From Vulcanimicrobiota bacterium (lineage in GTDB: Bacteria; Vulcanimicrobiota; Xenobia; Xenobiales; JADMJV01), in NCBI GenBank assembly GCA_050250895.1, contig JBFWNU010000002.1:567659-631658 (forward strand): 64,000 nucleotides of DNA. Reading direction: 5' to 3'. The notes below the pieces were generated by a model. The model saw only the letters and a list, made by a program, of their open reading frames with translations. It was not told the DNA's origin and ran no database searches. Each line of letters begins with the position of its first letter. Positions within the stretch are counted from its first letter, which is position 1. The position numbers were made by a program, and so were the translations under genes. This document shows, piece by piece, positions 1 to 64,000 of the stretch.

Positions 1-99
1 GAGCAGCATCGGGAGCTGCTCGACAAGCTGGCCGTTCGCCTGTTGGAAGTCGAGTCCATCGAGCAAGACGAATTGGCCGAGATTCTGCGCCAAACCTGA
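1..99 (+). CDS. ftsH: 3' end of a probable FtsH (M41) protease, partial
   Basis: Frame 1 reads EQHRELLDKLAVRLLEVESIEQDELAEILRQT*, resembling the C-terminal helix pattern of FtsH. Only 32 codons are visible. Confidence 0.6.
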   Translation, partial: EQHRELLDKLAVRLLEVESIEQDELAEILRQT

Positions 100-329
100 C
101 CGGGATCAGTGCGATCTGCAGTCCTGGTGGATAGGCTGGAAGCGAGCAGGTGAGATTCGTGCCCGACCGTTACACCTGCTTCAATCGCTCGACCGGCGTC
201 TCGGCGAACTCGAGTCGCGTGTGGTCGAGCTATCGGACTGGAGAGAATCGCACTTGCCTGCCCTGCGCTGATCAGGATCATCGCTTCAGGGGCGGCACGG
301 GACCTAGAATGGAGACACGGAGGTATGCC

Positions 330-752
330 ATGAGCTGTGAACATATGCACAACGAACATGAAATCTGGAACCAGGAGCACGATCGGTGGAACGCCGAGCT
401 TTATCAATGGCGAAATGAGTCCGAGCGGGCGACCAGTTGCCTCAAAGAACTGATCGCGCGGATGGAGTCTCGAGCCCGCACTCTTGAGCTGCACGCTATC
501 GCCATCGACACGCTGGTGCAGAAGATTGCAGTCCACGAGAACTCGATGGCCTGTGATTGCGGTGAGGGCGTGATGATGCTCGATGTCCACGAAGGGGTGC
601 GCCAGGAGCATGCCCGCCAGGGCGAGCTTCACGGCGAGCTAGGCCGACGCCATCAACGGCTGATGGCCTGCTTGACCGAGCTGGAAGAGATTTTGGGCCC
701 AGCTGGCGAACCGGTTATGCACTGTTGTGCCAAAACTGTTGGACTGCATTAA
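330..752 (+). CDS. His-rich helical hypothetical protein (140 aa)
   Basis: ATG at 330 follows GGAGG at 319-323. Coiled-coil-like, His/Cys-rich; ends 3 nt before the next gene. Confidence 0.65.
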   Translation: MSCEHMHNEHEIWNQEHDRWNAELYQWRNESERATSCLKELIARMESRARTLELHAIAIDTLVQKIAVHENSMACDCGEGVMMLDVHEGVRQEHARQGELHGELGRRHQRLMACLTELEEILGPAGEPVMHCCAKTVGLH

Positions 753-755
753 CTA

Positions 756-2870
756 GTGGACCCAGATAGGCTCATCGACTATCTGGTCGACCATCACCTG
801 GTCACTCGGACCGAGGTGGCCGTGCTGGCGGGCACCGATGCTCAGCGCGGCAAGCCGATCGAACGGGTGCTGGTCGACGAACGGCTGGTCGATGAGGAGC
901 AGATGCTCGAGGCCATGGCCGCGGTCTATGGCCTTTCTTTGGTGAACCTGGGCCCCGACAATCTCGATCCCGAGATGGCCAGCCAGATTCCCCGAGCCCT
1001 GCTCGAGAGTTTTTGTGTCTATCCGCTCCAGCGTGAGGAAGGCTCGAGCACGCTTCTCTTAGCTACCACCGATCCTTTCGACATCACGGTAGAAGACACG
1101 TTCCGTTACATCACGGGCCTGCAGATACGCCCCGTATTGGCGCGTCGCCACGAGATCGAAGGGGCTATTTCGGGCGAACTCCTCGGCCGCGAAGGCTTTC
1201 ATCTGCTGGTCGAACAGATTCCCGCCGATTACACCCTCGAGCGGCTCCAATCGATGCTCACTCGCGAGGAGGACTACTCCTCCGAGTCGGCTACTCCCAT
1301 CATTATCCTGGTCAGCGCCATGCTGGGCGAGGCAGTGCGGATGAAGGCCTCGGACATCCACATCGAGCCTCAGGAAACCTACCTGAGGATCCGCTACCGC
1401 ATTGACGGCATCCTGCGCACTATCGTCGAGTTACCCAAGCGGGTCGAAAAGGCCTGTGTTTCCCGAGTGAAGATCATCTCGGGACTCGATATCAGCGAAT
1501 CGAGAAGGCCTCAGGACGGTCGCACCAGCTTGCGGGTGGGCACCAGCCAGGTGGACATGCGGGTGAGCGTGATCCCTACCTTTTTTGGAGAGAAGGTGGT
1601 CTTGCGCATTCTCGACCGCAGCGCCGTCTTGCTCGAACTCGAACAGCTCGGGCTCAGCTCACAGGACTACCAAACCCTGCACGGTTTTTTGCAGTCGAGC
1701 CATGGCATGATTTTGAACACCGGTCCCACCGGCTCGGGCAAGACTTCGACCCTCTACGCAGCTCTTCGCATCCTCAACACGATCGATGTCAACATCATGA
1801 CCGTCGAGGATCCGGTCGAGTATCAGGTGGCTGGAATCAGCCAGGTGCAGGTCCATCCCAAGGCGGGCGTAACCTTCGCTTCGGCTCTGCGCTCGTTTTT
1901 GCGTCAGGACCCGGACATCATCATGGTCGGAGAGATCCGCGACCTGGAGACCGCCGAGATCGCCGTTCAAGCCGCCCAGACCGGGCATCTCGTGTTTTCG
2001 ACTCTCCACACCAACGACTCTCCCACGACGCTCACTCGCCTGATTCTCATGGGACTCGAGCCGCACATGGTCGCTGGCTCGTTGTTGTGCGTGGTGGCCC
2101 AACGCCTGGTTCGGCGGCTTTGTCGCCATTGTCGCCAGGCCACTGAGCTTAGCGAGGATCAGGCCAGACTGCTGGGTCTGTCCTACGAACAGGTGGTGCC
2201 GAAAAGGCTGTTCAAAGCAGTGGGATGCGAACACTGCGATCAGCGTGGCTATCGTGGTCGGCTGGGTTTGTTCGAGTTGTTGCCGGTAACGGCCGCCGTG
2301 CGCCAGCAAATGCTCGAGGATCCCTCCGAGGAGTTGCTCTGGAGGGTGGCCCGCAGCGAAGGGATGCGCACTCTGCTCGAGGATGGCATCGTCAAGGTCG
2401 AGGCGGGTGACACCAGTCTCGATGAACTGTTGCGTGTGGTGACGGTGCGCCGGGCTCGCAATCTTGAAGGCGCCGCCCCGGCTTTGCTCACGTCGGCCCA
2501 ATGCGTGGCCGATGTCATGACCACAGAGGTGGTGTCGATCGACTCCGATACGGCCCTGCCCGAGATCGTCGAGCGTTTTCTTGAGCATAACATCAGCGGG
2601 GCTCCGGTGATCGATAGCCAGGGCAGCGTGGTCGGCGTGGTATCATTCAACGACCTGGCCGTCTACAGTCTGGCTCCGCCGGTCCTGGGGGGGCTGCATC
2701 TCAAAGCCGAAGACGTCATGAGCCGCACCACCATCAAGTTGAGCCCTCACGACTCTCTCGACAAGGCGGCCCAGTCCTTTCAGCGGCACAAGGTGCACCG
2801 GCTACTGGTCGAAGAGCGGGGCGCGCTCGTGGGCGTGGTCACGCCCCTCGATCTGCTTTCGGCGAAATGA
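756..2870 (+). CDS. GspE/PilB-family secretion/pilus ATPase with C-terminal CBS pair
   Basis: ASDIHIEP, Walker A GPTGSGKT, TVEDPVE, LRQDPDIIMVGEIRD, STLHTN and a CxxC...CxxC Zn motif, then two CBS domains (VADVMT..ISGAPV; AEDVMS..VHRLLV). Confidence 0.9.
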   Translation: MDPDRLIDYLVDHHLVTRTEVAVLAGTDAQRGKPIERVLVDERLVDEEQMLEAMAAVYGLSLVNLGPDNLDPEMASQIPRALLESFCVYPLQREEGSSTLLLATTDPFDITVEDTFRYITGLQIRPVLARRHEIEGAISGELLGREGFHLLVEQIPADYTLERLQSMLTREEDYSSESATPIIILVSAMLGEAVRMKASDIHIEPQETYLRIRYRIDGILRTIVELPKRVEKACVSRVKIISGLDISESRRPQDGRTSLRVGTSQVDMRVSVIPTFFGEKVVLRILDRSAVLLELEQLGLSSQDYQTLHGFLQSSHGMILNTGPTGSGKTSTLYAALRILNTIDVNIMTVEDPVEYQVAGISQVQVHPKAGVTFASALRSFLRQDPDIIMVGEIRDLETAEIAVQAAQTGHLVFSTLHTNDSPTTLTRLILMGLEPHMVAGSLLCVVAQRLVRRLCRHCRQATELSEDQARLLGLSYEQVVPKRLFKAVGCEHCDQRGYRGRLGLFELLPVTAAVRQQMLEDPSEELLWRVARSEGMRTLLEDGIVKVEAGDTSLDELLRVVTVRRARNLEGAAPALLTSAQCVADVMTTEVVSIDSDTALPEIVERFLEHNISGAPVIDSQGSVVGVVSFNDLAVYSLAPPVLGGLHLKAEDVMSRTTIKLSPHDSLDKAAQSFQRHKVHRLLVEERGALVGVVTPLDLLSAK

Positions 2871-2928
2871 TCCCGGTCATCGCGAGACTCTGGGGCTTGT
2901 TCTAAGTTGTACCTAAGAGGAGGTGCTT

Positions 2929-4449
2929 ATGATCACGACCTGCCAAAGTTTGAACATCGACCGTCTTCAGGTTCCCGAAGCCACAGGGCCCCTTGAAGTG
3001 GTCGAGACTCACATCTCCTGGGTGGTGCTGACCGGCGACTATGCTTACAAGCTCAAAAAGCCCCTGGCCCTGGGCTTTCTCGATTTCTCTAGCCTCGATA
3101 AGCGCCTGTTCTTCTGCCAGGAAGAGCTGCGTTTGAATTCTCGCCTGGCTCCTCACATCTATCTGGACGTGGTGCCGGTCACCGGCACCCCCGACCAGCC
3201 CGTGTTGGAGGGCGAAGGTCCGGTCATCGACTATGCCGTCAAGATGCGGCAATTCGAGCAGAGCGGGCTGCTCGATCGCGAGATCGCCGAGGATCGGGTC
3301 ACGCCTGAGCAGATCGACGCCATCGCAGAGATCGCCGCCGACTTCCATGCCCGCATCGCCCGGGCGGGTCCTCAAAGCGAGCACGGCTTGCCTGAGAACA
3401 TCCAGGCTCCGGCCATCGAGAATTTCGACGAGACCCTGGAGTTGATCGGCGACCATCCGGCCCGAGCGCGTTTGGAGGCCCTCCGGGGTTGGACCGAAGA
3501 GACCTTCGCTCGCCTTCGCCCGTTGATGGCGCAGCGCCACGACGAGGGCTTTGTGCGCGAGTGCCACGGCGACATGCATCTGGGCAATATGGTGCACCTG
3601 GGTGGTGGCCAGTTGCTGATCTTCGACGGCATCGAGTTCAACGACAACTTGCGCTGGATCGATGTGCTCAACGAGATAGCCTTTCTCTTTATGGATCTCG
3701 AGCATCGGGGCCGTCCCGACTTCGCCTGGCGCGCTCTCAATCGCTACCTCGAGGTTACCGGCGACTATCAGGCAATGCCTTTACTCGACTACTATCTGGT
3801 CTATCGGGTGATGGTCCGAGCCAAGGTGGCGGCCATTCGCCTGGCGCAGTCCCACGACCCCGCCCTCGAAGAAGAGTTGCTGGCCTTTCTAGCTCAGGCT
3901 GAGCGCTATGCCGCCAGCCACCAACCGCGCTTGATGCTGACCCACGGACTGTCGGGCTCAGGCAAGACTTACTTCAGTCAGCTGGTGCTCGAACGGCTCG
4001 GTGCCGTCCGTCTGCGCTCGGATCTCGAACGCAAACGCCTGCACGGTCTGGCGGCTGACCAGAGTTCGGGCTCTGGGGTCAACCAGGGCATCTACACCCG
4101 CGAGGCATCCAAGCGCACCTATGACCACCTGGTGGCTCAGGCCAAAACCATGCTGGCGGCCCATCATCACGTGCTCGTCGATGCCGCTTTCTTGCACGCT
4201 TCCCAGCGCGAGCAGTTTCGACGCCTGGCCGAAGAAGTGGGGGCCGAGTTCACGATACTCGACCTTCAGACCGCGCCGGAGGTGTGTCGTCGACGCCTGG
4301 AACAGCGCCAGGGCGATGCCTCGGAGGCGGACCTGGCTGTGCTCGAGAATCAGCTGTCCGGCGAGCATCGACTCGACCCCGACGAGCAGGGTCAGGTCGT
4401 GGCCGTGGGCGACGACCTGGAACAGGCTCTGGCTCGGATGTTGGACTAG
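2929..4449 (+). CDS. Bifunctional APH-like kinase / AAA_33 P-loop protein (Rv2004c-like)
   Basis: ETHISWV, ECHGDMHLGN, FDGIEFN and a C-terminal GLSGSGKT; AGGAGG precedes ATG 2929. Confidence 0.88.
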   Translation: MITTCQSLNIDRLQVPEATGPLEVVETHISWVVLTGDYAYKLKKPLALGFLDFSSLDKRLFFCQEELRLNSRLAPHIYLDVVPVTGTPDQPVLEGEGPVIDYAVKMRQFEQSGLLDREIAEDRVTPEQIDAIAEIAADFHARIARAGPQSEHGLPENIQAPAIENFDETLELIGDHPARARLEALRGWTEETFARLRPLMAQRHDEGFVRECHGDMHLGNMVHLGGGQLLIFDGIEFNDNLRWIDVLNEIAFLFMDLEHRGRPDFAWRALNRYLEVTGDYQAMPLLDYYLVYRVMVRAKVAAIRLAQSHDPALEEELLAFLAQAERYAASHQPRLMLTHGLSGSGKTYFSQLVLERLGAVRLRSDLERKRLHGLAADQSSGSGVNQGIYTREASKRTYDHLVAQAKTMLAAHHHVLVDAAFLHASQREQFRRLAEEVGAEFTILDLQTAPEVCRRRLEQRQGDASEADLAVLENQLSGEHRLDPDEQGQVVAVGDDLEQALARMLD

Positions 4450-5291
4450 CTGGCAGGGACCAGTAGCACCGGGCAGAGCGAGCCCCGGACTACATTCTCG
4501 GCCACGCTGCCCCACCAGGCTCGGGCTAGCCCGCTGCGCTGGTGGGTGGCCATGACTACCAGGTCGATGGCCTGGTGCTGGGCCAGGTGGAGGATGCCAC
4601 GAGGAATCGAGCCGGACCAGGTCAGGGTCTCGCTGGGAATGTCCTCGGGAGTGGTCGCTCGGATGTGGGCGAGGTATTCGCGAGCCTCGGATTCTTCGCG
4701 CTGGCGCTCAGGGTGGTCGGGCTCGAGGTCGCCGTAGGTGACCCGACAAAAGACGACCGAGGCGCCCGTGAGACGGGCCATCTGATAGGCGGTGGGTAAG
4801 GCCCTGGCGGCCAGGCTGGTCCCATCCAGGGGAACCAGGATGCGTTTGACCTGGGCCAGGCGCACCGGTTGAGAGCGCAACACCAGCACCGGCAGGTCGG
4901 CTCGTCGCACCACCTCCTCGGTGGTACTGCCCAAAAGCAAACGTTCGAAGCCCGAACGGCCGTGGCTGGTCATCAGCAAAAGATCGACCTGATCCGATTG
5001 GGCGGCCAGTTCCAGGGCAACCGAGCCCTCCCTGGCCATCACCTCGACCTGGCACCCGGCCTGACGCAACTGGTCGGCCTGCCGGTCGAGATACTCCTCC
5101 ACTTCACGCCGGTCGTCGGCAGTGGGAGTAAACCGCAACAGGTCTTTATCCTGGGCGATGCTGACCACCGTGGGCAGGACCCGCACCAACACGATTTTGC
5201 CGTTTTGCAGGCGGGCTAGATCGAGAGCGGGGCGCAACGCCCGTTCGGCAAGCAACGACCCATCCAGGGCCACCATCACTGTATAACTCAT
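4446..5291 (-). CDS. Tandem universal stress protein
   Basis: Two USP domains: VALDGS..HGRSG..LLGS and LVPLDG..THQRSG..WGSVAE. Confidence 0.92.
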   Translation of the reverse strand: MSYTVMVALDGSLLAERALRPALDLARLQNGKIVLVRVLPTVVSIAQDKDLLRFTPTADDRREVEEYLDRQADQLRQAGCQVEVMAREGSVALELAAQSDQVDLLLMTSHGRSGFERLLLGSTTEEVVRRADLPVLVLRSQPVRLAQVKRILVPLDGTSLAARALPTAYQMARLTGASVVFCRVTYGDLEPDHPERQREESEAREYLAHIRATTPEDIPSETLTWSGSIPRGILHLAQHQAIDLVVMATHQRSGLARAWWGSVAENVVRGSLCPVLLVPAS

Positions 5292-5425
5292 AACCTGAGC
5301 TTAGCCGTGCACCGGCTGCCTGGGTATGACCTGGGTCAGTCAATACTGCTCTAACACGACGCAAGTGTGGCTCCTATCGGCCGATTCTAAGATAGGATGT
5401 GAATCGAACCAAAGGAGATTAGCCA

Positions 5426-7588
5426 GTGCAGATTCGAGCGCACCCCTACGTTGCCGTGCGCAACGGCGTATTCTTTCCCGGCTCCGGAACCGTCTTGACG
5501 GTCGGACGCCCGGCCTCGATGGCGGCCGTAGAAGCAGCCGCCCAGAGCGCCGACAAGCTGTTGGTCTTGCTCACCCAACGCCGTCCCGAGATCGACGAAC
5601 CGAGCCTGGATGACCTGCATGAGGTGGGCGTGCGAGCCGTCGTTCATCGGGTCGAACGGCTTGACGGCACCATCGAGTTGGTGGTTGAAGGGCGTGACCG
5701 CGTTCGCTTGCGAGACCTCGGACAGCAGCCCTTTCCGGTGGCGCAGGTGGAACTGCTGGCGGCCCAGTCGGGCGCAAGCGAGACCGAAGAAGAGCTTCAC
5801 GAGGAATTGATCGAGCAGTCCGGCCGTCTTTTTGAACTGGCCGGCGAGGCCGGTCACACCGCCGCCCGGTTGGCCTCGAGGATGACCAACCCCGGGGAAC
5901 TGGTCAGCTTTCTGGCCAGCGCCTTGACCCTTTCCACCGACGAGGGAATGGCCGTGTTGGGAGCCGAGCGGTTGGAGGATGCCCAGCGCTTGACCCTGGA
6001 GTATCTCTTCGACCGCATCGAGTTGCTCGAGAACGGTGGCGAGGTGCCGGTGGGCAGGCTCGACTGGAACGACGACGAGGTCGATGTCGAGGTCGACCGA
6101 TCGATTGCCGTGGCGCTATTGAGGGACCGGCTGGCCGAGTGCCAGGCCCCCGAGGATGTGGCAGCGGCCGTCCATCAAGAGATCGATAAACTCGAGCGAT
6201 TCGAGCCCGAGTCGGTGGAGTATCAGAACGTGCTCACCGGCCTCGAGCTCTTTCTCGAATTGCCCTGGACCAAAGCCACCACCGACTGTACCGACCTCGA
6301 AGCGGTGCGCCAGCACCTCGACCAACAGGTCGACGGGTTGGATGGGGTCAAGGCCAGGTTGTTGGATCGCCTGGCTCTTCCCGGTTCAAAGCTGCTCTGT
6401 TTTTGCGGGCCCCCCGGCACCGGCAAGCAGACCCTGGCCCTGGCCCTGGCCGAAGCTCTGGGCCGAGAGTTCGATCAGCTCGATTTAAGCGGAGTTGATT
6501 GCGAGAGCTGGCTCTGCGGCACTCCCTGGAACGCCCCCGGAGCCAGCCTCGGTCAACTTTACCAGGCCCTGCGACGGGCGCGCACCCTCAATCCCGTGCT
6601 GGTCTTTCAGGCCGACCGCCTGGACGAAACCACCGCTCGCTGCCTGCTGGCCCTGGGAGAGCGCTGTCGGGATCGCTACCTGGGATTGCCCTTCGACCTG
6701 TCGGGCGTGATGCCGGTGGTGCTGACCCACTCGGTCGAGGAGTTGCCCGTCAGCCTGCGCTCGAAGCTCGAGCTGATCGAGTTGCCTGGCTATCCCCGCC
6801 AGGCGAAGATCGAACTGGCGCTGGGCCGTCTGTTGCCTGAGGATGTCCTTCTGCCAGAGCAGCTGATCGGTGACCTGATCGACGGCTACACCAACGAAGC
6901 CGGAGTCGAACAACTAGCTGGTCTCTTGCACCGGATAGCGGCCCGGTCCAAGCGATTGAAACAAACCCCCGATGGCGCCCTCCTCGCGCAATGGCTCGGG
7001 CCGGCCGCTCACCGCCTGCCGCTGGCTGGAGTGGGTCTGGCCCAGTCAGCCATAGCCACCAGCCAGGGAGTTTCGCTGGTGCCCTTCGAGGCGCTGCAAC
7101 TGCCCCACCAGGACGACTTGCTCTTGACCGGCTCCCCGGCTTTGCATGAAGTCGCCCTCATGGCTCGCAGCTTGCTGATGGCGCGTGGGCTAGCTCAGGG
7201 CGGCTTCCATCTCCACCTTCCCGAGATCGTGGCGAGCGACCGGGCTGCCGCCGGCCTGGCGGTACTGGCGTCCGTCGCTTCGGCAGCCAGCGGTCTCGAG
7301 CTACCGGCCGAGGTCGGCCTGATTGGTTGCTTGAGCCTGACCGGGCAGTTGCGAGCCGTTTCGACTCTGGCCGACAGGCTGCTGGCCGCCCAGCGGGCCG
7401 GCCTTCGACAACTGATCCTGCCGGCCGCCAACGCCAAGGAGCTGGCCCTTTTGCCAGAATCCGTTCGCGGGGGCCTCGAGTTGCGACTGGTCGAGACCAT
7501 CGATGATGCTCTGACGGCCGCGCTGCCACAGCTGCTTCCCCATCTAAACTTGATCCGCGTCATCTCGCCCAGGCCTCGGGCAAGCTAG
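5426..7588 (+). CDS. Lon-like protein (LON_N, AAA+, S16 domains) with degenerate catalytic residues
   Basis: Lon N-domain (VFFPG..VGRP), LPW, GPPGTGK, FDLS, YTNEAGV and the C-terminal ILPAAN..EL pattern. Walker B and the Ser-Lys dyad motifs are altered. Confidence 0.8.
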   Translation: MQIRAHPYVAVRNGVFFPGSGTVLTVGRPASMAAVEAAAQSADKLLVLLTQRRPEIDEPSLDDLHEVGVRAVVHRVERLDGTIELVVEGRDRVRLRDLGQQPFPVAQVELLAAQSGASETEEELHEELIEQSGRLFELAGEAGHTAARLASRMTNPGELVSFLASALTLSTDEGMAVLGAERLEDAQRLTLEYLFDRIELLENGGEVPVGRLDWNDDEVDVEVDRSIAVALLRDRLAECQAPEDVAAAVHQEIDKLERFEPESVEYQNVLTGLELFLELPWTKATTDCTDLEAVRQHLDQQVDGLDGVKARLLDRLALPGSKLLCFCGPPGTGKQTLALALAEALGREFDQLDLSGVDCESWLCGTPWNAPGASLGQLYQALRRARTLNPVLVFQADRLDETTARCLLALGERCRDRYLGLPFDLSGVMPVVLTHSVEELPVSLRSKLELIELPGYPRQAKIELALGRLLPEDVLLPEQLIGDLIDGYTNEAGVEQLAGLLHRIAARSKRLKQTPDGALLAQWLGPAAHRLPLAGVGLAQSAIATSQGVSLVPFEALQLPHQDDLLLTGSPALHEVALMARSLLMARGLAQGGFHLHLPEIVASDRAAAGLAVLASVASAASGLELPAEVGLIGCLSLTGQLRAVSTLADRLLAAQRAGLRQLILPAANAKELALLPESVRGGLELRLVETIDDALTAALPQLLPHLNLIRVISPRPRAS

Positions 7589-7597
7589 ACTAAGGAC

Positions 7598-8257
7598 ATG
7601 ATCTATCAGGACCGTCGTCAGGCGGGAGCCGAACTCGCGAAGGCGCTGTCTCACTACCGCGGCAGCGTCGACCTCGTGCTGGGCTTGCCCCGGGGTGGAG
7701 TGCCCGTGGCGCGCGAGGTGGCTCGCTTGCTCGAGGCTCCTCTGGATGCACTGGTGGTCCGCAAAGTGGGCTATCCTCACCATCCCGAGGTGGCTCTGGG
7801 AGCCGTCACCGCCAGTGGCGTCTGGGTCGCCAACCCTGAAACGGCGGGGCGGCTGCCTCGCGACCGAGGGACGATCCAACGTCTGATCTCGGTCCAGCTG
7901 CGCGAGGCGAGACGCGTGGAACGACGCTTTCGTCCGGGACTTCCACCGCTGGAGGTGGCCGGCAAGCGTGTGATCTTGGTAGACGATGGGCTGGCCACCG
8001 GCTCCACCATGCTCTGCGCCTTGATGGCACTGCGCCCGCAGCATCCGCAGCGGTTGGTGGTGGCGGTGCCGGTCGCTCCGCCCGAGACGGTGGAGTATCT
8101 ATCCCACCAGGCCGACGAAGTGGTCTGTCCCCTGCAGCCCAAAAACTTTGGCTATGTCGGTCAATTCTATAAGGACTTTCGCCCGGCGGCCTCGGTCCCC
8201 GAACCGGATGATCTGCATCATTTCGCCCGGCCCCAGGCTAAGGCACAATCGCGGTAG
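7598..8257 (+). CDS. Phosphoribosyltransferase-family protein (Rv0571c-like)
   Basis: DRRQAG..LA, LGLPRGGVPVA, VILVDDGLATG, VGQFY.DF. Confidence 0.9.
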   Translation: MIYQDRRQAGAELAKALSHYRGSVDLVLGLPRGGVPVAREVARLLEAPLDALVVRKVGYPHHPEVALGAVTASGVWVANPETAGRLPRDRGTIQRLISVQLREARRVERRFRPGLPPLEVAGKRVILVDDGLATGSTMLCALMALRPQHPQRLVVAVPVAPPETVEYLSHQADEVVCPLQPKNFGYVGQFYKDFRPAASVPEPDDLHHFARPQAKAQSR

Positions 8258-8283
8258 CTCCTGGAGCGTTTAGGAGGTACCCT

Positions 8284-8724
8284 ATGAACAGACCTGTAGA
8301 GATTCATTTTCATGATGTCGAGCCCAGCGAAGGACTCGAAGAGCACATCCGCCAGGCGGCCAATCGCCTGGAGCGCCGCTACCACAACATCACCGCTTGC
8401 GTGGTGCACCTCGAACAGCCTCATCGGCACCGGACGACCCACGTTGGCTATCGAGTGGTGCTCGAGGTCATGGTGCCGGGTCGGGGGGAGGTCACGGTGA
8501 CCAAGTCCTCGGACGAACACGAGGCCCACGACAACGCCTACAAAGTTCTCGATGAGGCTTTTGGAGCGATGGCTCGGCGCCTGCAGAAGTTATCCGACCA
8601 GGAACGGGGCCACGTCAAACACCACAACGGAGTGGCAGCCGAGCCCGAGGTCGAGGAGGAACCTGAGGCTTCCGAGTCCGAGTCCGAATCCGATCCGGTG
8701 GCCGGCGAGCCGAGAAAGGCCTGA
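8284..8724 (+). CDS. HPF/RaiA-family ribosome-associated protein
   Basis: S30AE-like pattern (PSEGLEEHI..LER..ITACVV..VPG..V..AF..MARRL); AGGAGG RBS; acidic tail. Confidence 0.8.
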   Translation: MNRPVEIHFHDVEPSEGLEEHIRQAANRLERRYHNITACVVHLEQPHRHRTTHVGYRVVLEVMVPGRGEVTVTKSSDEHEAHDNAYKVLDEAFGAMARRLQKLSDQERGHVKHHNGVAAEPEVEEEPEASESESESDPVAGEPRKA

Positions 8725-8729
8725 CAACC

Positions 8730-9191
8730 GTGCTGGCATCTGATTGCATGACCCGCGAGGTCACCACCGTTTCTCCTGACATGCATCTCGAGGAACTGGT
8801 CGAACTGCTGACCATCAAAGGCGTCTCGGGGGCGCCGGTGGTCAATGACCAGGGCACTCTGATCGGGGTCGTGTCGCTATCGGACGTAGCTCAGTCGGCG
8901 GTTCACCGGGCCCCCCACGGACGCTATGCTGATTTCGCCCATGACCTCTGGTGTGCCGAGTTAGTCGCCGACCTCGAGCCCGTCGACCTGAGGCTTCAGG
9001 TCGAGGACATCATGAACGAGAACCCCATTGATGTCGAGGCCGATTCGCCCCTCAGCGAAGTGGTGGCCCTGATCCTCCAGTTGCGGGTTCACCGGGTGAT
9101 CGTGGTCGACCAGCGGCGCCAGGTCGTAGGCTTGATCAGCACCATCGACCTGGTTCGCTTGCTGCCCGATCTCCTGACGCAGAAGGTCTAG
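8730..9191 (+). CDS. CBS-domain protein
   Basis: Two CBS repeats: MTREV..VSGAPVV and VEDIM..VHRVIVV..GLISTIDL. Confidence 0.9.
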   Translation: MLASDCMTREVTTVSPDMHLEELVELLTIKGVSGAPVVNDQGTLIGVVSLSDVAQSAVHRAPHGRYADFAHDLWCAELVADLEPVDLRLQVEDIMNENPIDVEADSPLSEVVALILQLRVHRVIVVDQRRQVVGLISTIDLVRLLPDLLTQKV

Positions 9192-9712
9192 TTGGCCGTC
9201 GCCATCAGGGTTTGAGCGATTTCGCAAGCCCAGGCCCCGATGGCCGTCCAATCGCGATAATCGGCGTGCTCGAGGCGCATCTCGCGCTGGAGGCACCAGT
9301 CGTCAAGATGGACACGGTCGGCGTCGAATTTGCCCGAGAAGACCTTGATGTCGTGGGGGCGCAAGCGCGTCGCTACCGATTCGAGGTTCTCGGGTAACTT
9401 CCAGCCGCCCAGCAGAGCGGCCGGGCTGCCCTCTTGCACCGGCCCGCTCGAAAACAGCCACAGGTCCTTGCCTTGAAGCTGGTCTTCGTGGTCGGTCAAG
9501 AGGTGACGAGCCGAGTCGAGCCAGTGGCCCTCATAGATGGCGCTGCCGAGCACGATGGCCCGATAGCTCGGCAGGTCTTGGACCTGCCCGGCTTCACACA
9601 GGTCGACCCGGCCGTCTTGCAGTTCGCGAAGTTGCTCGGCAATGCACTCGGCGATCTCGTGAGTCGAACCGTAGCGGCTGGAGTAGGCTACCAGAATCTT
9701 GTCGATGTTCAT
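9188..9712 (-). CDS. Flavodoxin_5-family flavodoxin
   Basis: YSSRYGSTHEIA, VLGSAIY, WLFSSGP, DYRDW. Confidence 0.88.
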   Translation of the reverse strand: MNIDKILVAYSSRYGSTHEIAECIAEQLRELQDGRVDLCEAGQVQDLPSYRAIVLGSAIYEGHWLDSARHLLTDHEDQLQGKDLWLFSSGPVQEGSPAALLGGWKLPENLESVATRLRPHDIKVFSGKFDADRVHLDDWCLQREMRLEHADYRDWTAIGAWACEIAQTLMATAN

Positions 9713-9756
9713 GGCTTCATGCTGCCACGGCCGCTAGCCGGCCGCGATGATCAAGA

Positions 9757-11133
9757 TCATCGCCCGACCAGACCGACCCGATGGTGAACGGCCGCATCAT
9801 AGTCCCCGATATAGACCCACCAGTTGGTCAGCGGTTTGCCCCCAAAGACCAGCCCGTTCTCGGCGCCCGGCATGCTTTGCATCCAATAGATGAACCAGCG
9901 CAGGCTATCGCCGCCCCACCGGTCGCAGTTGAGGCGCTTCATCTGACCTTTGCCCTCAGGCCTCCAATCCTCGATGTCTGACTGGACATACTCCTGGTTG
10001 GCCCAGTCGTAGTCGTGGCGGCCGTTGGGCGGGAAGTGGCAATTCCCGCATCGCCAGGCTCCCGGCTTGCCCACGAAGCGAGCCCATAGGTCGTGCCCAT
10101 AGTGGTCCATCAGGGCTTCGATCTGGTGGATGTGATCGTGCACCGCTTCCGAGGTTTCGCGTTGGTAGTTGTAGTGAAAGACCGTGTAGGAGCGGGGCAA
10201 GATCGGCAGGTCGGCGGGGTCGCGATCGCTGTTGGAGATGTCACCGTGAACGCTGGCCAGGTCCGACTCCCAGGGCGCTAGTTGGGGCGAGTGATAACCC
10301 CAGATCCAGACCTCTTTGACCCCTTTCTTCATGACGTAGTCGCGGATGTTGGCCCGCTCGAGGATCTTGTGATAGTCGGAGTAGCCTGGTTTTTTGGGGT
10401 CGTGGGGGACCGGTTCGAGCACCTCCAGGGTGTCGACGATCACGTAGTCGAGACTGGGCTTAGCCTTCGGGTTCTTGTAGGCCCGAAAACGACTGCCCTC
10501 TTCCAGGGCCTGGGCGGTCTCTCGCGTCAAGCGGTCGCACTTTTTGCGGACCACTTCGAGGGAGTCACCCACGTTGGAAGTGACCGCCAGGTCCAGCGTC
10601 TGGCCGTCGGCGGCCAGCGGAAAATAGCGAATTTCGAGCACCGGTACTTTCCAGGGAGGCCCGCTCAAGCGGGGAGGCGGCTGTAGTCGTATCTGCGCCA
10701 GGTTGCGATTGTCAGCCAGTTCCTCGTCTTGCATCCCGGCCACGCGGTGATAGAACACGGCCGCTCGGTGAGGATCGCTGGACTTGATCAGGTCGCCGGC
10801 TCGCAAGTAGCAAGCCGCTTTGACGAAGCGAAACCGGGGGTATTTGCGGGGCCAGTAAGAGAGCTTCTCGACTGCTTTGGCGGGGTCTTTCTCCCAGCCG
10901 GCTAGAATGTCGAGAATGTAGCCATGCATCGGCGCGTTCTTGAGGATGACGTCCGAATGATGAAGCGAGCGCCCCTGGTCGACATCGCCGTAGAGGTGAC
11001 GCAACTCGTTGTGCAACTCGAAGTCGAAATGCTGGCTTTTGGCCACCTTGGCCTCGAGCTCTTTGATTCTCTCGGTGGGTGGTTCGGCCCAGGCCAACAG
11101 ACTCAGCAGAAAAAGAAAGAAGACAAGACGCAT
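9757..11133 (-). CDS. Secreted hypothetical protein, possible metallopeptidase
   Basis: Signal peptide MRLVFFLFLLSLLAWA at 11133; EAVHDHIHQIE and CGNCHFPPN motifs. Confidence 0.7.
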   Translation of the reverse strand: MRLVFFLFLLSLLAWAEPPTERIKELEAKVAKSQHFDFELHNELRHLYGDVDQGRSLHHSDVILKNAPMHGYILDILAGWEKDPAKAVEKLSYWPRKYPRFRFVKAACYLRAGDLIKSSDPHRAAVFYHRVAGMQDEELADNRNLAQIRLQPPPRLSGPPWKVPVLEIRYFPLAADGQTLDLAVTSNVGDSLEVVRKKCDRLTRETAQALEEGSRFRAYKNPKAKPSLDYVIVDTLEVLEPVPHDPKKPGYSDYHKILERANIRDYVMKKGVKEVWIWGYHSPQLAPWESDLASVHGDISNSDRDPADLPILPRSYTVFHYNYQRETSEAVHDHIHQIEALMDHYGHDLWARFVGKPGAWRCGNCHFPPNGRHDYDWANQEYVQSDIEDWRPEGKGQMKRLNCDRWGGDSLRWFIYWMQSMPGAENGLVFGGKPLTNWWVYIGDYDAAVHHRVGLVGR

Positions 11134-11176
11134 CGTCTTGTCTTCGTTATTCGTCGCCCGAATTCCGTCGAGCAGG

Positions 11177-12091
11177 CTAGGCTTTGGACCAGCGCTGGAT
11201 GGTTCCGTCTTCTTTGATTTTCTCGATGAAGGCTTTGCGGTTCTCGTCACGGTGGGCCAGGAACTCCTCGTGGGTGATCTCGCCCAGGGCCAGCGACTTG
11301 ACGCTGGGATCCTTCCAGGAGTTTGGCTCGGCCCCGGTCACCTTCTGGATGCCGACCTCCCATTTGCGCCAGAAGTCATTCTTGGCCAGGGTTTCGTTCC
11401 ACATGCCGTTGACGATGCAGTAGTTCTGATCCCACGGCGGACGATGGTGGGTGTTGTGATTCTCGGGGGTCTGGGCCAGGCCGACCTTCTGCAGCACTTT
11501 GGCCAGGGCCGGGGGATTGTCCATGTGGGCCCAGCGGTGGAAGCCCTGAGCCATGAACCCGGCGCTCAAAAAGGCCAGACCGGCCGAGGCCACGGCATAG
11601 TGCGGGTTGGCCAGCGCCATGGCTCCCATCGGAGCCCACAAGAAGCGACCTGCGTTCCACAGGTTCGAGGTCAGGCTGACCTCTTCCATGTCGTGGGCAT
11701 GGTAGTGGTGATGGATGAACTCGCGAGCCATCTTGCCCACCATGCCCGGTTTGTCGGGGTTGGGATAGTTGTCGACCCAGTGGTGGAAGATCCCACTGCC
11801 GAAGTCGGCAGCCACATAACCTGCGGCTGCTCCGCCGAGAGCCATCGCTCCGGCTGCCACTTTGGCGCCGATGCCCGGCTGGGCGGCGATCTGAGAGAGG
11901 ACGTTGTAACTGACCCAGGCCCCCGTGCCAACCACGGCCGCGGCCGCGAGCTTGTGCATGAGCGGGGTCTTGTAATCAGGGTTCTTGGGCGTGAAACTGT
12001 CTTGAGGGGCAGCCGTCTCGGGCTGTTTGCTAGAAACGGTGGGGGCGGGCGCGCTGGGGTAGGCGCCTCGGGATAAAGTGTTGACCTGCAC
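11177..12091 (-). CDS. CarF/TMEM189/FAD4-family lipid desaturase
   Basis: His boxes DFGSGIFHHWVD, FIHHH, HRWAH, HNTHH and YCIVNG; hydrophobic helices; AGGAGA RBS before the GTG. Confidence 0.85.
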   Translation of the reverse strand: MQVNTLSRGAYPSAPAPTVSSKQPETAAPQDSFTPKNPDYKTPLMHKLAAAAVVGTGAWVSYNVLSQIAAQPGIGAKVAAGAMALGGAAAGYVAADFGSGIFHHWVDNYPNPDKPGMVGKMAREFIHHHYHAHDMEEVSLTSNLWNAGRFLWAPMGAMALANPHYAVASAGLAFLSAGFMAQGFHRWAHMDNPPALAKVLQKVGLAQTPENHNTHHRPPWDQNYCIVNGMWNETLAKNDFWRKWEVGIQKVTGAEPNSWKDPSVKSLALGEITHEEFLAHRDENRKAFIEKIKEDGTIQRWSKA

Positions 12092-12155
12092 GATTTTCTC
12101 CTGCCGGTCACTCGCTGATTGTAGATTAGCATCCGGGTCTGAAAGAAAGCTGAAC

Positions 12156-12527
12156 GGGGAGCGCTCGCCGCGCTCCCGGGGAAAGGAGCGCTCGCTTCGC
12201 TCGCGGGAAAAGGAGCGGCCTTCGGCCGGGAAAAGGAGCGAAGCTCGCTGAGCTCGCTTCGGGAAAGGAGCTCTCGCTGCGCTCGAGGGAGAAGGAGCGC
12301 TTGCTTCGCTCGCGGGAAAAGGAGCGGCCCTGCGGGCCGGGATAAGGGGCGAAGCTCGCTGAGCTCGCTTCGGGAAAGGAATCTCAGCCGCAGGCTGCTC
12401 CCCGTCGGCCGGAGGCCGAAACGGCTCCTTTCCCGCCGACGCAGTCGGCGCTCCCTGTCGACGCGCAGCGTCGAAATCTCAGCCGCAGGCTGCTCCCCGT
12501 CGGCCGGAGGCCGAAACGGCTCCCTGT
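12156..12527. repeat. Modular mini-hairpin array, copy 1
   Basis: Left half has GGAGC-[hairpin]-GGGA(A/G/T)AA units. Right half has reverse-complement linkers (GCTCCTTTCCC, GCTCCCTGTC) with hairpins such as AGCC-GCA-GGCT, GCCGAC-GCA-GTCGGC and GACGC-GCA-GCGTC. Confidence 0.9.
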
Positions 12528-13355
12528 CTAGGGAGCGTTGGTTTCGACGAACTCCAGCAACTCTTGCAGGGGAACGGCTCGCGGGGGGTAGAGGACGACC
12601 CGGTCTACGCCCATCGCGGCATAGCGTTCCAGGTCGCCCTCAGCCAGTTCGCGCGGGGTGACGGTGATTTCCAGTTTACCCAGTTCAGGGGGACGCTGGT
12701 AGCGGTCGGCGGCTTCTTTTAGGCCCTCGAGATGTTTGACCAGCTTTTCGGGAGTCATGGCAAAGCCGTACCAACTGCGGGCCATCTGCACGCTGCGACG
12801 GTAAGTGGCCCGATGATAGCCGCCCATCACTAGCGGCAGCGGGCGTTGGTCGGGTCGAGGACTGGCGCTCACCCCCGAGAAGCTGACGAAGTCAGATTCG
12901 AAGCTGGCCGGTGCCTGGGTCCAGATGGCCTGCATGGCACCCAGATAGTCGTCGGTGCGGCGGGCTCGTTCGGCCAGGGTAACCCCCAAAGCCTTGAACT
13001 CCGGTTCGAGGTAGCCGACCCCGATGCCCACCAGCAGACGACCCTTGGAGAGCACGTCGAGGCTGGCCAACTGTTTGGCCAAGACCAGAGGCTGGCGCTG
13101 GGGCAGGATGATCACGCCGGTGCCCAGGAGCAGCCGCTCGGTGACGGCGGCTGCGAAGGTGAGGGCCACTACTGGCTCCAGCAACCGTTCCTCGGGCTTG
13201 AGGGGGGCAGGGGCTTGCCAGGGATCGGGCAAGACGATGTGGTCGCCGGCCCAGAGCGACTCATAGCCAAGCTCTTCGGCCCGCCGGGCGACCGCTCGAA
13301 TACCGTCGGGATAGCTACAGGCGTCGTGATTGAGAGAGAACAGTCCGAACTTCAT
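12528..13355 (-). CDS. LLM-class (luciferase-like, probably F420-dependent) oxidoreductase
   Basis: MKFGL..AEELGYESLWAGDH..LAKQLASLDVLSKGR. The ORF-track extension to 13439 runs into the repeat array. Confidence 0.9.
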   Translation of the reverse strand: MKFGLFSLNHDACSYPDGIRAVARRAEELGYESLWAGDHIVLPDPWQAPAPLKPEERLLEPVVALTFAAAVTERLLLGTGVIILPQRQPLVLAKQLASLDVLSKGRLLVGIGVGYLEPEFKALGVTLAERARRTDDYLGAMQAIWTQAPASFESDFVSFSGVSASPRPDQRPLPLVMGGYHRATYRRSVQMARSWYGFAMTPEKLVKHLEGLKEAADRYQRPPELGKLEITVTPRELAEGDLERYAAMGVDRVVLYPPRAVPLQELLEFVETNAP

Positions 13356-13356
13356 A

Positions 13357-13730
13357 GGCCGGCCTTCGGCCGCGTTAAGGAGCGGCCCTGCGGGCGAGGA
13401 GCGCTCGCTTCGCTCACGGGCAGCGCTCGCTTCGCTCACGGGAGAAGGAGCTCTCGCTGCGCTTGAGGGAAAAGGAGCGGCCCTGCGGGCCGGGATAAGG
13501 GGCGAAGCTCGCTGAGCTCGCTTCGAGAGATGGAGAGCGGCCGTTCTTTCCCGCCGACGCAGTCGGCGCTCCCTGTCGACGCGCAGCGTCGAAATCTCAG
13601 CCGCAGGCTGCTCCCTGTCGGCCGCAGGCCGAAACGGCTCCTTCTCCCGGCGGCGGCACGCCGCCGCTCCCTGTCGACGCGCAGCGTCGAAATCTCAGCC
13701 GCAGGCTGCTCCCCGTCGGCCGCAGGCCGA
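13357..13730. repeat. Modular mini-hairpin array, copy 2
   Basis: Same modules as copy 1 (GCTCGCTTCGCTC, GGCCCTGCGGGCC, CGAAGCTCGCTGAGCTCGCTTCG, GTCGACGCGCAGCGTCGAAATCTCAGCCGCAGGCTGCTCCC) in different number and order. Confidence 0.9.
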
Positions 13731-13757
13731 GCAGGGGTGGGACCCGAAGGCGACGGC

Positions 13758-14759
13758 ATGCGATTTGGAGCTTTTACCCCCCAGGGTTGGCGTCTCGACC
13801 TGGTCGACGTCGAGCCGGGGTTTCCTCAGTACGTTCGGATGCGCGAGGTCGCCCTCGAGGCCGAGCGCCTCGGTTATGACAGCGTCTGGCTGTATGATCA
13901 CTTTCATACGGTGCCCGAAGCCTTGCCCGAGGCCACCTTCGAGGTATGGACGGCCACGGCCGCCCTGGCTGAAGCCACTTCGACCATCCGGCTGGGTCAG
14001 ATGTGTGGCTGCAACATTTATCGCCCTCCGGCCCTGCTGGCCAAGATCACGGCCAATATCGACGTCATCTCGAACGGCCGGCTGGACCTGGGCCTGGGGG
14101 CCGGGTGGTATCAGCACGAGACCGTCGCTTACGGCTATCCGTTCGAGAAGCCGGCGGTCCGCATCGGGCAGCTCGATGAGGCCGCTCAGATCCTCAAAGG
14201 CATGTGGACTCAGGACCATTTTGCCTTCGAGGGCAAGTACTACACGGTCGGCAAAGGCCAGGTCAAGGATTACCGCGGCCAACCCGCCGAGTTGAAGGGG
14301 GCCATCAACCATCCCAAACCGGTGCAAAATCCTCATCCTCCCATGTGGCTGGCTGGTGGGGGAGAGCAGTTGACCTTGCGCACGGTGGCCCGCTACGCCG
14401 ACTACTCGAACTATAGCGGCAGCATCGGGGACGTGCAGCACAAAAATCAGGTACTCGACCGCCACTGCGAGCAGCAACAGCGCGACCCCGCCGCCATCAC
14501 GCGCACCATGAACATCAATGTCATGCTGGCTTCAGAGCACGAGATCACGAGTCTGCTCGAGGCCAGTGGTCGCGGTCCCAGGGATATCGCCGCCATGAAG
14601 AAGATGCTGTATCCCACCGAGCCTCAGGCCCTTATCGACTGTTTGGCCGAGTATCGTGACCTGGCTCGCATCGACTACATCATCGTCTATTTTCCCGACG
14701 CAGGTCGCGGGCCTTCCCTGGAGCGATTCGCTAAAGAGGTGGCTCCGGCTCTGCGATAG
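13758..14759 (+). CDS. LLM-class (probably F420-dependent) oxidoreductase
   Basis: MRFGAFTPQGW..WLYDHF..DVISNGRL.LGLGAGW..PKPVQ.PHPP..GGGE. Confidence 0.9.
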   Translation: MRFGAFTPQGWRLDLVDVEPGFPQYVRMREVALEAERLGYDSVWLYDHFHTVPEALPEATFEVWTATAALAEATSTIRLGQMCGCNIYRPPALLAKITANIDVISNGRLDLGLGAGWYQHETVAYGYPFEKPAVRIGQLDEAAQILKGMWTQDHFAFEGKYYTVGKGQVKDYRGQPAELKGAINHPKPVQNPHPPMWLAGGGEQLTLRTVARYADYSNYSGSIGDVQHKNQVLDRHCEQQQRDPAAITRTMNINVMLASEHEITSLLEASGRGPRDIAAMKKMLYPTEPQALIDCLAEYRDLARIDYIIVYFPDAGRGPSLERFAKEVAPALR

Positions 14760-15570
14760 GCCGCCTGGTGTTGGTGCTGTGCAGCTGTTTTAGGACGTCT
14801 TGCAGGCGGCTGGTCACCCGAGCACTGATCGAGCCGCGCGAGGGAGCGCGCTGCTCGGGCCCGCGGGTAGCCTCTTGATAGGCGTCGGCCAGGCTGGCCA
14901 GCACAGCCATGCCTAGAAAGCGACCGCGGGCCAGAAAATACCGCACCTGCCTCTCGCTGGCCTCGCGACTGAGGCGCCGCAGAGTGTAGGTGTGCAAGCC
15001 CAGCACCTGGCTGGCGCTGTAGTTCCGCTGAGCAAGCTGGCCAGCCAGCTGGTTTGAGGCCACCGTATCCGAGATGTGCTTGGTCGAGAGGTAGTCTTCA
15101 TAGAGTTTGGCCACATCGGGATCGGGCTCACTCTGCTGGGTGTCGTCGACCAGGGTGCTCAGTTGGCCCAGTTCGACATTTAGATCCAGAAACACCGAGT
15201 CGGCTTTGCGAGCCAGGGCATAAGTGAGCGCACGACCCAGGCTTTCGGGGGAGAGTTTTGTCTTCTCGAGAAAATCCTGGGCGCCGGCATGGATGCAGGC
15301 CATGCCCAATTCTTCGTCGCCGGTGGCCGTGAGCACGATGATCGGGGTGGCAAAGGCATGGGCGTGGACGCGGGCGACGGTCTCGAGGCCGCTGCTGTCG
15401 GGGAGACCCAGATCGAGCATGATGACGTCAAAATCGGTCTTGCCCAGAGCTGACAGGGCCGCCTCGAGGGTCTCGACGTGTTGAACCTGGGCCTGCGAGT
15501 CCCCTAGTTGCAGATAACATTCGACGATAACGGCTTGTTCGGCGGCGTCTTCCACCAGGAGCGCGTGCAT
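14731..15570 (-). CDS. Response regulator (REC plus helical C-terminal domain)
   Basis: LLVED, MLDLGLPDSSG, IVLT, GAQDFLEK. Confidence 0.85.
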   Translation of the reverse strand: MHALLVEDAAEQAVIVECYLQLGDSQAQVQHVETLEAALSALGKTDFDVIMLDLGLPDSSGLETVARVHAHAFATPIIVLTATGDEELGMACIHAGAQDFLEKTKLSPESLGRALTYALARKADSVFLDLNVELGQLSTLVDDTQQSEPDPDVAKLYEDYLSTKHISDTVASNQLAGQLAQRNYSASQVLGLHTYTLRRLSREASERQVRYFLARGRFLGMAVLASLADAYQEATRGPEQRAPSRGSISARVTSRLQDVLKQLHSTNTRRPIAEPEPPL

Positions 15571-15606
15571 GGGGAAACCCTTCTGAACCCGACGGGAGAG
15601 TCCCCG

Positions 15607-16119
15607 CTAGCGCGGGACCCTAAGACGAGCCGCTTGCGCGACTTCGGTCAACTGGTGCCAACCATTAATGGGAGTGGCCTCGGTATTGGGGTGTGTACTG
15701 TAATAGATGGTCTCGCCCTGAGAAAGCAGGTTGAAGGCGCCCTCGGGCTTGCAGTTTTGCAGCATTTCGGGATCGCCAGCTTTGAGATAGCCCAGTTCGT
15801 CGAGGGTGCGTAATTCGCCCCGCATGGCGTCTTGCTTCCACTCGGGAAGCGGTGCCTGGCCGGGGGTATAGTGGAACAGTTCTGCCATTTTTCCTTCTGC
15901 GGGCATCGCACCCAGGGCGGTTCGCTCGGTTTGGGCCAGCCAGGGCTGGCCGCTGGGCCTGGCCACCACCGGCGGCGGGGCGCTGTTGAGCACGGCGCTC
16001 TCGGTAGGCACCGACTCTGCGGCGGGTAGGGTGGGCGCCGCCGAAGCAGGGGCCGACTCGGCCTTCGCGACGGGTTTGAAGGCCGAGATCGTCTGGGTTA
16101 TGAGCGAGCGAATCTGCAT
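15607..16119 (-). CDS. Hypothetical protein translationally coupled to the annexin-repeat gene
   Basis: TGATG overlap at 16119; Ala/Pro-rich N-terminus and a globular-looking C-terminus. Confidence 0.7.
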   Translation of the reverse strand: MQIRSLITQTISAFKPVAKAESAPASAAPTLPAAESVPTESAVLNSAPPPVVARPSGQPWLAQTERTALGAMPAEGKMAELFHYTPGQAPLPEWKQDAMRGELRTLDELGYLKAGDPEMLQNCKPEGAFNLLSQGETIYYSTHPNTEATPINGWHQLTEVAQAARLRVPR

Positions 16120-19100
16120 CAGGCGATAAACTTCGTGCCGAAGTCAGGCACCCCGTAGGGCTTCATGAATTCGTCTAGTTCTTTGACCATGGCTTGCATT
16201 TCCCCTGCCGATGGGTTTCCGCTCCATAAGGTCTTGCGGATGTCGAGCATCTTGGCCCGGAAGGCATCCATGGCTTCCATCTCTTGACCCTTCGGAAAAC
16301 GGACCTCGGGATAGGCTCGCTGGAAACGATCCAATCCGACATCCTTGATTTCGCCGATGTGAGCCATGTTATTTTCGATGTTCTCTATCCGAGCCAGCAT
16401 CAGGTCGGTCGGTCGGGCCTCGTGCCGATAAGAGTAAAGCCGATCATAGAACACGTCCTTGGCGATGCGGGAGCGGCCTTCTTTGTCGAGGACCTGCCGG
16501 ACGGGAGCGTTCTTGGTGGTCTGGCCCACATCGTCGGCGCCCCACGGGTTACGGATGTAGACAAAGTCGTCGTCGACCCGCTCGATGTTGACGGCGTGCA
16601 GGCCGCCGTCGGGGTCGCCCTTGAACCAGTCCAGGGTGGCATGGATAGGCTCTCCCCGTTCTTCGGCCTGGCGAACGAGTTGCTCGAAATCGGAGCGGTG
16701 CTTAGCCCCGTTCGAGTAGCCGTGGTCGACGATTTTTCGGCCTCCCACATCTTCGAGGATCTGGCGAGCGTGCTTGTCGGACAGACCACCGTAGTCGAGG
16801 CTGCCGTCGTCCTTGAGGTGGCCACCCACGCCACCCTTGGAGCCGGTGACGTTGTTGTCGTAGCGGCGGCTGACGTGGTCCATGGCGGTCGACTGATAGA
16901 TGCGGTCGGCGCTGCGCCGGGTGCTGTTGTCGGCGGCCACGCCCGATTCGTTGCGGTAGAAGCGCCTGCCGGTCTTGAGGGTGACCTCACCCGATTCTTC
17001 ACCCAGCCCGGTCATCACCCGCACATAGTCGGCCGGGTCAGACTTGGCGTGCACGTACTGGCAGCTGCTGCCCGAGCACGTGCCGCGATTGCCCTGACGA
17101 ATCGTGCCCGGCGTGGTCACCGTTTCGAGCACTTCGTCAAAGTACTGGCCGCGGTTGAGTGAGGCGATCAGGGGGGCGTTGTCGAGTTCGACCAGATTGT
17201 CGAGCAGCGTCTGCCCCCGATGGTCGAGCTGGTTCAGCTTGCCCTCGCGAGCCAGACGGGCCAGGTTGCCTTCGACCCGGTTCGGCTTGGCGGTGCCGAA
17301 GATGCCGTCGAAGAATCCGGCCTCGGGCTTGTGCTTGTTGGCCAGTTCCAGCACCTTGAGCTGCTGGTCGGGCGCCATTTCGCGGAACTTGTCGATGTTG
17401 CGAAAGCGGCCCAACATGGGCTGGTCGGCAAAGCCGGCCACCTGGTCGGCCACCGTTCGCACCGGGGGTAGGGGAGGCGGGACGGGAACGTCCTTGAGCA
17501 CCGGCGGTGGAGCCCCGCCGCCGTCGAGCATTCCTTTGAGCTTGCCCAGAGCTGCCTGGTCGAGTTCGCGCGACTTCTGCCACAAGGCTCGGGCCTGGCC
17601 GGTCAGGCCGCTGCCGTCACCGGTCTTGAAGGCCCCCTTGAGCTTGTCGAGAGCCTGGCCGTCGAGTTCACGGGCTTTGCCGAGCCAACCGTTGACGGTG
17701 TCGCCCATCTGGCCCAGACGACCCCCCTCGCCGCCTCCACCCAGCATGCCTTTCAGCTTGTCGAGAGCGGCCGCGTCCATCTCGCGCGATTTCTGCCACA
17801 GGGCTTTGGCCTGGCCGGTCAGGTTGCTACCGTCGCCGGTGCGAAAAGCTCCCTTGAGCTTGTCCAAGGCCTGGCCGTCGAGGGCTTTGGCCTTGTCAAC
17901 CCAGCCGCGCACGGTGTCGCCCATCTGGCCCAGACGACCTCCCTCGCCGCCGCCACCCAGCATTCCCTTGAGCTTGTCGAGCGCAGCCCCGTCCATCTCG
18001 CGTGACTTCTGCCACAGGGCCCTGGCCTGGCCGGTCAGGCCACTGCCGTCGCCACTCTTGAAGGCGCCTTTGAGCTGGTCTAAAGCGCGCCGGTCCAGGG
18101 CCGTCGCCTTGTCGAACCAGCCTTTGACGGTGTCGCCCATTTGGCCCAGTCGACCCCCCTCGCCGCCTCCACCCATCAGGCCTTTGAGCTTGTCCAGAGC
18201 GGCTCCGTCAAGTTCGCGCGACTTCTGCCACAGGGCCTTGGCCTGACCGGTCAGACCACTGCCGTCGCCGGTGCGAAAGGCTCCTTTGAGTTTGTCGAGA
18301 GCGGCTCCGTCCAATTCGCGGGCCCTGGCATACCAGTTCTTGGCGGTCTCGCCCAATTGGCCCATGCGACCCTCGCCGCCCCCGCCCATCAAGCCCTTGA
18401 CTTTGTCGAAGGCCGCGTGATCGAGGTCGCGCGACTTTTGCCACAAGCCCTTGAGCTTGTCCAGAGCCGCGTGGTCGAGTTCGCGCGACTTCTGCCACAG
18501 AGCCTTGGCGTGTCCGGTCAAGCCGGTGCCATCGCCCGAATTTAGGGCTCGGCGCAAGGCCTGGCGGCTACCCGCGTCGAGTTCGCGAATCTGGCCCCAG
18601 ACCACCCTGGCTTTTTCGCCAGCCCGGCTGGCCAGATCGCCGCCCATCTCCATGGCCCTGCGTCCGCCGGCTGCCATCTTATCCCAACCCTGGCGGGTGT
18701 TGCGTACCAGGGCCGGCGCTCCGCCGATGGCGGCAGCCATCCCGCCGCCGGCCACGGCGCCAAGACTGGCCCCCATGCCGGTGGCCATACCGACCCGTTG
18801 CAGGCCGGCGCCAAATCCGTTGTCCCAGGTCCCATCGCGCAAAGCCTCGGCCCCGCCGGCCGACATGGCTCCGCCGATCATACCGTCGACCGCTCCCTCG
18901 GTGGCCAGCATGGCCACCCGGCTGCCGGCTAGAGCCGACTCGCTGGCCCGCAATCCGGCCACGGCCGCTTTGCCCGCGCCCATGCCGGCCACGGTAGCCA
19001 GGCCATCCACGGCGCCGATGGCGGCGTCGGTGCCCATGTCGCCTACGCCGTAAGAGCCGCCTTTGACGGCCGCCGAGGCGACCACTCGCGTGCCGGCACC

Positions 19101-21137
19101 AGCGCCGGCGGCCAGCGCGGCCGCCACCAGGGGAGTGGCCGTGCCGGCGGTGCCTACCACCACGGCTACCGAGGCGGCTGTGGCGGCCACCGTGCCAATG
19201 GCTTCGCCAGCGCTATCCTCGGCCTTGCGATAGGTTTCGACATCGGCATCCGAGTAGCCGAGCAGCTGGTTGAGTCGCTGCTTTTCGAGCTGGGCGTCTT
19301 CGCTGCGGCCCTCGCGCAGGGCCTGCTGATAACGCTCGTACTGCTCGTTGGCCCGGTCGGTGTTGGCATCGAGCAGCTTACCCTTGTCGGTGAAGGTGTC
19401 CATGATGGCCCGACTGGCCAGGTTGGAAAGCCCCTTGCGCTCATAGTCACGCCGCTCGTTGGCCTGCTCGAGCGCTTCTTCCACCGACTCGGCCTTGCCC
19501 TTGAGGGCCATGGTTGCGTCGAACTCGTCGCGGCCCGACAGTTCGCCTTTGAGGTCTTTGTCTAAATCGCGACCGGTCTCGGCCTGGTAATCTTGGCGCA
19601 GAGCTGCGATCTCGTCTTTAGTCTTGCCTTCAAGGACCTTCTTGATGGCCTCCTCATCGGTGCCCCAGCCGTCCATGGCGTATTTGAGCTTGGCCGCGTC
19701 GCTGACGTCGCCCTCACTCAGCAAACGGTTGGCCTTCTCGAGGTCGTTGCCGCCCATTTCGTCTTTGAAAGCGTCCTTGAGGTCAACCTTGTATTTGTCC
19801 TTATAGGCCGCCAGGATGGCGTCGCGCTCTTCTTTTGACTTGCCTTCGAGGGTCTGGAAGATCTCCTTTTCGTTGGTTCCCCAGCCGTCCATGGCATCGT
19901 GCAGCCGGGCGGCGTCCGCCTCGGCGGTCTTGCCGTCGAGCAGGCCTTCGGCCCGGGCGCGCTCGTCCTGGTTGAGTCGCTCTCCCATGCGCGAGCGCAG
20001 GGAATGACCCGTCAACTTCTGGTACTCGTCCTCGATGGCCGCCCGTTCTTCCTTGCTCTTGCCTTCGAGGGTCTTGTAGACGGCCTCTTCGTCGTCGCCG
20101 AAGATTCCCGACATGGCGTCCTGCAGTTTGGCCGCATCGGCTTTGGCGTCGTCGCCTTCGAGCAAGGAGAGAGCTTGACTCTGCTCGTTCTTGTTGAACC
20201 GTTCCTTGATGCGTTTGTCGAGGTCTTTACCGGTGAGCTTCTTATACTCTTCTTTGATTTCGGCACGTTGCTCGGCGGTCTTGCCTTTGAGGGTCTCGTA
20301 GACGGCCTCTTCGTCGTCGGTCAACCCGCTCATGGCGTCGCGGATCTTCATGGCGTCGGCCTTGGTGTCGTCGCCCTTCATGAGCGACTCGGCCCGTTGA
20401 AAGTCCTTGGTGCCGAGCTCTTCCTTGAGGTCTTTCATCAGGTCGCGGCCGTAGTGGTCGCGATAGTTCTCTTTGAGGGCCTTCATCTCTTCGGGCGACT
20501 TGCCCTTGAGGGCCTTGAAAACGGCGTCTTCGTCGGTACCCCAGCCGGTCAGGCCGCCTTTCATCGCCTCGTAGAGGTCGGTGGCGTCCCTGGTCGGGTT
20601 GTAGTTGGCCGTCTGCGTCTTGGGGTGGTCCTTGGGGGAAACGGTCTGCGGCCGCGGGGCCGGCGGTCCCTGGCGCTGTTCCTGGGGTTGGCGTTGCTCT
20701 TGCGGTTGGGGACGGGTGGGGCGTTCTTGAACCTGAGGACGTTGCCACTGCTGGGGCGGCACCCAGGGGCCAAAGAACTCTTCGTCGGGACTCTGCGGAT
20801 AAAATCCGCCGGGCATGCCGGGTTGGCCCTGCGGTTGCTGGCCTCGGGGCGGCTGGAAGAAGTAAGGAAGATCGTTGAAGGGTTGATAGAACCCGGTCTG
20901 GCCGTGGCAGGGGCATTGCCATCCCCCCTGGGCCATGCCGCTCTGCATGAAGTTCATCAGCATCTGCGAGAGCATCATGGCGTTGAAGTCGAAACCGAAA
21001 CAGGGCCCCATGGGAGGCGCGAACATGGGCGGACCCAGCAGCATCGAGGCTCCCTGATTGATTCCGCCATTCCAAGAACAGCCGCCCGCCGGACCGGCGT
21101 AGAAATTGAAATTAAGGCCGCCAGTGACCTGTTGCAT
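16119..21137 (-). CDS. Large annexin-repeat protein with hydrophobic segment, 72-aa repeats and calpain/papain-like Cys protease domain
   Basis: Five repeats of type DA..L..AM.G(W)GTDE.....L.GK...E....Y....G.DL...L..E; QGNRGTC, LHAV and IRNPWG motifs; AGGAGG RBS. Confidence 0.85.
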   Translation of the reverse strand: MQQVTGGLNFNFYAGPAGGCSWNGGINQGASMLLGPPMFAPPMGPCFGFDFNAMMLSQMLMNFMQSGMAQGGWQCPCHGQTGFYQPFNDLPYFFQPPRGQQPQGQPGMPGGFYPQSPDEEFFGPWVPPQQWQRPQVQERPTRPQPQEQRQPQEQRQGPPAPRPQTVSPKDHPKTQTANYNPTRDATDLYEAMKGGLTGWGTDEDAVFKALKGKSPEEMKALKENYRDHYGRDLMKDLKEELGTKDFQRAESLMKGDDTKADAMKIRDAMSGLTDDEEAVYETLKGKTAEQRAEIKEEYKKLTGKDLDKRIKERFNKNEQSQALSLLEGDDAKADAAKLQDAMSGIFGDDEEAVYKTLEGKSKEERAAIEDEYQKLTGHSLRSRMGERLNQDERARAEGLLDGKTAEADAARLHDAMDGWGTNEKEIFQTLEGKSKEERDAILAAYKDKYKVDLKDAFKDEMGGNDLEKANRLLSEGDVSDAAKLKYAMDGWGTDEEAIKKVLEGKTKDEIAALRQDYQAETGRDLDKDLKGELSGRDEFDATMALKGKAESVEEALEQANERRDYERKGLSNLASRAIMDTFTDKGKLLDANTDRANEQYERYQQALREGRSEDAQLEKQRLNQLLGYSDADVETYRKAEDSAGEAIGTVAATAASVAVVVGTAGTATPLVAAALAAGAGAGTRVVASAAVKGGSYGVGDMGTDAAIGAVDGLATVAGMGAGKAAVAGLRASESALAGSRVAMLATEGAVDGMIGGAMSAGGAEALRDGTWDNGFGAGLQRVGMATGMGASLGAVAGGGMAAAIGGAPALVRNTRQGWDKMAAGGRRAMEMGGDLASRAGEKARVVWGQIRELDAGSRQALRRALNSGDGTGLTGHAKALWQKSRELDHAALDKLKGLWQKSRDLDHAAFDKVKGLMGGGGEGRMGQLGETAKNWYARARELDGAALDKLKGAFRTGDGSGLTGQAKALWQKSRELDGAALDKLKGLMGGGGEGGRLGQMGDTVKGWFDKATALDRRALDQLKGAFKSGDGSGLTGQARALWQKSREMDGAALDKLKGMLGGGGEGGRLGQMGDTVRGWVDKAKALDGQALDKLKGAFRTGDGSNLTGQAKALWQKSREMDAAALDKLKGMLGGGGEGGRLGQMGDTVNGWLGKARELDGQALDKLKGAFKTGDGSGLTGQARALWQKSRELDQAALGKLKGMLDGGGAPPPVLKDVPVPPPLPPVRTVADQVAGFADQPMLGRFRNIDKFREMAPDQQLKVLELANKHKPEAGFFDGIFGTAKPNRVEGNLARLAREGKLNQLDHRGQTLLDNLVELDNAPLIASLNRGQYFDEVLETVTTPGTIRQGNRGTCSGSSCQYVHAKSDPADYVRVMTGLGEESGEVTLKTGRRFYRNESGVAADNSTRRSADRIYQSTAMDHVSRRYDNNVTGSKGGVGGHLKDDGSLDYGGLSDKHARQILEDVGGRKIVDHGYSNGAKHRSDFEQLVRQAEERGEPIHATLDWFKGDPDGGLHAVNIERVDDDFVYIRNPWGADDVGQTTKNAPVRQVLDKEGRSRIAKDVFYDRLYSYRHEARPTDLMLARIENIENNMAHIGEIKDVGLDRFQRAYPEVRFPKGQEMEAMDAFRAKMLDIRKTLWSGNPSAGEMQAMVKELDEFMKPYGVPDFGTKFIA
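17520..18620 (-). repeat. Intragenic 216-bp (72-aa) tandem repeat, about 4.5 copies
   Basis: The LWQK-encoding motif recurs at 17574, 17790, 18006 and 18222 (period 216), then at 18435 and 18489. Confidence 0.9.
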
Positions 21138-21232
21138 GCACCCCTCCTACTTCACTCCTCCCCCTATCACGCGCTACCCCGCGCCGGTCAAGACAGTTTA
21201 GCAAAATCTTTTCAAAAATGTAAACAGATAGC

Positions 21233-21892
21233 TCAAGTCTGGCGCCGGCGCCTGAGCACGCCCCCCAGAATGCGGGCGAAGTCCTGCCGAGCGTCGCCTT
21301 CGGTGATACCCTGGTTGGTTCGGTGGATCCGGCGTCGCACCAGCACCTGGTCCACCATCGTCACCGTAGCTCCCGCCTCTTGAGCCCGGGCATACCAATC
21401 GATAAATTCGCCCACCTTCCAACCGGTGGCGAAGGGTCCCACCCGCTCGAATAGCCTGCGCCGCGCCAGCAGAGTAGAAGGCAGTTTGCCGGGCATCGGC
21501 TCGGTGCGCACTAAATAGGGATGGTTCGGATCGAGTTCTGGGCTCAAGAATTCCTCTACCAGGGTGAAGACCAGTTCGACCTCGGGCCCCAGACTGGACA
21601 GCTGCAGCTCGAGTTTGTCCGGCAGCCAGAGGTCGTCGGCGTCGAGAAAGGCTACCAGAGGATGGTGACTCAGTTCGAGGCCCCGATTCCTGGCCGCGGC
21701 CGCTCCCGATTGGGACTGGCAGTGATAGTGCACGGGGAATTGGGCCGCCACCTGGGCGGTGCCATCGGTCGAACCGTCGTCGATGACCCAGATGTCGTCA
21801 GGCCGATGGCTCTGCGCCAGCAGGCTGCTCAGGGCTTCGGCCAGATATCGCTCTCCGTTGTGCACGGGTAGGATGACGTCGATCTTACTCAA
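21233..21892 (-). CDS. GT2-family glycosyltransferase
   Basis: VILPVHNG, IDDGSTD, AARNRG, FLDADD. Confidence 0.92.
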   Translation of the reverse strand: MSKIDVILPVHNGERYLAEALSSLLAQSHRPDDIWVIDDGSTDGTAQVAAQFPVHYHCQSQSGAAAARNRGLELSHHPLVAFLDADDLWLPDKLELQLSSLGPEVELVFTLVEEFLSPELDPNHPYLVRTEPMPGKLPSTLLARRRLFERVGPFATGWKVGEFIDWYARAQEAGATVTMVDQVLVRRRIHRTNQGITEGDARQDFARILGGVLRRRRQT

Positions 21893-22871
21893 GGAGTTCT
21901 CTCAGCTTCTCGGCGCCGCCCGCTCGCGTGGCAAGCTCCAGGCGGTAGCAAGGCAACCGGCGCGAGAGTCGAGCCAGAGCGGCAAAGGTCGCCTGGCTGT
22001 CTCCAGGCAGTTGGAAGACCGTGCTCGGGGCCAGAGCCAGCAGAGCTTGGGCGGGCGTTACCGGGGTGAGAACGTCCTTTTGGCCCAATTGCGGCATCAC
22101 GATGGCTCGCAGACCGAGTCCGTCCGCCAATCGGTGGCCCTGGGAGCGGGCCAGGAAGGTCACGGCTTTGGGCTCCTGGTCGGAATTCATCGGCTCAAAC
22201 CACGGAAAGTGAGGCAAATCGTGACGATGCAGCTTGGCGGAGCAATACAGACCGTGCACCAGTAGTTGCTCGATGTCGACCAGGCAATAATCCTCGCCCA
22301 CGAACTCGAGGCCCGCCTCGAGGCTGGCCAGGGCCAGATTGGATTTGCCCGAGCCGCCTCGACCGGGCAGCAAGACGGCCACCCCGGCCCGGCCCACCGC
22401 CGCCGCATGCAGCATGCACTTCGAGCGGCTGCCTAGCAGCCGACTAAAGATCACTCGAAAGGGCGCGGCCAGCTCGTAATAAGGAAGGCGTTCGGCGGCC
22501 GGAGCCCAGTAAAAACCGTGACCGGTTTCCAGGTCTATCATCCGCAGCAATTGTTCTTCCCCCTCGAACACGGTCAAGAACCGGGCATCCGACATGTCCT
22601 CGATCCGGGCGCGCGGCCCAAAGGACTGGGGCCTCCAAGGCGGCGAGGGCAGAGGCGCCTGGGCGCCGTGCCAGGCGAAGATAGTGAAGTCAGCCTGTGC
22701 GCCCCCGCTAGCATGGTGGGCCAGGGCCGGCAGGAGCTTTGCGGTGAGGGGCTCGGCCAGAGCCAGTTCGACGGTCAGGTTGGCGATGACCAGGCGATGA
22801 CGGGTCAGGGCCAGCTCGGCCAGCACCTCACGACAATCTTCGGCGAACCGTTCGGCCAGACTGACTACCAA
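21885..22871 (-). CDS. HPr kinase-like P-loop kinase
   Basis: LHAAAVG..VLLPGRGGSGKS..FVGEDY; start codon uncertain. Confidence 0.8.
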   Translation of the reverse strand: MVVSLAERFAEDCREVLAELALTRHRLVIANLTVELALAEPLTAKLLPALAHHASGGAQADFTIFAWHGAQAPLPSPPWRPQSFGPRARIEDMSDARFLTVFEGEEQLLRMIDLETGHGFYWAPAAERLPYYELAAPFRVIFSRLLGSRSKCMLHAAAVGRAGVAVLLPGRGGSGKSNLALASLEAGLEFVGEDYCLVDIEQLLVHGLYCSAKLHRHDLPHFPWFEPMNSDQEPKAVTFLARSQGHRLADGLGLRAIVMPQLGQKDVLTPVTPAQALLALAPSTVFQLPGDSQATFAALARLSRRLPCYRLELATRAGGAEKLRELLE

Positions 22872-23767
22872 CGGCTGACCACCCGTCGCCAGAGATACCC
22901 GGGCAAGCCCACCAGGATATCAGCCCAACGACTCGGACAGCCGCGCAGGTACTCGCGCACGAACCCCAGCCTGAATCGCACGGCCCATTCCCCCAGTTGC
23001 TCGAAGAGATCCGGGTCGAGGGAGAGCGGCGGGTTACAGGACCAGGGGGCCAGCCTCTGCAGACCGGTCCGCACCTGGCTGGCCACCCGGCGCCGCCGCG
23101 CTTCGCAGGCCAGCAGCTCCCAGTCAATCGGGTGGCGGCGGTTCAGTTGCACCGCATCCACTCCCCACCAGGGCTCTTCCTGGCGCACCAGACTGAGCAG
23201 CAGGGCATCGCTGGGGCATGGCCGCCACAGCGGCCGGCCCAGCCAATGAAAGCTCTCGGCTCGCTCGAGCAAGCCCCGGTCGGCCTCGCTCCACCGGCAT
23301 TCAGTGAGTGCGTGCCAGCGCAGCACGAGCGGCGTTTGGCCCCGTTGATAAAGACAGCTCGAGCCTTCCTCGGGGCGGGCCACCGGCGGGCCGCCGCTCC
23401 AACCTCGTTGCTCGAGCAAGCGAGCGCAATGCCAGCGTTGCTCGGGTGTTATCAACACCGAGAGATAGAGACAGGGCCGCCAGGACTCGTCGGAATAGGC
23501 CTGGGTCATCAGGGCCGCGTCTCCGGTCGCCAGCCAGCGCACCGCGGCGAACAGCTCGGCGACCTCTTCGAGGTCTTGCTTGACCAGTTGGGTTCGGGTG
23601 AAATAGTAGCGGCGCAAGCCCGTTAGGCGCGGATGCTCGTGTTGTTCGCGAATGGCCAGCATGGGCAAAAGGGAATGCAGGCGTGGGTCGAGTTCGTCGA
23701 GCCAATCGAGAGGACCGGGTTGCGCCGGCCCGAGCAGTCTATGCCAGAGGGTTTCGAGCTCACTCAC
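22865..23767 (-). CDS. NTP_transf_5-like nucleotidyltransferase, degenerate
   Basis: Paralogue of 26327-27349 (ECRWSEADR vs ECVWPEADR), but KGAAL becomes TGDAAL and DIDL becomes YLSV. Confidence 0.7.
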   Translation of the reverse strand: MSELETLWHRLLGPAQPGPLDWLDELDPRLHSLLPMLAIREQHEHPRLTGLRRYYFTRTQLVKQDLEEVAELFAAVRWLATGDAALMTQAYSDESWRPCLYLSVLITPEQRWHCARLLEQRGWSGGPPVARPEEGSSCLYQRGQTPLVLRWHALTECRWSEADRGLLERAESFHWLGRPLWRPCPSDALLLSLVRQEEPWWGVDAVQLNRRHPIDWELLACEARRRRVASQVRTGLQRLAPWSCNPPLSLDPDLFEQLGEWAVRFRLGFVREYLRGCPSRWADILVGLPGYLWRRVVSRW

Positions 23768-24494
23768 CGACGTGACGCTCTTCCAAGAACCGTCGCACCT
23801 CGGCGTCCTGGGCGACCAGGCTCAACCTGGGTAAGGATTCGGCTTTGCCCCGACGGCGGCGACGGTCGAGCGAGTGCTTCAAGGCGCGAGCCAGATGCTG
23901 CCCGCTGAGATAAGAGTCGGCCGTCATGTTGTCGGGATGACGTCGATAGTGCAGGGCGATCCGGCTAGAGATCTCGAAGCGCCGCCCTTGCTCGCGGATT
24001 CGCATGAACCAGTCGACATCTTCGGACATGGGCAGCTCCTCGTCGATGAGCCCCACTGCCTCGAAGAGGCTTCGCCGGCACACAGCCGCCCCGAATTGAA
24101 AACCGACCACCGGCTCGCTAAACTGCTTGAGCCCTTCCCATCGAATGCGGCCCAGCACCAACTCGAGGGTAGGGTCGGCCAGCAGCCGGCCCACCTGCCA
24201 GTCGAGCTTGCCAGGGGGCCACAGGTCGTCATCGTCGATAAAAGCGACCAACTCGCCCGACGAGGCTTTAATGCCACGATTGCGGGCGGCCGAGGGCCCC
24301 TGATTGGCCTGGCTCAAGTAGACCACCTGGGGACAAGCCTCGGCCACCTGCCGGGTGTCATCGGTCGAACCGTCGTCGACCACCACGATCTCCAGGGGAT
24401 GATAGTTTTGAGCCAGCACGGATTCCAGCGCCTGGGCAAGAGTCGCCTCGCCGTTAAAGACAGGCACAATCACGCTTAAGCTCGGTCCGGTCAC
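23760..24494 (-). CDS. GT2-family glycosyltransferase
   Basis: SVIVPVFNG, VDDGSTD, FIDDDD, SEDVDW. Confidence 0.92.
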   Translation of the reverse strand: MTGPSLSVIVPVFNGEATLAQALESVLAQNYHPLEIVVVDDGSTDDTRQVAEACPQVVYLSQANQGPSAARNRGIKASSGELVAFIDDDDLWPPGKLDWQVGRLLADPTLELVLGRIRWEGLKQFSEPVVGFQFGAAVCRRSLFEAVGLIDEELPMSEDVDWFMRIREQGRRFEISSRIALHYRRHPDNMTADSYLSGQHLARALKHSLDRRRRRGKAESLPRLSLVAQDAEVRRFLEERHVGE

Positions 24495-24548
24495 GGCGCG
24501 TTTATTCGTTGGGAGGCATCCCGGAACCCTGGTAGAAGGTCCCCTTTT

Positions 24549-26330
24549 TTGGGCGCAGAACCTTTGACCGTGCGGCGTTACCTGGCCACTCTGCTAGAGC
24601 CCGGTTCGGCTCGAGGGTTGTTCGGGCTGTTGGTGCTGACCGTCTTCACCTCGGTGCTCGAACTGGTCAGTCTGGGGGCCGTTTTGCCCTTTATGGGTCT
24701 GGTAGTCCAGCCCGACCTGCTGTCCAAGTTTCCGACCCTCGAGGACTTCCTGGCTCGCCACCAGTTGAGTCACCACGAGCTGTTGGTGGCGGTCGGTTCG
24801 GGCATGGTGGTAGCCGTCATCTTGACCAACATCATGGCGGTGGTGATGGCCAACCGGGCCCAGCGGTTCACCGCCGACCTGCATCTGAGGCTGGTCACTC
24901 GTTTGTTGCAGGGGTTCCTGAGCCAACCCTACAGCTGGTTTCTCAACCGCAATACAGCCGAATTGGCTCGCCACGTCGAGGCTGTCGAAGCGGTGACCCG
25001 GGGGGTCTTCGAACCGGCCCTGCGGCTGGCCACCCGGGTCGGCAGCATGGTGCTGGTGATGTTGATGCTGCTACTTTACGATCCGTTGCTGTTGCTTTTG
25101 ATGGGGTTGGTGCTGGGCGGTCTCTACGCCGGCGCCTATGTTTATTGCCGTCACCGGGTGCAGGCCCTGGGTCAGCAGACCTGGGCCGCCCAACGCGAAG
25201 TCAAGCTGGCCACTCACCGGGCCCTCGAAAGCGCGCGAGAAGCGCGGCTTGGGGGCTTCGAAGAGTTCTTCGTAGGGCGCGTGTTGGACCCGGTGGAGCG
25301 AGTTCAAACCATGGGTGTGGTGCGCTCGACCCTGGAAGCCGTGGCTACCTATCTGACTCGCACGATGGTGATTCTTGGTTTCTTGCTGACCACGCTCTAT
25401 CTGGTCGTCCGCTATCCCGCGCCCGAGCACGTCATTCCTTTGTTGGGGCTCTACGCCCTGGCCGGTTACCGTCTGATGCCGACCCTGCAGTTGGCCTTTC
25501 AGAGCTTCACGCTAATTCGTTCGAACCTGACGGTGACGCGGGTGCTGGCTGAGGACCTGGAACAATCGCCGCCCCAGGTCGGGGGTCCGCAGTTGGCCGG
25601 ACTGGCTTTGACCGAGGGGGTCGCCCTCGAAGAGGTGGTCTTTGGCTACGGAGAGGAACCTTGGCTGGATGTCTCGTTGCGCATCCAGGCCGGCACCCGG
25701 GTCGGTCTGGTGGGGCCTACCGGCGCCGGAAAATCCACCCTGGTGGCTCTGCTGTGCGGTCTGCTCACGCCCACCCGGGGTCGACTCCTCCACGACGGAG
25801 AGCCTCTCGAAGGGCAGCGGCTGCGGCGCTATCAAAAGAGCATCGGGTTGGTTCCTCAACATATCTATCTGCTCGACGACACCCTGGCTCGCAATATCGC
25901 CTTTGGGGTGGCCGACCACGAGATCGACGAGCAGCGGTTGTGGGAAGTGCTGGCTCTCACTCAACTCGAGGAATTCGTGCGCACCCTACCCGATGGGTTG
26001 CACACCTCCCTGGGTGAGCGAGGGGTGCGCTTTTCGGGGGGGCAGCGCCAACGCGTGGGGATCGCCCGGGCCCTGTACCCAAAACCGCAGATTCTGATTT
26101 TCGACGAGGCTACGAGCAGTCTCGACCACCGCACCGAAGGGCAGGTCACTTCGGCCATGGCGCGGGCCACCCGCGACTGCACGGCGGTGGTGGTGGCCCA
26201 TCGTCTGGCCACGGTCAAGGATTGCGACCTCATTCATGTCATCGAGAACGGTCGCCTGACCGCCTCGGGAACCTATGCCGAGTTGGCCGATCGCTCGCAA
26301 GCTTTTCGAGAGATGGCCGGGTTGGCATGA
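24549..26330 (+). CDS. ABC exporter, fused TMD-NBD (PglK/HepA-like)
   Basis: N-terminal TM helices; GPTGAGKST, FSGGQRQR, LIFDEATS, VAHR; no C39 peptidase domain. Confidence 0.92.
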   Translation: MGAEPLTVRRYLATLLEPGSARGLFGLLVLTVFTSVLELVSLGAVLPFMGLVVQPDLLSKFPTLEDFLARHQLSHHELLVAVGSGMVVAVILTNIMAVVMANRAQRFTADLHLRLVTRLLQGFLSQPYSWFLNRNTAELARHVEAVEAVTRGVFEPALRLATRVGSMVLVMLMLLLYDPLLLLLMGLVLGGLYAGAYVYCRHRVQALGQQTWAAQREVKLATHRALESAREARLGGFEEFFVGRVLDPVERVQTMGVVRSTLEAVATYLTRTMVILGFLLTTLYLVVRYPAPEHVIPLLGLYALAGYRLMPTLQLAFQSFTLIRSNLTVTRVLAEDLEQSPPQVGGPQLAGLALTEGVALEEVVFGYGEEPWLDVSLRIQAGTRVGLVGPTGAGKSTLVALLCGLLTPTRGRLLHDGEPLEGQRLRRYQKSIGLVPQHIYLLDDTLARNIAFGVADHEIDEQRLWEVLALTQLEEFVRTLPDGLHTSLGERGVRFSGGQRQRVGIARALYPKPQILIFDEATSSLDHRTEGQVTSAMARATRDCTAVVVAHRLATVKDCDLIHVIENGRLTASGTYAELADRSQAFREMAGLA

Positions 26331-27349
26331 GCGACCACCCCTTGCTTTTGCAGGCGGCCTTCGCCAGCGAGCCAGAACTGGCGCGGCAGAGCTGGGAGCA
26401 GTGGCTCGAACTGTTCGGCCATCAGGTGCTCGACAGCGATCAGACGCGATTGTTGCCGCTGCTCTATCGTCGCCTCGGCGCTCAGGTGCCGGGCGCTGGC
26501 GTGCTCAAACACTGCTACCGCCACGCCTGGTCGCGCTCGCGCCAATTGCGCCGCCAGACGGTGGAACTGGTGACCGAACTCAACCAGGTGGGGGTGGTGC
26601 CGATCTTGCTCAAAGGCGCTGCCCTGGCCAATTTCGTCTATCCCGACCCGGCTCTGCGGCCTATGAGCGACATCGATCTCTTGATCGCCCCGGCCGATTG
26701 GGAAGTTGCCTGGCAGCGCCTCGAGCAGCTGGGCTGGCGCTATTGGGGCTGGGCTAGCCATACTTACACTTTCAGTGATTCCGAGGGCCATGAACTGGAT
26801 GTGCACCGTTACTCGGTGCCAGAGTGTGTCTGGCCCGAAGCCGACCGCGAGTTTTGGCGACGCAGCCGCGAGGTCGATCTCGAGGGGGCGCGGGCTCGCA
26901 TTCTGGGCCCCGAGGACCAGCTGCTGCACCTGACCCTTCACGCCGTGCGTTCGCCGGGGCGCTGCCTGGTGGCTGACGCCCTCACCCTGCTCGGGAACCA
27001 TTGGCTCGACTGGGATGCCTTCTACGCTGAGGCACGGGCCCGCCGGGTGTTGGGCCAGGCGGTGGAAGGGGTCCAGCAGCTGGGGCACTGGCATGCCTGC
27101 CCCGCCGCGCCAAGGCTGAGCTGGCGCGAGCAACTCGAACACCGTCTGGCGGTGCGGGCCCGCAGCTGGGTTCCAGCCAACTACCTCTGGCAGTATCTGC
27201 TCTATTGCCGGGGCCACCGCCGGCGCGGCTCGCTACGGCTCTTCTTGCGCGAGCTCTGGGGGGTTCGCCCCGAGCAGACCCTGGTCGCGAGGTTGGTCGA
27301 GAAAATCATCGCGCGAGGAGGCCGGTCCTCGGGAGCGAAGCGAGGTTGA
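26327..27349 (+). CDS. NTP_transf_5-family nucleotidyltransferase
   Basis: LLKGAAL..Y..PALRPMSDIDLL, LDVH, PEDQLLH; ATGA overlap with the ABC gene. Confidence 0.88.
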   Translation: MSDHPLLLQAAFASEPELARQSWEQWLELFGHQVLDSDQTRLLPLLYRRLGAQVPGAGVLKHCYRHAWSRSRQLRRQTVELVTELNQVGVVPILLKGAALANFVYPDPALRPMSDIDLLIAPADWEVAWQRLEQLGWRYWGWASHTYTFSDSEGHELDVHRYSVPECVWPEADREFWRRSREVDLEGARARILGPEDQLLHLTLHAVRSPGRCLVADALTLLGNHWLDWDAFYAEARARRVLGQAVEGVQQLGHWHACPAAPRLSWREQLEHRLAVRARSWVPANYLWQYLLYCRGHRRRGSLRLFLRELWGVRPEQTLVARLVEKIIARGGRSSGAKRG

Positions 27350-27780
27350 TGACCGAGTTGAGTTATGAGTTGAGACGTCCGGATGTCGTGAGTGAAGAGA
27401 TCGAGGGCGAAGTCGTGGTGGTCCATCTGGTGAAAGGCCTGTATTACAGTCTTCAGGGCAGTGCCGCTGCCATCTGGGAGCAGCTGCTGCTCGGGGTGCC
27501 GGTGCGTGAAGTCAGCGAGCGTCTGGCGCCTCGCTATTCCGTCGAGCGGCCGCTCCTGGAACAGGCCGTGGTGGCGTTCGCCGAGCAGGTCCTCTCGGAA
27601 GGGCTGCTGGTCGCGCGCACCGCTCCCCCCAGCTTGCCTCCGGCCCGTCACCATGGGCGGGCCGAGGATTTCCAGGCCCCCGTGCTCGAGCGCTTTGACG
27701 ACATGCAAGAACTGCTGGTGCTCGACCCGATCCACGAGGTCGATGAGTCGGCCGGGTGGCCCCATCGCCGGGCTGTTTGA
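27349..27780 (+). CDS. PqqD/RRE-family protein with C-terminal leader-like tail
   Basis: VVSEEIEGEVVVVHL..GLYYSL...AAAIWE, then FQAPVLERFDDMQELLVLDPIHEVDESAGWP; TGATG coupling to the upstream gene. Confidence 0.85.
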   Translation: MTELSYELRRPDVVSEEIEGEVVVVHLVKGLYYSLQGSAAAIWEQLLLGVPVREVSERLAPRYSVERPLLEQAVVAFAEQVLSEGLLVARTAPPSLPPARHHGRAEDFQAPVLERFDDMQELLVLDPIHEVDESAGWPHRRAV

Positions 27781-28639
27781 TCTTTTAGCCCGCGCCGAGC
27801 AGTTTTGGTCGAGCCAGCGCGAGTTGGTCTGGCGACACTTTTCCGTCGCTGGCGAGCACCTGCGCGTCGGCAGTCCCGACAGCGAGCTGCTAGAGCGGCT
27901 GACCTGGGCGCTGGGTCCCGCCGAGCCTGGCCCGAGCGGCCTCGAGGTCAGACTCTGGTCCGGATCGCCCGAGCTGGTCCTGGAAGAGAGCTGGCGCCAG
28001 GCCCGCGGCGATTGTCCCGACTTTGGGCCGGGCCGGCTGACCCAGTGCGGGCCCGAGGCGCCGGTCTGTCTGTGGCAAGAGTCGCTCGCCTACTATTGGG
28101 TCCCGGGCCGGCTCTCGGACCACGAGCTGGGAGCTCCCTTGCGCACGGCCATCTATCTGTGGCTGGCCCGACAGCAGCGCCAACTGGTGCATGCGGCCGC
28201 CGTCAGTCGCGATGGACGAGCGGTGCTCATCGGGGGTCGGGGCGGCAGCGGCAAGAGTTTTCTCTGCCGGCACCTGGAAGGCTGGTCTTGCCTGGGCGAT
28301 GACTATGTGGGGCTGGGCCCGGGCGCGGTTTACCCGGTTTATCGTTCGCTCAAGCTCGATGGCCAGCTCGAGCGCCTCGAGCCTGCGGCCCCGGCCACCC
28401 TGGTGGGAGGTTTGCTGTTGGGGGCGGACGAGGGTCCGGCGCCGGTTTCGCGGCTGGCGCGGACGATCGGAGCCAGCACCCTGCTGCTGTTGCCGTGGTC
28501 GGACGCTGGCGACCTGGCCCGCATCGGCTCGGCTTTGAACGGGTTGCCCTGCTGGGGTTTGCCGGTCCGTCCCTCGGTCAAGGTGGTCCACCGCTGGTTG
28601 GCTCGGTTCTTTGACGCTTGCGGTCCAGCGAACGTTTGA
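27743..28639 (+). CDS. Second HPr kinase-like P-loop kinase
   Basis: LVHAAAVS..VLIGGRGGSGKS..LGDDYV; start codon uncertain. Confidence 0.75.
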   Translation: MSRPGGPIAGLFDLLARAEQFWSSQRELVWRHFSVAGEHLRVGSPDSELLERLTWALGPAEPGPSGLEVRLWSGSPELVLEESWRQARGDCPDFGPGRLTQCGPEAPVCLWQESLAYYWVPGRLSDHELGAPLRTAIYLWLARQQRQLVHAAAVSRDGRAVLIGGRGGSGKSFLCRHLEGWSCLGDDYVGLGPGAVYPVYRSLKLDGQLERLEPAAPATLVGGLLLGADEGPAPVSRLARTIGASTLLLLPWSDAGDLARIGSALNGLPCWGLPVRPSVKVVHRWLARFFDACGPANV

Positions 28640-29273
28640 GCACGGTGGCCAGCAGACGATTGTGCTCGACCATCGAGGTGTTGTCAGAGTGAACGCGTTT
28701 GTCGACCACCACGGCGTCGAGCATGACCCCTTCGACCCCCAGGTCACCGGCCCGAGCGAACCAGTCGACGTCGTGGGCGTTGGGATAGGCCGGGTCGAGC
28801 AGGCCCACTCGCTCGAAGGCGCTGCGATGAGCCAAGAGGGTCTCCATGATCTTGCCCGGATGCTCGCCCACCAGGAGCTTGGGGCGAAAGCCCGCGGGAG
28901 TCTGGCTGCCTTCCAGAAAGAAGCGAACCTTTCCAGTGGCAAACAGGCAATCCGGGCGGGCCCGCAGGGCCGCTAGCTGGTCGGCCAGCTTGTCGGGGCG
29001 ATAGAGGTCGTCGTGGGACAAAAACGCGATCCACTCGCCTCGAGCCTGGTGGATGCCGGTGTTGTAGGCGTCGGGGAGAGTGTCACCATGTTGGGGCATC
29101 CAGCGACAAAGCGAGGACTGCTCGGCAATCTGGCGCGAGCCGTCGGTCGATCCGCCGTCGACCACGAGGACCTCGAGAGGGCGATGGGTCTGGGCCTGGA
29201 TGCTGGCCAGGGCCTGGCCGAGGAAAGCCTCACCGTTCTTCACACAGACCACCACCGAAATCAGCTCGCTCAT
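28578..29273 (-). CDS. GT2-family glycosyltransferase
   Basis: ISVVVCVKNG, VDGGSTDGS, FLSHDD, HDVDWF. Confidence 0.9.
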   Translation of the reverse strand: MSELISVVVCVKNGEAFLGQALASIQAQTHRPLEVLVVDGGSTDGSRQIAEQSSLCRWMPQHGDTLPDAYNTGIHQARGEWIAFLSHDDLYRPDKLADQLAALRARPDCLFATGKVRFFLEGSQTPAGFRPKLLVGEHPGKIMETLLAHRSAFERVGLLDPAYPNAHDVDWFARAGDLGVEGVMLDAVVVDKRVHSDNTSMVEHNRLLATVLKRSLDRKRQRTEPTSGGPP

Positions 29274-30130
29274 CGCCGCAACCATCGCTTCCAGAAGCCG
29301 GCGCGGCAGCTGTGGCGCGGCTCCCAACCCAGCAATGCAGAGGCCTTGCGGTTGCTAAACCAGGCCTGATAGCCCTGCGGCGGGGGCTGAAAGGTGTCCA
29401 GCCAGCCCGGCAGGCCCCGTTCGAAGAGAGCGCGCGTTTCGACCGAAGCGGTGGTGTCGCTGGCCAGCAAGTAGACGGCGGAAAACGATGGAGGAGCGGC
29501 CAGGGAGAGGTAATCTTCGCAGGCTCGATGCAGGTCGCGCAAATCGAGATAGTGCCACGGGTCGATCAGGTATCCCTCGCGCAGTTGGCCAGGACCGCGG
29601 TGGGGGAGGTAGGAGTCGGTCCGCTCGGGCTCCCAGACGGCGGCCAGACGCAGACACAACACCGACATCGAGGTCTCTTGCGAGAATTGCTCGAGGAATT
29701 TTTCGCAACCGAGCTTACTGCGGCCATAGTCGTCCTCGGCGTGGCAGTCGTCGCTTTCGTCGAAGGGCAGCCGCCGAGGCTTGAACAGGCGGGGGTAGGG
29801 CTGGTACTCGCCCTGCCCCTGGACGTTGATAGTGCTGGCCAGAACGAACCGCTCGACACCCGCCTCGGCGGCCGCCCGGGCCAGGTTCTCGGTGCTGACC
29901 AGATTGTTGGCGTAGGTGTCGGGCCCCGGGTGGGGCGTGCCCGCAAAGTGAAACACCGCCTCGGTGCCGGCCACTGCCCGGGCGCAAAACCCTGGTTCGC
30001 TCAGGTCTCCCACCAGTCGCTGGGTCGGCCCGGGACGCCGATCGGCGCAGACCACCCGGTGATTACGCTCTAACAGCGGACGCAGCCTCAAGCCGATCCG
30101 TCCCGCATCCCCGGTGAACAGCAACTTCAT
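29270..30130 (-). CDS. NAD-dependent epimerase/dehydratase (extended SDR)
   Basis: TGDAGRIG, ASTI, YGRSK. Confidence 0.88.
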   Translation of the reverse strand: MKLLFTGDAGRIGLRLRPLLERNHRVVCADRRPGPTQRLVGDLSEPGFCARAVAGTEAVFHFAGTPHPGPDTYANNLVSTENLARAAAEAGVERFVLASTINVQGQGEYQPYPRLFKPRRLPFDESDDCHAEDDYGRSKLGCEKFLEQFSQETSMSVLCLRLAAVWEPERTDSYLPHRGPGQLREGYLIDPWHYLDLRDLHRACEDYLSLAAPPSFSAVYLLASDTTASVETRALFERGLPGWLDTFQPPPQGYQAWFSNRKASALLGWEPRHSCRAGFWKRWLRR

Positions 30131-30144
30131 CGCCGACGCTTCCT

Positions 30145-31548
30145 CTAAGAGGCGCTCTGAACCTGTTCCTGGGCCTGCTGGAGCCGGCGGGCCCCCCGTA
30201 AGAGTAGCGACAGGCCACGCTCGAGCGAGAGGTCTTGAGGCACTTCCACCTGGGCCAGGGTCTGCACCGCCAGTTCGAGATCATCGAGAGCGCCCAGATA
30301 GAGCCGGCCTTCGCTGGGCGCCTCGTCGGCGGGCACCAGCTGGCGGGCCTTGGAGATGGCCGCCTGAAACTGGCTCAAGCGCTCGGTCAACAGCGACAGC
30401 GGAGAAGTGCCCTGCTGAAAGCCCAGGCAGGCCTGGCGCAGCTTGAGGATGTTCTCATATTCCGTGCCCTCCTGTTCATCCTCGGACAGGTCCAGCAGGT
30501 GCCGGTCGGCGCCTTGAATGGCCGGCAGCTTGACGGTACAGTGGGAACACAGGCGCCGGTGGAGAGCGTTGAGGTAGCCGCAAGAGGGGCAGGGGGCCGT
30601 CCCTTCGCGGGCGGCGACTTCTTGCAGGTGGGCCATCTGAGCATCGAGTCGATTCTTCAAGTCGCGCACCGGGCCGGCCAGATCGACCTCTTCGGCCTCT
30701 TCGACCGCTTCGGCGATAGCCAGCATCGTCTCGTCGAATTCGGCCAGGGTGTCGCCGATGGCGGCGCTGATTTCGCGAGTCTGGTGCCAGGCTTCGGCGG
30801 CCGCCGCCGTCATCTCGAAGCGTGAGGCCAGCCGGCGTACCTCGAGCAGCGCTCCCTCGACGGCCAGCAGGATGACCTCGGGGTCGGTCTGGGCCTCGAG
30901 CGTCTCGAGCAGACGGCTCACTCCCCACAGCCCCCCCTCGCGGACCCACTCGGCCGCCACCTCCGCGGTGGCGGCCAAGCGCTGGAAGGCCTGTTCCAGT
31001 TCGAGCCCGCCCAGGTCGGTGGCACCTCTGGCCCAGTCCTGCAGCGCTCGCAGTGCCTCGACCAGGCGAGCGGCCGAAGGCGGCCCTCCCTGACCGGACA
31101 GCCTTGCCTCCAATTCTCGCAAGTGGTGGTCGAGCAGTTGGCTCAGTCCGAATTCGAGGCTGGCGCCGCCCAGATAGCGACGGCCCGATTCGAGAATGCG
31201 ATTGACCCAGGCGATGGGGGTGGGGCCGTGGGCCTCCCACATGGCATCGCGAAAGGCCAGCGCCCATTGATTGACTTCGGCGTGGACCTGGCGTAGCTCG
31301 AGCAGGGCCTGGCGTGGAGATTCGGACTCGACGGCCGCCTCGGCCAGATCCTGGCAGCGGTCGAGGCGCGAGGTGATCTCTTCGAGATAGGGCTGCATGG
31401 CTTCGACCATCTCCTCGGGGTGGGGCTCGAGGGCGGTCTCGAACTGGCCCAACCACTGGCCCAGCCCATCCACGAACGCCTCGAGCAGGGGGCGGGCTTC
31501 GGCTTCGCCCTTGAGAACGCGCTCTAATTGAGCCTCGAAAGGATTCAT
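30145..31548 (-). CDS. Helical hypothetical protein with zinc ribbon
   Basis: Long Glu/Leu/Ala-rich ORF; CPSCGYLN..CSHC motif. Confidence 0.7.
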   Translation of the reverse strand: MNPFEAQLERVLKGEAEARPLLEAFVDGLGQWLGQFETALEPHPEEMVEAMQPYLEEITSRLDRCQDLAEAAVESESPRQALLELRQVHAEVNQWALAFRDAMWEAHGPTPIAWVNRILESGRRYLGGASLEFGLSQLLDHHLRELEARLSGQGGPPSAARLVEALRALQDWARGATDLGGLELEQAFQRLAATAEVAAEWVREGGLWGVSRLLETLEAQTDPEVILLAVEGALLEVRRLASRFEMTAAAAEAWHQTREISAAIGDTLAEFDETMLAIAEAVEEAEEVDLAGPVRDLKNRLDAQMAHLQEVAAREGTAPCPSCGYLNALHRRLCSHCTVKLPAIQGADRHLLDLSEDEQEGTEYENILKLRQACLGFQQGTSPLSLLTERLSQFQAAISKARQLVPADEAPSEGRLYLGALDDLELAVQTLAQVEVPQDLSLERGLSLLLRGARRLQQAQEQVQSAS

Positions 31549-31624
31549 ACCCGCTGCGAGGGTTCGGGATAGGGCCTTGTTCGCCTTCCAGGAGGCCTCG
31601 GGACTCACAGCAAAGAGGAGCAGC

Positions 31625-31984
31625 ATGCAGCAACTGATCGAGGAACTCAAGGCTCTGCACGAGGGCGTGCTGGGCCAGCCCCTGGTGGAGGAGCGTGAGC
31701 CAGAAAGGGTGTTGGCCCGACTGCGGGCCGGCGAGTCTGACTTTCCGCTCGCCTTGCGCTGGGATGACCAGCCCCACTCGGTGGTGGTCGAGTCGTTACG
31801 TTCTGAGCGGGTGTTTTTCTTCAACCCGATGCAGGCCGAGGATGTCCAGCCGGGCACTTTGCTCGGCGGGACCCGGGACGGGCCCCGTCGTCGCTCTGAA
31901 GAAGACGGCCTCGAGAGCGTTGCAGTGGAAGACTTTCGAGCGCTTTTTAGTCAGCGTCAGGCGGTTTGCCTGGTGCCCGGCTAG
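31625..31984 (+). CDS. Hypothetical protein
   Basis: GAGGAG RBS before ATG 31625; coding-like composition. Confidence 0.6.
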   Translation: MQQLIEELKALHEGVLGQPLVEEREPERVLARLRAGESDFPLALRWDDQPHSVVVESLRSERVFFFNPMQAEDVQPGTLLGGTRDGPRRRSEEDGLESVAVEDFRALFSQRQAVCLVPG

Positions 31985-32016
31985 GCGACTTGCGGCCGCC
32001 CGTCGAAGGCGGCTGG

Positions 32017-32454
32017 ATGGCAACCTCAGACTGGAAATTCCACGTTTCGCTCAACGTCACCGACCTGCCCCGGTCGCTGGCGTTTTACCGGGCTTTGACC
32101 GGACTCGAACCGAGCAAGCACAAGCCTGACTATGCCAGGTTCGAGCTGACCGAGCCGCCGGTAGTGTTGACCCTCGGGCCCGGTCCGGTGGGCCTCGGGC
32201 ACCTCAATCATATCGGCTTTCGTTGCGCCACCTCGGTCGAGCTGGTCGAAATCCAGCGGCGCCTTGAAGAAGCGGGCGTTACCACCATCCGGGAAGAGGG
32301 GGTCGAATGCTGCTATGCCTTGCAGACCAAGTTCTGGGCCCACGACCCCGACGGATTACCCTGGGAGTTCTATGTCTTCACGGCCGACCTCGAACACGCT
32401 GGCGACGGCCGCGTGCCCGAGGCCGCCTCGAGCGGCGGCTGTTGCCCGGGCTAG
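32017..32454 (+). CDS. ArsI/CadI-family glyoxalase-fold protein
   Basis: FHVSLNV, LNHIGF, CCYALQTKFWAHDPDG..WE, C-terminal CC. Confidence 0.88.
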   Translation: MATSDWKFHVSLNVTDLPRSLAFYRALTGLEPSKHKPDYARFELTEPPVVLTLGPGPVGLGHLNHIGFRCATSVELVEIQRRLEEAGVTTIREEGVECCYALQTKFWAHDPDGLPWEFYVFTADLEHAGDGRVPEAASSGGCCPG

Positions 32455-32458
32455 CCGA

Positions 32459-33079
32459 CTATCGTCTGACTGCCTCCGGGTCGAGAATGCCGCTGAGTAA
32501 GTCGGCCAGGATAGCCCGCAGCTCGCGCTCGAGGTCGCGCGAAAGGTCGCCCAGACCGTCGACGAGCTTGTCGCGGACCACCCGCAGGGTGGTGTCGCGC
32601 AGGTCGTTGAAGTCGCGGATCTCGCTGGGCTTTTGCTCGACGAAGCGTTGGTAATAGACGCTCTGACCGCTCTTGAGCCGCCCATAGACCTGTTCGGTGC
32701 TTTTGGCTTTGACCCGAATCGGCAAGAAGGGGTGGTCGACTTCGAAGTGGCCACCGTCGGAATCGGCGATGGTTTGCAGGGTCTCGAGGTAGCGAACGGC
32801 TCGCTGCTCGGCTCGGGTAGTGGGAGCGGGTACGGTGGGCTCGGGCGGATTGGTGATGGCGATGGTGCCGATGACTCCTACCGCCAGGCCGAGTCCGACC
32901 AACAGCGCGGTCTTGCCCAGGCCGCGCGAACGGGTAGGGGCAGCCGCCGCGAGCGGCAGTTCGAGGCTCGGCTCGAAGCTCTCGACGGGAGGGGCTTGAG
33001 GTTTGGCGGCCGGAGGGGCCGAGCGAGCTAGAGGGCGTGAGAATGTCAGGCGGGGACCGATGGTCTGAAGCTGGGCCAT
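32459..33079 (-). CDS. Hypothetical single-TM protein
   Basis: Disordered N-terminus followed by the hydrophobic helix TALLVGLGLAVGVIGTIAI. Confidence 0.7.
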   Translation of the reverse strand: MAQLQTIGPRLTFSRPLARSAPPAAKPQAPPVESFEPSLELPLAAAAPTRSRGLGKTALLVGLGLAVGVIGTIAITNPPEPTVPAPTTRAEQRAVRYLETLQTIADSDGGHFEVDHPFLPIRVKAKSTEQVYGRLKSGQSVYYQRFVEQKPSEIRDFNDLRDTTLRVVRDKLVDGLGDLSRDLERELRAILADLLSGILDPEAVRR

Positions 33080-33146
33080 AGGAACCTTCCAATCCGGAGT
33101 TGTTCCCAGACTAGTGGGCCGGCCTCAGCTAGAGATTTCAGGAAAG

Positions 33147-33542
33147 TTAAATTGTCTCCCAGGCGGCAGCGGCGTCGAGAGCCCCTAACAGAGCGAAGGC
33201 GCGGGCCGCTTTGAGTGCCTCTTCGCGATTGACGATGGCCTTGGCCGGGCAATTCTTGGGCTGGCCAGCCATGATGATCTGATCGTCGCCCTCGATTTCG
33301 GGATGGACCATGGCCACAAAGTCGCCCCAGTCGAAAGTGGCCTGGACAGTGTAGCGGCCGTTAGCTCCGCCACCGATGGCCATGTAACTGTGCTCGGGGG
33401 TATCGAGGGTGAGGAGGGTATGTTCGTGGCCGTCAAGTCGGGTGATGGCGTCGACGATTTCGGGCCAGTCTGGGCTGAGAGTGGATCGGCTCCAGTGCTT
33501 GGATCCTTCTCGCTCGCTTTCGGTCAGAGTCGTGATGACCAC
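33147..33542 (-). CDS. Probable Imm1-like immunity protein
   Basis: 131 aa, acidic; ends P..AIVNREEALKAARAF...G....W, like Imm1; AGGAGG RBS. Confidence 0.6.
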   Translation of the reverse strand: MVITTLTESEREGSKHWSRSTLSPDWPEIVDAITRLDGHEHTLLTLDTPEHSYMAIGGGANGRYTVQATFDWGDFVAMVHPEIEGDDQIIMAGQPKNCPAKAIVNREEALKAARAFALLGALDAAAAWETI

Positions 33543-33698
33543 CTGGACCTCCTAGAATAAACTAGTTCTATTTTACAGTATCGCTGAGAGGGTGTCAAAG
33601 GACATTCGTACCATGGCGGGGCGAACGTTTTTTCGTTCTTCGGGAGGGAACGCATGTTCTTGAATTAAATTCCAGACGATGGGACAGGGAGGGAATTT

Positions 33699-34664
33699 AT
33701 GCGATTGGGACTTGACCTGGGTACCACCGTGGTGCGTGTGGCCAGGGACAAAAAAGGTGTAATTCTCCAAGAGGCGAGCGTCATCGCTGACGATCCGACT
33801 CTGCCGGAGGTCTATACTGTGGGCAATGAGGCCCGAGCGATGGAGGGGCGGACCCCCGACCACGTCAGGGCGCTCAGGCCCCTGCAGGCCGGATGTGTGG
33901 CCGCCCCGCTGGCTGCCCGTGAAATGCTGCGTCTGCTGCTGGGCCGCGCCCTGGGTTGGCGTAAGAAACTCAAGCCTTTTGTGCGCGTGGCCGTGCCGGT
34001 CACCGTGACCAGGTTTGAGCAAGAGGCCCTGGTCGAGGCCCTGACCTACGCCGGGGCCGGCAAGGTGGAACCCGTGCCCAAGCCAATTGCAGCTGCCTTC
34101 GGCATCGACGCTGAAGTGGGCGCCCCGCTGGCCGCCATGGTGGTGGATCTGGGTGGGGGCACCAGCGAGGTGGCTGCCATCTCTCCGGGCATCGTCGTCT
34201 GTGATGCCATCGGCGTGGGAGGGGTCGACCTGGATCGGGCCATCACGGCGCACCTGCGCATCGCTCACGGTCTCGAGATCTCCCCCGAGATGGCCGAAAA
34301 GATCAAGCTTGGCGTAGGCTCCGCCTGGCCCGGCGAGGGTCCTGAGACCTTCCAGGCGGCCGGCCGCGAATTACGCACGCTGTTGCCGCTGCGGGTCGAG
34401 GTTACGTCTGTCGAAATCCGGACAGCCATGCAGGCTCCCCTGGAGCGCATCTTCGACCTGGTTCGTCGCACCCTGGATCGGACTCCCCCGTCCCTGTCTG
34501 AGGATGTGCTGCGGCGCGGAGTGGTGCTCACGGGGGGCGGCGCTCAGTTGCGGGGAATGGCCCGCTTTCTCAGCGAGCGACTGGGACTGGAAGTGAAGAT
34601 CGCTCCCGACCCCACCGGGTGTGTGGCCCGGGGACTATTGCTGGCCCGTCTGGGCATCAACTAA
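33699..34664 (+). CDS. mreB: MreB-like rod-shape actin
   Basis: GLDLGT, MEGRTP, RPL..G, VVDLGGGTSEVA, AEKIK, LTGGGA; first gene of the mre operon. Confidence 0.85.
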   Translation: MRLGLDLGTTVVRVARDKKGVILQEASVIADDPTLPEVYTVGNEARAMEGRTPDHVRALRPLQAGCVAAPLAAREMLRLLLGRALGWRKKLKPFVRVAVPVTVTRFEQEALVEALTYAGAGKVEPVPKPIAAAFGIDAEVGAPLAAMVVDLGGGTSEVAAISPGIVVCDAIGVGGVDLDRAITAHLRIAHGLEISPEMAEKIKLGVGSAWPGEGPETFQAAGRELRTLLPLRVEVTSVEIRTAMQAPLERIFDLVRRTLDRTPPSLSEDVLRRGVVLTGGGAQLRGMARFLSERLGLEVKIAPDPTGCVARGLLLARLGIN

Positions 34665-34673
34665 GGAGGACGC

Positions 34674-36536
34674 ATGCTGTATACCGAGAGCATGGAGGGG
34701 CCCTCGCCGTTGTTGGCCGAGAAGCCCAAGCAAAACGCCACTCTGGGAGATTCCCTGGCCAATCGCGTAGCCCGTCCTCGCGTGGACGTGGGGGTGTGTC
34801 TGGGTACTTCTCAGGTGCGCCTGACGGTGGGCACCCGCGAAGTCGCCTCGCCCAGTTGCGTGGCCGTCGACTCGGCCAAAGGCAAGGTGCTGGCCCTGGG
34901 CGAGAAGGCTTTTCAGATGGAAGGGCGCGAGCCTCAGGGCGTTTCGATCGTGCGCCCCCTACGTCACGGCGTGGTGGTCGACTATGAGCGGGCTCGCAGC
35001 CTGCTCGGCTCGGCGCTGGAAGCGTCTAAGCACGGCGTGCTGTTTGGCCCGCGGGTGGCGGTGGCCGTGGCCGCCGACCTCTCCAGCGTGGAGTTGAAGG
35101 CTCTCGAGTCGACCGTCCGTGGGGCCGGCGCCCGCGAGGTCTATCTGGTCGACAAAGTGTTGGCTTGCGCGGCCGGAGTGGGTGAAGACGTGCTGGCCCC
35201 CCGCGCTCGGTTGGTGATTCAGTTGGGGGCGGGCACCACCCAGATGGGTGTGATTTCTTTGGGCAATCCGGTCGAATCCAGAGTGATGCGCCGGGGCGGC
35301 CATTCGATGAATGAACTGATCGCCGAACACGTGCGCCGCCAGCACCAGATTCGCATCGACGAGCACACGGCCGATCGCATCAAATGCCAGTTGGGATGTG
35401 CGCTGCCCCTGGCCGAAGAACGCACCCTCGAGATTTCGGGCCGCGGCACCCAGGACGGAAAGCCGGTTTCGGTTACCCTCAATTCGACCGAGGTGGGCCG
35501 GGTCATCCAGCCCGTGCTCGACGCTATCGCCGAAGAAGTGCGGGCGCTGGTGGCCAGCATGTCGTGCCAGTTGCTCACCGACGTGATGGAGGATGGAGCC
35601 ATCTTGACCGGCGGCGGTTCGATGCTACGCCGCCTGGACGAGTTCCTGGAACAAGAGACCCGGTTGCGTTTTCGCCTGCCCACCGGCCACGACCAGGCGG
35701 CCGCCTATGGCATGCGGCGCCTGCTCAACGACCGGCTGCTGCGCCAGCGGGTGTTGGCCCCCAAAGGGCGCGGGGTCGCAAGCCAACCGGGCCGCCCTCG
35801 CAACTGGCTGGTGGCCTCCCTGCTGCTCTCCACCTCGCTGTTGGTGACGGTGACTTTCGCCCGTGATATGCAGATGGGCGGGGGAGGGCTCGACGGCATC
35901 ATGAACACGGTCTTGCAGCCCGCTTACTCAGCGGCCGCACCCGAGCAGAACTGGGACATGACCGAGCGCCTGATGCTCGACGAGAAGGACCGTCGCCTCG
36001 AATCGCTGCGCCAGGAGAACCAGCGCCTGCGAGCGTTGTTGGGCACTCCGGACGGCAGGGTTCCCGAGGGCGCTCGAGTGGCTACGGTGCTGGCTCGCGA
36101 CCCTAAGGGATGGTTGAGCTTCATGCGGCTTGACCTGGGTCGCAAGCACGGCGTCAAGGTCGGCCAGGTGGTCTCCGACGGCAAGAGCCTGGTGGGTAAG
36201 GTCGACTCGGTCAGCGACGAGAGTTGCCGCGTGCGTCTGTTCGTCGATCAGTCCTCGGTGGTAGCCGGCAAAGTGCGCGACACGGCCGGAGTGGTGGTGG
36301 GAAGCACCGACCGCCAGGTTCGGATGCGTTACCTCGACCCCGACGCCCGGGTCAAACCCGGTGACAAGGTCTATACCTCGGGGCTGGACGGCGAATACCC
36401 GAAGGGATTGCTGGTGGGTCGCGTGGTGCGGGTCGACCGGCTCGAGGACGCCAATTTTCAAACGGTGACCGTCGAGCCGACCGCCGACTTCGATCGCTTG
36501 TTTGAAGTCTTGATTCTGGGAGCGCAGGGCTCTTGA
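34674..36536 (+). CDS. mreC: Fusion of a divergent MreB-like domain to MreC
   Basis: N-terminal actin fold (MEGREP, RPLRHG, LTGGGS), TM helix near 35802-35860, coiled coil LRQENQRLRALL, then MreC motifs (DLG...GVKVG, GDKVYTSGLDGEYPKGLLVG). Confidence 0.85.
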   Translation: MLYTESMEGPSPLLAEKPKQNATLGDSLANRVARPRVDVGVCLGTSQVRLTVGTREVASPSCVAVDSAKGKVLALGEKAFQMEGREPQGVSIVRPLRHGVVVDYERARSLLGSALEASKHGVLFGPRVAVAVAADLSSVELKALESTVRGAGAREVYLVDKVLACAAGVGEDVLAPRARLVIQLGAGTTQMGVISLGNPVESRVMRRGGHSMNELIAEHVRRQHQIRIDEHTADRIKCQLGCALPLAEERTLEISGRGTQDGKPVSVTLNSTEVGRVIQPVLDAIAEEVRALVASMSCQLLTDVMEDGAILTGGGSMLRRLDEFLEQETRLRFRLPTGHDQAAAYGMRRLLNDRLLRQRVLAPKGRGVASQPGRPRNWLVASLLLSTSLLVTVTFARDMQMGGGGLDGIMNTVLQPAYSAAAPEQNWDMTERLMLDEKDRRLESLRQENQRLRALLGTPDGRVPEGARVATVLARDPKGWLSFMRLDLGRKHGVKVGQVVSDGKSLVGKVDSVSDESCRVRLFVDQSSVVAGKVRDTAGVVVGSTDRQVRMRYLDPDARVKPGDKVYTSGLDGEYPKGLLVGRVVRVDRLEDANFQTVTVEPTADFDRLFEVLILGAQGS

Positions 36537-36979
36537 TCGGCTGGCTCGGGACGGCGGTCCTGATACTGCTGGCCACGGTGCTGCAGAGCACGCACCTGCA
36601 TGGCCTGGGACCAGGCGGGACCACCCCGGACCTGGTTCTTTTGATCGTGCTGGCCGCCGGCCGCCACGGCGGCGAAACGGCCGGCAGTTGGGCCGGCTTT
36701 TGGGGTGGCCTGCTGATCGGGGCCGTGCGTGGGGGTCTGGAAGGGCCGATGGCGGTGCTCTACGTGCTGGCCGGCTGGCTGGCCGGCGCCCATCAAGAGT
36801 CAAGCCTCTTCGAGATGGTGCTGGTCGGTTGTCTGGCCACCGTCTTGATGGTGCTGGGCGAAACGGCCATCATCGCCTTTCTGGGCCTGGCCGGCTCGCT
36901 GACTCTGGCGGGGGTGGTCGGGTTGGCTCTGTTGCACGGGCTTTGTCTGGCCCCCCTGGCGGTGCGGAGCGAAAACTAG
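36533..36979 (+). CDS. mreD: Rod shape-determining protein MreD
   Basis: Hydrophobic; PDLVLL and GFWGGLL motifs; lies between mreC and mrdA. Confidence 0.75.
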   Translation: MIGWLGTAVLILLATVLQSTHLHGLGPGGTTPDLVLLIVLAAGRHGGETAGSWAGFWGGLLIGAVRGGLEGPMAVLYVLAGWLAGAHQESSLFEMVLVGCLATVLMVLGETAIIAFLGLAGSLTLAGVVGLALLHGLCLAPLAVRSEN

Positions 36980-38794
36980 GTGGAAGACGAACCGATTCGA
37001 TTGCCTTCGAGCGGTCGCTTTCGGCTTCGATTGGCGGCCATGCTTGGCACCGTGCTGGTGACGATGCTGGCCGCTCGACTTCACCAACTGCAGGTGCTCG
37101 AGCACGAGCTTTATCAGAAGAAGGCCGACCGCAACACCGTCGCCGTCGAACTGGTCTCGCCTCCTCGCGGACGCATCTACGATCACAGCGGCCGGGTGCT
37201 GGTCAGTAACCAGCCACGCTTTGTGGTTAACTGCGTGCCCGCCGAGCTAAAAGACCGCCAGGCCGTCTGCCAGGCTCTGGGCCAGGCCCTGGGCAAGCCG
37301 GCCAGGCCGCTTTTCGACAAAGTTTGCCAGGCCTATCACGAGGCTCCGCTAGAAAGACTGGAACTCGAGACCCGCCTCGACCAGGCCCAGTTGGTGAGGG
37401 TCACGGCTCTGGCTCGGGCCACCCGAGGTCTCTTCGTCGAGTCCCAGTCCATTCGCCGTTACCCGTTTGGCCAGAGGGCCTCGCACCTGTTGGGCACCGT
37501 GGGCGAGATCGACGCCGACGAACTCAAGGAACTGCAAGGCCAGGGCTACCGCGCCCGGGACATCATTGGGAAACGCGGGCTGGAAAAACAGTATGACCGC
37601 TATCTCAAGGGCCACCGCGGAGTGCGCCACCTCAACATCGACGTGCTGGGCCGGACGATTCGCGAGTCGCAAGAGCGCCGTCCCATCATCGGCTGTGACC
37701 TGCATTTGAGCCTGGATTTTGAACTGCAGGGCGTAGCTGAAGCCGCGCTGGCCGAGAAACTGGCCGAACTCAAGCAACTCAATGGTGAAGATTCGGCCGG
37801 AGCGGTGGTGGCCCTCGAGGCTCAGACGGGGCGGGTGCTAGCCCTGGCCAGTCTGCCCCAGTTCGACCCCCGGCCCTTCGCGCGAGGCATCGAGCCCAAA
37901 GAATACAACCGGCTGCTGGCAGACCCCAACTATCCCCTGCTCAGCCGCGCCTTCGGCTCGGCCTTTTCGCCGGGCTCGACCTTCAAGTTGGTCACCAGCA
38001 GCGCCGCTCTGCAGCAAAAGCTCTGCACCGGGGGCTCGGTGTTCTACTGCGGGGGCAGCTATCTCGGGGCCAGTTGCTTCGTGCGCTCGGGCCACGGCAG
38101 TATCAACTTCGAGGATTCGATCGCCCATTCGTGCGATGTGGTCTACTACCGCCTGGGGGCAGAGATGGGCATCGGCAACCTGCGCAAATTCTGTGCTCTC
38201 TATGGCCTGGGTGCTCCCACCGGCATCGACCTGCCCGGCGAAGACGGTGGCCTCTTGCCCAGTCCGGCCTGGAAAGAGAAGTGGGTGGGCGACGAGTGGT
38301 ATGTCGGCGACACCGTCAACATGTCCATCGGACAGGGATTTCTGCTGGTCACGCCCCTTCAAATGGCGGTGGTCACGGCGGCCGTAGCTAACGGCGGTAA
38401 GGTGGTCGAGCCCCACCTGGTCGACCAGATCGTCGATGCCAGCGGGCGGGTCGTCTACCAACACGAGAGCAAGCCCGTTCGCAAACTGCCCATCGATCCG
38501 AAGTATCTTCAGTCGGTTCGTAACGGGATGCGGGGTGCGGTGGCCTATGGAACCTCGGTGGCCGCCGATTCGCCCCTGGCCAGGGTGGGGGGCAAGACGG
38601 GCACGGTCGAAAACTCGCCCAGCGTCTCTAACCACCACGGGCGCAACCACACCTGGTTCGTGTCGTTTGCACCCATCGACAAGCCGCAAATCGTGGTGGT
38701 GGCTTTTCTCGAGAAGTCTGGCGGTTACGGCGGCGGCAATGCCGCCCCGGTGGTGCGCAAGGTGATTGACCACTATTTTGGAGCCCCGCGATGA
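36980..38794 (+). CDS. mrdA: Penicillin-binding protein 2
   Basis: RGRIYD, PGSTFK, SCD, KTGT. Confidence 0.92.
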   Translation: MEDEPIRLPSSGRFRLRLAAMLGTVLVTMLAARLHQLQVLEHELYQKKADRNTVAVELVSPPRGRIYDHSGRVLVSNQPRFVVNCVPAELKDRQAVCQALGQALGKPARPLFDKVCQAYHEAPLERLELETRLDQAQLVRVTALARATRGLFVESQSIRRYPFGQRASHLLGTVGEIDADELKELQGQGYRARDIIGKRGLEKQYDRYLKGHRGVRHLNIDVLGRTIRESQERRPIIGCDLHLSLDFELQGVAEAALAEKLAELKQLNGEDSAGAVVALEAQTGRVLALASLPQFDPRPFARGIEPKEYNRLLADPNYPLLSRAFGSAFSPGSTFKLVTSSAALQQKLCTGGSVFYCGGSYLGASCFVRSGHGSINFEDSIAHSCDVVYYRLGAEMGIGNLRKFCALYGLGAPTGIDLPGEDGGLLPSPAWKEKWVGDEWYVGDTVNMSIGQGFLLVTPLQMAVVTAAVANGGKVVEPHLVDQIVDASGRVVYQHESKPVRKLPIDPKYLQSVRNGMRGAVAYGTSVAADSPLARVGGKTGTVENSPSVSNHHGRNHTWFVSFAPIDKPQIVVVAFLEKSGGYGGGNAAPVVRKVIDHYFGAPR

Positions 38795-39912
38795 AAAGAC
38801 GACTGCTGCCGGTGCTGCTGTGCCAGGACTATCCCCTTTACACCTGCGCCCTGGGGGTGAGCGCCCTGGGTTGGCTGGCGCTGGTGTCGGCCACGCGCTG
38901 GACGGGGGCCGAGGCCGAGCCCAGTCGGCAGGGCCTCTTTCTCTTCATCGGCTGGACCCTGGCCTGGCTGTTGGGCTGCTTGGATTATGACTGGCTACGG
39001 AAGTTGAGCCTTCCCGCCTATCTGGTATGTCTGGGCTCACTGGTAGCCGTGATGGTGCCCGGCATCGGGCAGAGCGCCAAGGGAGCCCAACGCTGGATCG
39101 CCCTGGGCCCCCTGGGCGCCGTTCAGCCTTCCGAGTTCGCCAAGCTGGTCGTGGTCATCGTATTGGCTGCCCTGCTAGCCTGGCGCTCTGACCAGGAGGG
39201 CAAGCCGGCTGCTTCTCTCAAGACTCTGATACTCACCTTTATCGCCATGGGCATACCCTTCGTGCTCATCGCGGCTCAGCCCGATCTTGGCACTGCTCTA
39301 GTCCTGGTGGCCGTCTGCCTGGTCATGGTCTTCGTGGCCGGAGCTTCCCCGGTGGTGCTGGGGGCCTTGATCGCTTCTGGGATAGCCGCCCTGCCCCATG
39401 TGCTCAAGGAATACCAGAAGGACCGGCTAATGATCTATCGCCACCCTGAGCACGATCCGATGGGAATGGGCTACAGCCTGGTCCAGTCGAAAACGGCGAT
39501 CGGATCCGGGGGCATCTTCGGCAAAGGCTTGTTTGCCGGGCACATGACCCAACATGGGTTCGTGCCCGAGAACTGGACCGACTTCATCTTCACCGTGCTG
39601 GGCGAAGAGCTGGGGTTGATCGGCTGTCTCGGCTTTCTAGCTCTGTTCGCCATGCTGCTGATCTGCACCATCCGGGCCGCGCATCTGGCCCACGACCTTT
39701 TCGGCGCGCTGCTGTGCACGGGAGTAGCCACTTTGCTGGCCTTTCAACTGGTGGTCAACGTGGCCATGACCATCGGGTTGGCTCCGGTGGTAGGTCTGCC
39801 GCTGCCGCTGGCGAGCTACGGGGGTAGCGCGCTTTTGACCAACCTTTGTGCGGTAGGAGTGGTGGCTTCGGTGACGGCCACCTCGCGCCGGCGGCAAACG
39901 GCAGAGGAATAG
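38791..39912 (+). CDS. rodA: SEDS glycosyltransferase RodA
   Basis: GAQRWI, QPSEFAK, QPDLGT, TDFIF, SYGGS. Confidence 0.93.
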   Translation: MKRRLLPVLLCQDYPLYTCALGVSALGWLALVSATRWTGAEAEPSRQGLFLFIGWTLAWLLGCLDYDWLRKLSLPAYLVCLGSLVAVMVPGIGQSAKGAQRWIALGPLGAVQPSEFAKLVVVIVLAALLAWRSDQEGKPAASLKTLILTFIAMGIPFVLIAAQPDLGTALVLVAVCLVMVFVAGASPVVLGALIASGIAALPHVLKEYQKDRLMIYRHPEHDPMGMGYSLVQSKTAIGSGGIFGKGLFAGHMTQHGFVPENWTDFIFTVLGEELGLIGCLGFLALFAMLLICTIRAAHLAHDLFGALLCTGVATLLAFQLVVNVAMTIGLAPVVGLPLPLASYGGSALLTNLCAVGVVASVTATSRRRQTAEE

Positions 39913-39938
39913 CGGGTGGCAAGGTATAACGAGCGCCC

Positions 39939-40682
39939 ATGCGCCGACTGTTCATTCTTCTCCTATTGTTGCTCGCCCCCGCCTGGTCCCAGACCATCCA
40001 CGAGGCCGTCCGAGACGACGACATCAAGGCCGTCACCGAGATGCTCGAGACTCACCCCGACCTGGTCAAGCTTGCTCAGGATGGAGTCAGTCCGCTGCAT
40101 GTGGCCTGCTTTCACGGCCACGCCGCCATGGCCAATCTCTTGCTCGAGAAGGGAGCCGACCTCGAGGCTGTCGACCGCCTGGGCGCCTCGCCCCTGATTC
40201 GGGCTCTGGCCGAGGGTCACTCGACCCTGGCCGTGGCCCTCATCGAGCGGGGAGCCAACGTCAACCGGGCCACCAAACTCGGCGAGACCCCGTTGATGAT
40301 GGCCGCTCGCGAGGGCAATCGGGCCGCCATCGACGCCCTGCTGGCCAAAGGAGCCCAACTCGAGGCTGTTGATGGTCGCAAACGGACGCCCTTACACCAT
40401 GCCGTAGAAGCCGCCAACATGGCGAACATCCAGCGATTACTCGAGGCCGGGGCTAATCTCGAGGCTCTCGACAAGAACGGCCAGTCGGTGCTGCACAAGG
40501 CCTCGTTCATGAGCCAGTCCGAAATCGTGCTGACCTTGCTTCGGGCTGGTGCCAACCGTGAACTGCGTGACTCCCGTGGTCGCACCCCTCAGCGCATCGC
40601 CCTCGAGCGCCGCGACCCTGATCTGGCCCGTCTACTCGAGCCCGGCGCGCCCATTCCTGAAACGAAACCGCAACATCCTTAA
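39939..40682 (+). CDS. Secreted ankyrin-repeat protein
   Basis: Signal peptide, then repeats SPLHVA, TPLMMAA, TPLHHA. Confidence 0.9.
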   Translation: MRRLFILLLLLLAPAWSQTIHEAVRDDDIKAVTEMLETHPDLVKLAQDGVSPLHVACFHGHAAMANLLLEKGADLEAVDRLGASPLIRALAEGHSTLAVALIERGANVNRATKLGETPLMMAAREGNRAAIDALLAKGAQLEAVDGRKRTPLHHAVEAANMANIQRLLEAGANLEALDKNGQSVLHKASFMSQSEIVLTLLRAGANRELRDSRGRTPQRIALERRDPDLARLLEPGAPIPETKPQHP

Positions 40683-40776
40683 CATCGGTAACAAACTGTT
40701 AGCCACTCGGTCGCTAGATGGTCGCTCGCGATCGGTGAGTCTAGAAGCAAGACTATACTATCTTGCGAGGTGCGCG

Positions 40777-41475
40777 GTGAATTTCGGAATGAATTTTCAG
40801 CTCGGCCTGGGAGTGCCCCAGGCCGGTTATTCAGGCTACTCATGCGGTGGTGGCCAAAACCCCCTGACCGGACTCTTCCAACTCATTCTGGGCCTGATGA
40901 TGGGCCTGCTCGGGGGCGATGTCTGCTCGAACCTGCTGGGTGGTGATTCGCGAGGCCACTGCTTTAGCCCCAACAATCCGAGCTTCGGTACCGGCTTCAA
41001 CCCCGGTCGATCCTTTGGCGCCCCTCTGGGGGGCTTTCTGGGCGCCCCCAACGGCGGCGACACCTTCTCGGCCGGAAATGCTCCTTCGGTCGACCTCGGC
41101 TCGATTCAGGGCGGAACACCCTGGGGGCGCTCGCTGGCCTCCGACGCCGCCCGCAACGCCAACGGACCGGGCGGCTGGTGCTACAAATGGGTAGCCAATG
41201 CCCTGGGCCGCCACGGCGTCAATGTGCACGGAGCCAGTGCCTACATGGCCGCCGACCAGCTGGCCGGCAATCCCAAGTTTCGCGAAGTACGGGTCCCGGC
41301 CAACCAGTTGCGCAACCTGCCTCCCGGTGCGGTCGTGGTCTGGAATCGCGGCGCCGGTCACCCCCACGGCCACATCTCGATCGCTTTAGGCGACGGCCGC
41401 GAGGCCAGCGACAAGATTCGCAATCAAATCACCAACTACGGTACCTCCTTCCGAGTCTTTCTGCCGAACCAATGA
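40777..41475 (+). CDS. Gly-rich N-terminus plus NlpC/P60/CHAP-like amidase domain
   Basis: GWCYKWVANAL..PGAVVVW..HGHISI gives a Cys-His pair; GAGG RBS before GTG 40777. Confidence 0.72.
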   Translation: MNFGMNFQLGLGVPQAGYSGYSCGGGQNPLTGLFQLILGLMMGLLGGDVCSNLLGGDSRGHCFSPNNPSFGTGFNPGRSFGAPLGGFLGAPNGGDTFSAGNAPSVDLGSIQGGTPWGRSLASDAARNANGPGGWCYKWVANALGRHGVNVHGASAYMAADQLAGNPKFREVRVPANQLRNLPPGAVVVWNRGAGHPHGHISIALGDGREASDKIRNQITNYGTSFRVFLPNQ

Positions 41476-41849
41476 AAGCCGAAAGCAGAGCAATCCTGGA
41501 AGAACTCTCCTTTCCCGCCCTGGTGCCGAATTGGCTTCCCGACGGCCTGGGCGAGCCCAGCCTGCGCTGCGACTCGGACAGCTATCTGTTGAGCTGGTCG
41601 GGCCCCGGCCTGGCCGTCAAAGTTCAGGGCACCTGTGGGGGGGTCGGCGACTTTCCCCCGGGTGAGCGCCGCTTCACTTTCTCGAGCGCCCTTTTCGGCG
41701 AGGCCGTACTCGAGATCGACGACAACGAGATCACCACCCAGTGGCTCTCTGAGGTCGAAGGCGAGTTCCCGGCCTACAACGTCTCGGCCATCGGCCTCTC
41801 GCCCGACCAGGTGATCTCGGTGGTGAACTCCCTGGCTGCGCTCGGGTAA
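41472..41849 (+). CDS. Small acidic hypothetical protein coupled to the amidase gene
   Basis: ATGA overlap at 41472-41475; 125 aa. Confidence 0.65.
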
Positions 41850-41992
41850 GGAGCGCTCGCGGAAAGGAGCGGCCCTGCGGGCGAGGAGCGCTCGCTTCGC
41901 TCACGGGAGAAGGAGCGGCCTTCGGCCGGGATAAGGAGCGCCGGCTCCTTTCTCGGCGGCACGCCGCTCCCTGTCGACGCGATAGCGTCGAA
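41844..41992. repeat. Modular mini-hairpin array, copy 3 (short)
   Basis: GGAGC-linked modules GGCCCTGCGGGC, GCTCGCTTCGCTC and CGGCCTTCGGCCG, then GCTCCTTTCTC, GGCG-GCA-CGCC and GCTCCCTGTCGACGC. Confidence 0.88.
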
Positions 41993-42028
41993 GAAGGGGT
42001 CGGTCCCGGCGGGGTAAAAGGCTGGCCG

Positions 42029-43516
42029 ATGAGTTTCATCCTGGCCCTCGATCAGGGCACCACCAGCAGTCGAGCGATTCTTTTCGACCACTCCGGCAAG
42101 GTTTGCGGAGTGGCTCAGAAAGAGTTCGAGCAGATCTTTCCCAAACCGGGCTGGGTCGAGCATCGGCCCGACGAGATCTGGTCATCGCAGCTGCAGGTGG
42201 CGATTGCCGTGCTTGCCCAGAACGATGTCGACCCGAAGGCGGTCAAGGCCATCGGCATCACCAACCAGCGCGAGACCACCGTGGTCTGGGACCGGCGTAG
42301 CGGCAAGGCTTTGACTAACGCTATCGTGTGGCAGGATCGGCGCACCTCCGAGTTCTGCGACAAGCTGCGGGCTGACGGTCGGGCCGAGGATATTCGGGCA
42401 CGGACCGGGCTCGAGATCGATGCCTATTTCTCGGGCAGCAAGCTGGCTTGGATCCTGGCTAACGTCGAGGGGGCCCGGCGTTTGGCCGAGGCCGGCCATC
42501 TGGCTTTCGGCACGGTCGATAGCTGGCTGGTCTACAAGTTGACGGCGGGCCGGGTGCATGTGACCGATGTCAGCAATGCCTCGCGCACCATGCTCTATAA
42601 TCTGGCCGAAGGCCGCTGGGATCCGACTCTGCTCGAGTTGTTCGACATCCCCGAGAGTGTCTTGCCCGAGGTCAGGGCCTCGAGCGAGGTCTATGGCGAA
42701 ACCGACAGCGGTATCTTTCCCCGCTCGATTCCGCTGGCCGGCATCGCCGGCGATCAGCAGGCGGCCCTGTTCGGGCAGCTTTGCACCCGTCGAGGCCTTT
42801 CCAAGAATACCTACGGCACCGGTTGCTTTATGCTCCTCAACGTGGGAGACGAGCCGGTCCCCTCCAAGCATCGCCTGCTGACGACGGCCGCCTGGCGGCT
42901 GGGCGAGCGCACCGAGTATGCCCTCGAAGGCAGCGTCTTTGTGGCCGGAGCCGTGGTCCAGTGGTTGCGAGACGGGCTGGGCCTCATCCGCTCGGCAGGC
43001 GAGGTCGAAGAGTTGGCCGGGCGGGTCGAGTCGACTGATGGGGTCTTTCTGGTGCCGGCCTTCGCCGGCCTGGGGGCTCCTCACTGGGACCAGTACGCCA
43101 GGGGCACCCTGGTGGGAATGACGCGCGGGACCACCGGCGCTCATATCGCTCGGGCTGCCCTCGAGGGGATCGCCTTTCAGGTGGCCGACGTGCTCGAGGC
43201 CATGCGAGCCGACTCGGGGCTCGACCTGGTCGAACTGCGCGTCGACGGTGGAGCCTCGGCCAACAATCTGCTGATGCAGATTCAGGCCGACCTTTTGGGC
43301 GTGCCCACGGTGCGACCCAAAGTCACCGAAACCACCGCCCTGGGAGCGGCCTACCTGGCCGGTCTGGCGGTCGATTTCTGGAAGAGCACCGACGAGCTGA
43401 CCGACCAGTGGCAGGTCGACCGGCGCTTTGAACCCCGCCTTTCGGCCGATGAGGTGAGCGCACGACGGGCCCGCTGGGCCCGGGCGCTCGAGCGGGCCAA
43501 GAGCTGGGAACAATGA
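42029..43516 (+). CDS. glpK: Glycerol kinase
   Basis: [38 protein letters not shown]. Confidence 0.97.
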
Positions 43517-45045
43517 AGCGCGAGAGCTTGCTGGCACGCCTTGGCTCGACCCCCGTCTGGGACATGATCTTCATCGGCGGGGGAGCCACCGGGGTGGGAG
43601 CGGCCGTGGATGCGGCCGCCCGCGGCTATACGGTGCTTTTGCTCGAACAGTCGGACTTCGGCAAAGGCACCAGCAGCCGCAGCACCAAGCTGGTGCATGG
43701 TGGCGTGCGCTACCTCGAGCAGGGCAACGTCAGCCTGGTGATGGAGGCGCTGCGCGAGCGCGGGCTCTTGCTTAAGAACGCACCCCATCTGGTGGGAGAC
43801 CTGCAGTTCGTGGTGCCCAACTATACCTGGTGGGAAGGGCCCTATTTCGGTCTCGGGCTCAAGGTCTATGACCTGCTCTCGGGCCGCCACAGCTTCGGAG
43901 CCAGTCGTTGGCTGGGCAAGGCCGACACCATGGCCCACCTGCCCACCATCAAGACCGAAGGTCTGCGCGGCGGGGTGCTCTATCACGATGGCCAGTTCAA
44001 CGACTCGCGCCTGTTGGTGAACCTGGTCCAAACCGGGCTCGAAAAACAGGCGGTGACCCTCAACTACTGCCGGGTGACCGCGTTGCTCAAAGACGCCCAG
44101 GGTCTGGTCGAGGGCGTCACAGCGATCGACCTGGAAAACGACGCCTCCTTTCAGGCTCGGGCCCGGGTAGTGATCAACTGCACCGGACCCTTTACCGACG
44201 AGCTCCGTCAACTGGACCAGCCCGAGTCGCGTCCCATCATCTCGCCCAGCACCGGGGTCCATGTGGTTCTCGACCGTCGCTTTCTGCCCACCGAGACGGG
44301 CTTGATGGTGCCCCGCACCAAAGACGGTCGGGTGTTGTTCGCCATCCCCTGGAACAACTCGGCTCTGTTGGGCACCACCGATCAAGCCGTCGATGCGGCC
44401 AAGCTCGAGCCCGAAGTGACCCGGGCCGAGGTCGACTTCATTCTCGAGACGGCCCGCGGGTATCTAGCCGAGCCGCCCGGTCTCGAGGATGTCCGGAGTG
44501 TCTTCAGCGGCATCCGTCCCCTGGTCAAGGCCGACAAGGAGTCCACTTCGGCCCTTTCTCGTGATCACACGATCGCTATTTCCAAGAGCGGGCTCATCAC
44601 CATCTGCGGCGGCAAGTGGACTACCTATCGCAAGATGGCCGAAGACGTCGTCGACCGGGCCGAGCTGGTGGGCGGATTTGCTCATCGGCCATGCGTGACC
44701 GAGAACTTGATGGTGCACGGTGGAGGTCGCTCGGATACCGTTTATGGCAGCGATCAAGCACTGATCGATGAGCTAGGGCTGGGCGAGCAGCTCCACCCCA
44801 AGCTCGATCTTACTGCTGGCCAGGTGGTCTGGGCCGTCCGTCACGAACTGGCCCGGACCGTCGAAGACGTGTTGTCGCGGCGGGTGCGCGCGCTTTTGTT
44901 CGACGCCGCCGCGGCCGTCGAGGCGGCCCCGCGGGTGGCCGAGCTGATGGCCGACGAGTTGGGCTTTGACCAGTCCTGGCGTGAGCGGCAGTGCCGCCAG
45001 TTCCAAGAGTTGGCCAGAGGCTATCAGGCGGCCTCGCTCTATTGA
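43513..45045 (+). CDS. glpD: FAD-dependent glycerol-3-phosphate dehydrogenase
   Basis: [32 protein letters not shown]. Confidence 0.95.
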
Positions 45046-45121
45046 GAGTTGTAACAGGCTATTAACATCCCGCCGGCTGTGTCCAAGGCCAACCAAAAAG
45101 TGAGTATGGCATGCTGAGGCT

Positions 45122-46156
45122 ATGCTCAGTCCATTAGGCGGTATCGACCGCGCTCAGTTCAACAACCTCGGTTTTTCCGGGGTCCCCAATCCGGGAGCAG
45201 GACCCGGTGGCATTCCCGACCTCTCTAGCCTTTCCCCTGAAGCCCTCAACGGTGGGGCAGGCGACGCCGAGCTGCTGCAGCAGCTTATGCAAGCGTTCGG
45301 GCAACAACCCCAGGACCCGGTCCAGCAGCTCCAGCAAGAGATTGCCAGGACCGAGCAGCAACTCCAGCAAGCGCAGGCTGCAGGCGATCAACAAGCAGTA
45401 ACTCAACTAACTCAGAAGCTCGAGCAACTCAAGGCCCAACTGGCTCAGCTTACTGGCCAGGGACAGGATCAGGGCGGCGGTTCTCCCGAGGCTGGTGGGG
45501 CGCCCGCGGGCGGTGCTCCGTCGGGTGGTTCTCCCTCGCCCTCGGGTGGCGCGCCCAGTGGAGGGTCGCCCGCTGGGGGCTCGCCTTCGGGAGGAGCACC
45601 CTCGGGAGGGGCCCCCTCGGGTGGCTCTCCGGCCGGCAGGGCGTCTTCCGCCACACCCAGCGGTCAGAGCGGCCCAACTCCTGACATTCCGCAGGTCCCC
45701 CCCGAGCTGGCCGGCGACGACAAGAAGCTGGCCGAGTTCATCGAAGGCAAACTGGCGGGCTCACCCCTGGCCGGGCGAGGTCTGGGGTCCCATTTCGTAG
45801 CCGCCGGCCGCCAGCACGATGTGGATCCCCTGGTGTTGATGGCCATCAGTCGCCACGAGACGAACTTCGGTCGTCTCGGCGTGGGCGTCAACAAGCACAT
45901 GGGGGTGGGAGCCTACGACAGCAGTCCCAACGCCCCCCGACGCTGGGATGGGGCGGTCAACCAGATCTACTCGGGAGCCCGGACGTTCGCTAACCTGAGG
46001 CGTCGTTTCGGTTCGAACTCGAGGGCCCCCCTGGCCCAGCAACTGGCCGCCGTCAACGGCGGCGGGCGCGGCTGGGCCACCGACCGAGGCTGGCATCGCA
46101 AGGTGGCCGGCACCTACTCCAATCTGGCCGGCGGCAGCAACCGGCGCTACGCCTAG
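45122..46156 (+). CDS. Harpin-like Gln/Gly-rich protein with C-terminal lysozyme-fold (GH73-like) domain
   Basis: LLQQLMQAF helix, coiled coil and GGAPSGGSP repeats, then AISRHETNFG and WATDRGW. Confidence 0.7.
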   Translation: MLSPLGGIDRAQFNNLGFSGVPNPGAGPGGIPDLSSLSPEALNGGAGDAELLQQLMQAFGQQPQDPVQQLQQEIARTEQQLQQAQAAGDQQAVTQLTQKLEQLKAQLAQLTGQGQDQGGGSPEAGGAPAGGAPSGGSPSPSGGAPSGGSPAGGSPSGGAPSGGAPSGGSPAGRASSATPSGQSGPTPDIPQVPPELAGDDKKLAEFIEGKLAGSPLAGRGLGSHFVAAGRQHDVDPLVLMAISRHETNFGRLGVGVNKHMGVGAYDSSPNAPRRWDGAVNQIYSGARTFANLRRRFGSNSRAPLAQQLAAVNGGGRGWATDRGWHRKVAGTYSNLAGGSNRRYA

Positions 46157-46202
46157 CAGGGAGCGTCGACCGGGTCGGCGAGAAGGAACTCTGGTTCGCT
46201 CC

Positions 46203-47600
46203 TCACTCGTCGAGAGGCGGAAGTTCGCGGCGAGGGGGCGGGGTGGGAAAGGCCGATCGCAGGCGCTGCCCGTCGAGTGGCCGACTGGCGGGTGGTGGTG
46301 GCGGCGCTGGTGGGGGCGGAGGCGTCGGTGGCGGCGGGGGAGCCAGTTCGGGTTCTGGAGCGCGCGAGCGAGGGGCCGGGAGGTCCAACTCGAGATTCAG
46401 CTCAGGCACATTCCTGGGGGGCGGCGGCAAAGGCCGTCCCTGGGGTGACTGGGTGGGCTCGCTCGGTCTTGCGATGCGACGATCGGCTAGAGAGCCTCGG
46501 CCTGGCGGCGAAGGCAAGCTGAACTCTGGTGTCTCGGGAGCCGGCTCGCGGGCGGGGGGAGCAGGTAACTCGTCAAGTTCTGGCACCGGCGGTGGGGGAG
46601 GAGCCGCCTTGGGGGGGGCCGGGGGAGGGCTGGCCGGCGGTGGCGGTGCTGAAGTTGCGCTCGGCGGACGACCGATCTGGGGTCGAGCGGGCTTGGGCGG
46701 AGCGACCGGAGGCGACTCTTGAGGTGCAGGCTGGGATCGTTGGGGGCGGTTGGCGAGGGTGGGCGCGTTGGCTGCCGGAGGGGGGGCCAGGTACTCCTCT
46801 TCCAGTTCTTGCATCTGGTCGGCTACCTCTTCGGGGGCGAACTTCTCTTTCTTGTCCTCTTCAGCCATGTGCTCGAGGCTGGAGCCGACCTTCAGCTCTT
46901 CATAGCGCTGGCGCAGCTTCTTGCGCTCGGCTTCGTAGTCGTATTTGATCAGTTTCTCGATGAAGGGCTTCAGGCGTGTGTTTTTGGCAAAGTCGGCAAA
47001 GCTGACGGCAAACTGCATGAAACTCAGATGGAAGGACTGCCGCGATTCCTTCCTGCCCTCGTGATTGGCCAGGATCTCTCTCCACTTGGCGTCGGCGTCG
47101 TCTTCCAGGCGCCGCGCCAGCCGGCAGAGATCGAGGTGGAGTTCGTCGCTCATCACCGGTTTGTGGTCAGATAAGACCACGGCCCGCTGTCCCAGTTCTT
47201 TGGAAAGCTCCTGCACCTCGACCTTGAAGCCCGAGAGGTTGCGGTTGACGATCATTTTGAAGATCTGCTTCTTGAGTCCGAATTCGGCTTTCTTGCTGGC
47301 CTTGGTGAGCTTGGACTTGACCTTCTGTTTGCCTTCGCCCTCGGGTGGGGCCAAGAGTTCGTTTTCTTCGCCAAAGGTCTCGCGTCGAAGATCGTCCTCC
47401 ATGGCCAGACGGGCTTCGCGGGCCTGCTTGAAAGTGTCAGAAATGCGGCGGCAGATTTCGAGGGTGGACTCGTCAGCGATTTTGCCCTTGGAAAACCCCT
47501 GGTAGACCTGCTTGCCAATGCGCGCCAGGGTCTTCTCGTGCTCGCTGGTCAGACAGATCCACTCGTTAAAGAGTATGGTTGAGACCCGGGATTCTTTCAT
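46203..47600 (-). CDS. Hypothetical protein: helical N-terminus, long Pro-rich tail
   Basis: 465-aa ORF, Lys/Glu-rich then poly-Pro. Confidence 0.75.
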   Translation of the reverse strand: MKESRVSTILFNEWICLTSEHEKTLARIGKQVYQGFSKGKIADESTLEICRRISDTFKQAREARLAMEDDLRRETFGEENELLAPPEGEGKQKVKSKLTKASKKAEFGLKKQIFKMIVNRNLSGFKVEVQELSKELGQRAVVLSDHKPVMSDELHLDLCRLARRLEDDADAKWREILANHEGRKESRQSFHLSFMQFAVSFADFAKNTRLKPFIEKLIKYDYEAERKKLRQRYEELKVGSSLEHMAEEDKKEKFAPEEVADQMQELEEEYLAPPPAANAPTLANRPQRSQPAPQESPPVAPPKPARPQIGRPPSATSAPPPPASPPPAPPKAAPPPPPVPELDELPAPPAREPAPETPEFSLPSPPGRGSLADRRIARPSEPTQSPQGRPLPPPPRNVPELNLELDLPAPRSRAPEPELAPPPPPTPPPPPAPPPPPASRPLDGQRLRSAFPTPPPRRELPPLDE

Positions 47601-47674
47601 GCCGTTCCCATAGACTTTCTCTCCGCGAAATAACCCCCCTGCTATTATGCCCCGGGGTCGCTGGGGTGGGTCAC

Positions 47675-49630
47675 TCAGGCCTTGACTTCGACACCGCCGA
47701 ACAACTGCCCTAGAGCAGTTCTAAAAGCGCTCAGAGTGAACGGCTTGAAGACGACCGCATCCACGCTGGGGCTCTGCGATTCGGATCCGAAGCCGCAGAG
47801 CAGGAGAATGGAAGTGTCCGGATATTGGGCTTTGACTCGCTCGGCCAGCAGTTCTCCGCCGGTGTCTGGCAGGATCGACGAGAGCACCACCAGGTCGAAG
47901 CCCTCGGGTAAGAGTTGCAAGGCTTGCGAACCTTTGTCGGCCGTGAGCACGACATGGCCGTCACCCTGCAGATAGGTGCTGAGGACCTTGCGCACCAGCG
48001 GTTCTTCCTCCACCACCAGCACCTTGAGTGGCCGTTGCTCGAACTGGGCCTCGGCGGCCGGGTCGCATTCCTGGCTAGGAGCCACGTACTCTTTGGGAAA
48101 AGAGAGTAAAAAGGTCGTGCCTTCTCCGTAGCGGCTGTCGATGGTGACCTCTCCGAGGTGTCGTCGAATAATCCCGTAGACCATCGACAGGCCCATGCCG
48201 GTGCCCTTTTGACCTTTGGTGGTGAAGAAGGGCTCGAGGCAACGCTGACGGGTTTCTTCGCTCATTCCGGTGCCGGTGTCGCCCACCCGCAGTACTACCC
48301 GGTCCTCTTCGAGGCTGGTCTGGAAGGTCAGGGTGCCTCCCTCGGGCATGGCGTCGACGGCGTTGAAGGTGAGATTGGTCAGAGCCTGACGCAATTCGGC
48401 CTCGTCTCCAAAGATGAAGCTGTCTTCGGCCAGTTCGGTGTTGATCTGGATCACTCTGCCGTCGGCTCGAGCCTGACCCTTCCACTTGGGCTGGGTCAAG
48501 GAAATGGTCTGCTCCACCACCCGGGCCAGGTTGACCTGGGCGAAAGCTTCGTTCTTCTCGCGGTTGCGATAGAACTCTCCGAGGCGCTCGACAATCCCGC
48601 CGGCATCCTGGGCGGCGGTGTTGATCATCTGCAGAAACTCGACAGTCTGCTCGCGGTCTTCGAGTAGATCGGGATACATCAGCAGCGTCTCGGAGAAGCC
48701 CAGGATTGAAGACAGCGCGTTGTTGAAGTCGTGGACGATGCCGCTAGCCATCTCGCCCAGCGCCCTCAAGCGCTCTTGACGCACCACCTGAGCCTGAGTC
48801 TGGCGAAGCTCGTCGAGGGCGTTTTCCAGGCGAACGTTGGACTGGCGCAGGGCCTCCTCGGCCAGTTGTCGCTCGGTGACATCGCGGCTGTTGACCACCA
48901 CCCCGGTCCCGAAGGCGTCCAGCCGCTTGCCCATGGCTTCGAGCACCCGCCAGCGACCGTCGAGGTGGCGGTGACGAAAGGAGACCGTCTTGGACAGTCC
49001 CGGGGTGGTGAACATCTCTTCGCCCAATTGCCGCAGTCGCGGTCGGTCTTCTTCGTGGACAAATTCGAGAAAGGACTTCCCGAGGGAACTCTCGGGCGAG
49101 TAGCCGAGCACGGTTCTCAGGGATGGGCTGACGTAGACGATGTTGAGGTCCTGGTCGATGACGGTGATGATGTCGAGGGCGTTCTCGATGAGGGCTCGAA
49201 AACGGCGCTCGTTTTCGGCTACCAGTTGTTCGGCCTGGCGGCGGGCTTGACGTCCTTCATACTCACGAAGCTCACGTCGGATGGCGGGAACCAGACGACT
49301 ATAGTTGCCTTTGACCAGAAAGTCATGGGCGCCGGCCCGCATGGCGGCCACGGCCGTGTCCTCGCCAACCGTTCCACTAACGATGAGGAAAGGAAGGTCG
49401 CAGCCGAGTTCTTTGTAGATTTCCAGCGCGGCCGGAGCGCTAAAGGCAGGCATGCGATAGTCAGACACGATCAGTTGCCAAGCGCCGTGGGTTAGCTCTC
49501 GGCGCATAGCCTCGCCCGTCTCGATGCGCGTGTGCTGGACCTTGAAGCCGCCCTTCTTGAGCTCGCGCAACAGCAGGAACTCGTCTTCGGGCGAGTCTTC
49601 CAGCAGCAACAGCCGAAGGACCTCGCTCAT
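47675..49630 (-). CDS. Hybrid sensor histidine kinase (REC-PAS-HisKA-HATPase-REC)
   Basis: LLLED..SDY.MP, PAS domain, HDFNN, NAVDAM, PFFTTK..GTGMGL. Confidence 0.93.
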   Translation of the reverse strand: MSEVLRLLLLEDSPEDEFLLLRELKKGGFKVQHTRIETGEAMRRELTHGAWQLIVSDYRMPAFSAPAALEIYKELGCDLPFLIVSGTVGEDTAVAAMRAGAHDFLVKGNYSRLVPAIRRELREYEGRQARRQAEQLVAENERRFRALIENALDIITVIDQDLNIVYVSPSLRTVLGYSPESSLGKSFLEFVHEEDRPRLRQLGEEMFTTPGLSKTVSFRHRHLDGRWRVLEAMGKRLDAFGTGVVVNSRDVTERQLAEEALRQSNVRLENALDELRQTQAQVVRQERLRALGEMASGIVHDFNNALSSILGFSETLLMYPDLLEDREQTVEFLQMINTAAQDAGGIVERLGEFYRNREKNEAFAQVNLARVVEQTISLTQPKWKGQARADGRVIQINTELAEDSFIFGDEAELRQALTNLTFNAVDAMPEGGTLTFQTSLEEDRVVLRVGDTGTGMSEETRQRCLEPFFTTKGQKGTGMGLSMVYGIIRRHLGEVTIDSRYGEGTTFLLSFPKEYVAPSQECDPAAEAQFEQRPLKVLVVEEEPLVRKVLSTYLQGDGHVVLTADKGSQALQLLPEGFDLVVLSSILPDTGGELLAERVKAQYPDTSILLLCGFGSESQSPSVDAVVFKPFTLSAFRTALGQLFGGVEVKA

Positions 49631-49632
49631 TG

Positions 49633-50055
49633 CTAGGGCTTCCTCGGCGGTGGTTGGTTGGTGTCCAGCCAGTACTCTCCTAGTTGACGGATCACCTCGG
49701 CGAACTCACGAAAGTCGATGGGCTTAGCGATGTAGCTGTTGCATCCCAGGCTGTAGCCCTCGGCCAGGTCGCGGTCTTGTTTGGAAGAGGTGAGGATCAC
49801 GACCGGAATCAGGCGGGTGCGCTCCTCGGCGCGGATGCGCTTGAGCACTTCAAAGCCATTGAGCTTGGGGAGCTTGAGGTCGAGCAGGATCAGATTGGGA
49901 GACAACTCACCATCAAACAAGACATGGCAGGCTTCCTCGCCATCTCGGGCCACCTCGACGCGGCTGCGCGGAACACCCTTCTTGAGGGCCCGCCTGGCCA
50001 GAGCTTCGTCGTCGGGATTGTCCTCGACCAGCAGGATCAGTCTCTCATCTGACAC
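49633..50055 (-). CDS. Single-domain response regulator
   Basis: LLVEDNPDD, LLDLKLPK, LTSS, YIAKP. Confidence 0.93.
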   Translation of the reverse strand: MSDERLILLVEDNPDDEALARRALKKGVPRSRVEVARDGEEACHVLFDGELSPNLILLDLKLPKLNGFEVLKRIRAEERTRLIPVVILTSSKQDRDLAEGYSLGCNSYIAKPIDFREFAEVIRQLGEYWLDTNQPPPRKP

Positions 50056-50070
50056 ACCTGAGAGCTTCCT

Positions 50071-51279
50071 TCAAGGCGTGGGAGATTTCCTCTGTGCTTG
50101 GAGTTCTTTTTCCAGCAGAAGTTGATTTTCGCGCGCCGCTTCGAGGTCCTGGCGAGAGAGACCACCCATCTCATAGAGATTTTCCAGGGTTTTGAGTCGT
50201 TGCCTGCCCTGGCTTACATCACTTTCGAGGGCTGCCAGCCTGTCTCGCCGCGTCTGGCCGTTCTCTTTCTTGTATTTCTCGACGGCGGTCTTGAGCGAGG
50301 AGTCTTTGGCCACCCAGCGATTAACAAAAGCGTCGACATCCTTCCAGCTATAGCCTTCGCGTCGGGCCAGCCCTTCCAGGGACTGCAAGCGACTGGCGGC
50401 GGCCGATTTCTGCTGCTGCAGGCGCTTGAGAGCAGAGGGATCGGCCTTCTTGAGCAGGCGCATCCGCTCTTTGGCGTCGGCCAGTTCCTGGTGTGTCTCT
50501 TCTACCTTGCGCCGTGAGACCAGGCCACGCTGCTCGTAATCGGTCATCAGCTTGAGAGCCTCTTCCAGGCTCGGGATCTTGCGCTTGAGCTGTTCGCTTT
50601 CGAGCTTGTTGCGGGCAATCAGGCTCTGGTGTTGCCAGATGTCTTGCTCGACCATCTCGACGCTGTTCTTGGCCACCAGCCAGCTCACCAGGATCGACTC
50701 GCGGCCGGCCGGTGCCCAGCTCGGGACTCCGTCGCTTTGACCTTCGCCGAAGGGCACGTAGCGACCGGTAGCGTCTTGCATCTTGACATCGACATGGTCT
50801 CGCACTACCAGTCCAACGGTTTCTCCGACCTCGATGGTAGTGCCCACCGAGACGGTGGGGTCGAGGTGGCCATAGGTGACGCTGGTGCCGTCCGGAGAGG
50901 TGACGGTGACGCCGTACTCGGGCCCAGACCAGTTGGCCACCGAGCTCACCCTGCCGCCCCAACCGGCCGCCACCGGCGTTCCCGCTGGGAGCGCGATGTC
51001 ATAACCCAGGTGGAGTCCGGCCGCGCGCCGGTAGATCGAGGTGGTGCGCCAGTCATAGAAGGTGCCCGAGACCCAGGCCTGGGGCCAATGGCGCCGCTGC
51101 AGAGCGACGAGTTCGGGCAAGCCGATGTTCTGGTTGGGCTGAACCACCCCGTAGACCTGCTTGAGTTGCTCGACCACAGCCGGGACGCTACTGGTGGTCA
51201 CCTCGGCCGCGACGGGGGCGGCCAGGGCCGCCAGCAAACCTAGAGCTATGAGCCTTTGTCTATACACGTAATCGATCAA
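50071..51279 (-). CDS. Exported M23-peptidase-like protein with C-terminal coiled coil
   Basis: Signal-like N-terminus; HLGYD, GTPV, YGH, DHVD. Confidence 0.75.
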   Translation of the reverse strand: MIDYVYRQRLIALGLLAALAAPVAAEVTTSSVPAVVEQLKQVYGVVQPNQNIGLPELVALQRRHWPQAWVSGTFYDWRTTSIYRRAAGLHLGYDIALPAGTPVAAGWGGRVSSVANWSGPEYGVTVTSPDGTSVTYGHLDPTVSVGTTIEVGETVGLVVRDHVDVKMQDATGRYVPFGEGQSDGVPSWAPAGRESILVSWLVAKNSVEMVEQDIWQHQSLIARNKLESEQLKRKIPSLEEALKLMTDYEQRGLVSRRKVEETHQELADAKERMRLLKKADPSALKRLQQQKSAAASRLQSLEGLARREGYSWKDVDAFVNRWVAKDSSLKTAVEKYKKENGQTRRDRLAALESDVSQGRQRLKTLENLYEMGGLSRQDLEAARENQLLLEKELQAQRKSPTP

Positions 51280-51426
51280 TCGGCCGGGAGGCAGAAAAGT
51301 TTCTTTAAGGACCTAAGTAATTCTGGAGGAGGGCACCCTTTTCCCTGCCGGCAGGTCTGAACTTGCCTCCCAACGAAAGCGCGCTCACCAGAATATTCAC
51401 CGCCCAGGCGGTTTACGGAGAATCTA

Positions 51427-52026
51427 ATGTATCGCAATACACTCGTGCCAATGGTCGTAGAGCAGACCGCCAGGGGAGAGCGCGCCTACGACATCTACTC
51501 GCGTCTTTTGAAGAATCGGATCATCTTCGTGGGTGAAGCGATCGAGGATTCGGTAGCCAACCTGGTAATCGCCCAGTTGCTCTACCTCGAGCAAGAAGAC
51601 CCCGACAAGGACATTGACCTGTATATCAATAGTCCGGGTGGGTCGGTCACGGCGGGTCTCGCCATGTACGATTGTATGCAACTGGTCAAGCCTGACGTTT
51701 CTTGCATCTGTATGGGCATGGCCGCCAGCGCCGCGGCCGTGCTGTTGGCCGGCGGCGCCGCCGGCAAGCGCTACGCCCTGCCATACAGTCGCATCATGAT
51801 CCACCAGCCCTGGATCGGCAGCATCGGCGGTCAAGCCACCGACATCGATATCCACGCCCGTCAGATTCTCAAGACCCGCGAGACCCTCAACAAGATTCTG
51901 GCCGACCATACCGGCCAGGAGCTGGCCAAGGTCGAGCGCGACACCGAGCGCGACTATTACATGACCGCCGAAGAAGCCAAAGAGTACGGTATCATCGACG
52001 AGGTCATCACCTCTGAATCCCGCTAG
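51427..52026 (+). CDS. clpP: ATP-dependent Clp protease proteolytic subunit
   Basis: [24 protein letters not shown]. Confidence 0.97.
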
Positions 52027-53048
52027 TGGCTGACTCGGTTTTTCTCAAAGCATGTAGGGGAGAGCCGGTTCCACATACCCCGATCTGGCTGATGCGTCAG
52101 GCCGGGAGATACATGAAAGAATACCGCGAACTGCGTTCGCGGGTTTCTTTTTTGGAGCTATGCAGCCGCCCCGAATTAGCCGCCGAGGTCACGGTGCACG
52201 CCTGTCAGGTGCTGGGCACCGACGCGGCCATCCTCTTTGCGGACATCTTGCTGGTGGTCGAGAGCCTGGGTCTGGGGCTCGATTTCGTCAAGGGCGACGG
52301 GCCCCAGATCACTCCCGCCGTGCGCGATGCGGCTGCCATCGATAGCTTGCGCGAGGCCGACCCCGACGAGTTGTCCCACGTCTACGAGGCGGTTCGTCTG
52401 ATCCGCGCCGAACTGCCGGCCGAGACCGCGCTGATCGGTTTTGCGGGAGCCCCCTTCACGGTTGCTTCCTACATGATCGAAGGCGGACCCTCGCGCGACT
52501 TCGAGCACACCAAGCGCATCATGTATGGCGATGAGGGCGCCTGGCGAGCCCTGATGGAGAAGATTGCCAGGGCTACCTCGGCCTATATCAATCGTCAGAT
52601 CGAAGCCGGAGCCGACGCGGTGCAACTGTTCGACTCGTGGGTGGGATGCCTTGATCCCTACGACTATCGACGCTACGTGATGCCCTACAGCAAGCAGGTC
52701 CTCGACGCCTTGCCGGCCGGCGTTCCTCGCATTCACTTTGGCAAAGGCACGGGCCTGTTGCTCGACGAGATTCGCGAGGCGGGGGGTACGGTGGTCGGCA
52801 TCGATTACATGACCCCGCTTGACCGCGCCCGCCAACAACTGGGCGACACTCCGGTGCAAGGCAACCTCGACCCGGTGCTGCTCTTGACCGATCGCAAGAT
52901 CATCGAAGAAAAAGCTCGCAAGGTGCTCGAGCAGGCTGGTCCGGTGGGCCACATCTTCAATCTAGGGCACGGCATTTTGCCCCCGACCCCGGTCGACAAC
53001 GTCAAGTTTCTGGTCGACCTGGTGCACGAGGTCAGCGCGTGCGGCTAG
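52026..53048 (+). CDS. hemE: Uroporphyrinogen decarboxylase
   Basis: PIWLMRQAGRY, GFAGAPFT, QGNLDP, FNLGHG. Confidence 0.97.
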   Translation: MADSVFLKACRGEPVPHTPIWLMRQAGRYMKEYRELRSRVSFLELCSRPELAAEVTVHACQVLGTDAAILFADILLVVESLGLGLDFVKGDGPQITPAVRDAAAIDSLREADPDELSHVYEAVRLIRAELPAETALIGFAGAPFTVASYMIEGGPSRDFEHTKRIMYGDEGAWRALMEKIARATSAYINRQIEAGADAVQLFDSWVGCLDPYDYRRYVMPYSKQVLDALPAGVPRIHFGKGTGLLLDEIREAGGTVVGIDYMTPLDRARQQLGDTPVQGNLDPVLLLTDRKIIEEKARKVLEQAGPVGHIFNLGHGILPPTPVDNVKFLVDLVHEVSACG

Positions 53049-54388
53049 CCATCGTGGGCGGGGGAATCACCGGCCTGGCAGCCGCCTTCGAGGCTCACCA
53101 GGCCGGAGTCGACTTTCATCTGTTCGAGGCCGGCGACCGCTTTGGCGGAGCCATCCAGACCATCGAGCACGAGGGTGCCATCATGGAGGCCGGGCCCGAC
53201 TCGATCCTCAAGAGCAAGCCGTGGGCCTATGACTTAGTTCGCGAACTCGACATGGTGTCCGAGGTGGTGACCACCCAGGACCAGCCCAACGGTTCGTTCA
53301 TCGTGCGCGACCGCGAACTGCATCCCATCCCCCAGGGCTTTCGCTTGATGGCCCCCACGGCCTGGCTGCAGTTTCTACGCTCGCCCATCGTGAGTTGGCC
53401 CGGCAAATTTCGAGTTTTACTCGAGCCCTTCATCCCCGCTCGCCAGGCGGCCGGGGACGAGTCCCTGACGGGTTTTGTCACCCGTCGTCTCGGCCGCGAG
53501 GTGCTCGAACGCCTGGCCCAGCCGATGGTCAGCGGCATCTACTCCGCCGACCCCGACCGCCTCAGCCTCGAGGCCACCATGCCGATTTTCCTTCGGCTCG
53601 AACGCGAGCACGGCAGCATCATCCGCGGCCTGCGGGCCACCGGCGAAGGGGCCAAAGCTTCGGGTGCTCAATACAACCTCTTCTTTAACCTCAAGGGTGG
53701 CTCGCAACGTTTGGTAGAGGCCCTGGTCGACCACCTGCCCGCCGACCGCCTGCACCTCAACTCGCCGGTGTCCAAGCTTGCTCCCGGCTGGAGCTTCCAG
53801 GCCGGTGACGAATCGCATCAAGCCGAGGCCGTGCTGGTCGGCCTGCCCGGGCCCCAGGCGGCCCAATTACTCGCTTTCGATTCCGATCTCTCCGGCCTTT
53901 TCTCGCGAGTTCGCTATAGTTCGGCCGCCCTGGTCAACCTGGTCTATGACCTCGACGACCTGGCCGACCTGCCGCCAGGCTACGGCTTCGTCGTGCCCGC
54001 CATCGAGCACATGCACCTGCTCGCCTGCACCTTTTCTCACCTCAAGTGGCCGGGACGCAACCCGGGCCACCTGGGCCACATCCGAGCTTACTTCGGGGGG
54101 GCGCATAATCAAGCCGTGCTCGAGCGGCCCGACCACGACCTGGTGGCTCTGGCTCGTTCTGACCTGGCCCGACTGACCGCGCTCGAAGCCGAGCCCGTGG
54201 CCACTTTCGTCCATCACCACCGCAACGGTCTGCCCGAGTATTCGGTCGGCCATCGCGAGTGGCAGATCAAGGTCGAAGCTCGGGCCGCCACCCACCCCGG
54301 TCTCGGCCTGGCGGGCAACGCCTTCGACGGCGTCGGCATCCCCGACTGCGTCCGCCGCGGCCGCGAAACCGCCCGCCGCCTCTTCTAG
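53039..54388 (+). CDS. hemY: HemY-type FAD-dependent proto/coproporphyrinogen oxidase
   Basis: IVGGGITGL, EAGPDS, SGIY, GVGIPDC; follows hemE. Confidence 0.92.
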   Translation: MRLAIVGGGITGLAAAFEAHQAGVDFHLFEAGDRFGGAIQTIEHEGAIMEAGPDSILKSKPWAYDLVRELDMVSEVVTTQDQPNGSFIVRDRELHPIPQGFRLMAPTAWLQFLRSPIVSWPGKFRVLLEPFIPARQAAGDESLTGFVTRRLGREVLERLAQPMVSGIYSADPDRLSLEATMPIFLRLEREHGSIIRGLRATGEGAKASGAQYNLFFNLKGGSQRLVEALVDHLPADRLHLNSPVSKLAPGWSFQAGDESHQAEAVLVGLPGPQAAQLLAFDSDLSGLFSRVRYSSAALVNLVYDLDDLADLPPGYGFVVPAIEHMHLLACTFSHLKWPGRNPGHLGHIRAYFGGAHNQAVLERPDHDLVALARSDLARLTALEAEPVATFVHHHRNGLPEYSVGHREWQIKVEARAATHPGLGLAGNAFDGVGIPDCVRRGRETARRLF

Positions 54389-54428
54389 CCTGAGCTTGGC
54401 GGGGCTCGGCGGGTGTTGGCTGGCGAGT

Positions 54429-54512
54429 TGTGCGCCGCACAGTAAGGATCTGTAAGTGTACGGCGCAAGTGTGCGCCGCACAGTGGGCAGGCTGGTGTGT
54501 GCGGCGCACACC
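54429..54512. repeat. REP-like palindrome cluster TGTGCG(C/G)CGCACA
   Basis: Copies at 54429-54441 and 54470-54482, an inverted copy at 54498-54510 and a degenerate copy near 54456; lies between convergent genes. Confidence 0.7.
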
Positions 54513-54580
54513 GGGCTGGCCCCGGCCAAGTCGGCAGCCCCGGCCCCGCTCGGCAAGCCCCGGCAAGGCAGGCCAGGGGG

Positions 54581-55132
54581 TTAGAAAGTGTGGCCGCCCA
54601 TGGTGAGGGTGGTGGGGACGGGTTTAGGTTTCTGGCCGGGATTGGGTTCTTGGGCCGGGGGTTCGGTGGGGCTGGGCTTGGCCAACTGGGCTTCCCAGTA
54701 TTTGATGCGCCGGTCGACATGGGTGATGCCGCGATAGGCGTGAGTGACGGCGTCGGCGGCGTAGGCGAAGCCCATCAGGGCCGAGCCGGTCTTGGCGTAT
54801 TGGGGCAGGGCCAGCATGGCCACGCCGCCGGCCAGACCGACCAGGTCGGTGCACACCCGAGCGACATCCATGATTTTGTCCATGCGAGTGCTGGTGGGAT
54901 CGTGCAGGGTCTGACCGCAACGATGCACGTCGAGAGCCAGCAAGCCAGCGCGCACTACCGGTACGATGCTCTGTTGGTAGCCGAGGCGGACCGAATCGTC
55001 AACGCCCTTCAGCAGGGTGTCGGTGAGGACGGTGGCCGATGTCCGCAAAGCCAGGGCAGGGTCGTTCTTAGCCGCCTCGCTGGCTTCGCGGGCAACGAAA
55101 AATAGTGAGTTACCCATGGTTTTGATGCTCAT
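54581..55132 (-). CDS. Hypothetical membrane-associated protein
   Basis: ATG at 55132 after GAAGG; hydrophobic hairpin and Pro-rich tail. Confidence 0.7.
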   Translation of the reverse strand: MSIKTMGNSLFFVAREASEAAKNDPALALRTSATVLTDTLLKGVDDSVRLGYQQSIVPVVRAGLLALDVHRCGQTLHDPTSTRMDKIMDVARVCTDLVGLAGGVAMLALPQYAKTGSALMGFAYAADAVTHAYRGITHVDRRIKYWEAQLAKPSPTEPPAQEPNPGQKPKPVPTTLTMGGHTF

Positions 55133-55211
55133 GTTGGACCTTCTTTGCTTCTCCGCAAGGTGAAGGTACGTGCCAGGACCGGCCAGCATGTGAAAGTTTG
55201 GTGAACAGATG

Positions 55212-56750
55212 TCAAACAGCGGGCAAGTCGACCTGGAAAACGGTCCATTCGGGACCGCTGTGGGCGGTCACGGTGCCGCCGTGCTCGGTGACGATGCGGT
55301 GCACGATGGACAGACCCAACCCGGTGCCCTGATCGCGGGTGGTGAAGAAGGGTTCGAATAGGCGATCCATGTGTTCAGGGGCGATGCCCCGTCCATTGTC
55401 GTGGATGCGTAGACGGACGATGCCTGACCGCGAAGTGCCTTCGATAGTGACCCGGGCCCCGGGGGTGCCCTCGCATGCCTCGCAAGCGTTGGAAAGAAGG
55501 TTGACCAGCACCTGCCGCAACTGGTCGGCGTTGCCGTGCACCAGCGGCAGGTCGGGGGCGAACTGATGAACCAGATCGACCTTGCGCTCGCGAAAGTCGA
55601 CCTTGAGCAGGGGAAGAGTCGACTCGAGCAACTGCTGGAGCGAGAGGTCTTCGTAGGGAGTCTTCTCTCCTCGGGCCGTGCGTAGAAGATCGCGCACCAG
55701 ACTCGCGCAGCGGTCAGCCTGGCTGATGACGGTGTCGGTCTGCTCGAGGCTAGCGCCCTGGCGGGTCAGGATCTGGCCGGCCGAGCGGATGGCCATGAGG
55801 GGGTTGAGTAGCTCGTGGGCCAGCCCGGCGACCAGGCGACCCAGGGCTCCCATCTTTTCGTTGCGGAGCATCGTGGAAAAATACAAGGCCCGGTCGATGG
55901 CCGCCGCCGACAGCGCGGCCACGATCTTGGCCAGGGCCAGGTCGGCTTCTGAGAAGACTCCGGCTTTCATGGCATTATCGAGATAGACCAGTCCGCGGGT
56001 GTTGCGGCTGCGCAGGGGAACACAGATGACCGAGCGGGTGCCCAGCAATTGGACGCTTTCGCTCGAGCGAAAGCGAGGGTCGATGACGGCGTCGACTGAC
56101 AGGATGCCCTCGCCTTCCACCATGACTGCCTCGACCACCCGGGTGCTGTACCAGACCTCGCCGCGATGGACCGCCTCGAGGTCGAGGCCGCGGGCGGCAG
56201 CCACTTCGGGAACGGCCGCCCCCCGGTCGAGCATCACGAAACCTCGTTCAGCTCCCAGGGCTTCAACCACCACGTCGATGACGTTCTGCAAGACATCTTC
56301 GATGTCGACCGACTCGTTGAGCATCTCGCTGACCAGCACCAGCACTCGCATCCGCTCGACCTGCTCCGGAGTGAGCGTGCGCAGGGTATTGGTCCCGGCC
56401 CGCAGGCTCTCGATCTGAGAAGCCTTGGTGCGAACTTTCGTGACGGCTTGCAGCAGGCGTTCTTCGGAGCCGGGGTCGAGTTCGGTGAAGCGAAAGCCCA
56501 GCTGATACATGTCGGGACTGGCCAATTCAGAGGTCCACATGACCCTGGCTCGCCCCCGCAGGGGTGGGCCGTCGCGATCCAGGCGCAGGGTCATGGCGCA
56601 GTCGGTGTCTTTGGGCAAGAAGAGTTCGCCAGTGGCTCGAAATCCCGAGCTGCTGATGTCGATTACGAACAGACGGGAGGCGGGAAAATCCCCCTCCACT
56701 TCGGCCGTCATTACCTGGTGCAGACGGGTGTGACGGCGCCGGTCCTCCAT
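55212..56750 (-). CDS. PilZ-GAF-histidine kinase
   Basis: RRRHTR and DISSSG (PilZ), GAF ([12 protein letters not shown]), HELLNPL, PFFTT..GTGLGL. Confidence 0.88.
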
Positions 56751-56808
56751 GTTCTCTGACTTCGGCAACAAGAGGAGGAACTTCGCAAAAGAGGCAACGG
56801 CTTCCTTG

Positions 56809-57669
56809 TCAACTGGCAATCTGGGGTAAGCGAACCTGCAACGCCCCCGGCAGGCAGACGAACTCGGCTTGCTTTACCGGGCCGGTGACGACAGCGTCGA
56901 TGCGTATGGGTTGAGGTTGGCTCGGCCTTACGACCACGCGGTGGGCCTTGAATTCGATCACCTCGTGCTCACCGGCCAGGGCGGCCGGCAGCGTCTTCAC
57001 CAACTCGAGCCGGCTACATTCGGGCACCACACAGATGTCGAGATGTCCGTCGCTGGGGCGGGCCTGCGGGGCCAGCCGGAGGTTGGTGCCCAGCAGCGGC
57101 AGGTTGGCGATGGTGAGGTCGGCGGCTTCGAATTGGTAGACGAGCCCGTCCACTTCCAACTCGAAGCGGGTGGGGGAGTATTCGAACAAGGCGGTGGCCG
57201 CCGCCACTCCGCCCTGAACCCAACGCTTGAGACCGTGTTCCTCGGGGCCCTGGGCAGCCCGCTCGAAAACGTCGGTCACGAACCCCATTCCGGCACTCTC
57301 GATGAAGAGATGGCAGCCGTTGTACAGTCCCAGGTCGATGCGGTCAAGGCGTCCGTGAATGGCCACTTCGAGCGCCTCCAGCGGATCGACCGGCAGCCCC
57401 AGGCTCTGGGCCACATTGTTGAAAGTGCCCACGGGCACGATGCCCAGGCTGGTGCGCTCGAGGTCGATCCCGGCCAGCACCTCGCGCAGGGTGTCGTCGC
57501 CGCCGGCTACGATCAGATGATCAGGTTGGATTTGCCGGGCTAGCTCGGTGGCCTGGGAGGGGCCGGTGGTGGCCCGATACTCTCCGCCGTGAGCCTGGAT
57601 GGCGGCGCTTAGCCGGCTGCCGAATTCGGCGTCTTGGAATCCCGAGACGGGATTGTGGATCAAGAGCAT
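56809..57669 (-). CDS. Diacylglycerol/lipid kinase family (YegS/BmrU-like)
   Basis: HNPVSG, AGGDDT, PVGTFNN, DG.LD. Confidence 0.88.
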   Translation of the reverse strand: MLLIHNPVSGFQDAEFGSRLSAAIQAHGGEYRATTGPSQATELARQIQPDHLIVAGGDDTLREVLAGIDLERTSLGIVPVGTFNNVAQSLGLPVDPLEALEVAIHGRLDRIDLGLYNGCHLFIESAGMGFVTDVFERAAQGPEEHGLKRWVQGGVAAATALFEYSPTRFELEVDGLVYQFEAADLTIANLPLLGTNLRLAPQARPSDGHLDICVVPECSRLELVKTLPAALAGEHEVIEFKAHRVVVRPSQPQPIRIDAVVTGPVKQAEFVCLPGALQVRLPQIAS

Positions 57670-58184
57670 GGTGTCTCCAGCCAGCGCAACAGTTTGATTT
57701 CCAGCCAGCGGACCGGGATCATCCAGAACTGCTCGCGGGTGGAAATGCGGGTCACCAGCACCGTGGTGATGCCCAAACGATTGCCTGCCCAGACATCGGT
57801 GAACAGTTGGTCGCCCACGATGGCCGTGTTATGGGGCTGGCCTCCCAACTTTTGCATGGCCTTGCGCAGGGCTCGGCGACTGGGCTTGCCGGCCCGCGAG
57901 AAGCATTCGATGCCGAGCCGGTCGGCGTGGCGTTGCAAGCGGCGACGCGAGGCGTTCGAGACCAGGCAAAGCGAAAAGCCGGCCGACCGCATGCGGGCGC
58001 ACCAGTCGAGCAGAGGCTGAGCCAACTCTTCAGCCCGCCACTCGGCTAGAGTATTGTCGAAGTCGAGCAACAGAAAGCTCAGGCGCCGCTCGGCCAGTAG
58101 CTCGGCCGAGAGCGCCTGAACCGAAGCCAGTCGCAGGTCTGGCAAGAAGACGGCCAGATGATGGCGCAGCCAGGCTTTTAACAT
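57660..58184 (-). CDS. YqeG-family HAD IIIA phosphatase
   Basis: DFDNTL, VSN, KP, VGDQLFTD. Confidence 0.92.
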   Translation of the reverse strand: MLKAWLRHHLAVFLPDLRLASVQALSAELLAERRLSFLLLDFDNTLAEWRAEELAQPLLDWCARMRSAGFSLCLVSNASRRRLQRHADRLGIECFSRAGKPSRRALRKAMQKLGGQPHNTAIVGDQLFTDVWAGNRLGITTVLVTRISTREQFWMIPVRWLEIKLLRWLETPCS

Positions 58185-58789
58185 CAGGCATTCAGGCCGT
58201 CTTCGGCCAGATAGTGGTCTAAATGATGGGCCCGGTCTTCACAGCCGTCGAGCACGTGCTCGAGCAGGCGGGCGGTGCCGAAGTCGTGGCCTTCGCGAGC
58301 GGCCGCGATGGTCGTGCGCAGCGTCTGGCACAGGACCTGTTCAGCCGCCAGGTCGTTTTTGAGCATGGTCCGTACCGGGAAATAGCCTTCGGGCTCGTGC
58401 TCGATGTAAGAATGCTTGGCCAGGGCCGTCGGGCTCGAGGTGGGGATGCCGCCGAGGAAGGTCATCCGCTCGGCCAGAGCATCGAGGTCCTTCTGGACGG
58501 CCGTGTAAGAAGCCTCGAGGTAGAGGTGCAGGTCGCGAAATTGGGGGCCTTCGACCAGCCAGTGATGTTTCTGATACTGGTGATAGAGCACGTACATGGA
58601 GCACTGGTGACGATCGAGTTCGTCGGCCAGCTGTTCCGCCAGCTTCTGATCGAGAGCGATGACGTTCTGTTCTTTGCTGTTTGGCTTCCTTTCGGGTTTC
58701 TTCTTTTCGATCTTGGGATCGATTTCTTTGAGAACTTTATCAAGCATTTGCATGGGGATAGTCTCCTTTCTTTGTTTCAGTCTAGACAT
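58184..58789 (-). CDS. dps: Dps/DpsA ferritin-like protein
   Basis: HQYQKHHWLVEGPQFRDLH, DALAER, EDRAHHL. Confidence 0.9.
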   Translation of the reverse strand: MSRLKQRKETIPMQMLDKVLKEIDPKIEKKKPERKPNSKEQNVIALDQKLAEQLADELDRHQCSMYVLYHQYQKHHWLVEGPQFRDLHLYLEASYTAVQKDLDALAERMTFLGGIPTSSPTALAKHSYIEHEPEGYFPVRTMLKNDLAAEQVLCQTLRTTIAAAREGHDFGTARLLEHVLDGCEDRAHHLDHYLAEDGLNA

Positions 58790-58928
58790 CCAGGCCCAGG
58801 GCGGCAGCCCGCGGTGGGTTCGCTCCCCCCTATCCCAGGGTATGGGCCTGACCTCTATCCGCTGGCGGGGGCGGGGCGCGTCCTAATAGGTGTGGCCGGA
58901 TAAGCCAAGGCTGAGCAATCCTGTAGCT

Positions 58929-60614
58929 ATGAACGCAGGAAACGTTGTCCCCGGCCATTTCAAGCTTTATCGTGAGTTGCTCGAAGTGCTGGTTCGCCAC
59001 GGCGGCAAAGCCATGCTCGAGCGCACCCCCGTGCCCGATTGGGTGAACGACCGCGAGGTCGAGGCGGGGCCGGCCCGCCTGGCCGAAGACCTCGAGAAAC
59101 TGGGTCCCACCTTCGTCAAGCTGGGTCAGTTGCTGTCCACTCGATCCGACTTTCTTTCCCACGACTATCTGCGGGCCCTCGAGCGCCTGCAAGACAACGT
59201 CGAACCTCTGTCCTATGTGGAGGTGGCCACGGTGATCGAGAGCGAACTGGGTGAGCCCCCCGACCAGGTCTTCGAGCATTTCGAGCGGTTGCCGCTAGCC
59301 TCGGCTTCGCTGGGCCAGGTGCACCGGGCCCGCTTGCCCGGGGGCCACCAGGTAGTGGTCAAGATTCAACGGCCCCACATTCGCGAGCGCGTCAAGCAAG
59401 AGTTGCAGGTGCTCAGCGAGGTCAGCAGTACCCTCGATAACCACTCGCGCACGGCCCGACGCTATCAGTTGCGCCAGATGGTCGAAGAGTTGTCCACCTC
59501 GCTCACGCGCGAACTCGACTACTATCTCGAGGCCCGCAATCTCGAACACTTTCGCCTTCAGCTGAAGTCATACGAAGAGCTGATGGTCCCTCGCCCCCAT
59601 CCCGATTTCTCCACCGACCGGGTTTTGACCATGGACTATGTCGAGGGCGAGAAGCTTCCCGAAGACGCGACCTTGATCTCTTTGTCGGCAGAGCACCGCG
59701 AGAGGCTGGCGGATAGGCTCTTTCAGGCCTACCTCAACCAGGTGCTCTACCACGGCACCTACCATGCCGATCCCCACCCTGGCAACGTCTTGATCACCCC
59801 CGACGGGCGGCTCTGCCTCCTAGACCTCGGCATGGTCGGACACATGCCGGGAGGGTTGCAAGTCGTGTTGGCCAGGCTGCTGTTGGCCATCGGGGAACGC
59901 GATGGCGATACGGTGGCCGAAACGGCCCTCGACGCCAGCGGACGCGGCGAGCGCTGCGACGAAACCCGCTTTCGCCGCCGCATTGCCGAAATGGTGGCTG
60001 ACCATCATCAGCAGCCAATCGAGCGGATGCAATCTGGCCAGTTGATCCTCAACATCTGCGAGGCCGCCAGCGACAATGGGATTCAGGTTCCTTACGAGTT
60101 GACGATGCTGGCCAAGACCCTGCTCAATCTTGACGAGATCGGCCGCCGACTGGCGCCGCAATTTAATCCTTCTGACGCCCTGAGGCGGCACGCTCCCCCA
60201 ATCCTGCTCCGTCGCCTCGACTCCGAGTTCAACCAGACCCTGGTGCTCGACCAGGCGCTTGAACTGCGTAGCTTTCTCAAGGACGGGCCTCGATTGTTCA
60301 ATAACATCCTCCACGACCTCGAGCGGGGCACCTTCACGGTCCGGGTGGACGCCATCGATGAGCGCGAGTTGTTGGTGAGCTTTCAGAAGATCGCCAATCG
60401 GGTGGCCGTGGGCCTGGTCATGGGGGCCCTGATCCTGGGAGCGGCTCTGATGATGGGAGTCAAGACGGCCGGCCCCACCATCTTTGGCTATCCCTCTTTT
60501 GCCGTAGTCTGCTTTCTGGGCGCAGCCGCCAGTGGAGGCTGGCTGGTTTGGAACGTCATTCGGCAGGACCGCACCTCGGGCAAAGAGATGCATAAACCGC
60601 TGAGAAGCCGATAA
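58929..60614 (+). CDS. AarF/UbiB (ABC1) family atypical kinase
   Basis: LGPTFVKLGQ, ASASLGQVH, VKIQRP, HADPHPGN, DLGM. Confidence 0.93.
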   Translation: MNAGNVVPGHFKLYRELLEVLVRHGGKAMLERTPVPDWVNDREVEAGPARLAEDLEKLGPTFVKLGQLLSTRSDFLSHDYLRALERLQDNVEPLSYVEVATVIESELGEPPDQVFEHFERLPLASASLGQVHRARLPGGHQVVVKIQRPHIRERVKQELQVLSEVSSTLDNHSRTARRYQLRQMVEELSTSLTRELDYYLEARNLEHFRLQLKSYEELMVPRPHPDFSTDRVLTMDYVEGEKLPEDATLISLSAEHRERLADRLFQAYLNQVLYHGTYHADPHPGNVLITPDGRLCLLDLGMVGHMPGGLQVVLARLLLAIGERDGDTVAETALDASGRGERCDETRFRRRIAEMVADHHQQPIERMQSGQLILNICEAASDNGIQVPYELTMLAKTLLNLDEIGRRLAPQFNPSDALRRHAPPILLRRLDSEFNQTLVLDQALELRSFLKDGPRLFNNILHDLERGTFTVRVDAIDERELLVSFQKIANRVAVGLVMGALILGAALMMGVKTAGPTIFGYPSFAVVCFLGAAASGGWLVWNVIRQDRTSGKEMHKPLRSR

Positions 60615-60695
60615 GTTTCCTGGTCCGATCGTACTATACTCGCGCTTGACCTGACCTGCTATGTTGTTAGATGATCCTGACATCGGAGAGGTCGT

Positions 60696-61958
60696 TTGAA
60701 GCATCTAACAACTTTCTTGGCATTCTGGCTGGTCATCATCGCGGCTCTACCGGGCCTGGCCAAGCCACCACGGGCGGGGGAGAAGGTCCAAAGGGTTTTG
60801 AGCCTGTTGCGGGATCGCTCCATCCAGGCTCCCGCCTACGACGGCCTGGCGCGGGCCGCACGCGACGGCGCCGTGCGCGAATGGAAGTTGCGCGGCGGGC
60901 AGAGTGCGGACCTGACCCTCGAGCAATTGCTCGAGCAGCATCCAGAACTCGAAGAAGCCGCTTTGCGGGCGGCCGTCGAGCAGTTGCACGATCATTACAG
61001 CACCTATCTGTCGGCCGACGACTTCGCCCAGTTGCTCGAGAGTCTCGAGGCCGACAGTAGTGGGGGCGTGGGCCTTTACGTGGTCGAGGATGCCAGCGCG
61101 ACCGACGGCTTGCTGGTGTTGGATGTGGCCGAAGGGTCACCGGCCCAGAAGGCTGGCATTCTGGTCGGGGATGTCGTGCTGGCCGTCAATGGCAAAGGCT
61201 CGCCCGAACTCGGGGTCAACGCCGTCCGCTCCATGTTGGGTGGTCAGCCGGGCACGGCGGTTGCGCTGCGGATGCGCCGCCAGGAGGGGCGCCGGGAAGT
61301 GTCGCTTCAGCGCCAGCGGCTGGCGGAGTCCACCGTCAGCTATCGCCTGCTGCAAGGGGCCTCCGGCCAGAATATTGGCTACATCCGCATTCGTGTGTTC
61401 GGAAACTCCACTCCGACCGAGGTCGCCCGAGCCCTCAAGTCCCTGCGAGCCCAGAATCTGGCCGGGATGGTGCTGGACCTTCGCAATAACGGAGGCGGAT
61501 ATCTCGAGGCGGCTGTCGAGACTTGCTCTTTGCTGATGCCAGCGGGTCGGCGGGTGGTCTCGGTGGTAACCCGTGACGGCTCGGCCGTCGGCCATGACAC
61601 CCACAGCCCGCCGGGTTGGCTCTTCCAACCGCCGCCGCTAGTGGTGCTGGTCAACGAACACACGGCCAGCGCCGCCGAGATCACCACGGCGGCTTTGCGG
61701 GAGCACCGCTATTGCCAGGTGGTTGGTCACCGCAGCTTCGGCAAAGCCACGGTCCAGAATATCATCCAACTCGATGATGGCTCGGCTCTCAAGCTGACCA
61801 CGGCCCGCTACCGAACGGCGGCTGGGGCCGACATCGACGGTCGGGGCCTGGATCCCGACTTGACCGTGTCGGGCAGCCTTACCCAGCTTTGGTCCTCGAA
61901 GGACCCGCAGCTTGACCAGGCGCTTCGTTTGTTGGCGCCGAGCAGTGCTGTCCGGTAG
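60696..61958 (+). CDS. S41 C-terminal processing peptidase (CtpA-like)
   Basis: Signal peptide, PDZ domain, DLRNNGGG, TASAAEI, SFGK. Confidence 0.92.
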   Translation: MKHLTTFLAFWLVIIAALPGLAKPPRAGEKVQRVLSLLRDRSIQAPAYDGLARAARDGAVREWKLRGGQSADLTLEQLLEQHPELEEAALRAAVEQLHDHYSTYLSADDFAQLLESLEADSSGGVGLYVVEDASATDGLLVLDVAEGSPAQKAGILVGDVVLAVNGKGSPELGVNAVRSMLGGQPGTAVALRMRRQEGRREVSLQRQRLAESTVSYRLLQGASGQNIGYIRIRVFGNSTPTEVARALKSLRAQNLAGMVLDLRNNGGGYLEAAVETCSLLMPAGRRVVSVVTRDGSAVGHDTHSPPGWLFQPPPLVVLVNEHTASAAEITTAALREHRYCQVVGHRSFGKATVQNIIQLDDGSALKLTTARYRTAAGADIDGRGLDPDLTVSGSLTQLWSSKDPQLDQALRLLAPSSAVR

Positions 61959-62033
61959 GATGCCCCCCCGTTTATCCTCCAGACCGTTTCGGACCATGGC
62001 TCCTCTGTGGTCTGATAGTGATCGGAGGATGAC

Positions 62034-62369
62034 ATGCAACTACTGGCTTTCGACCGCGAAACGGCTTTGAAGCGCTTTGGCTCGCGCCACGTGCTCAAAG
62101 AGGCGATTCGCGCCTTCCTCGAAGAATCGCCCAAGCTGACGGACCGCCTCGAAGCCCACGCGCTGGCGGGAGATCTCGAGCAGATGGCGGCGATGGGTCA
62201 CTGCCTAAAAGGCTCGTTGGCGATGCTCGAGGCGCGGGAGTCCGTCGACGCCGCCGACGAAATGCGGCGCTGGGCGCGCCAGGGCAACCGAGTTCAAGCC
62301 ATGGCCGCCTGGAGTCGTCTGGTGGGCGCCATCGGGCGTCTGCGACAGGAGTTGCGCCAGGCAGGTTAG
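62034..62369 (+). CDS. Hpt-domain protein
   Basis: HCLKGS motif in a helical 111-aa protein; GGAGG RBS. Confidence 0.85.
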   Translation: MQLLAFDRETALKRFGSRHVLKEAIRAFLEESPKLTDRLEAHALAGDLEQMAAMGHCLKGSLAMLEARESVDAADEMRRWARQGNRVQAMAAWSRLVGAIGRLRQELRQAG

Positions 62370-62403
62370 TTTCGTCCCGACCGGCTACGGGAACGAAATA
62401 GCG

Positions 62404-63021
62404 ATGAGAGCCCGTGCCTCCCTACGTCGTTGGACTGACCGCGCCCAGAAATGGTGGCCCGGCGAGGCACGCCCGGACACCTTGCCGTTAAAGTCTAATC
62501 CCCAGCCAGCCGAACCGAGAGACGCCCTCAGTCTGCTGGCCTTGTTCGCTCCGGCCTTGCTCTTCGGGGCGGGCCTCGGCTACTTAGGGTGGTCCGACTC
62601 GCGCTTTGACTGGGTCGGCCAACCCCAGCGCCATCCGTGGCAACTGTGGGCGCTCACGCTGTTCGGGGTGGTAGCCACTACCGGCGGCCTGGCCGATTGG
62701 TATTTCCACCGCTGCTTTGTTTCGGCAGGCCCAAAAGAGCGCCGGAGCCACCTCCTGGCTCTGGCCACCGGAGGCTTTCCCCTGGCCGTCTTGATGGGCT
62801 GGGCCTCGCTGGTTCCCGACCCTCGTTTTCTCTTGCTGCCGATTCTGGTGGTCACCCTTTACACCACCACGCTCATCTGTTATGACGAATTTGTCTTCCA
62901 TCGCAAGCGCTGCAAGCGGCTCGAGACCCTGATGCACCGGTTGCTGGTCTTCGGCAACGGCGGAGCATGGCTTGCCTGGATGCATTGGTTATTCGTCGAG
63001 GGAGGTGTCTATGGAGGCTAG
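62404..63021 (+). CDS. Hypothetical membrane protein
   Basis: Several TM helices with DWYFH, ERRSH, YDEFVFH and ETLMH motifs. Confidence 0.7.
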   Translation: MRARASLRRWTDRAQKWWPGEARPDTLPLKSNPQPAEPRDALSLLALFAPALLFGAGLGYLGWSDSRFDWVGQPQRHPWQLWALTLFGVVATTGGLADWYFHRCFVSAGPKERRSHLLALATGGFPLAVLMGWASLVPDPRFLLLPILVVTLYTTTLICYDEFVFHRKRCKRLETLMHRLLVFGNGGAWLAWMHWLFVEGGVYGG

Positions 63022-63544
63022 CCAACTGCTCAAGAGAGCCATGGCCATCTATGACGACCCCGCGAGCGGGCTGGCTCAGACCGCCTCTCAGGCCGGTCGC
63101 CAGGGCTTTCTTTCGGGAGCCCAATGGATGAATCAGGCCCTGGGGGTGGTCAGAGGACGTCCCACCTTGATGCGCCCCGCCAACTATCAGGGACTCGGTT
63201 TCTTCAAGTATGGCCTCGCCACGGCTGCCGCCCTGACGGCTCTCTTCGTCGCCTATCAAGTCGGGCGATGGGATTTCCTTGGTCTGGTGCCGCTGGCGTT
63301 CTATGCGGTAGAAGCCCAGTTCGTCTTTCTCTTTCCGCTGGTTCTCGATGGCTCGCCCACGCCGGTGAAAGACTCGCTGGCCCTGACGGCGCGGGCCGGA
63401 GGAACCATCCAGGTGATGGCCACGGTGGTGCCCATTGCTTGCGTGATGCTGTTTGGAGGTTTCGTGGGGCAGGGCTTCGTGCGTTGTTGGTGCGTGGGGT
63501 GTCTGGCCGTGGTGCTGTGGTATGAGGACGTGCTCGACATTTGA
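63011..63544 (+). CDS. Hypothetical membrane protein
   Basis: GGAGG RBS before ATG 63011; hydrophobic. Confidence 0.7.
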   Translation: MEASQLLKRAMAIYDDPASGLAQTASQAGRQGFLSGAQWMNQALGVVRGRPTLMRPANYQGLGFFKYGLATAAALTALFVAYQVGRWDFLGLVPLAFYAVEAQFVFLFPLVLDGSPTPVKDSLALTARAGGTIQVMATVVPIACVMLFGGFVGQGFVRCWCVGCLAVVLWYEDVLDI

Positions 63545-64000
63545 GTGGGCTGCCTCGGGCCAACTGCTGGTTCGGCGTGAAAGCCTCGGGTTGGCGTTGG
63601 GTCTCGACCTGCTCTACGTCAGCGACCTGCACTTGCGGGCCGGTTTGCCGATGCGGCTCGAAGCTCAGGTGATCGAGGCGGCCCAACAGAGCCGACCCGA
63701 TCACATCCTGCTGGGGGGCGATCTGGTCGACTCCGCCTCGGGTCTGGGTCGGCTGGCCGACCTGGTCGCCAACCTGGCTCGCCTGGCCCCGGTGGGCGCG
63801 GTGGCCGGCAACCACGACCGGATGGTGGGCAAAGAGCGCGTTCGGCAGGTCGTTTGTGAGGCGGGTGCCAACTGGCTAGAGGACGGCGGCGACGGTTTGA
63901 TTTCAGGACGGCCCGAAAAGGGAGCAACCGTGCTTTGTGCCCACGACCCGGCCGTCATCGAATTCGTCCCTCCGACCACTCGACTGGTGCTGGCCGGGCA
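63522..64000 (+). CDS. Metallophosphoesterase, partial (runs off the window)
   Basis: My own translation gives YVSDLH, GGDLVD, GNHD, HDP and LAG. Confidence 0.85.
   Translation, partial: MRTCSTFEWAASGQLLVRRESLGLALGLDLLYVSDLHLRAGLPMRLEAQVIEAAQQSRPDHILLGGDLVDSASGLGRLADLVANLARLAPVGAVAGNHDRMVGKERVRQVVCEAGANWLEDGGDGLISGRPEKGATVLCAHDPAVIEFVPPTTRLVLAG

Follow-up and report, generated by a model that had tools for sequence, protein, structure and literature searches.

An apparently lineage-specific, probably REP-like family of two-armed mini-hairpin arrays in a Vulcanimicrobiota genome

Introduction

REP-type repeats are common, and their origin, spread, and function are still argued over. As described, REPs strongly prefer head-head dimers and clusters and lie downstream of genes (PMC3733652), and the replicative unit is reported to be a doublet of REPs in inverted orientation (PMC3116915). 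REPs of the CGTC type are described as having no dedicated transposase (PMC3733652). REP325 is presented as both a terminator and a stabilizer (10.64898/2026.03.23.713779), and several proteins are reported as binding partners of Escherichia coli BIMEs (PMC2817692). Two kinds of DNA motif also bear on the arrays analyzed here: GCGNAGC and GCGNNAGC DNA mini-hairpins are reported to be far more stable than their RNA versions (PMC13037366), and tandem sheared G:A pairs, termed CGAG blocks, are documented DNA motifs (PMC10085684). The mini-hairpin chemistry had been cited in an earlier reading of this DNA from its letters (the sequence-only reading), and the published description confirms it (PMC13037366). 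Both GNA triloops and CGAG blocks occur in the arrays, which offer an unusually readable case of a REP-type repeat, with a strict C-GNA-G rule plus G.A blocks, a polarity that flips only once, and no Y1 transposase.

Results

The window, meaning the whole 64,000-nucleotide stretch of DNA analyzed, contains three intergenic arrays, all of them noncoding, in which short hairpins are separated by GGGAnAAGGAGC linkers. The arrays at all three loci are real and far beyond chance; they read as the sequence-only reading had described them, and every hairpin that it named is present in the sequence. Its placement of the loci stands apart from small corrections: array 1 extends to about 12536, and array 3 starts inside the stop codon region (41844-41849). 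The features are listed below, with P for the purine-linker arm and Y for the pyrimidine-linker arm.

11180..12091, minus strand: lipid desaturase domain protein gene (PF10520), left flank of array 1
12156..12371, no strand assigned: array 1, P arm; unit of GGGAnAAGGAGC plus hairpin
12216-12228: array 1, hairpin CGGCC-TTC-GGCCG
12325-12339: array 1, hairpin CGGCCC-TGC-GGGCCG
12372..12384, no strand assigned: array 1, junction of the unit-polarity flip, placed by eye
12385..12536, no strand assigned: array 1, Y arm; GCA or GGA loops on the plus strand
12385-12397: array 1, hairpin CAGCC-GCA-GGCTG
12405-12419: array 1, hairpin TCGGCC-GGA-GGCCGA
12434-12450: array 1, hairpin CGCCGAC-GCA-GTCGGCG
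12458-12474: array 1, hairpin TCGACGC-GCA-GCGTCGA
12531..13355, minus strand: luciferase-like monooxygenase gene (PF00296, E 2e-46, aligned from residue 1), between arrays 1 and 2
13357..13524, no strand assigned: array 2, P arm; starts 2 nt past the start codon (13353-13355, minus strand) of the preceding luciferase-like monooxygenase gene
13525..13552, no strand assigned: array 2, center, GAGAGATGGAGAGCGGCCGTTCTTTCCC
13553..13730, no strand assigned: array 2, Y arm; GCA loops on the plus strand
13758..14756, plus strand: luciferase-like monooxygenase gene (PF00296, E 1.4e-41, aligned from residue 1), right flank of array 2
41844..41942, no strand assigned: array 3, P arm; first linker GGGTAAGGAGC
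41943..41991, no strand assigned: array 3, short Y arm, GGCTCCTTTCTC, CGGCGGCACGCCG, CTCCCTGT, CGACGCGATAGCGTCG

The P arm of array 1 has a tandem period of 27 and loops that read TTC or TGC on the plus strand, equivalent to GAA or GCA on the minus strand; it holds the CGAG-block modules GCTCGC-TTC-GCTCGC and ends with GAAGCTCGCTGAGCTCGCTTC. Its Y arm joins hairpins through GCTCCCCGT, AAACGGCTCCTTTCCC, GCTCCCTGT, and GAAATCTC and contains two copies of a stretch of about 47 nt, with a distance of about 95 nt between them. Array 2 ends 27 nt before the ATG (13758) of the second, divergent luciferase-like gene and fills the 402-bp divergent promoter gap; therefore, a 3'-UTR role alone cannot account for it, and it must either be compatible with promoters or provide them. 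The first linker of array 3, GGGTAAGGAGC, includes the TAA stop (41847-41849) of the ORF at 41178-41849, and its Y arm lies 37 nt upstream of the start, at 42029, of an FGGY (glycerol-kinase-like) gene.

A scan of the genome for the linker and the modules revealed a genome-wide modular family of REP/BIME-like appearance, much as the sequence-only reading had supposed. The linker GGGANAAGGAGC, with at most one mismatch, occurs 12 times in the 64-kb window, each time within the three loci, against 2.5 expected copies and no shuffle of 100 that reached 12. Genome-wide, 123 exact linker copies form 43 clusters; BLAST defined 68 array clusters with about 13 kb in all, and a structural definition (a C(GNA)G triloop hairpin, then CTCC) recovered 357 units in the 9.5-Mb genome, with 74 loci holding at least two. 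The 33 of these 74 loci that BLAST missed represent a second linker subfamily, GAGRNGGGAGC, which brings the subfamilies to at least two, with GGAG/CTCC as the sole core common to both. A unit consists of an 11- to 17-nt hairpin and a 9- to 12-nt linker. Arrays contain or adjoin six of the 34 contig ends and several N gaps, which explains part of this assembly's fragmentation; exact array copy numbers are provisional because the assembly breaks at such arrays. Identity with an Rfam family, which the sequence-only reading had named as an outcome that would speak against its view, was not found: Rfam gave no match at the gathering score in the window and none at E <= 1 in 12100-13800.

Seen along one strand, a unit begins with a pyrimidine spacer, continues with a GC-rich stem of 4 to 7 bp that C-G closes around a GNA triloop, in some units with a CGAG block in the stem, and finishes with the tag (G)CTCC; along the other strand, the order is GGAGC, a TNC-loop hairpin, and a purine spacer. 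The BLAST-defined arrays contain 379 triloop hairpins with stems of at least 4 bp, of which 314 are C-G-closed, whereas the corresponding count outside the arrays is 20284 of 53999. The polarity of the loops follows that of the linkers: loops beside GGAG-type linkers are TNC in 99 cases and GNA in 6, and those beside CTCC-type linkers are GNA in 140 and TNC in 6. Among 300 oriented C-G-closed hairpins, 242 have G at loop position 1 and 254 have A at position 3, against a background outside the arrays in which GNA plus TNC make up 13.3% of 20284 hairpins; the base between them varies freely (C 157, A 102, G 24, T 17). These 300 hairpins represent 38 distinct stems, and GNA loops occur on 29 of those stems; the earlier claim of strand-specific C(GNA)G loops is borne out as one loop rule on many different stems. 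Genome-wide, a GNA hairpin followed by CTCC accounts for 357 of 2968 cases, versus 59 of 2968 for the wrong-polarity control (TNC, then CTCC).

The tag after the stem is CTCCC or CTCCT in 301 of the 357 units, whereas GTAG or CTAC is near only 4 of them and CGTC or GACG near only 9. In 51 distinct units, the three pairs adjoining the invariant closing C-G each show three types (GC, CG, and AU); these units were chosen for at least four pairs, and therefore only the outer pairs, of which 38, 34, and 25 of 51 are paired, serve as an independent check. Tandem G·A mismatches, the CGAG blocks, are a further feature of the GNA strand, and modules such as GCGAGC-GAA-GCGAGC have Y-GA-R tandem G:A pairs that are predicted to be sheared. 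Purine-purine combinations make up 98 of the 119 mismatches on that strand (G.A 41, A.G 32, A.A 18, G.G 7), the others being G.T/T.G (10), C.A/A.C (7), and pyrimidine-pyrimidine (4); the G.T and A.C counts (10 versus 7) were considered as a DNA/RNA clue and set aside as uninformative. A GNNA loop, GCGACAGC, occurs in the central hairpin GAACTGAGC-GACA-GCTCAGTTC.

The mirror-image halves first read in the window hold as a rule across arrays genome-wide, and so does the combination of a shared polarity with a varying number and order of modules. Units inside one arm are all head-to-tail, and the polarity flips once. A complete element consists of two arms whose units have opposite polarity, with the tags outward, and therefore either strand, read 5'->3', shows the purine-linker arm first and the pyrimidine-linker GNA arm second. 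Purine linkers precede pyrimidine linkers in the 26 arrays with both linker types, completely in 25 and at 0.89 in one, and 17 of 18 two-polarity clusters in an independent structure-based inventory agree. The arms are often very unequal in size (e.g., 14 versus 7 linkers). In a comparison with MITEs, which have matching terminal inverted repeats and a target-site duplication, the outer ends of the arrays are recurrent but differ between arms, the P end often being GCGCTCGCTKCGCTCRC and the Y end often GCTCCCYGT plus a hairpin; no direct repeat was seen by eye in 19 arrays. The C-GNA-G rule and the G.A blocks mark one strand as the functional one.

For 31 arrays, both neighboring genes were called, and 11 of these arrays lie between convergent, 16 between tandem, and 4 between divergent genes, a weak convergent-pair bias (11:16:4 versus 1:2:1; chi-square ~3.2, p ~0.2). 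Many arrays occupy the entire gap between stop codons. Arrays also cluster regionally, e.g., at 2.70-2.80 Mb of contig C1 and 0.50-0.66 Mb of contig C2, and no relation of their position to the GC-skew minimum or maximum is visible on C1. A-to-B arm order follows no pattern relative to gene direction, and one-armed arrays beside co-directional genes have no preferred orientation (by rough gene calls, about 4 place pyrimidine and 5 place purine linkers in the transcript).

Contigs of a relative, from four metagenome runs (four studies) of wastewater and sludge, carry arrays at the same junctions, with flanks that show about 7 to 13 differences per 100 letters (about 89-93% identity). These contigs reach the same array edges and have 29- and 27-nt deletions inside arrays; module-sized indels, with no whole-element gain or loss, were seen in the metagenome contigs of this one relative. 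The short-read metagenome contigs break inside arrays, and their joints between array 1 and array 2, based on 21 to 31 nt of repeat, were not counted as rearrangements. No run among those listed was recorded as RNA, and in the four DNA sequencing runs, the shares of sampled words were small (0.05-0.07). With array 1 as the BLAST query, none of 30 relatives gave a match; in the single same-genus genome, the FGGY kinase has 65% amino acid identity, and there is no synteny at that gene. A looser GGAGC-spacing pattern, whose spacing is too short for the main subfamily, returned only coding repeats and chance hits in 15 family genomes, with an equally high control. Pattern scans of public contigs, which perhaps leave out this or very near genomes, gave 118 loci (94 genome and 24 metagenome), none with at least two units within 300 bp. 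By these sequence comparisons, the hairpin-array family is lineage-specific.

Spread by a HUH (RAYT-like) nuclease, which the sequence-only reading had offered as one possibility, found no backing in the Y1 and TnpB searches of the genome. PF01797 (Y1_Tnp) has no hit in this genome, which is 99.64% complete, and the same search was positive in 6 of 14 named genomes; TnpB (PF07282) is likewise without a hit. With neither a Y1 transposase nor TnpB in the genome, the RAYT idea is not supported. The Y2 family PF04986 also gave no hits in the genome, but its control was equally silent, which makes that result uninformative. Clustering of every ORF up to 4 kb from any of 45 arrays showed no gene that recurs beside arrays beyond chance. 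One group of six neighbors consists of ordinary GGDEF and response-regulator paralogues, and another six come from a family of paralogues with about 75 copies and without a Pfam hit, with about 3 expected by chance; both were rejected as array associated. Between loci, the most similar copies have an identity of about 70-78% across 250-330 bp and reach 83-94% only over about 60-140 bp; near-identical dispersed copies were not seen, and there is no sign of recent transposition. No mobilizing enzyme was found that would explain dispersal to 74 or more loci.

Nearest-neighbor folding assigns perfect hairpins the same energy on both strands with DNA or RNA parameters. The G.A modules alone differ by strand, with RNA parameters only (-4.9 versus -3.4 and -3.3 versus -1.5 kcal/mol). 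Folding cannot separate DNA from RNA, because the energies of perfect hairpins are identical and the calculation has no loop-specific terms. For the branched rod that the sequence-only reading had suggested, RNAfold does pair both arms over long range, but with a modest z-score of about -3.7 on either strand, and the arms are often of very unequal size.

Discussion

We conclude that the arrays very likely constitute a lineage-specific repeat family of the REP/BIME or REPIN kind. The best reading is that this family is new, with a GCTCC tag in place of GTAG or CGTC. As to function, we infer that the arrays probably act as an orientation-independent single-strand structure in transcripts; a role as a terminator or stabilizer at the RNA level is a more tentative proposal, to which we give somewhat less than an even chance. 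A single figure that blends the REP/BIME-like identity and the RNA role is roughly 0.55.

A two-armed composite, and not a single hairpin, would have been dispersed as a whole, and its arms may then lengthen and shorten by tandem duplication or slippage. The element would work single-stranded and independently of orientation, most likely in RNA. Read-through transcripts from either side would meet stacked stable hairpins with a CUCCUUUUCCC-like tract after each one, and the outcome would be a transcription-attenuating, decay-blocking 3'-UTR element of the kind that E. coli REPs are reported to form. Terminator-like sites (hairpin plus CTCCTTTTCC, GNA strand) number 9 in 11900-14000, versus 1.8 expected, and about 6 of them lie inside array units; the T tract after the hairpins is short (4 U) and broken by C. 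If they act in RNA, the arrays would offer a high-GC lineage a compact, orientation-independent module to end or stabilize transcripts.

GNA triloops and CGAG blocks are reported to be especially stable in DNA, and therefore a DNA-level role fits these motifs at least as well (PMC13037366, PMC10085684). The alternative that survives best, still an unlikely one and the view taken in the sequence-only reading, is that the mini-hairpins fold on transient single-stranded DNA, at the lagging-strand template or the non-template strand, and that a hairpin-specific enzyme (HUH/RAYT-like, a primase, or another) copies or moves the element at the GCTCC tag. The G-N-A loop rule and the CGAG blocks on one strand match motifs described as stable in DNA and weaker in RNA (PMC13037366, PMC10085684), the tag beside the hairpin (301 of 357 units) is reminiscent of the way in which REP/RAYT and IS200/IS605 ends combine a tag with a hairpin (PMC3733652), and the two-armed inverted layout resembles that of REPINs (PMC3116915). 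The array that occupies a divergent promoter gap also speaks for it, since no 3'-UTR role is possible there. However, PF01797 gave no hit in this 99.64% complete genome while its controls were positive, and PF07282 gave none either; no array-adjoining gene family rises above chance (six members of the ~75-copy family, with ~3 expected), near-identical dispersed copies were not seen, and folding programs give no DNA/RNA separation. A related and likewise unlikely reading is a single-stranded DNA code in which nuclease-resistant GNA/CGAG stacks would fold on an exposed 5'->3' strand (lagging-strand template or non-template strand) and a non-Y1 single-stranded DNA enzyme would propagate the two-armed element via the hairpin and GCTCC; the single polarity flip would let the distal arm fold whichever way a fork or polymerase travels. 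Such a code, if true, would make the arrays a RAYT-independent, REPIN-like replicator in a little-studied phylum, and any action in DNA would make them the first dispersed genomic family of mini-hairpin motifs, which so far come from phage origins and test tubes.

It is improbable that the arrays serve as a structured RNA or sponge, in which the purine strand, with up to 14 AAGGAG motifs between hairpins, would titrate 30S subunits as a Shine-Dalgarno mimic or a GGA-binding protein such as CsrA, or in which the pyrimidine strand would mimic the 16S 3' end. The 16S rRNA ends in ...GGATCACCTCCTTTCTAG, and therefore GGGAAAAGGAGC is complementary to its tail over 7 nt or more (AAAGGAG); GCTCCTTTTCCC is similar to the anti-SD tail itself. 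The sole core that the linker subfamilies share is GGAG/CTCC, and the genome has one CsrA gene. Csr/Rsm sponge RNAs have motifs between hairpins, a layout that the arrays recall. Yet 74 or more scattered UTR-like loci are unlike one or a few dedicated sponge genes, array length is free to vary between loci and strains, and the GNA loops and G.A pairs lie on the strand opposite to the GGA motifs; moreover, 11900-14000 contains no promoter-like site, and the Rfam search of 12100-13800 was empty even at E <= 1.

We assign a similarly low probability to a protein-binding or topological element acting at the DNA level as duplex or cruciform, for instance a gyrase or nucleoid protein site, an insulator, or outward promoters. 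The proteins reported to bind E. coli BIMEs (PMC2817692), the regional clustering on C1 and C2, and the fact that array 2 takes up the whole promoter region of two divergent genes are compatible with such a site; the strand asymmetry (GNA versus TNC, with purine-purine mismatches on one strand) is hard to fit to a duplex, the stem sequences vary, and no tie to the C1 skew extremes is visible. Least probable is that the arrays are neutral, slippage-prone junk or partly an assembly artifact, as the contig ends and N gaps at arrays, the metagenome contigs that break inside them, and a family not seen outside this lineage might suggest, because independent assemblies from four studies arrive at the same array edges, 38 stems retain the closing pair and the bases at loop positions 1 and 3 while the middle base drifts, and the polarity order has one partial exception in 26 arrays and one in 18 clusters.

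Comparison with known systems

Two described classes were considered and rejected. An IS200/IS605-derived PATE would call for TnpA (PF01797) or TnpB (PF07282), neither of which is present, and the hairpin strand of the arrays flips between arms; in a CRISPR array, the stretches between linkers would be unique spacers, whereas here they are recurring hairpin modules. Bidirectional intrinsic terminators share with the arrays an A/purine-rich tract, one or more GC hairpins, and a T/pyrimidine-rich tract on both strands. The arrays differ from them in having many hairpins, only 4 consecutive T, C-rich linkers, and one member in a divergent gap. The modules obey the same sequence rules as d(GCGNAGC), d(GCGNNAGC), and CGAG blocks, as these are described (PMC13037366; PMC10085684). 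The known mini-hairpins are single, in phage single-stranded DNA origins, ssiA, and a human promoter, whereas the arrays are a dispersed repeat family whose folding is predicted.

A REP-like family is what the comparison with extragenic palindromes favors. GTAG REPs and BIMEs of Enterobacteria and Pseudomonas are described as sharing several features with the arrays: they are short GC-rich extragenic palindromes with a tag at one end, recurring linker motifs join the units into mosaic clusters, and they have a preferred partner orientation, lie mostly after genes, and are species- or lineage-specific (PMC3733652; PMC2817692). The arrays, in contrast to GTAG REPs, have the tag (G)CTCC/GGAGC, stems of 4 to 7 bp, and strict 3-nt GNA loops; BIME polarity alternates, whereas the array arms run head-to-tail with one flip, and RAYT is absent from the genome. 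CGTC-tagged REPs (Neisseria dRS3, Rickettsia RPE-4 and RPE-6) resemble the arrays in that they are described as having no dedicated transposase, and head-head dimers predominate among them (PMC3733652); they differ in their stems of 8 to 9 bp, loops of 4 to 5 nt, and CGTC tag. With units that are short, GC-rich, extragenic palindromes repeated many times, the arrays belong with REPs/BIMEs in the broad sense, whose units have 20 to 40 bp. By their tag they fall outside the GTAG and CGTC superfamilies (Di Nocera 2013), and in a genome that lacks a cognate RAYT they also fall outside REP/REPIN-RAYT systems. REPINs are described as having, like the arrays, two inverted halves that can fold as one long hairpin in single-stranded DNA or RNA, singlets as decayed remnants, and tandem higher-order arrays (PMC3116915). 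Each half of an array comprises a varying number of tandem mini-hairpins, up to about 15, instead of one REP, the two arms use different module sets, and neither a cognate RAYT nor a sign of excision accompanies them. The inverted halves with a preferred orientation that characterize REPINs are found in 25 of 26 arrays and 17 of 18 clusters.

Three arrays of mini-hairpins and their gene neighbors

In the genome under study (G000; 9.50 Mb in 17 contigs, C1, C2, and so on; G+C content of 63%), three loci of the window (C2:567659-631658) carry the hairpin-and-linker chains that a sequence-only reading had described. The chains are present and non-coding, with the limits given here.

Arrays in the window and genes adjoining array 1
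12156-12536, array 1: non-coding chain of very short GC-rich hairpins and recurring linkers
13357-13730, array 2: non-coding chain of the same kind
41844-41991, array 3: non-coding chain of the same kind
12531-13355, minus strand: luciferase-like monooxygenase gene, its stop bordering array 1
11180-12091, minus strand: lipid-desaturase gene, its start bordering array 1 on the other side

With at most one mismatch, the linker GGGANAAGGAGC occurs 12 times in the window, confined to arrays 1 to 3, against 2.5 expected; 12 was reached in 0 of 100 shuffles. Two luciferase-like genes diverge from array 2, which occupies all 402 bp that separate their start codons; in both proteins the PF00296 alignment begins at residue 1. 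Since nothing but array sequence separates the two genes (13356-13757), array 2 must contain both of their promoters and 5' untranslated regions; scanned for the sigma-70 consensus, this interval gave no promoter-like site. Array 3 starts in the stop codon region of an open reading frame (ORF) (41178-41849), whose TAA stop sits within the array's first linker-like motif, GGGTAAGGAGC (41844-41849), and ends 37 nt upstream of an FGGY kinase gene. Further arrays start at, or a few bases from, a stop codon at C2:538908, C2:652713, and C5:235690.

A multilocus family with two linker subfamilies

Scanning the genome for the linker and modules revealed a multilocus family. Exact linker copies number 123 and form 43 clusters, and BLAST with the three window loci gave 68 clusters covering ~13 kb. 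An inventory based on structure only, with a unit defined as a C(GNA)G hairpin (≥4 bp) that has CTCC no more than 3 nt after it, yielded 357 units in 185 clusters, 74 of which hold two or more units (246 together). BLAST had not detected 33 of these 74, in which the linker is GAGRNGGGAGC (GCTCCCYTCTC on the GNA strand, the strand whose loops read GNA). Peculiar to this second subfamily is a longer element, central or terminal, that contains GTCGACGCTTCGCGTCGTAATCC. Stems are 4 to 7 bp long, and CTCCC or CTCCT follows 301 of the 357; given the two linker subfamilies, the core common to both is thus a hairpin plus (G)CTCC.

Array loci elsewhere in the genome
C1:2737909-2738633, C1:3173640-3173954, C1:3623677-3624325: second subfamily
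C11:64100-64386, C4:762990-763134, C2:395880-396207: second subfamily, further loci
C1 end, C2 end, C3 start, C4 start, C5 start, C6 start: contig ends with dense GGAGC or GCTCC arrays
C1:519998, C1:3250981, C1:3456139, C9:102388: N gaps with dense GGAGC or GCTCC arrays

Because 6 of the 34 contig ends, plus several N gaps, lie in or adjoin arrays, the inventory gives minimum numbers, and exact module counts must be taken as provisional. The repeats explain part of the fragmentation of this assembly, and some true arrays are longer than assembled.

Linker order and array architecture

In every array with both linkers, purine (GGAGC) linkers precede pyrimidine (GCTCC) linkers on the plus strand and, by symmetry, on the minus strand. 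The order holds in 26 arrays and is complete in 25, the remaining one scoring 0.89 because of a terminal CTAGGGAGC palindrome; in the independent structural inventory, 17 of 18 clusters are purine first, the exception being one overlapping 20-nt site. The mirror-image halves of shared polarity noticed at the window loci are therefore a general rule. Neither inversion of a unit within an arm nor a pyrimidine-linker (Y) arm before a purine-linker (P) arm was seen among the arrays examined; 18 arrays of the BLAST-defined set are one armed.

Modules differ partly between the arms, and their outer-to-inner order is loose. The P arm runs from GCTCGC-TKC-GCTCRC through TCTCGC-TKC-GCTYGA and GGCC(C)-TKC-(G)GGCC to a longer central hairpin, and in the Y arm, sets of about three hairpins recur every ~73 nt. 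From the polarity rule, we infer most simply that the dispersed entity would be the two-armed composite, with arm length changing through tandem duplication, the latter supported by module-sized differences from a relative.

Strand-specific loops and mismatches

Triloop hairpins of the BLAST-defined arrays have a C-G closing pair in 314 of 379 cases versus 20284 of 53999 elsewhere in the genome. Loop polarity follows linker polarity: beside GGAG-type linkers we counted 99 TNC and 6 GNA loops, and beside CTCC-type linkers 140 GNA and 6 TNC. In 300 oriented C-G-closed hairpins, the first loop base is G in 242, the third is A in 254, and the middle one is C (157), A (102), G (24), or T (17). These hairpins have 38 different stems, which supports the strand-specific C(GNA)G loops proposed from sequence. 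In the genomic background, GNA plus TNC make up 13.3% of 20284 loops. As a polarity control, TNC followed by CTCC was found in 59 of 2968 cases versus 357 of 2968 for GNA followed by CTCC.

Imperfect stems read on the GNA strand contain mainly purine-purine mismatches (G.A, 41; A.G, 32; A.A, 18; G.G, 7), the others being G.T/T.G (10), C.A/A.C (7), and pyrimidine-pyrimidine (4). Modules such as GCGAGC-GAA-GCGAGC and TCGAGC-GCA-GCGAGA are consequently C-GA-G tandem-mismatch hairpins on that strand and poor hairpins, with C.T/T.C, on the opposite one. On the GNA strand, too, the loop of GAACTGAGC-GACA-GCTCAGTTC, a common central hairpin, reads GNNA. As far as the accessible text of each source goes, the DNA mini-hairpins GCGNAGC and GCGNNAGC follow the same loop rules (PMC13037366), and a described "CGAG block" tandem-mismatch rule matches the modules (PMC10085684). 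Over 51 distinct units, 84% of cells were paired versus 55% in shuffles, although these rows were chosen for at least 4 pairs, so that only the three outer pairs (formed in 38/51, 34/51, and 25/51) are an independent check. Each of the three stem pairs that adjoin the closing C-G, itself invariant, occurs as three pair types (GC, CG, and AU).

Persistence and distribution

Contigs from four sludge or wastewater metagenomes, from four studies, align to the flanking genes with ~7 to 13 differences per 100 letters (e.g., 120/1664 bases, 111/935, and 192/1446), extend into the same edges of the arrays, and then break inside them. The arrays are thus not an artifact of one assembly. Relative to the window, these contigs lack 29 nt at 12156 and 27 nt at 12492. 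Across that divergence the arrays have kept their positions, varying by whole modules. Among the sequencing runs listed, none is recorded as RNA, and the highest share of sampled words in any run was 0.07.

BLAST for the family was positive in 0 of 30 relatives (1 of the same genus, itself distant with an FGGY kinase identity of 65%, 14 of the same family, and 15 of the same order). Linker-pattern scans matched 94 loci in a set with a single genome for each GTDB species, plus 24 loci in metagenomes; none has two units within 300 bp, compared with 4 to 5 units in own-genome controls. The scanned sets may have excluded entries for this genome or its close kin. No Rfam family matched the arrays at the gathering score or at an E value of ≤1, which answers a check proposed with the original observation.

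Two other repeats were encountered. In an Ardenticatenaceae metagenome-assembled genome, two loci, both partly masked by N (L016:1980-2490, minus strand; L077:655-1250, plus strand), hold a purine-rich tandem repeat, (GGGAGAAGGAGC AGAGGGGCAGAG)n, that is not related to the arrays; it abuts a complementary pyrimidine-rich tandem (CTCCGCTCC…), a purine-then-pyrimidine mirror without hairpin modules. G000 itself has a tandem repeat of 18 nt (GGAGCTAACCCGAACACC plus variants; C1:3355320-3355810), whose unit resembles one in a relative of the same family (G009:C89:10381-10655); it probably encodes a hexapeptide repeat and has no relation to the arrays.

Search for a mobilizer

Spread by a RAYT-like HUH nuclease, as first suggested, was not supported. 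G000, 99.64% complete, has no match to PF01797 (Y1_Tnp, the RAYT and IS200 family; control positive in 6 of 14 named genomes) or to TnpB, and when all ORFs lying up to 4 kb from 45 arrays were clustered, no gene proved to be associated with the arrays. For Y2 the control stayed silent, so that search carries no information. Copies at different loci are ~70 to 78% identical over 250 to 330 bp, reaching 83 to 94% only over ~60 to 140 bp, so recent transposition is not evident.

Two recurrent neighbor groups were rejected: one comprises GGDEF and response-regulator paralogues, and the other belongs to a ~75-copy family, with 6 neighbors close to the ~3 expected. Members of the latter (e.g., C2:540171-541484, minus strand; C1:2409168-2410277; C7:303766-304974) are proteins of 300 to 640 amino acids with ~25 to 35% mutual identity and no Pfam match at an E value of ≤1e-5. 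In an Atlas search with one such protein the nearest clusters were mostly from Vulcanimicrobiota, and structure neighbors included HATPase_c_3/Hsp90-like (GHKL) proteins. Six copies lie 1 to 2 kb from arrays, near the chance number.

Possible function

Array location, REP-like, leans toward gene 3' ends. Many arrays take up exactly the space from one stop codon to another, and with improved gene calls, the 31 arrays with both neighbors assigned comprise 11 convergent, 16 tandem, and 4 divergent cases, a bias that is not significant (chi-square, ~3.2). Given the polarity rule, transcripts entering from either side meet an identical layout. They would first present purine linkers, built around AAGGAG and complementary across 7 nt to the 3' end of the 16S rRNA (CACCTCCTTTCT), and then GNA hairpins each followed by CUCCUUUUCCC, which would amount to a bidirectional terminator repeated many times. 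Such units are picked out by a terminator consensus scan, with 9 sites versus 1.8 expected, and E. coli REP325 is, in the accessible part of a preprint, a partial terminator and mRNA stabilizer (10.64898/2026.03.23.713779). Based on this layout and precedent, we predict that the most likely function is an orientation-independent transcript-end structure.

Against such a role, array 2 lies in the promoter gap of a divergent gene pair, one-armed arrays have no orientation preference (~4 versus 5), the U tract is weak, and the record for the hairpin motifs is stronger in DNA than in RNA. Folding energies of perfect hairpins are equal on both strands with DNA and RNA parameters alike and do not discriminate between DNA and RNA; the G.A modules show a strand difference with RNA parameters only. 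In whole-array folds the two arms pair as a long rod, with a z of only about -3.7 on each strand.

Comparison with known repeat families

A literature search, with subscription journals and supplementary files outside its scope, found no earlier description of such arrays. Judging from the accessible text of PMC3733652 and PMC3116915, the arrays most resemble REP/BIME and REPINs and, within the REPs, the CGTC class, portrayed there (PMC3733652) as having no dedicated transposase and preferring head-head dimers. Like these families, the arrays consist of short GC-rich extragenic palindromes that carry an end tag and are joined by recurring linkers, have partners in a fixed orientation, and are specific to a lineage. 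In contrast, their tag is GCTCC (GTAG lies near 4 of 357 units and CGTC near 9 of 357), their stems are very short, GNA triloops are obligatory, and G.A blocks occur. Rather than alternating units, each arm has many head-to-tail units with one inversion between arms, the module sets of the two arms differ, and the genome has no RAYT.

Follow-up and report, generated by a model that had tools for sequence, protein, structure and literature searches.

Why a bacterium should join annexin repeats, a long Gly/Ala-rich hydrophobic stretch and a peptidase of calpain-like fold in one polypeptide is the question raised by a locus of a Vulcanimicrobiota bacterium (GCA_050250895.1, JBFWNU010000002.1:567659-631658), which was analysed as a window of 64,000 nucleotides, this being the whole stretch of DNA considered. 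Annexin modules in bacterial toxins have already been described (PMC3482391, 2012; PMC3894181, 2014; PMC8213781, 2021); the available portions of these papers propose annexins as accessory modules aiding the breach of target membranes and mention a Corallococcus protein with five annexin domains, and annexin-bearing toxins were proposed as eCIS/PVC cargo in 2012 (Zhang et al., PMC3482391). The present locus is a variation on these known annexin-bearing, swappable toxins, and annexin toxin modules as such are not new. The cassette as a unit, the peptidase family and the partner protein treated below are not described in the available portions of PMC3482391, PMC3894181 and PMC8213781. We read the locus as a toxin-inhibitor pair of the polymorphic-toxin type with delivery by an annexin cassette and a peptidase warhead, a reading to which we give a probability of roughly 0.6. 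Its features, in window coordinates, are as follows.

16119..21137, minus strand: whole open reading frame, 1672 aa (P0001); single ORF, start shared with a close homologue
20838..21137, minus strand: N-terminal module, aa 1-100, candidate trafficking domain; F/M/G/Q-rich, with a CPCH motif
20595..20837, minus strand: Pro/Gln-rich linker, aa 101-181; from composition
19494..20594, minus strand: five annexin repeats, aa 182-548; from five Pfam stretches and an AF2 model
19212..19493, minus strand: helical stalk, aa 549-642; AF2 helices with pLDDT 82-97, conserved in homologues
18702..19211, minus strand: Gly/Ala-rich hydrophobic region, aa 643-812; from hydropathy, composition and family consensus
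17511..18542, minus strand: tandem-repeat spacer, aa 866-1209; from TRF and phmmer
17454..17510, minus strand: Pro-rich linker, aa 1210-1228; from sequence
16389..17438, minus strand: predicted clan CA calpain-like cysteine peptidase, aa 1234-1583; from family conservation, AF2 and structure matches
17094-17096, minus strand: Gln1348 of the peptidase domain
17076-17078, minus strand: Cys1354 of the peptidase domain
16596-16598, minus strand: His1514 of the peptidase domain
16548-16550, minus strand: Asn1530 of the peptidase domain
16122..16388, minus strand: C-terminal helical tail, aa 1584-1672; four helices in the AF2 model, pLDDT 68-84
15607..16119, minus strand: 170-aa gene (P0125), predicted inhibitor/immunity protein; from overlap, conserved pairing and a complex model

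The annexin cassette and its variable C-termini

The single minus-strand ORF of 1672 aa at 16119..21137 agrees with the first-pass annotation, a GGAGG Shine-Dalgarno sequence lies upstream of its ATG, and a close homologue (88% identity) starts with the identical MQQVTGG. The first 175 residues contain 30 Pro, 29 Gln and 23 Gly. Beyond them, Pfam PF00191 matched the protein in five stretches with an E value of 2.1e-52 and 175.5 bits against a curated cut-off of 25 bits, and this HMMER search placed the annexin repeats at nt 19494-20594, where they had been proposed from about 19500 to 20595. With a score so far over the threshold and with the conserved catalytic residues described below, the annexin and catalytic features of the protein exceed chance. 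The repeats are mutually 39-49% identical. Repeats 1, 4 and 5 carry GWGT (aa 198, 418 and 490; loops GWGTDE, GWGTNE and GWGTDE, respectively), and repeats 2 and 3, with degenerate loops, carry DDEE (aa 274 and 348), just as the first-pass annotation had read these motifs; the distal Glu that it had claimed for repeats 1, 4 and 5 was found in all five, about 41-42 residues past the loop. Putative type II Ca2+ sites, made up of a GxGT loop and an acidic residue about 38-42 positions downstream, are thereby present in repeats 1, 4 and 5. In a 44-row alignment, GxGT is conserved in all 42 rows with residues there for repeat 1 and in 44/44 for repeat 5, and the distal acidic residue in 42/44 and 44/44 rows, respectively; no relative examined has lost the sites of repeats 1 and 5, and most retain that of repeat 4.

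The AF2 model of aa 176-860 contained 25 helices within aa 181-545 at pLDDT above 90, and a Foldseek search of the annexin model against the PDB returned only annexins among the best 25 of the 50 matches listed (E 1e-15 to 1e-10), the remainder being annexins or annexin A2 fusion constructs. The repeats are thus modelled as five-helix annexin units, as had been supposed. Superposition of the five-repeat model on the eukaryotic four-repeat core gave a global TM of ~0.3 and an rmsd of 13-14 Å, with strong local similarity. Ca2+-triggered action and a receptor-binding role, both suggested by the first-pass annotation, may be ascribed to this module.

Following the annexins, the stalk is predicted to be helical; its candidacy as a sixth annexin repeat was rejected with an hhalign probability of 0.1%. 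The long Gly/Ala hydrophobic stretch previously placed at about 18700-19200 was recovered by hydropathy and composition: the 168 residues of aa 643-810 include 48 Ala and 38 Gly, and Kyte-Doolittle peaks of at least 1.2 occur nowhere in the protein except with centres at 651-682 and 795-803. The region contains a conserved helical hairpin (about 645-690), after which come small-xxx-small stretches resembling a glycine zipper, and has the family consensus TAATxAAxAAxxAVVVxTAGxATPxVxAAxAAxAGA; the AF2 model assigns it low confidence, with pLDDT under 60. Tandem repeats between this stretch and the protease had also been noticed, and TRF resolved them as units of 216 nt (72 aa) in 4.3 copies with 77-80% matches at nt 17527-18453. 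Each 72-aa unit consists of two half-units of ~36 aa, phmmer giving six stretches; the closest full-length homologues have one half-unit only, and no further copies of the repeat were found elsewhere in the same genome.

A search for homologues sharing the annexin and hydrophobic parts, suggested by the first-pass annotation, found the stalk and hydrophobic region directly after the annexins in 105 of the 120 homologues listed, with differing C-termini. Of 98 C-terminal tails, 12 have the calpain-like peptidase, and the others include RelA_SpoT, Peptidase_M90, YwqJ-deaminase, AHH, PT-HINT, Gln_deamidase_2, PRTase-CE, FHA and DnaJ. Some of these C-terminal domains (DnaJ, FHA) are not classical toxins. 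Homologue P0020, which has the same N-terminal module, carries a RelA_SpoT C-terminus in place of the protease. The genome itself holds two paralogues of the cassette, one of which, with 4019 aa, also contains RHS repeats, a weak Ntox21 match and three FHA domains. Judged by sequence, the annexins, the stalk and the hydrophobic parts belong together in a constant cassette of polymorphic-toxin architecture, and the polymorphic-toxin layout first proposed for the protein is supported by this cassette, by the swapped C-termini and by the downstream partner gene.

The C-terminal peptidase domain

The motifs QGNRGTC (aa 1348), LHAV (aa 1513) and RNPWG (aa 1529) lie at nt 16553-17096, in keeping with the first-pass reading of QGNRGTC, HAV and IRNPWG at about 16540-17100. 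They supply the residue order of clan CA, Q1348, C1354, H1514 and N1530, which is conserved across the family: all 82 members of an alignment have the Cys, the His and one Arg, and at Gln, Asn-Pro and Gly conservation is 90% or higher. A threshold of E <=1e-3 puts 818 representative clusters in the family, and one of E <=1e-10 leaves 363. Pfam gave no family match on the peptidase domain, Peptidase_C2 (PF00648) being absent at E up to 10, and Peptidase_C2 was reached by 0 of the 82 relatives at E <=0.01; Peptidase_C39_2 (PF13529) did not match the 1672-aa protein and was matched by six of the 82 relatives at E <=0.01 (best 3e-6), and DUF3335 by two. The domain founds a family that has no name.

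The AF2 model of the domain (pLDDT 90.1, pTM 0.89) was compared by VIA-align with 48,161 chains. Calpain-9 ranked first (Z 11.8, rmsd 4.0, 210 residues aligned) and calpain-1 second (Z 11.7, rmsd 4.4, 222 aligned), followed by staphopain C, the C39 domain of ComA, SpeB and the papain-like toxin CdiA-CT at Z 9.8-10.9; staphopain C and ComA C39 both scored 10.9 and PCAT1 C39 10.2. The calpains have the longest alignments but stand within 1 Z unit of staphopain and C39, so that they are statistically tied. All 30 matches with Z >=8 are papain-like, and Foldseek returned calpain, staphopain, cathepsins and SpeB at probability 0.95-1.00. When the family profile was compared with PDB sequences, 10 of the 15 matches at E <=10 were calpains; these matches are weak and fall in the His/Asn region, the best (E 0.011) aligning the family His and RNPWG onto GHAYS and RNPWG of calpain-9. 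The C-terminal domain is accordingly modelled as a papain-like (clan CA) Cys/His/Asn peptidase. Of the calpain-like protease originally proposed, the papain-like fold stood, calpain cores being the top structural matches within the statistical tie, but membership in Pfam Peptidase_C2 did not. "Calpain-like" is therefore a description of the fold and not of family membership, because neither the query nor the 82 relatives match Peptidase_C2.

With the calpain core (MEROPS C2, PF00648) the domain shares the papain-like fold, probably in two subdomains, the order Gln, Cys, His, Asn and the RNPWG motif, with 210-222 of ~250 residues aligned by VIA-align at 16-17% identity. Unlike calpain, it has an extra helical N-subdomain and a C-terminal helical tail, the latter confined to the closest relatives, and neither penta-EF-hand nor C2-like domains were found in the protein, which has no Pfam EF-hand match. 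Staphopain (C47) and the C39/Tox-PLC39 domains belong likewise to clan CA, whereas the present domain is about twice their size. The Citrobacter rodentium CdiA-CT/CdiI pair (PDB 8ssm) also unites a clan CA C-terminus of a polymorphic toxin with a cognate immunity protein; the two toxins have only the minimal papain core in common (Z 9.8, 129 residues aligned by VIA-align), and delivery is by the T5SS CdiA filament there and would be by the annexin cassette here.

The downstream partner gene

The stop codon of the toxin gene and the start codon of the 170-aa gene overlap in TGATG. Homologues of the partner stand immediately downstream of the protease gene in three of nine related loci (E 6.5e-24, 4.3e-16 and 1.1e-12) and are missing in the other six; these three are the loci whose match enters the C-terminal tail region, extending to query residue 356-448, and two of them reach residues 423 and 448. 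A search of 5.8 billion proteins found only one close homologue of the partner. Complex prediction for partner and protease favoured binding with an ipSAE of 0.83, the best of three controls reaching 0.00; of 80 solved complexes 58 attained the mark, as did 2 of 110 mismatched pairs, and these counts apply only approximately here, the alignments being self-made. The runs agreed in at least 85% of contacts, with partner pLDDT of at least 73. A search for solved relatives of the partner came up empty (best E 0.036), and it is therefore unlikely that the prediction passed by reproducing a solved complex.

In the modelled interface, residues 138, 140-141 and 296-301 of the peptidase construct (P0002), including Cys140 (Cys1354) and His300 (His1514), face partner residues 165-170, with 299 and 301 pairing with partner residue 169, and the C-terminal helical tail of the toxin touches the partner as well. 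That both the Cys and the His segments lie in this interface lends indirect support to a convergence of the catalytic residues in space. On this model the partner would cover the catalytic Cys and His, and the 170-aa product is predicted to be the cognate immunity or inhibitor protein of a polymorphic toxin, for which a cognate downstream partner is the expectation. Staphostatin is a small staphopain inhibitor encoded directly downstream of its protease. The silencing proposed here would resemble that of staphopain by staphostatin: the present partner is likewise encoded directly downstream and predicted to sit in the active-site cleft. It has no detectable similarity to solved proteins.

The domain might instead be a processing peptidase and not a warhead, cleaving its own chain to release a part or maturing another secreted product in the manner of C39 domains, for which the neighbouring glycosyltransferase, nucleotidyltransferase and ABC-transporter genes offer a candidate product. 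The only Pfam families reached by the relatives are indeed C39-like (Peptidase_C39_2 and DUF3335, as counted above), the C39 domains of ComA and PCAT1 score Z 10.9 and 10.2 as structural matches, and the ABC transporter encoded upstream (24549-26330) lacks a built-in peptidase domain; moreover, Zhang et al. 2012 (PMC3482391), in its available portions, allows that papain-like domains may be releasing peptidases in polymorphic toxins. Against such a role stand the dedicated partner, which is conserved along with the protease and predicted to lie across its active site, the recurrence of the pair in 3/3 partner-bearing related loci, and the neighbours viewed there, a ShlB-type transporter (L016) and a small C-lobe homologue (L018), which do not form such a cluster. 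We consider a processing role quite improbable, and a silenced toxin remains the preferred reading.

Export, membrane topology and proposed mechanism

The N-terminal module has no Pfam or Atlas match, nor has any part of aa 1-180. A jackhmmer search with it reached 6 of 272 proteins compared, all of them close annexin homologues, and no second copy was found in the same genome. The absence of a Sec signal reported at first reading was confirmed, since the Kyte-Doolittle peaks of at least 1.2 lie solely within the hydrophobic region. No secretion genes were found flanking the locus, which is bordered by housekeeping genes and a glycosyltransferase/ABC cluster.

Considering that annexin domains are tied to PVC/eCIS toxins in the available portions of Zhang et al. 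2012 and Geller et al. 2021, and that an N-terminal eCIS_core (formerly DUF4157) occurs in 4 of the 30 homologues scanned, the protein might be cargo of an extracellular contractile injection system. In common with the annexin-bearing PVC/eCIS toxins as presented in those sources, it has annexins upstream of a variable C-terminal enzymatic domain. It differs from them in lacking a Pfam match to the eCIS_core (DUF4157) metallopeptidase, in its fixed five-repeat unit with a conserved stalk and Gly/Ala hydrophobic region, and in its nameless calpain-like peptidase warhead with a partner gene of its own. The genome, 99.6% complete, yielded no eCIS or T6SS markers: Phage_sheath_1, VipB and PAAR gave no match while their controls were detected, and eCIS_core and Pvc16_N gave none either, these two being weak negatives whose controls were found nowhere. 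An eCIS cargo is hardly probable at all on this evidence.

The protein could also be an effector that is never exported, the hairpin anchoring it in the inner membrane of the producer with annexins and protease alike on the cytoplasmic side; if Ca2+ flowed in or the membrane were damaged, the annexins would be drawn to the inner leaflet and the protease released from its inhibitor, in a membrane-damage or abortive-infection response comparable to the roles of annexin and calpain in eukaryotic membrane repair. Consistent with this, there is neither a signal peptide nor an identifiable secretion system, a two-helix hairpin would leave both flanks on one side of the membrane, and the C-termini of relatives include the regulatory FHA and DnaJ as well as RelA_SpoT, nuclease and deaminase domains that also serve abortive-infection systems. 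A cytosolic, membrane-anchored topology was predicted for one bacterial annexin in the available part of Kodavali et al. 2014 (PMC3894181). Contrarily, eCIS_core, LysM (in one of the homologues) or RHS repeats in relatives mark exported toxins, PADLOC matched neither the protein nor its protease domain nor the partner, and the conserved arrangement, in which a constant cassette precedes a variable C-terminus and a partner gene follows, is that of polymorphic toxins. An intrinsic defence role is in our view unlikely.

Returning to the polymorphic-toxin reading, the analysis shows which domains are present and how they fold, that the catalytic residues are conserved, that a constant cassette carries variable C-termini and that the gene pair recurs, and it predicts an interface. 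What we infer beyond this concerns Ca2+-dependent binding to lipid, passage through the membrane, secretion, toxicity and the type of cell attacked, and would run as follows. The lineage-specific N-terminal module would specify export, the annexin repeats would dock on anionic phospholipid through their Ca2+ sites, and the hydrophobic region would then insert into the membrane and help the C-terminal part across. The 72-aa repeats would act as an expandable spacer between delivery cassette and warhead, and the peptidase would finally cleave proteins of the target cell. In the producer, the 170-aa partner would bind the protease, the partner's C-terminal tail lying across the catalytic Cys and His, and so keep the enzyme silent.

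A bolder version, which we put forward tentatively and regard as rather doubtful, takes annexins, stalk and Gly/Ala hairpin for a self-contained, Ca2+-triggered translocation "B moiety" in need of no injection machine, which would dock on anionic lipid, insert, and carry any attached C-terminal enzyme over the target membrane. If this were true, it would account for the occurrence of the cassette behind RHS, eCIS_core, LysM or novel N-termini and for its presence in genomes without a contractile system.

Architecture and genomic setting of the 1672-residue protein

Positions 16119-21137 of the window, on the minus strand, form a single open reading frame of 1672 residues, whose ATG is preceded by GGAGG with an AT-rich stretch further upstream. 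The GC content of the locus (0.62–0.67) is inside the range of the window, and the gene is flanked by chromosomal housekeeping genes (MreB/C, PBP2, RodA, ClpP, Lon and two-component proteins). The window is located on contig C2 of a 99.6% complete assembly (9.5 Mb in 17 contigs) of an uncultured environmental bacterium. The best protein match to the whole protein was 88% identical and partial, and this match and most of the related loci derive from MAGs labelled Eremiobacterota, Xenobia or Vulcanimicrobiota. No NCBIfam family matched the whole protein, and PADLOC yielded no family for the protein, its protease domain, the adjoining 170-residue partner or a small open reading frame resembling one protease lobe. 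Every element listed in the first-pass annotation was found at its assigned position.

Layout of the protein (residues, strand of the gene, feature)
aa 1-100, minus strand, F/M/G/Q-rich module with CPCH motif
aa 101-181, minus strand, Pro/Gln-rich linker
aa 182-548, minus strand, five annexin repeats
aa 549-642, minus strand, helical stalk
aa 643-812, minus strand, Gly/Ala hydrophobic region
aa 866-1209, minus strand, tandem repeats
aa 1210-1228, minus strand, Pro-rich linker
aa 1234-1583, minus strand, peptidase domain
aa 1584-1672, minus strand, helical tail

The tandem repeats constitute a 216-nt (72-aa) array of 4.3 copies with 77–80% matches. Since the closest full-length homologues carry one half-unit only (~34 aa) and no other copy of the 72-aa unit was found in the same genome, the array is a recent, lineage-specific expansion; the repeat region had no relative in the PDB. 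The N-terminal module is common to only six close homologues, among which P0020 ends in RelA_SpoT, not in the protease, and it gave no usable match in the protein-language-model atlas. On visual inspection it looked similar to the start of P0134 and P0136, two short protease-only proteins, neither of which was recovered by jackhmmer, so this likeness is considered compositional only.

Directly upstream of the gene, positions 21233-27349 encode two family-2 glycosyltransferases, an HPr-kinase-like protein, two NTP_transf_5 nucleotidyltransferases and an ABC exporter lacking any peptidase domain, which together resemble a small cluster for the maturation and export of a product. The next gene after the partner (14731-15570, minus strand) encodes a response-regulator receiver domain with weak PADLOC candidate-defence matches (PDC-M60B, E 1.7e-6).

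The annexin cassette and its reuse

The Pfam Annexin model matched five stretches of the protein (E 2.1e-52), and an AlphaFold2 model of aa 176-860, based on an alignment of this segment with 43 homologues (44 rows), comprised 25 helices at pLDDT above 90, five per repeat, bearing out the five annexin repeats recognized in the first reading. The stalk added four further confident helices, and its interpretation as a sixth, degenerate annexin repeat was ruled out by an hhalign probability of 0.1%. Pairwise identity among the five repeats is 39–49%. The GWGT(D/N)E loop is present in repeats 1, 4 and 5, the loops of repeats 2 and 3 are degenerate (GLTDDEE and GIFGDDEE), and the Glu ~41–42 residues downstream of the loop is kept in all five. 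In the 44-row alignment, GxGT is invariant in repeat 1 (42/42 rows with residues there) and repeat 5 (44/44) and is less often kept in repeats 2 (27/42), 3 (38/44) and 4 (30/44). The top 25 rows of a Foldseek search against the PDB were all annexins (E 1e-15 to 1e-10, 21–27% identity), and the remainder of the 50 listed matches were annexins or annexin A2 fusion constructs. Superposition on annexins reached a TM of only about 0.3 with an rmsd of 13–14 Å, suggesting that the modelled five-repeat packing differs from the eukaryotic tetrad.

The hydrophobic region (aa 643-810, 168 residues) contains 48 Ala and 38 Gly. Strongly hydrophobic windows occur in the whole protein only at centres 651-682 and, more weakly, 795-803, the former matching a hairpin that is conserved across the family (consensus TAATxAAxAAxxAVVVxTAGxATPxVxAAxAAxAGA); the AlphaFold2 model of this region is unreliable (pLDDT under 60). 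Weak PDB matches between aa 770-851 and the T6SS amidase Tse1 (E 0.004–0.018) were taken as compositional because this segment is Gly/Ala-rich. Proteins under 919 aa with the stalk and hydrophobic region numbered 0 among 8000 candidates, a list that Gly/Ala-rich words may have saturated.

A whole-protein search scored 7996 candidates, of which 220 were homologues, and the comparison covered the best 120 of these. The stalk and hydrophobic region directly follow the annexins in 105 of these 120, indicating that all three parts belong to a single conserved cassette. The sequences diverge downstream of it: the 98 C-terminal tails with at least 80 aa fell into 20 single-linkage clusters, and 12 of the tails carry the protease described here. 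Homologues sharing the annexin and hydrophobic parts with different C-termini, which the first-pass annotation had suggested searching for, do therefore exist. Pfam scanning of 30 homologues identified C-terminal RelA_SpoT, Peptidase_M90, YwqJ-deaminase, AHH nuclease, PT-HINT, Gln_deamidase_2, PRTase-CE, FHA and DnaJ domains and N-terminal eCIS_core (4/30) and LysM (1/30) domains, five annexin stretches being the commonest count (14/30).

We consider a polymorphic-toxin-type locus the most economical explanation, with a probability of roughly 60%. The annexin and hydrophobic cassette would act as a membrane-docking and translocation module, the tandem repeats as a spacer and the calpain-like peptidase as the warhead, of which the 170-aa gene product may be an inhibitor or immunity protein.

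The same genome encodes two cassette paralogues of 4019 and 1294 aa. The larger (2234-14293, minus strand, of locus L009 on contig C1) starts with a Lys/Ala/Pro/Glu-rich repeat and combines RHS repeats with the cassette, followed by an HELKH motif noted only by eye, a weak match to Ntox21 and three FHA domains; an RHS protein with ~2000 aa beyond its repeats is unusual. A sample of 81 genomes from the phylum, this one included, had annexin in 15 genomes and the protease family in 20; nearly all of these matches fell in the large-genome families, and none in the small genomes of families f2 (16) and f14 (23). Of the eight other genomes in the family to which this genome belongs, four have single open frames of 1476–1604 aa with both domains.

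The peptidase domain and its putative inhibitor

The C-terminal domain matched no Pfam family, even at E up to 10, and the single protease sequence found no relative in the PDB (one match, E 0.83). An HMMER scan covering 1.84 billion representatives with a cut-off of E 1e-3 assembled a family of 818 clusters (363 at 1e-10 and 37 at 1e-30), most members of which are 350–700 aa long and carry the domain C-terminally. Across 82 members that were aligned, Cys1354, Arg1407 and His1514 never vary and Gln1348, Asn1530, Pro1531 and Gly1533 are at least 90% conserved, so that judging from the alignment the order Gln, Cys, His, Asn is that of papain. Six of these members matched Peptidase_C39_2 and two DUF3335. 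Calpains made up 10 of the 15 PDB sequences found with the family profile at E up to 10, all weak (best E 0.011), and the family His and RNPWG fall on the GHAYS and RNPWG of calpain-9. The AlphaFold2 protease model (pLDDT 90.1, pTM 0.89) gave Foldseek matches to CtaG, staphopain, calpain cores, cathepsins and SpeB (E 1e-4 to 1e-2), and it was also ranked with VIA-align against 48,161 chains.

VIA-align matches of the protease model (rows within one Z unit count as tied)
Calpain-9, Z 11.8, 210 aligned residues
Calpain-1, Z 11.7, 222 aligned residues
Staphopain C, Z 10.9, 147 aligned residues
ComA C39 domain, Z 10.9, 133 aligned residues
Alr0975, Z 10.6, 160 aligned residues
SpeB, Z 9.9, 161 aligned residues
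Papain-like CdiA-CT toxin, Z 9.8, 129 aligned residues

Considering these ties, the domain belongs securely to clan CA and is calpain-like in size and shape, but it does not pass the sequence test for family C2. The calpain-like protease of the first-pass annotation thus holds for clan and overall shape but not for family, as Peptidase_C2 was matched neither by the query at E up to 10 nor by any of the 82 relatives. In the protein-language-model atlas, the domain sits among unnamed 'hypothetical protein' clusters that are most frequent in Melainabacteria and Myxococcota, and the same genome also carries several stand-alone copies of the domain.

Partial forms were observed as well. A 135-aa ORF at 31577-31984 (plus strand) of the window is a stand-alone homologue of the C-terminal (His/Asn) lobe only, without the Cys lobe (hhalign probability 96.4%, E 1e-9; hmmsearch E 6e-8), is 37% identical (E 7e-24) to a 129-aa gene adjoining the toxin–partner pair in the related locus L018, and could be a decoy or accessory protein. 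On contig C9 (13416-16175, plus strand, within locus L013 of the same genome), a 920-aa frame carries ~2.5 tandem protease N-lobes (profile positions 64-227) without a complete C-lobe, and other genomes of the phylum contain similar multi-N-lobe frames.

The 170-aa partner ORF (15607-16119) starts inside the stop codon of the 1672-aa frame (TGATG). It had no Pfam, PADLOC or PDB relative and no paralogue in the same genome, and the large protein search yielded a single close homologue. Of nine related loci from species genomes, three carry a partner homologue directly downstream of the protease gene, namely L016 (E 6.5e-24), L018 (4.3e-16) and L017 (1.1e-12), and the other six do not. These three are the best matches and reach the C-terminal tail region (query residues 448, 356 and 423 for L016, L018 and L017), and the conserved portion of the partner is its C-terminal ~100 aa. 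A 391-aa gene adjoining the pair in L017 was compared with the 570-aa ORF 30145-31857 of the window, and the match (E 0.01) was unconvincing.

Complex prediction for protease and partner scored 0.83, with 0.00 for the best of three controls; the mark applied admits 58/80 solved complexes and 2/110 mismatched pairs, counts that are approximate here with custom alignments. Contact agreement between runs was at least 85% and partner pLDDT at least 73. The modelling supports, rather than shows, binding of the partner to the protease domain. The confident part of the predicted interface covers protease residues 1352, 1354-1355 and 1510-1515, including the catalytic Cys and His, as well as 1448-1457 and parts of the helical tail, and on the partner the last six residues and two surface patches. 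As modelled, this is the geometry of an active-site-blocking inhibitor.

Export, competing explanations and significance

No Sec-like signal was found in the 1672-aa protein. The genome had no match to Phage_sheath_1, VipB or PAAR, for all of which controls were positive, and none to eCIS_core or Pvc16_N, a weak result since these controls matched nowhere; that the protein is eCIS cargo seems very improbable. In L016, from a related MAG, a ShlB/FhaC-type outer-membrane transporter (2595-4124, plus strand; POTRA_2 and ShlB, E 7e-27) starts ~90 nt past the partner homologue, and the toxin ORF runs off the contig end, leaving its N-terminus uncovered. This arrangement hints at two-partner-like export in that relative. 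The two ShlB genes of the present genome lie on another contig, far from the toxin gene and its paralogues, and so do not tie the present protein to such a transporter.

The main competing explanation is a cell-intrinsic, membrane-anchored, Ca2+-responsive protease, with which both the hairpin topology and the failure to find an export route would agree. However, fusion of the cassette to eCIS_core, LysM and RHS in relatives weakens this explanation, which we regard as unlikely; a role as a processing peptidase is judged somewhat less likely again.

PVC-secreted toxins in which annexin domains invariably precede an enzymatic toxin domain were described previously, with the annexins proposed to aid in breaching target membranes, and several papain-like toxin domains, one of them C39-like, were listed in the same work (Zhang et al. 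2012, PMC3482391). A catalogue of bacterial annexins covers proteins with toxin, metallopeptidase and transmembrane parts and notes a Corallococcus protein with five annexin domains (Kodavali et al. 2014, PMC3894181), and Annexin was counted among the eCIS-associated, probably anti-eukaryotic domains (Geller et al. 2021, PMC8213781). The principle of annexin-bearing toxins is already in print. Searches of full texts, as distinct from supplements, which may list related architectures, yielded nothing on the annexin and calpain-like architecture, the cassette as a unit or the partner. Not found in print were the fixed five-repeat-plus-hairpin cassette, the Pfam-unmatched protease family with a predicted inhibitor and the apparent independence from contractile injection systems.

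Annexins are rare in bacteria, and to our knowledge none of them has an experimentally demonstrated function. In the present protein they constitute a fixed five-repeat unit joined to a hydrophobic segment and reused with many enzymatic C-termini in large-genome Eremiobacterota/Xenobia-like bacteria, Myxococcota and others, providing a concrete, testable model of bacterial annexin action as a lipid-docking and translocation module. Two Pfam-unmatched families are defined that can be tested at the bench, a calpain-like cysteine peptidase (818 representative clusters) and a small predicted active-site plug. If the cassette does translocate cargo without an injection machine, it would represent a new delivery principle.

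Follow-up and report, generated by a model that had tools for sequence, protein, structure and literature searches.

Among described systems, the LPP pathway (Popov et al. 2026, PMC13381572) and the lasso peptide clusters of paeninodin and pseudomycoidin (PMC6993621, PMC9266682) stand closest to the locus analysed here. As given in these sources, LPP loci are rich in glycosyltransferases and combine a lasso-type RRE with an HprK-like kinase, a not yet characterised NTP transferase plus an exporter resembling MsbA; the leader carries an aromatic-x-x-Pro-x-Leu/Val motif, and the acceptor lies 18 residues after the aromatic residue (Tyr-16 to phospho-Ser3; PMC13381572). The paeninodin and pseudomycoidin clusters encode a kinase with a His-Lys-acid-acid set together with an NTP transferase (PadeK, PsmK, PsmN), and in pseudomycoidin phosphorylation by the kinase is followed by PsmN-dependent attachment of a hexose to the phosphate (PMC6993621). 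The kinases of this kind characterised in these sources act on Ser (PMC9266682, PMC13381572), and LppK rejected even Thr and Tyr (PMC13381572). The discrete lasso RREs TbiB1 (5V1U/5V1V), TfuB1 (6JX3), PbaB1 (9X90) and LppB (9X8Z) bind their leader in trans; a helix-3 Asp of LPP and lasso RREs (D70 in LppB) hydrogen-bonds the leader Tyr, and PbaB1, with Q79 at this position, binds Trp (PMC13381572). Fosfazinomycin biosynthesis, by its description, likewise employs an RRE, kinases and a nucleotidyltransferase, with a ribosomal peptide as scaffold for non-peptide chemistry (bioRxiv 10.64898/2026.09.23.753898).

The locus described here, from a Vulcanimicrobiota bacterium, lies within a 64-kb window (the whole stretch of DNA that was analysed). 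It has a kinase and an NTP transferase beside the RRE, which correspond to those of LPP at the level of family, and an MsbA-like transporter, and it shares the leader motif and the spacing of the candidate acceptor. It differs from LPP in that leader and putative core form part of the RRE chain, with no SpI peptidase and no separate precursor; in having Asp instead of Ser at the acceptor distance; in a Phe leader facing an Ala in place of the Tyr-binding Asp; in a C-terminus that is invariant, whereas that of LPP varies (PMC13381572); and in two or three dedicated small GT2s and an occurrence in many phyla. Unlike the paeninodin and pseudomycoidin clusters, it has no lasso cyclase (82 sequences), a B2 peptidase in only one of them and no C-terminal Ser. 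The RRE-tail protein shares fold and cleft with the discrete lasso RREs but brings its own leader and ~55 extra residues, and fosfazinomycin differs in its separate 22-mer scaffold, asparagine-synthetase-like enzyme and phosphonate cargo (bioRxiv 10.64898/2026.09.23.753898). The system works most like LPP and pseudomycoidin, yet falls outside both, having neither SpI, B2, cyclase, separate precursor nor acceptor Ser. In the literature searched (main texts, few subscription journals) we found no description of an RRE with its own leader and tail, and the tail hexapeptide occurs in 0 papers; such a protein is absent from the accessible text of PMC13381572, PMC6993621, PMC9266682, PMC12710340 and bioRxiv 2020.03.14.992123, 2023.03.08.531785 and 2026.09.23.753898; members may figure in the RRE tables supplementing PMC12710340 and PMC13381572. 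The family is thus apparently undescribed, of the RRE-kinase-NTase kind with a putative substrate built in. Its features in the window are:

27349..27780 (+): RRE-tail protein, 143 aa (RRE, linker, self-leader and invariant tail)
27364..27615 (+): RRE domain, aa 6-89, lasso B1-like fold, Ala73 replacing the Tyr-binding Asp
within 27364..27615 (+): exposed beta-sheet face of the RRE, aa 14-34, predicted by the complex model to bind the kinase
27616..27669 (+): variable Pro/Ala linker, aa 90-107
27670..27711 (+): self-leader segment, aa 108-121, predicted to pack on the RRE (DCA pairs; AF2 strand 112-116)
27712..27762 (+): invariant free tail, aa 122-138 (conservation; pLDDT ~50 in the monomer)
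27724-27726 (+): Asp126, candidate acceptor with a putative role
27733-27735 (+): His129, candidate acceptor with a putative role
21885..22871 (-): HPrK-like kinase 1, the canonical cassette kinase, PEPCK/HPrK fold
27743..28639 (+): HPrK-like kinase 2, a divergent paralogue (probable start site)
26330..27349 (+): NTP_transf_5 nucleotidyltransferase 1, DxD motif intact
22865..23767 (-): NTP_transf_5 nucleotidyltransferase 2, DxD lost, probably inactive
21233..21892 (-): small GT2, subfamily a
23760..24494 (-): small GT2, subfamily c
28578..29327 (-): small GT2, subfamily b
24549..26330 (+): MsbA/PglK/HepA-like ABC exporter without peptidase domain (accessory)
29270..30130 (-): NAD-dependent epimerase/dehydrogenase (accessory)

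The ATG of the RRE-tail gene at 27349 is preceded by GAGG and overlaps the stop of the upstream nucleotidyltransferase; positions 27670-27780 (+) are its final 36 codons plus the stop, in frame with this start, and their translation is identical to the tail stretch of the first reading. The product is the sole RRE, and carries the sole such tail, within the 64-kb window. Residues 21-87 match Pfam PqqD (E 9e-12), and the fold is that of a lasso B1-like RRE (PF05402; three beta strands followed by three helices): the AF2 model (mean pLDDT 86) finds its best structural matches in the solved RREs TbiB1 and TfuB1 (Z 12.0-12.3, rmsd 1.6-2.6 Å over 84-88 residues). True PqqD structures match weakly (E 0.04-0.08), pqqC/pqqE-type genes of PQQ biosynthesis were not found by Pfam scans of the cassette and the 40 other window ORFs of at least 150 aa, and with NCBIfam lasso_PqqD the protein stays under the cut-offs (41 of 80 and 26 of 70 bits). 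Nor is it a discrete B1 protein (stand-alone, ~90-110 aa, cleft free for a trans leader), because it has 143 aa and an extension that co-evolves with the cleft. Beyond the 18-residue linker the AF2 model shows a strand at residues 112-116 (pLDDT ~90), a short helix and a low-confidence tail (~50 from residue 121); such modelling had been suggested for the FQAPVL segment by a sequence-only reading.

A word-based search yielded 42 proteins, query included, and a profile search of 1.84 billion representatives yielded 1,439 at E up to 1e-30. The best 150 of these 1,439 were inspected, and the remaining ones probably bear the tail as well, since a tail-less RRE scores only ~65 bits. A scan of species genomes matched at least 599 stretches, of which at least 574 were confirmed; the best 80, kept as loci, span 16 named phyla, with no Bacillota among them. 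In the 234 members that are non-redundant at 80%, P127, H129, G136, W137 and P138 are invariant (234/234), and P111 (233), D118 (232), M119 (226) and D126 (233) nearly so, counts that are biased upward because the member sets were partly found through the tail. Tail positions outside the search pattern nevertheless show a mean pairwise identity of 62% in 74 locus-derived members, higher than in the RRE (38%) and the neighbouring kinases (35%), which bears out the expectation of a tail more conserved than its RRE. Position 108 is Phe in 203, Tyr in 20, Trp in 10 and Leu in 1 of the 234. The pattern [YWF]xxPx[LVIFA] occurs 45 times in the 35,711 residues of long window frames (~0.07 per 54 aa), so that the leader motif by itself is weak evidence, and it is the conservation that makes it real. 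The linker differs in sequence and length (mostly 17-28 residues), and 2-21 residues follow the Gly-Trp-Pro, the tail being C-terminal in most members.

Asp126 follows the aromatic residue of the leader by 18 positions in 233/234 members. Ser134, contained in the acidic stretch (DPIHEVDES.GWP) that the first reading had seen offered for modification, sits in an insertion that is a gap in 204/234; the position is not conserved and was ruled out as acceptor. Ser is missing altogether from aa 115-138 in 139/234 members, and 33/234 have neither Ser nor Thr from aa 119 to the end. Since the tail has no conserved Ser, the logic known for phosphorylation of Ser cannot be carried over. In distant tandem RREs (P0060, P0182), a second class of tail keeps Asp-Met, Asp126-Pro127 and the 18-residue spacing and has lost His129 and Gly-Trp-Pro. 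Inspection by eye of 19 proteins containing two or three RREs showed a single full tail in each, and most of their other RRE copies keep the leader-like strand only; the strand therefore belongs to the domain, and the tail to a separate function exercised once per chain. Six kinase fusions and four related multi-RRE proteins carry the tail at an internal position. Kinase 2 probably starts at an ATG that, like its GAGG, falls within the codons of the conserved tail, so that the two genes share 38 bases (27743-27780). This overlap seems an unlikely DNA-level cause of tail conservation, since a different type of gene follows in at least 24/80 loci: directly 3' of the RRE-tail gene are a kinase in 48, a GT2 in 11, an NTase in 11, an ABC gene in 2 and another or no gene in 8.

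Free-standing tail peptides were not found among proteins of 30-77 aa, and aa 104-143 gave no non-PqqD feature match against the Atlas, both searches being insensitive to short peptides. Four of the 80 loci (L001, L022, L060, L067) have in-frame start codons in the linker with a motif resembling a ribosome site, which could give a free leader-plus-tail peptide; we treated them as probably due to chance. The one GT87-RRE fusion (P0191) was excluded: its RRE is preceded by an internal Met, and the fusion may be an artefact of gene calling.

Co-evolution points to the leader-like strand as the natural occupant of the RRE cleft. In mean-field DCA of the 234 sequences, RRE-tail pairs make up 10 of the top 20 among 6,441, in leader-binding geometry: E84-R115 (rank 1), A73-F108 (4), G37-Q109 (5), L31-Q120 (6), Q36-E114 (7) and R9-D117 (9), together with V81-E114, R62-Q109, D12-E121 and V13-M119. 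Controls gave 0-2 such pairs in the top 20 (26 random tail swaps and 27 swaps between close relatives); plain MI-APC, dominated by noise, carries little signal. The pairs fit the geometry described for the PbaB1 and LppB complexes (PMC13381572). Alignments through PbaB1, TbiB1 and TfuB1 equate LppB D70 with residue 73 here, where Asp accompanies Tyr108 in 10/20, Trp108 in 2/10 and Phe108 in 0/202 members, the strongest association of 99 RRE columns (Fisher 3e-12). On trees built without both columns, the pair goes through 8 changes among Phe/Tyr rows; a tree-aware sign test finds none in the wrong direction and is not significant (p 0.25-0.5), because only 2-6 independent pairs are well supported. 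Asn at position 36, which corresponds to the second specificity residue of LPP, shows a similar tendency (7/20 vs 18/203) that is not significant over 99 columns. The self-leader therefore very probably docks into an RRE of its own kind, as the sequence-only reading had proposed for FxxPxL, and the couplings are compatible with binding in cis or in a domain-swapped dimer alike. Recognition of a leader by an RRE, as expected of a RiPP precursor, is thereby found by computation. No strong coupling links residues 122-138 to the RRE, though invariant columns give no signal of this kind; the coupling L123-I128 (DCA rank 2) suggests a turn that would present Asp-Pro.

The cassette genes are laid out in the window as two divergent arms and one convergent pair. 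Most loci have one NTase and one kinase (55/72 and 64/72 of the loci with either gene), and the window has two of each; the small GT2s fall into three subfamilies, and the window carries one of each. A kinase occurs in 67, an NTase in 64 and a small GT2 in 66 of the best 80 loci; in the 34 that are fully flanked (at least 9 kb on both sides) the numbers are 32, 31 and 33, with all three together in 31. Exporters are less regular (MsbA-like in 18/80 loci and 8/34 fully flanked ones, ABC-2 in 8/80 and 3/34), and epimerase relatives occur in 3/81 loci, once fused to the nucleotidyltransferase. Fusions join kinase and GT2 in 6 loci, NTase and ABC in 1, NTase, ABC, kinase and GT2 in 1, and epimerase and NTase in 1. 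Together with the co-occurrence of kinase, NTase and GT2, they tie the parts into one pathway. Six proteins, similar to each other, have the order RRE-tail-RRE-RRE-kinase and may stem from one event; two further apparent RRE-kinase fusions (L027, L056) were dropped as overlapping frames. Other neighbours are glycan genes, namely GT4, sulfo- and methyltransferases and ABC-2 exporters.

The annotated plasmid of Crinalium epipsammum PCC 9333 holds the same cassette with its genes under generic names. On this mobilizable cyanobacterial plasmid (NC_019735.1, L081) it spans 5896-17248 and adjoins a group II intron, and it can therefore move between genomes. The cassette is also present in a record titled as a Klebsiella pneumoniae MAG (L069); the other hosts are mostly environmental, and the bin may be mislabelled. 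Within the window, 16119-21137 (-) encodes a protein of 1,672 aa whose annexin repeats (Pfam Annexin, E 2e-52) are accompanied by Gly-rich internal repeats and an N-terminus rich in Gln and Pro; the gene lies directly downstream of the minus arm of the cassette and is not among the recurring neighbours in the 80 loci. Beside the cassette, a 570-aa ORF (30145-31857, -), with a CxxC...CxxC motif near its C-terminal third, and a 135-aa ORF (31577-31984, +) have no Pfam match. Farther along, an ORF at 34674-36536 (+) joins MreB and MreC domains, as a real fusion or through a lost stop, and adjoins a second MreB gene (33699-34664) and mreD-like, PBP2 and RodA genes.

Kinase 1 keeps the His, the Walker A Lys and the acidic pair of the lasso-tailoring kinases, the pair being Glu-Asp here and Asp-Asp in most relatives. 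Its model (pLDDT 96) matches ATP-dependent PEP carboxykinase over the whole length, with both domains (Z 17.9, rmsd 4.5 Å, 291 aligned); with its C-terminal domain it also matches HPrK (Z 13.5-14.4, rmsd 2.3-2.8 Å, ~130 aligned); in profile searches it matches HPrK only. For the NTase, no solved relative was found by search. A complex model of kinase 1, the RRE-tail protein, ATP and Mg scored 0.72 against 0.00 for the best control. This mark was reached by 116/157 solved and 2/215 mismatched pairs, counts that hold only roughly here because our own alignments and ligands were used. The runs agree in at least 68% of contacts, with a partner pLDDT of at least 78. In the model, the C-terminal helices 272-304 of the kinase rest against the exposed sheet of the RRE (residues 14-34), where the family-conserved E21, Y32 and S34 lie, and the interface also includes tail residues 116-123 and the kinase P-loop residue 171. 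Residues 124-138 have no confident placement, and an acceptor is not seen at the ATP. No solved complex of an RRE with such a kinase was found in structure searches, which makes recall of a like complex by the model less likely, though possible. Model, fusions and synteny together indicate that the RRE-tail protein probably binds the cassette kinase. Both the model, which had been suggested as a check, and the six RRE-tail-kinase fusions lend weight to the idea that the protein engages a neighbouring enzyme.

A separate precursor was sought in flanks of up to 10 kb per side. No small ORF recurs across unrelated loci, and those with the leader motif are at chance level (99/1,834 vs 88 ± 9 shuffled; for ORFs of 10-60 aa, 47/1,734 vs 40 ± 6), in line with the earlier remark that the precursor gene is missing. 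An LPP-type precursor, with the leader consensus and a Ser 18 residues after Tyr, was not found in these searches; in the family itself Asp stands at that distance. Two annotated lasso cyclases (asparagine-synthetase-like) had no match in 81 loci and the window by tblastn, or in 80 and the window by phmmer, and Pfam Asn_synthase had none in the scanned ORFs. A B2 leader peptidase is absent from the window and present in 1/81 loci (L058), ~9.5 kb off, beside a separate tail-less RRE. SpI-like (S26) peptidases are found neither in the window nor among 68 representatives of recurring families and the 264 singleton ORFs scanned out of 492; a screen of all 4,077 ORFs with an S26 motif gave one 83-aa candidate. 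No peptidase family recurs across the loci.

The reading we tentatively prefer, at somewhat less than even probability, is a self-loaded RRE whose tail is modified by the kinase, capped with a sugar, extended by the GT2s and retained as primer or carrier. The leader-like segment, aa 108-121, would fill the leader cleft, and the RRE would dock on the cassette kinase and feed the invariant tail to its active site. The kinase would phosphorylate a residue other than Ser, most likely Asp126 and otherwise His129. Asp126 comes first because of the fixed 18-residue spacing and because P0060 and P0182 keep Asp126-Pro127 without His129; if there is a modification, its position makes Asp126 the site with roughly even odds. 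The NTP_transf_5 enzyme would then cap the phosphate with a sugar, a step for which PsmN-dependent hexosylation is the model, and two or three small GT2s would extend it; the whole protein would serve as primer or carrier of a short phospho-glycan that is passed to surface-glycan pathways or kept as a glycoprotein. That the tail is covalently modified at all seems somewhat more probable than the opposite. The fully specified version, a reusable protein arm with an Asp or His phosphate, a sugar phosphodiester made by NTP_transf_5 and an oligosaccharide built by three GT2 subfamilies, is rather unlikely in all its parts. There is a fair chance that this kinase-NTase-RRE system has new chemistry; to our knowledge, an acyl-phosphate or a phosphohistidine would be new for kinases of this kind. 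Both are labile. By analogy only, the conserved acidic tail of LysW-type small carriers is a covalent carrier with an ATP-activated carboxylate, and borosins fuse a substrate to its own machinery.

The most serious alternative, unlikely as we judge it, is a non-covalent adaptor in which the self-leader is a structural plug and the unmodified tail docks or activates kinase, NTase and GT2s, the enzymes themselves acting on small molecules or on a lipid-linked glycan for surface-polysaccharide synthesis. The lack of a conserved Ser or Thr in the tail agrees with this, as do the leader-like strands on most tail-less copies in tandem-RRE proteins, the glycan genes nearby and the whole-length PEPCK fold of the kinase, a fold of small-molecule enzymes; LppB is insoluble without its leader (PMC13381572), and the fosfazinomycin kinases activate a small molecule, not a peptide (bioRxiv 10.64898/2026.09.23.753898). 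Tail invariance fits a docking motif equally well. Covalent modification gains, however, from the complex model, which sets tail 116-123 against the kinase including its P-loop region, and from the fixed spacing (233/234), equal to that of the LPP acceptor; exactly one full tail in 19/19 multi-RRE proteins suits one acceptor per chain, docking being also possible. If instead the protein were a classical RiPP precursor fused to its RRE, its modified tail would be cut off by a housekeeping protease, and the resulting short glyco-phosphopeptide, a linear LPP analogue, would be exported. The enzyme set is that of LPP, the peptidase excepted (PMC13381572), the window has an MsbA-like exporter, the tail is C-terminal in most members, and housekeeping peptidases free other RiPP products, for example fosfazinomycin (bioRxiv 10.64898/2026.09.23.753898). 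We nevertheless regard this as improbable, given exporters that are only accessory (8/34 MsbA-like and 3/34 ABC-2 in fully flanked loci), no recurring peptidase family across loci, a tail that is internal in six kinase fusions and four multi-RRE proteins, no free-standing tail copy in our searches, and a core that is invariant across 16 phyla where the C-termini of LPP are highly variable (PMC13381572).

An ordinary RRE with an autoinhibitory or vestigial extension, whose self-leader is displaced by a separate trans peptide, appears very improbable. Very short precursors such as the 21-22-mers of fosfazinomycin are easily missed (bioRxiv 10.64898/2026.09.23.753898), and the precursor search spanned up to 10 kb of flank per side rather than whole genomes; yet motif-bearing small ORFs are at chance with none recurring, a vestige would not exceed RRE and kinase in conservation, and residues 122-138 lie outside the cleft and are still invariant. 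In appearance the tail is closer to a retained carrier or primer than to a core that is released, and a carrier of this kind or a docking arm is favoured because the tail is invariant and internal in kinase fusions, the peptidase is missing and the exporter is accessory; with no dedicated peptidase and an internal tail in some fusions, the RRE-tail protein most likely stays whole. Of the two roles first suggested for it, "peptide carrier" fits the better; a tail that is invariant instead of hypervariable, without conserved Ser or Thr, internal in the kinase fusions and with no dedicated peptidase nearby speaks against a classical cleaved core.

RRE-guided genome mining looks for a short precursor beside the RRE, and one published precursor pipeline drops RRE-containing ORFs (bioRxiv 2023.03.08.531785). 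With the substrate inside the RRE chain the family would be invisible to such searches, for all its at least 574 genome matches and ~1,400 clusters at 50% identity; in a 2025 survey, 21% of PF05402 proteins exceed the discrete RRE length without other annotation (PMC12710340). In this family, two enzyme classes that are poorly understood have a test substrate on a single chain: NTP_transf_5, of which LppN was silent in heterologous tests and the chemistry of PsmN is unresolved, and the HprK-like peptide kinases, here without Ser. Because the cassette occurs in organisms that are in culture, such as Crinalium epipsammum PCC 9333 and Oscillatoria sp. PCC 10802, the matter can be tested directly. 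If the carrier reading is true, the cassette would represent a cross-phylum route to glycans built on a reusable protein arm, and would give this kinase class a target other than Ser.
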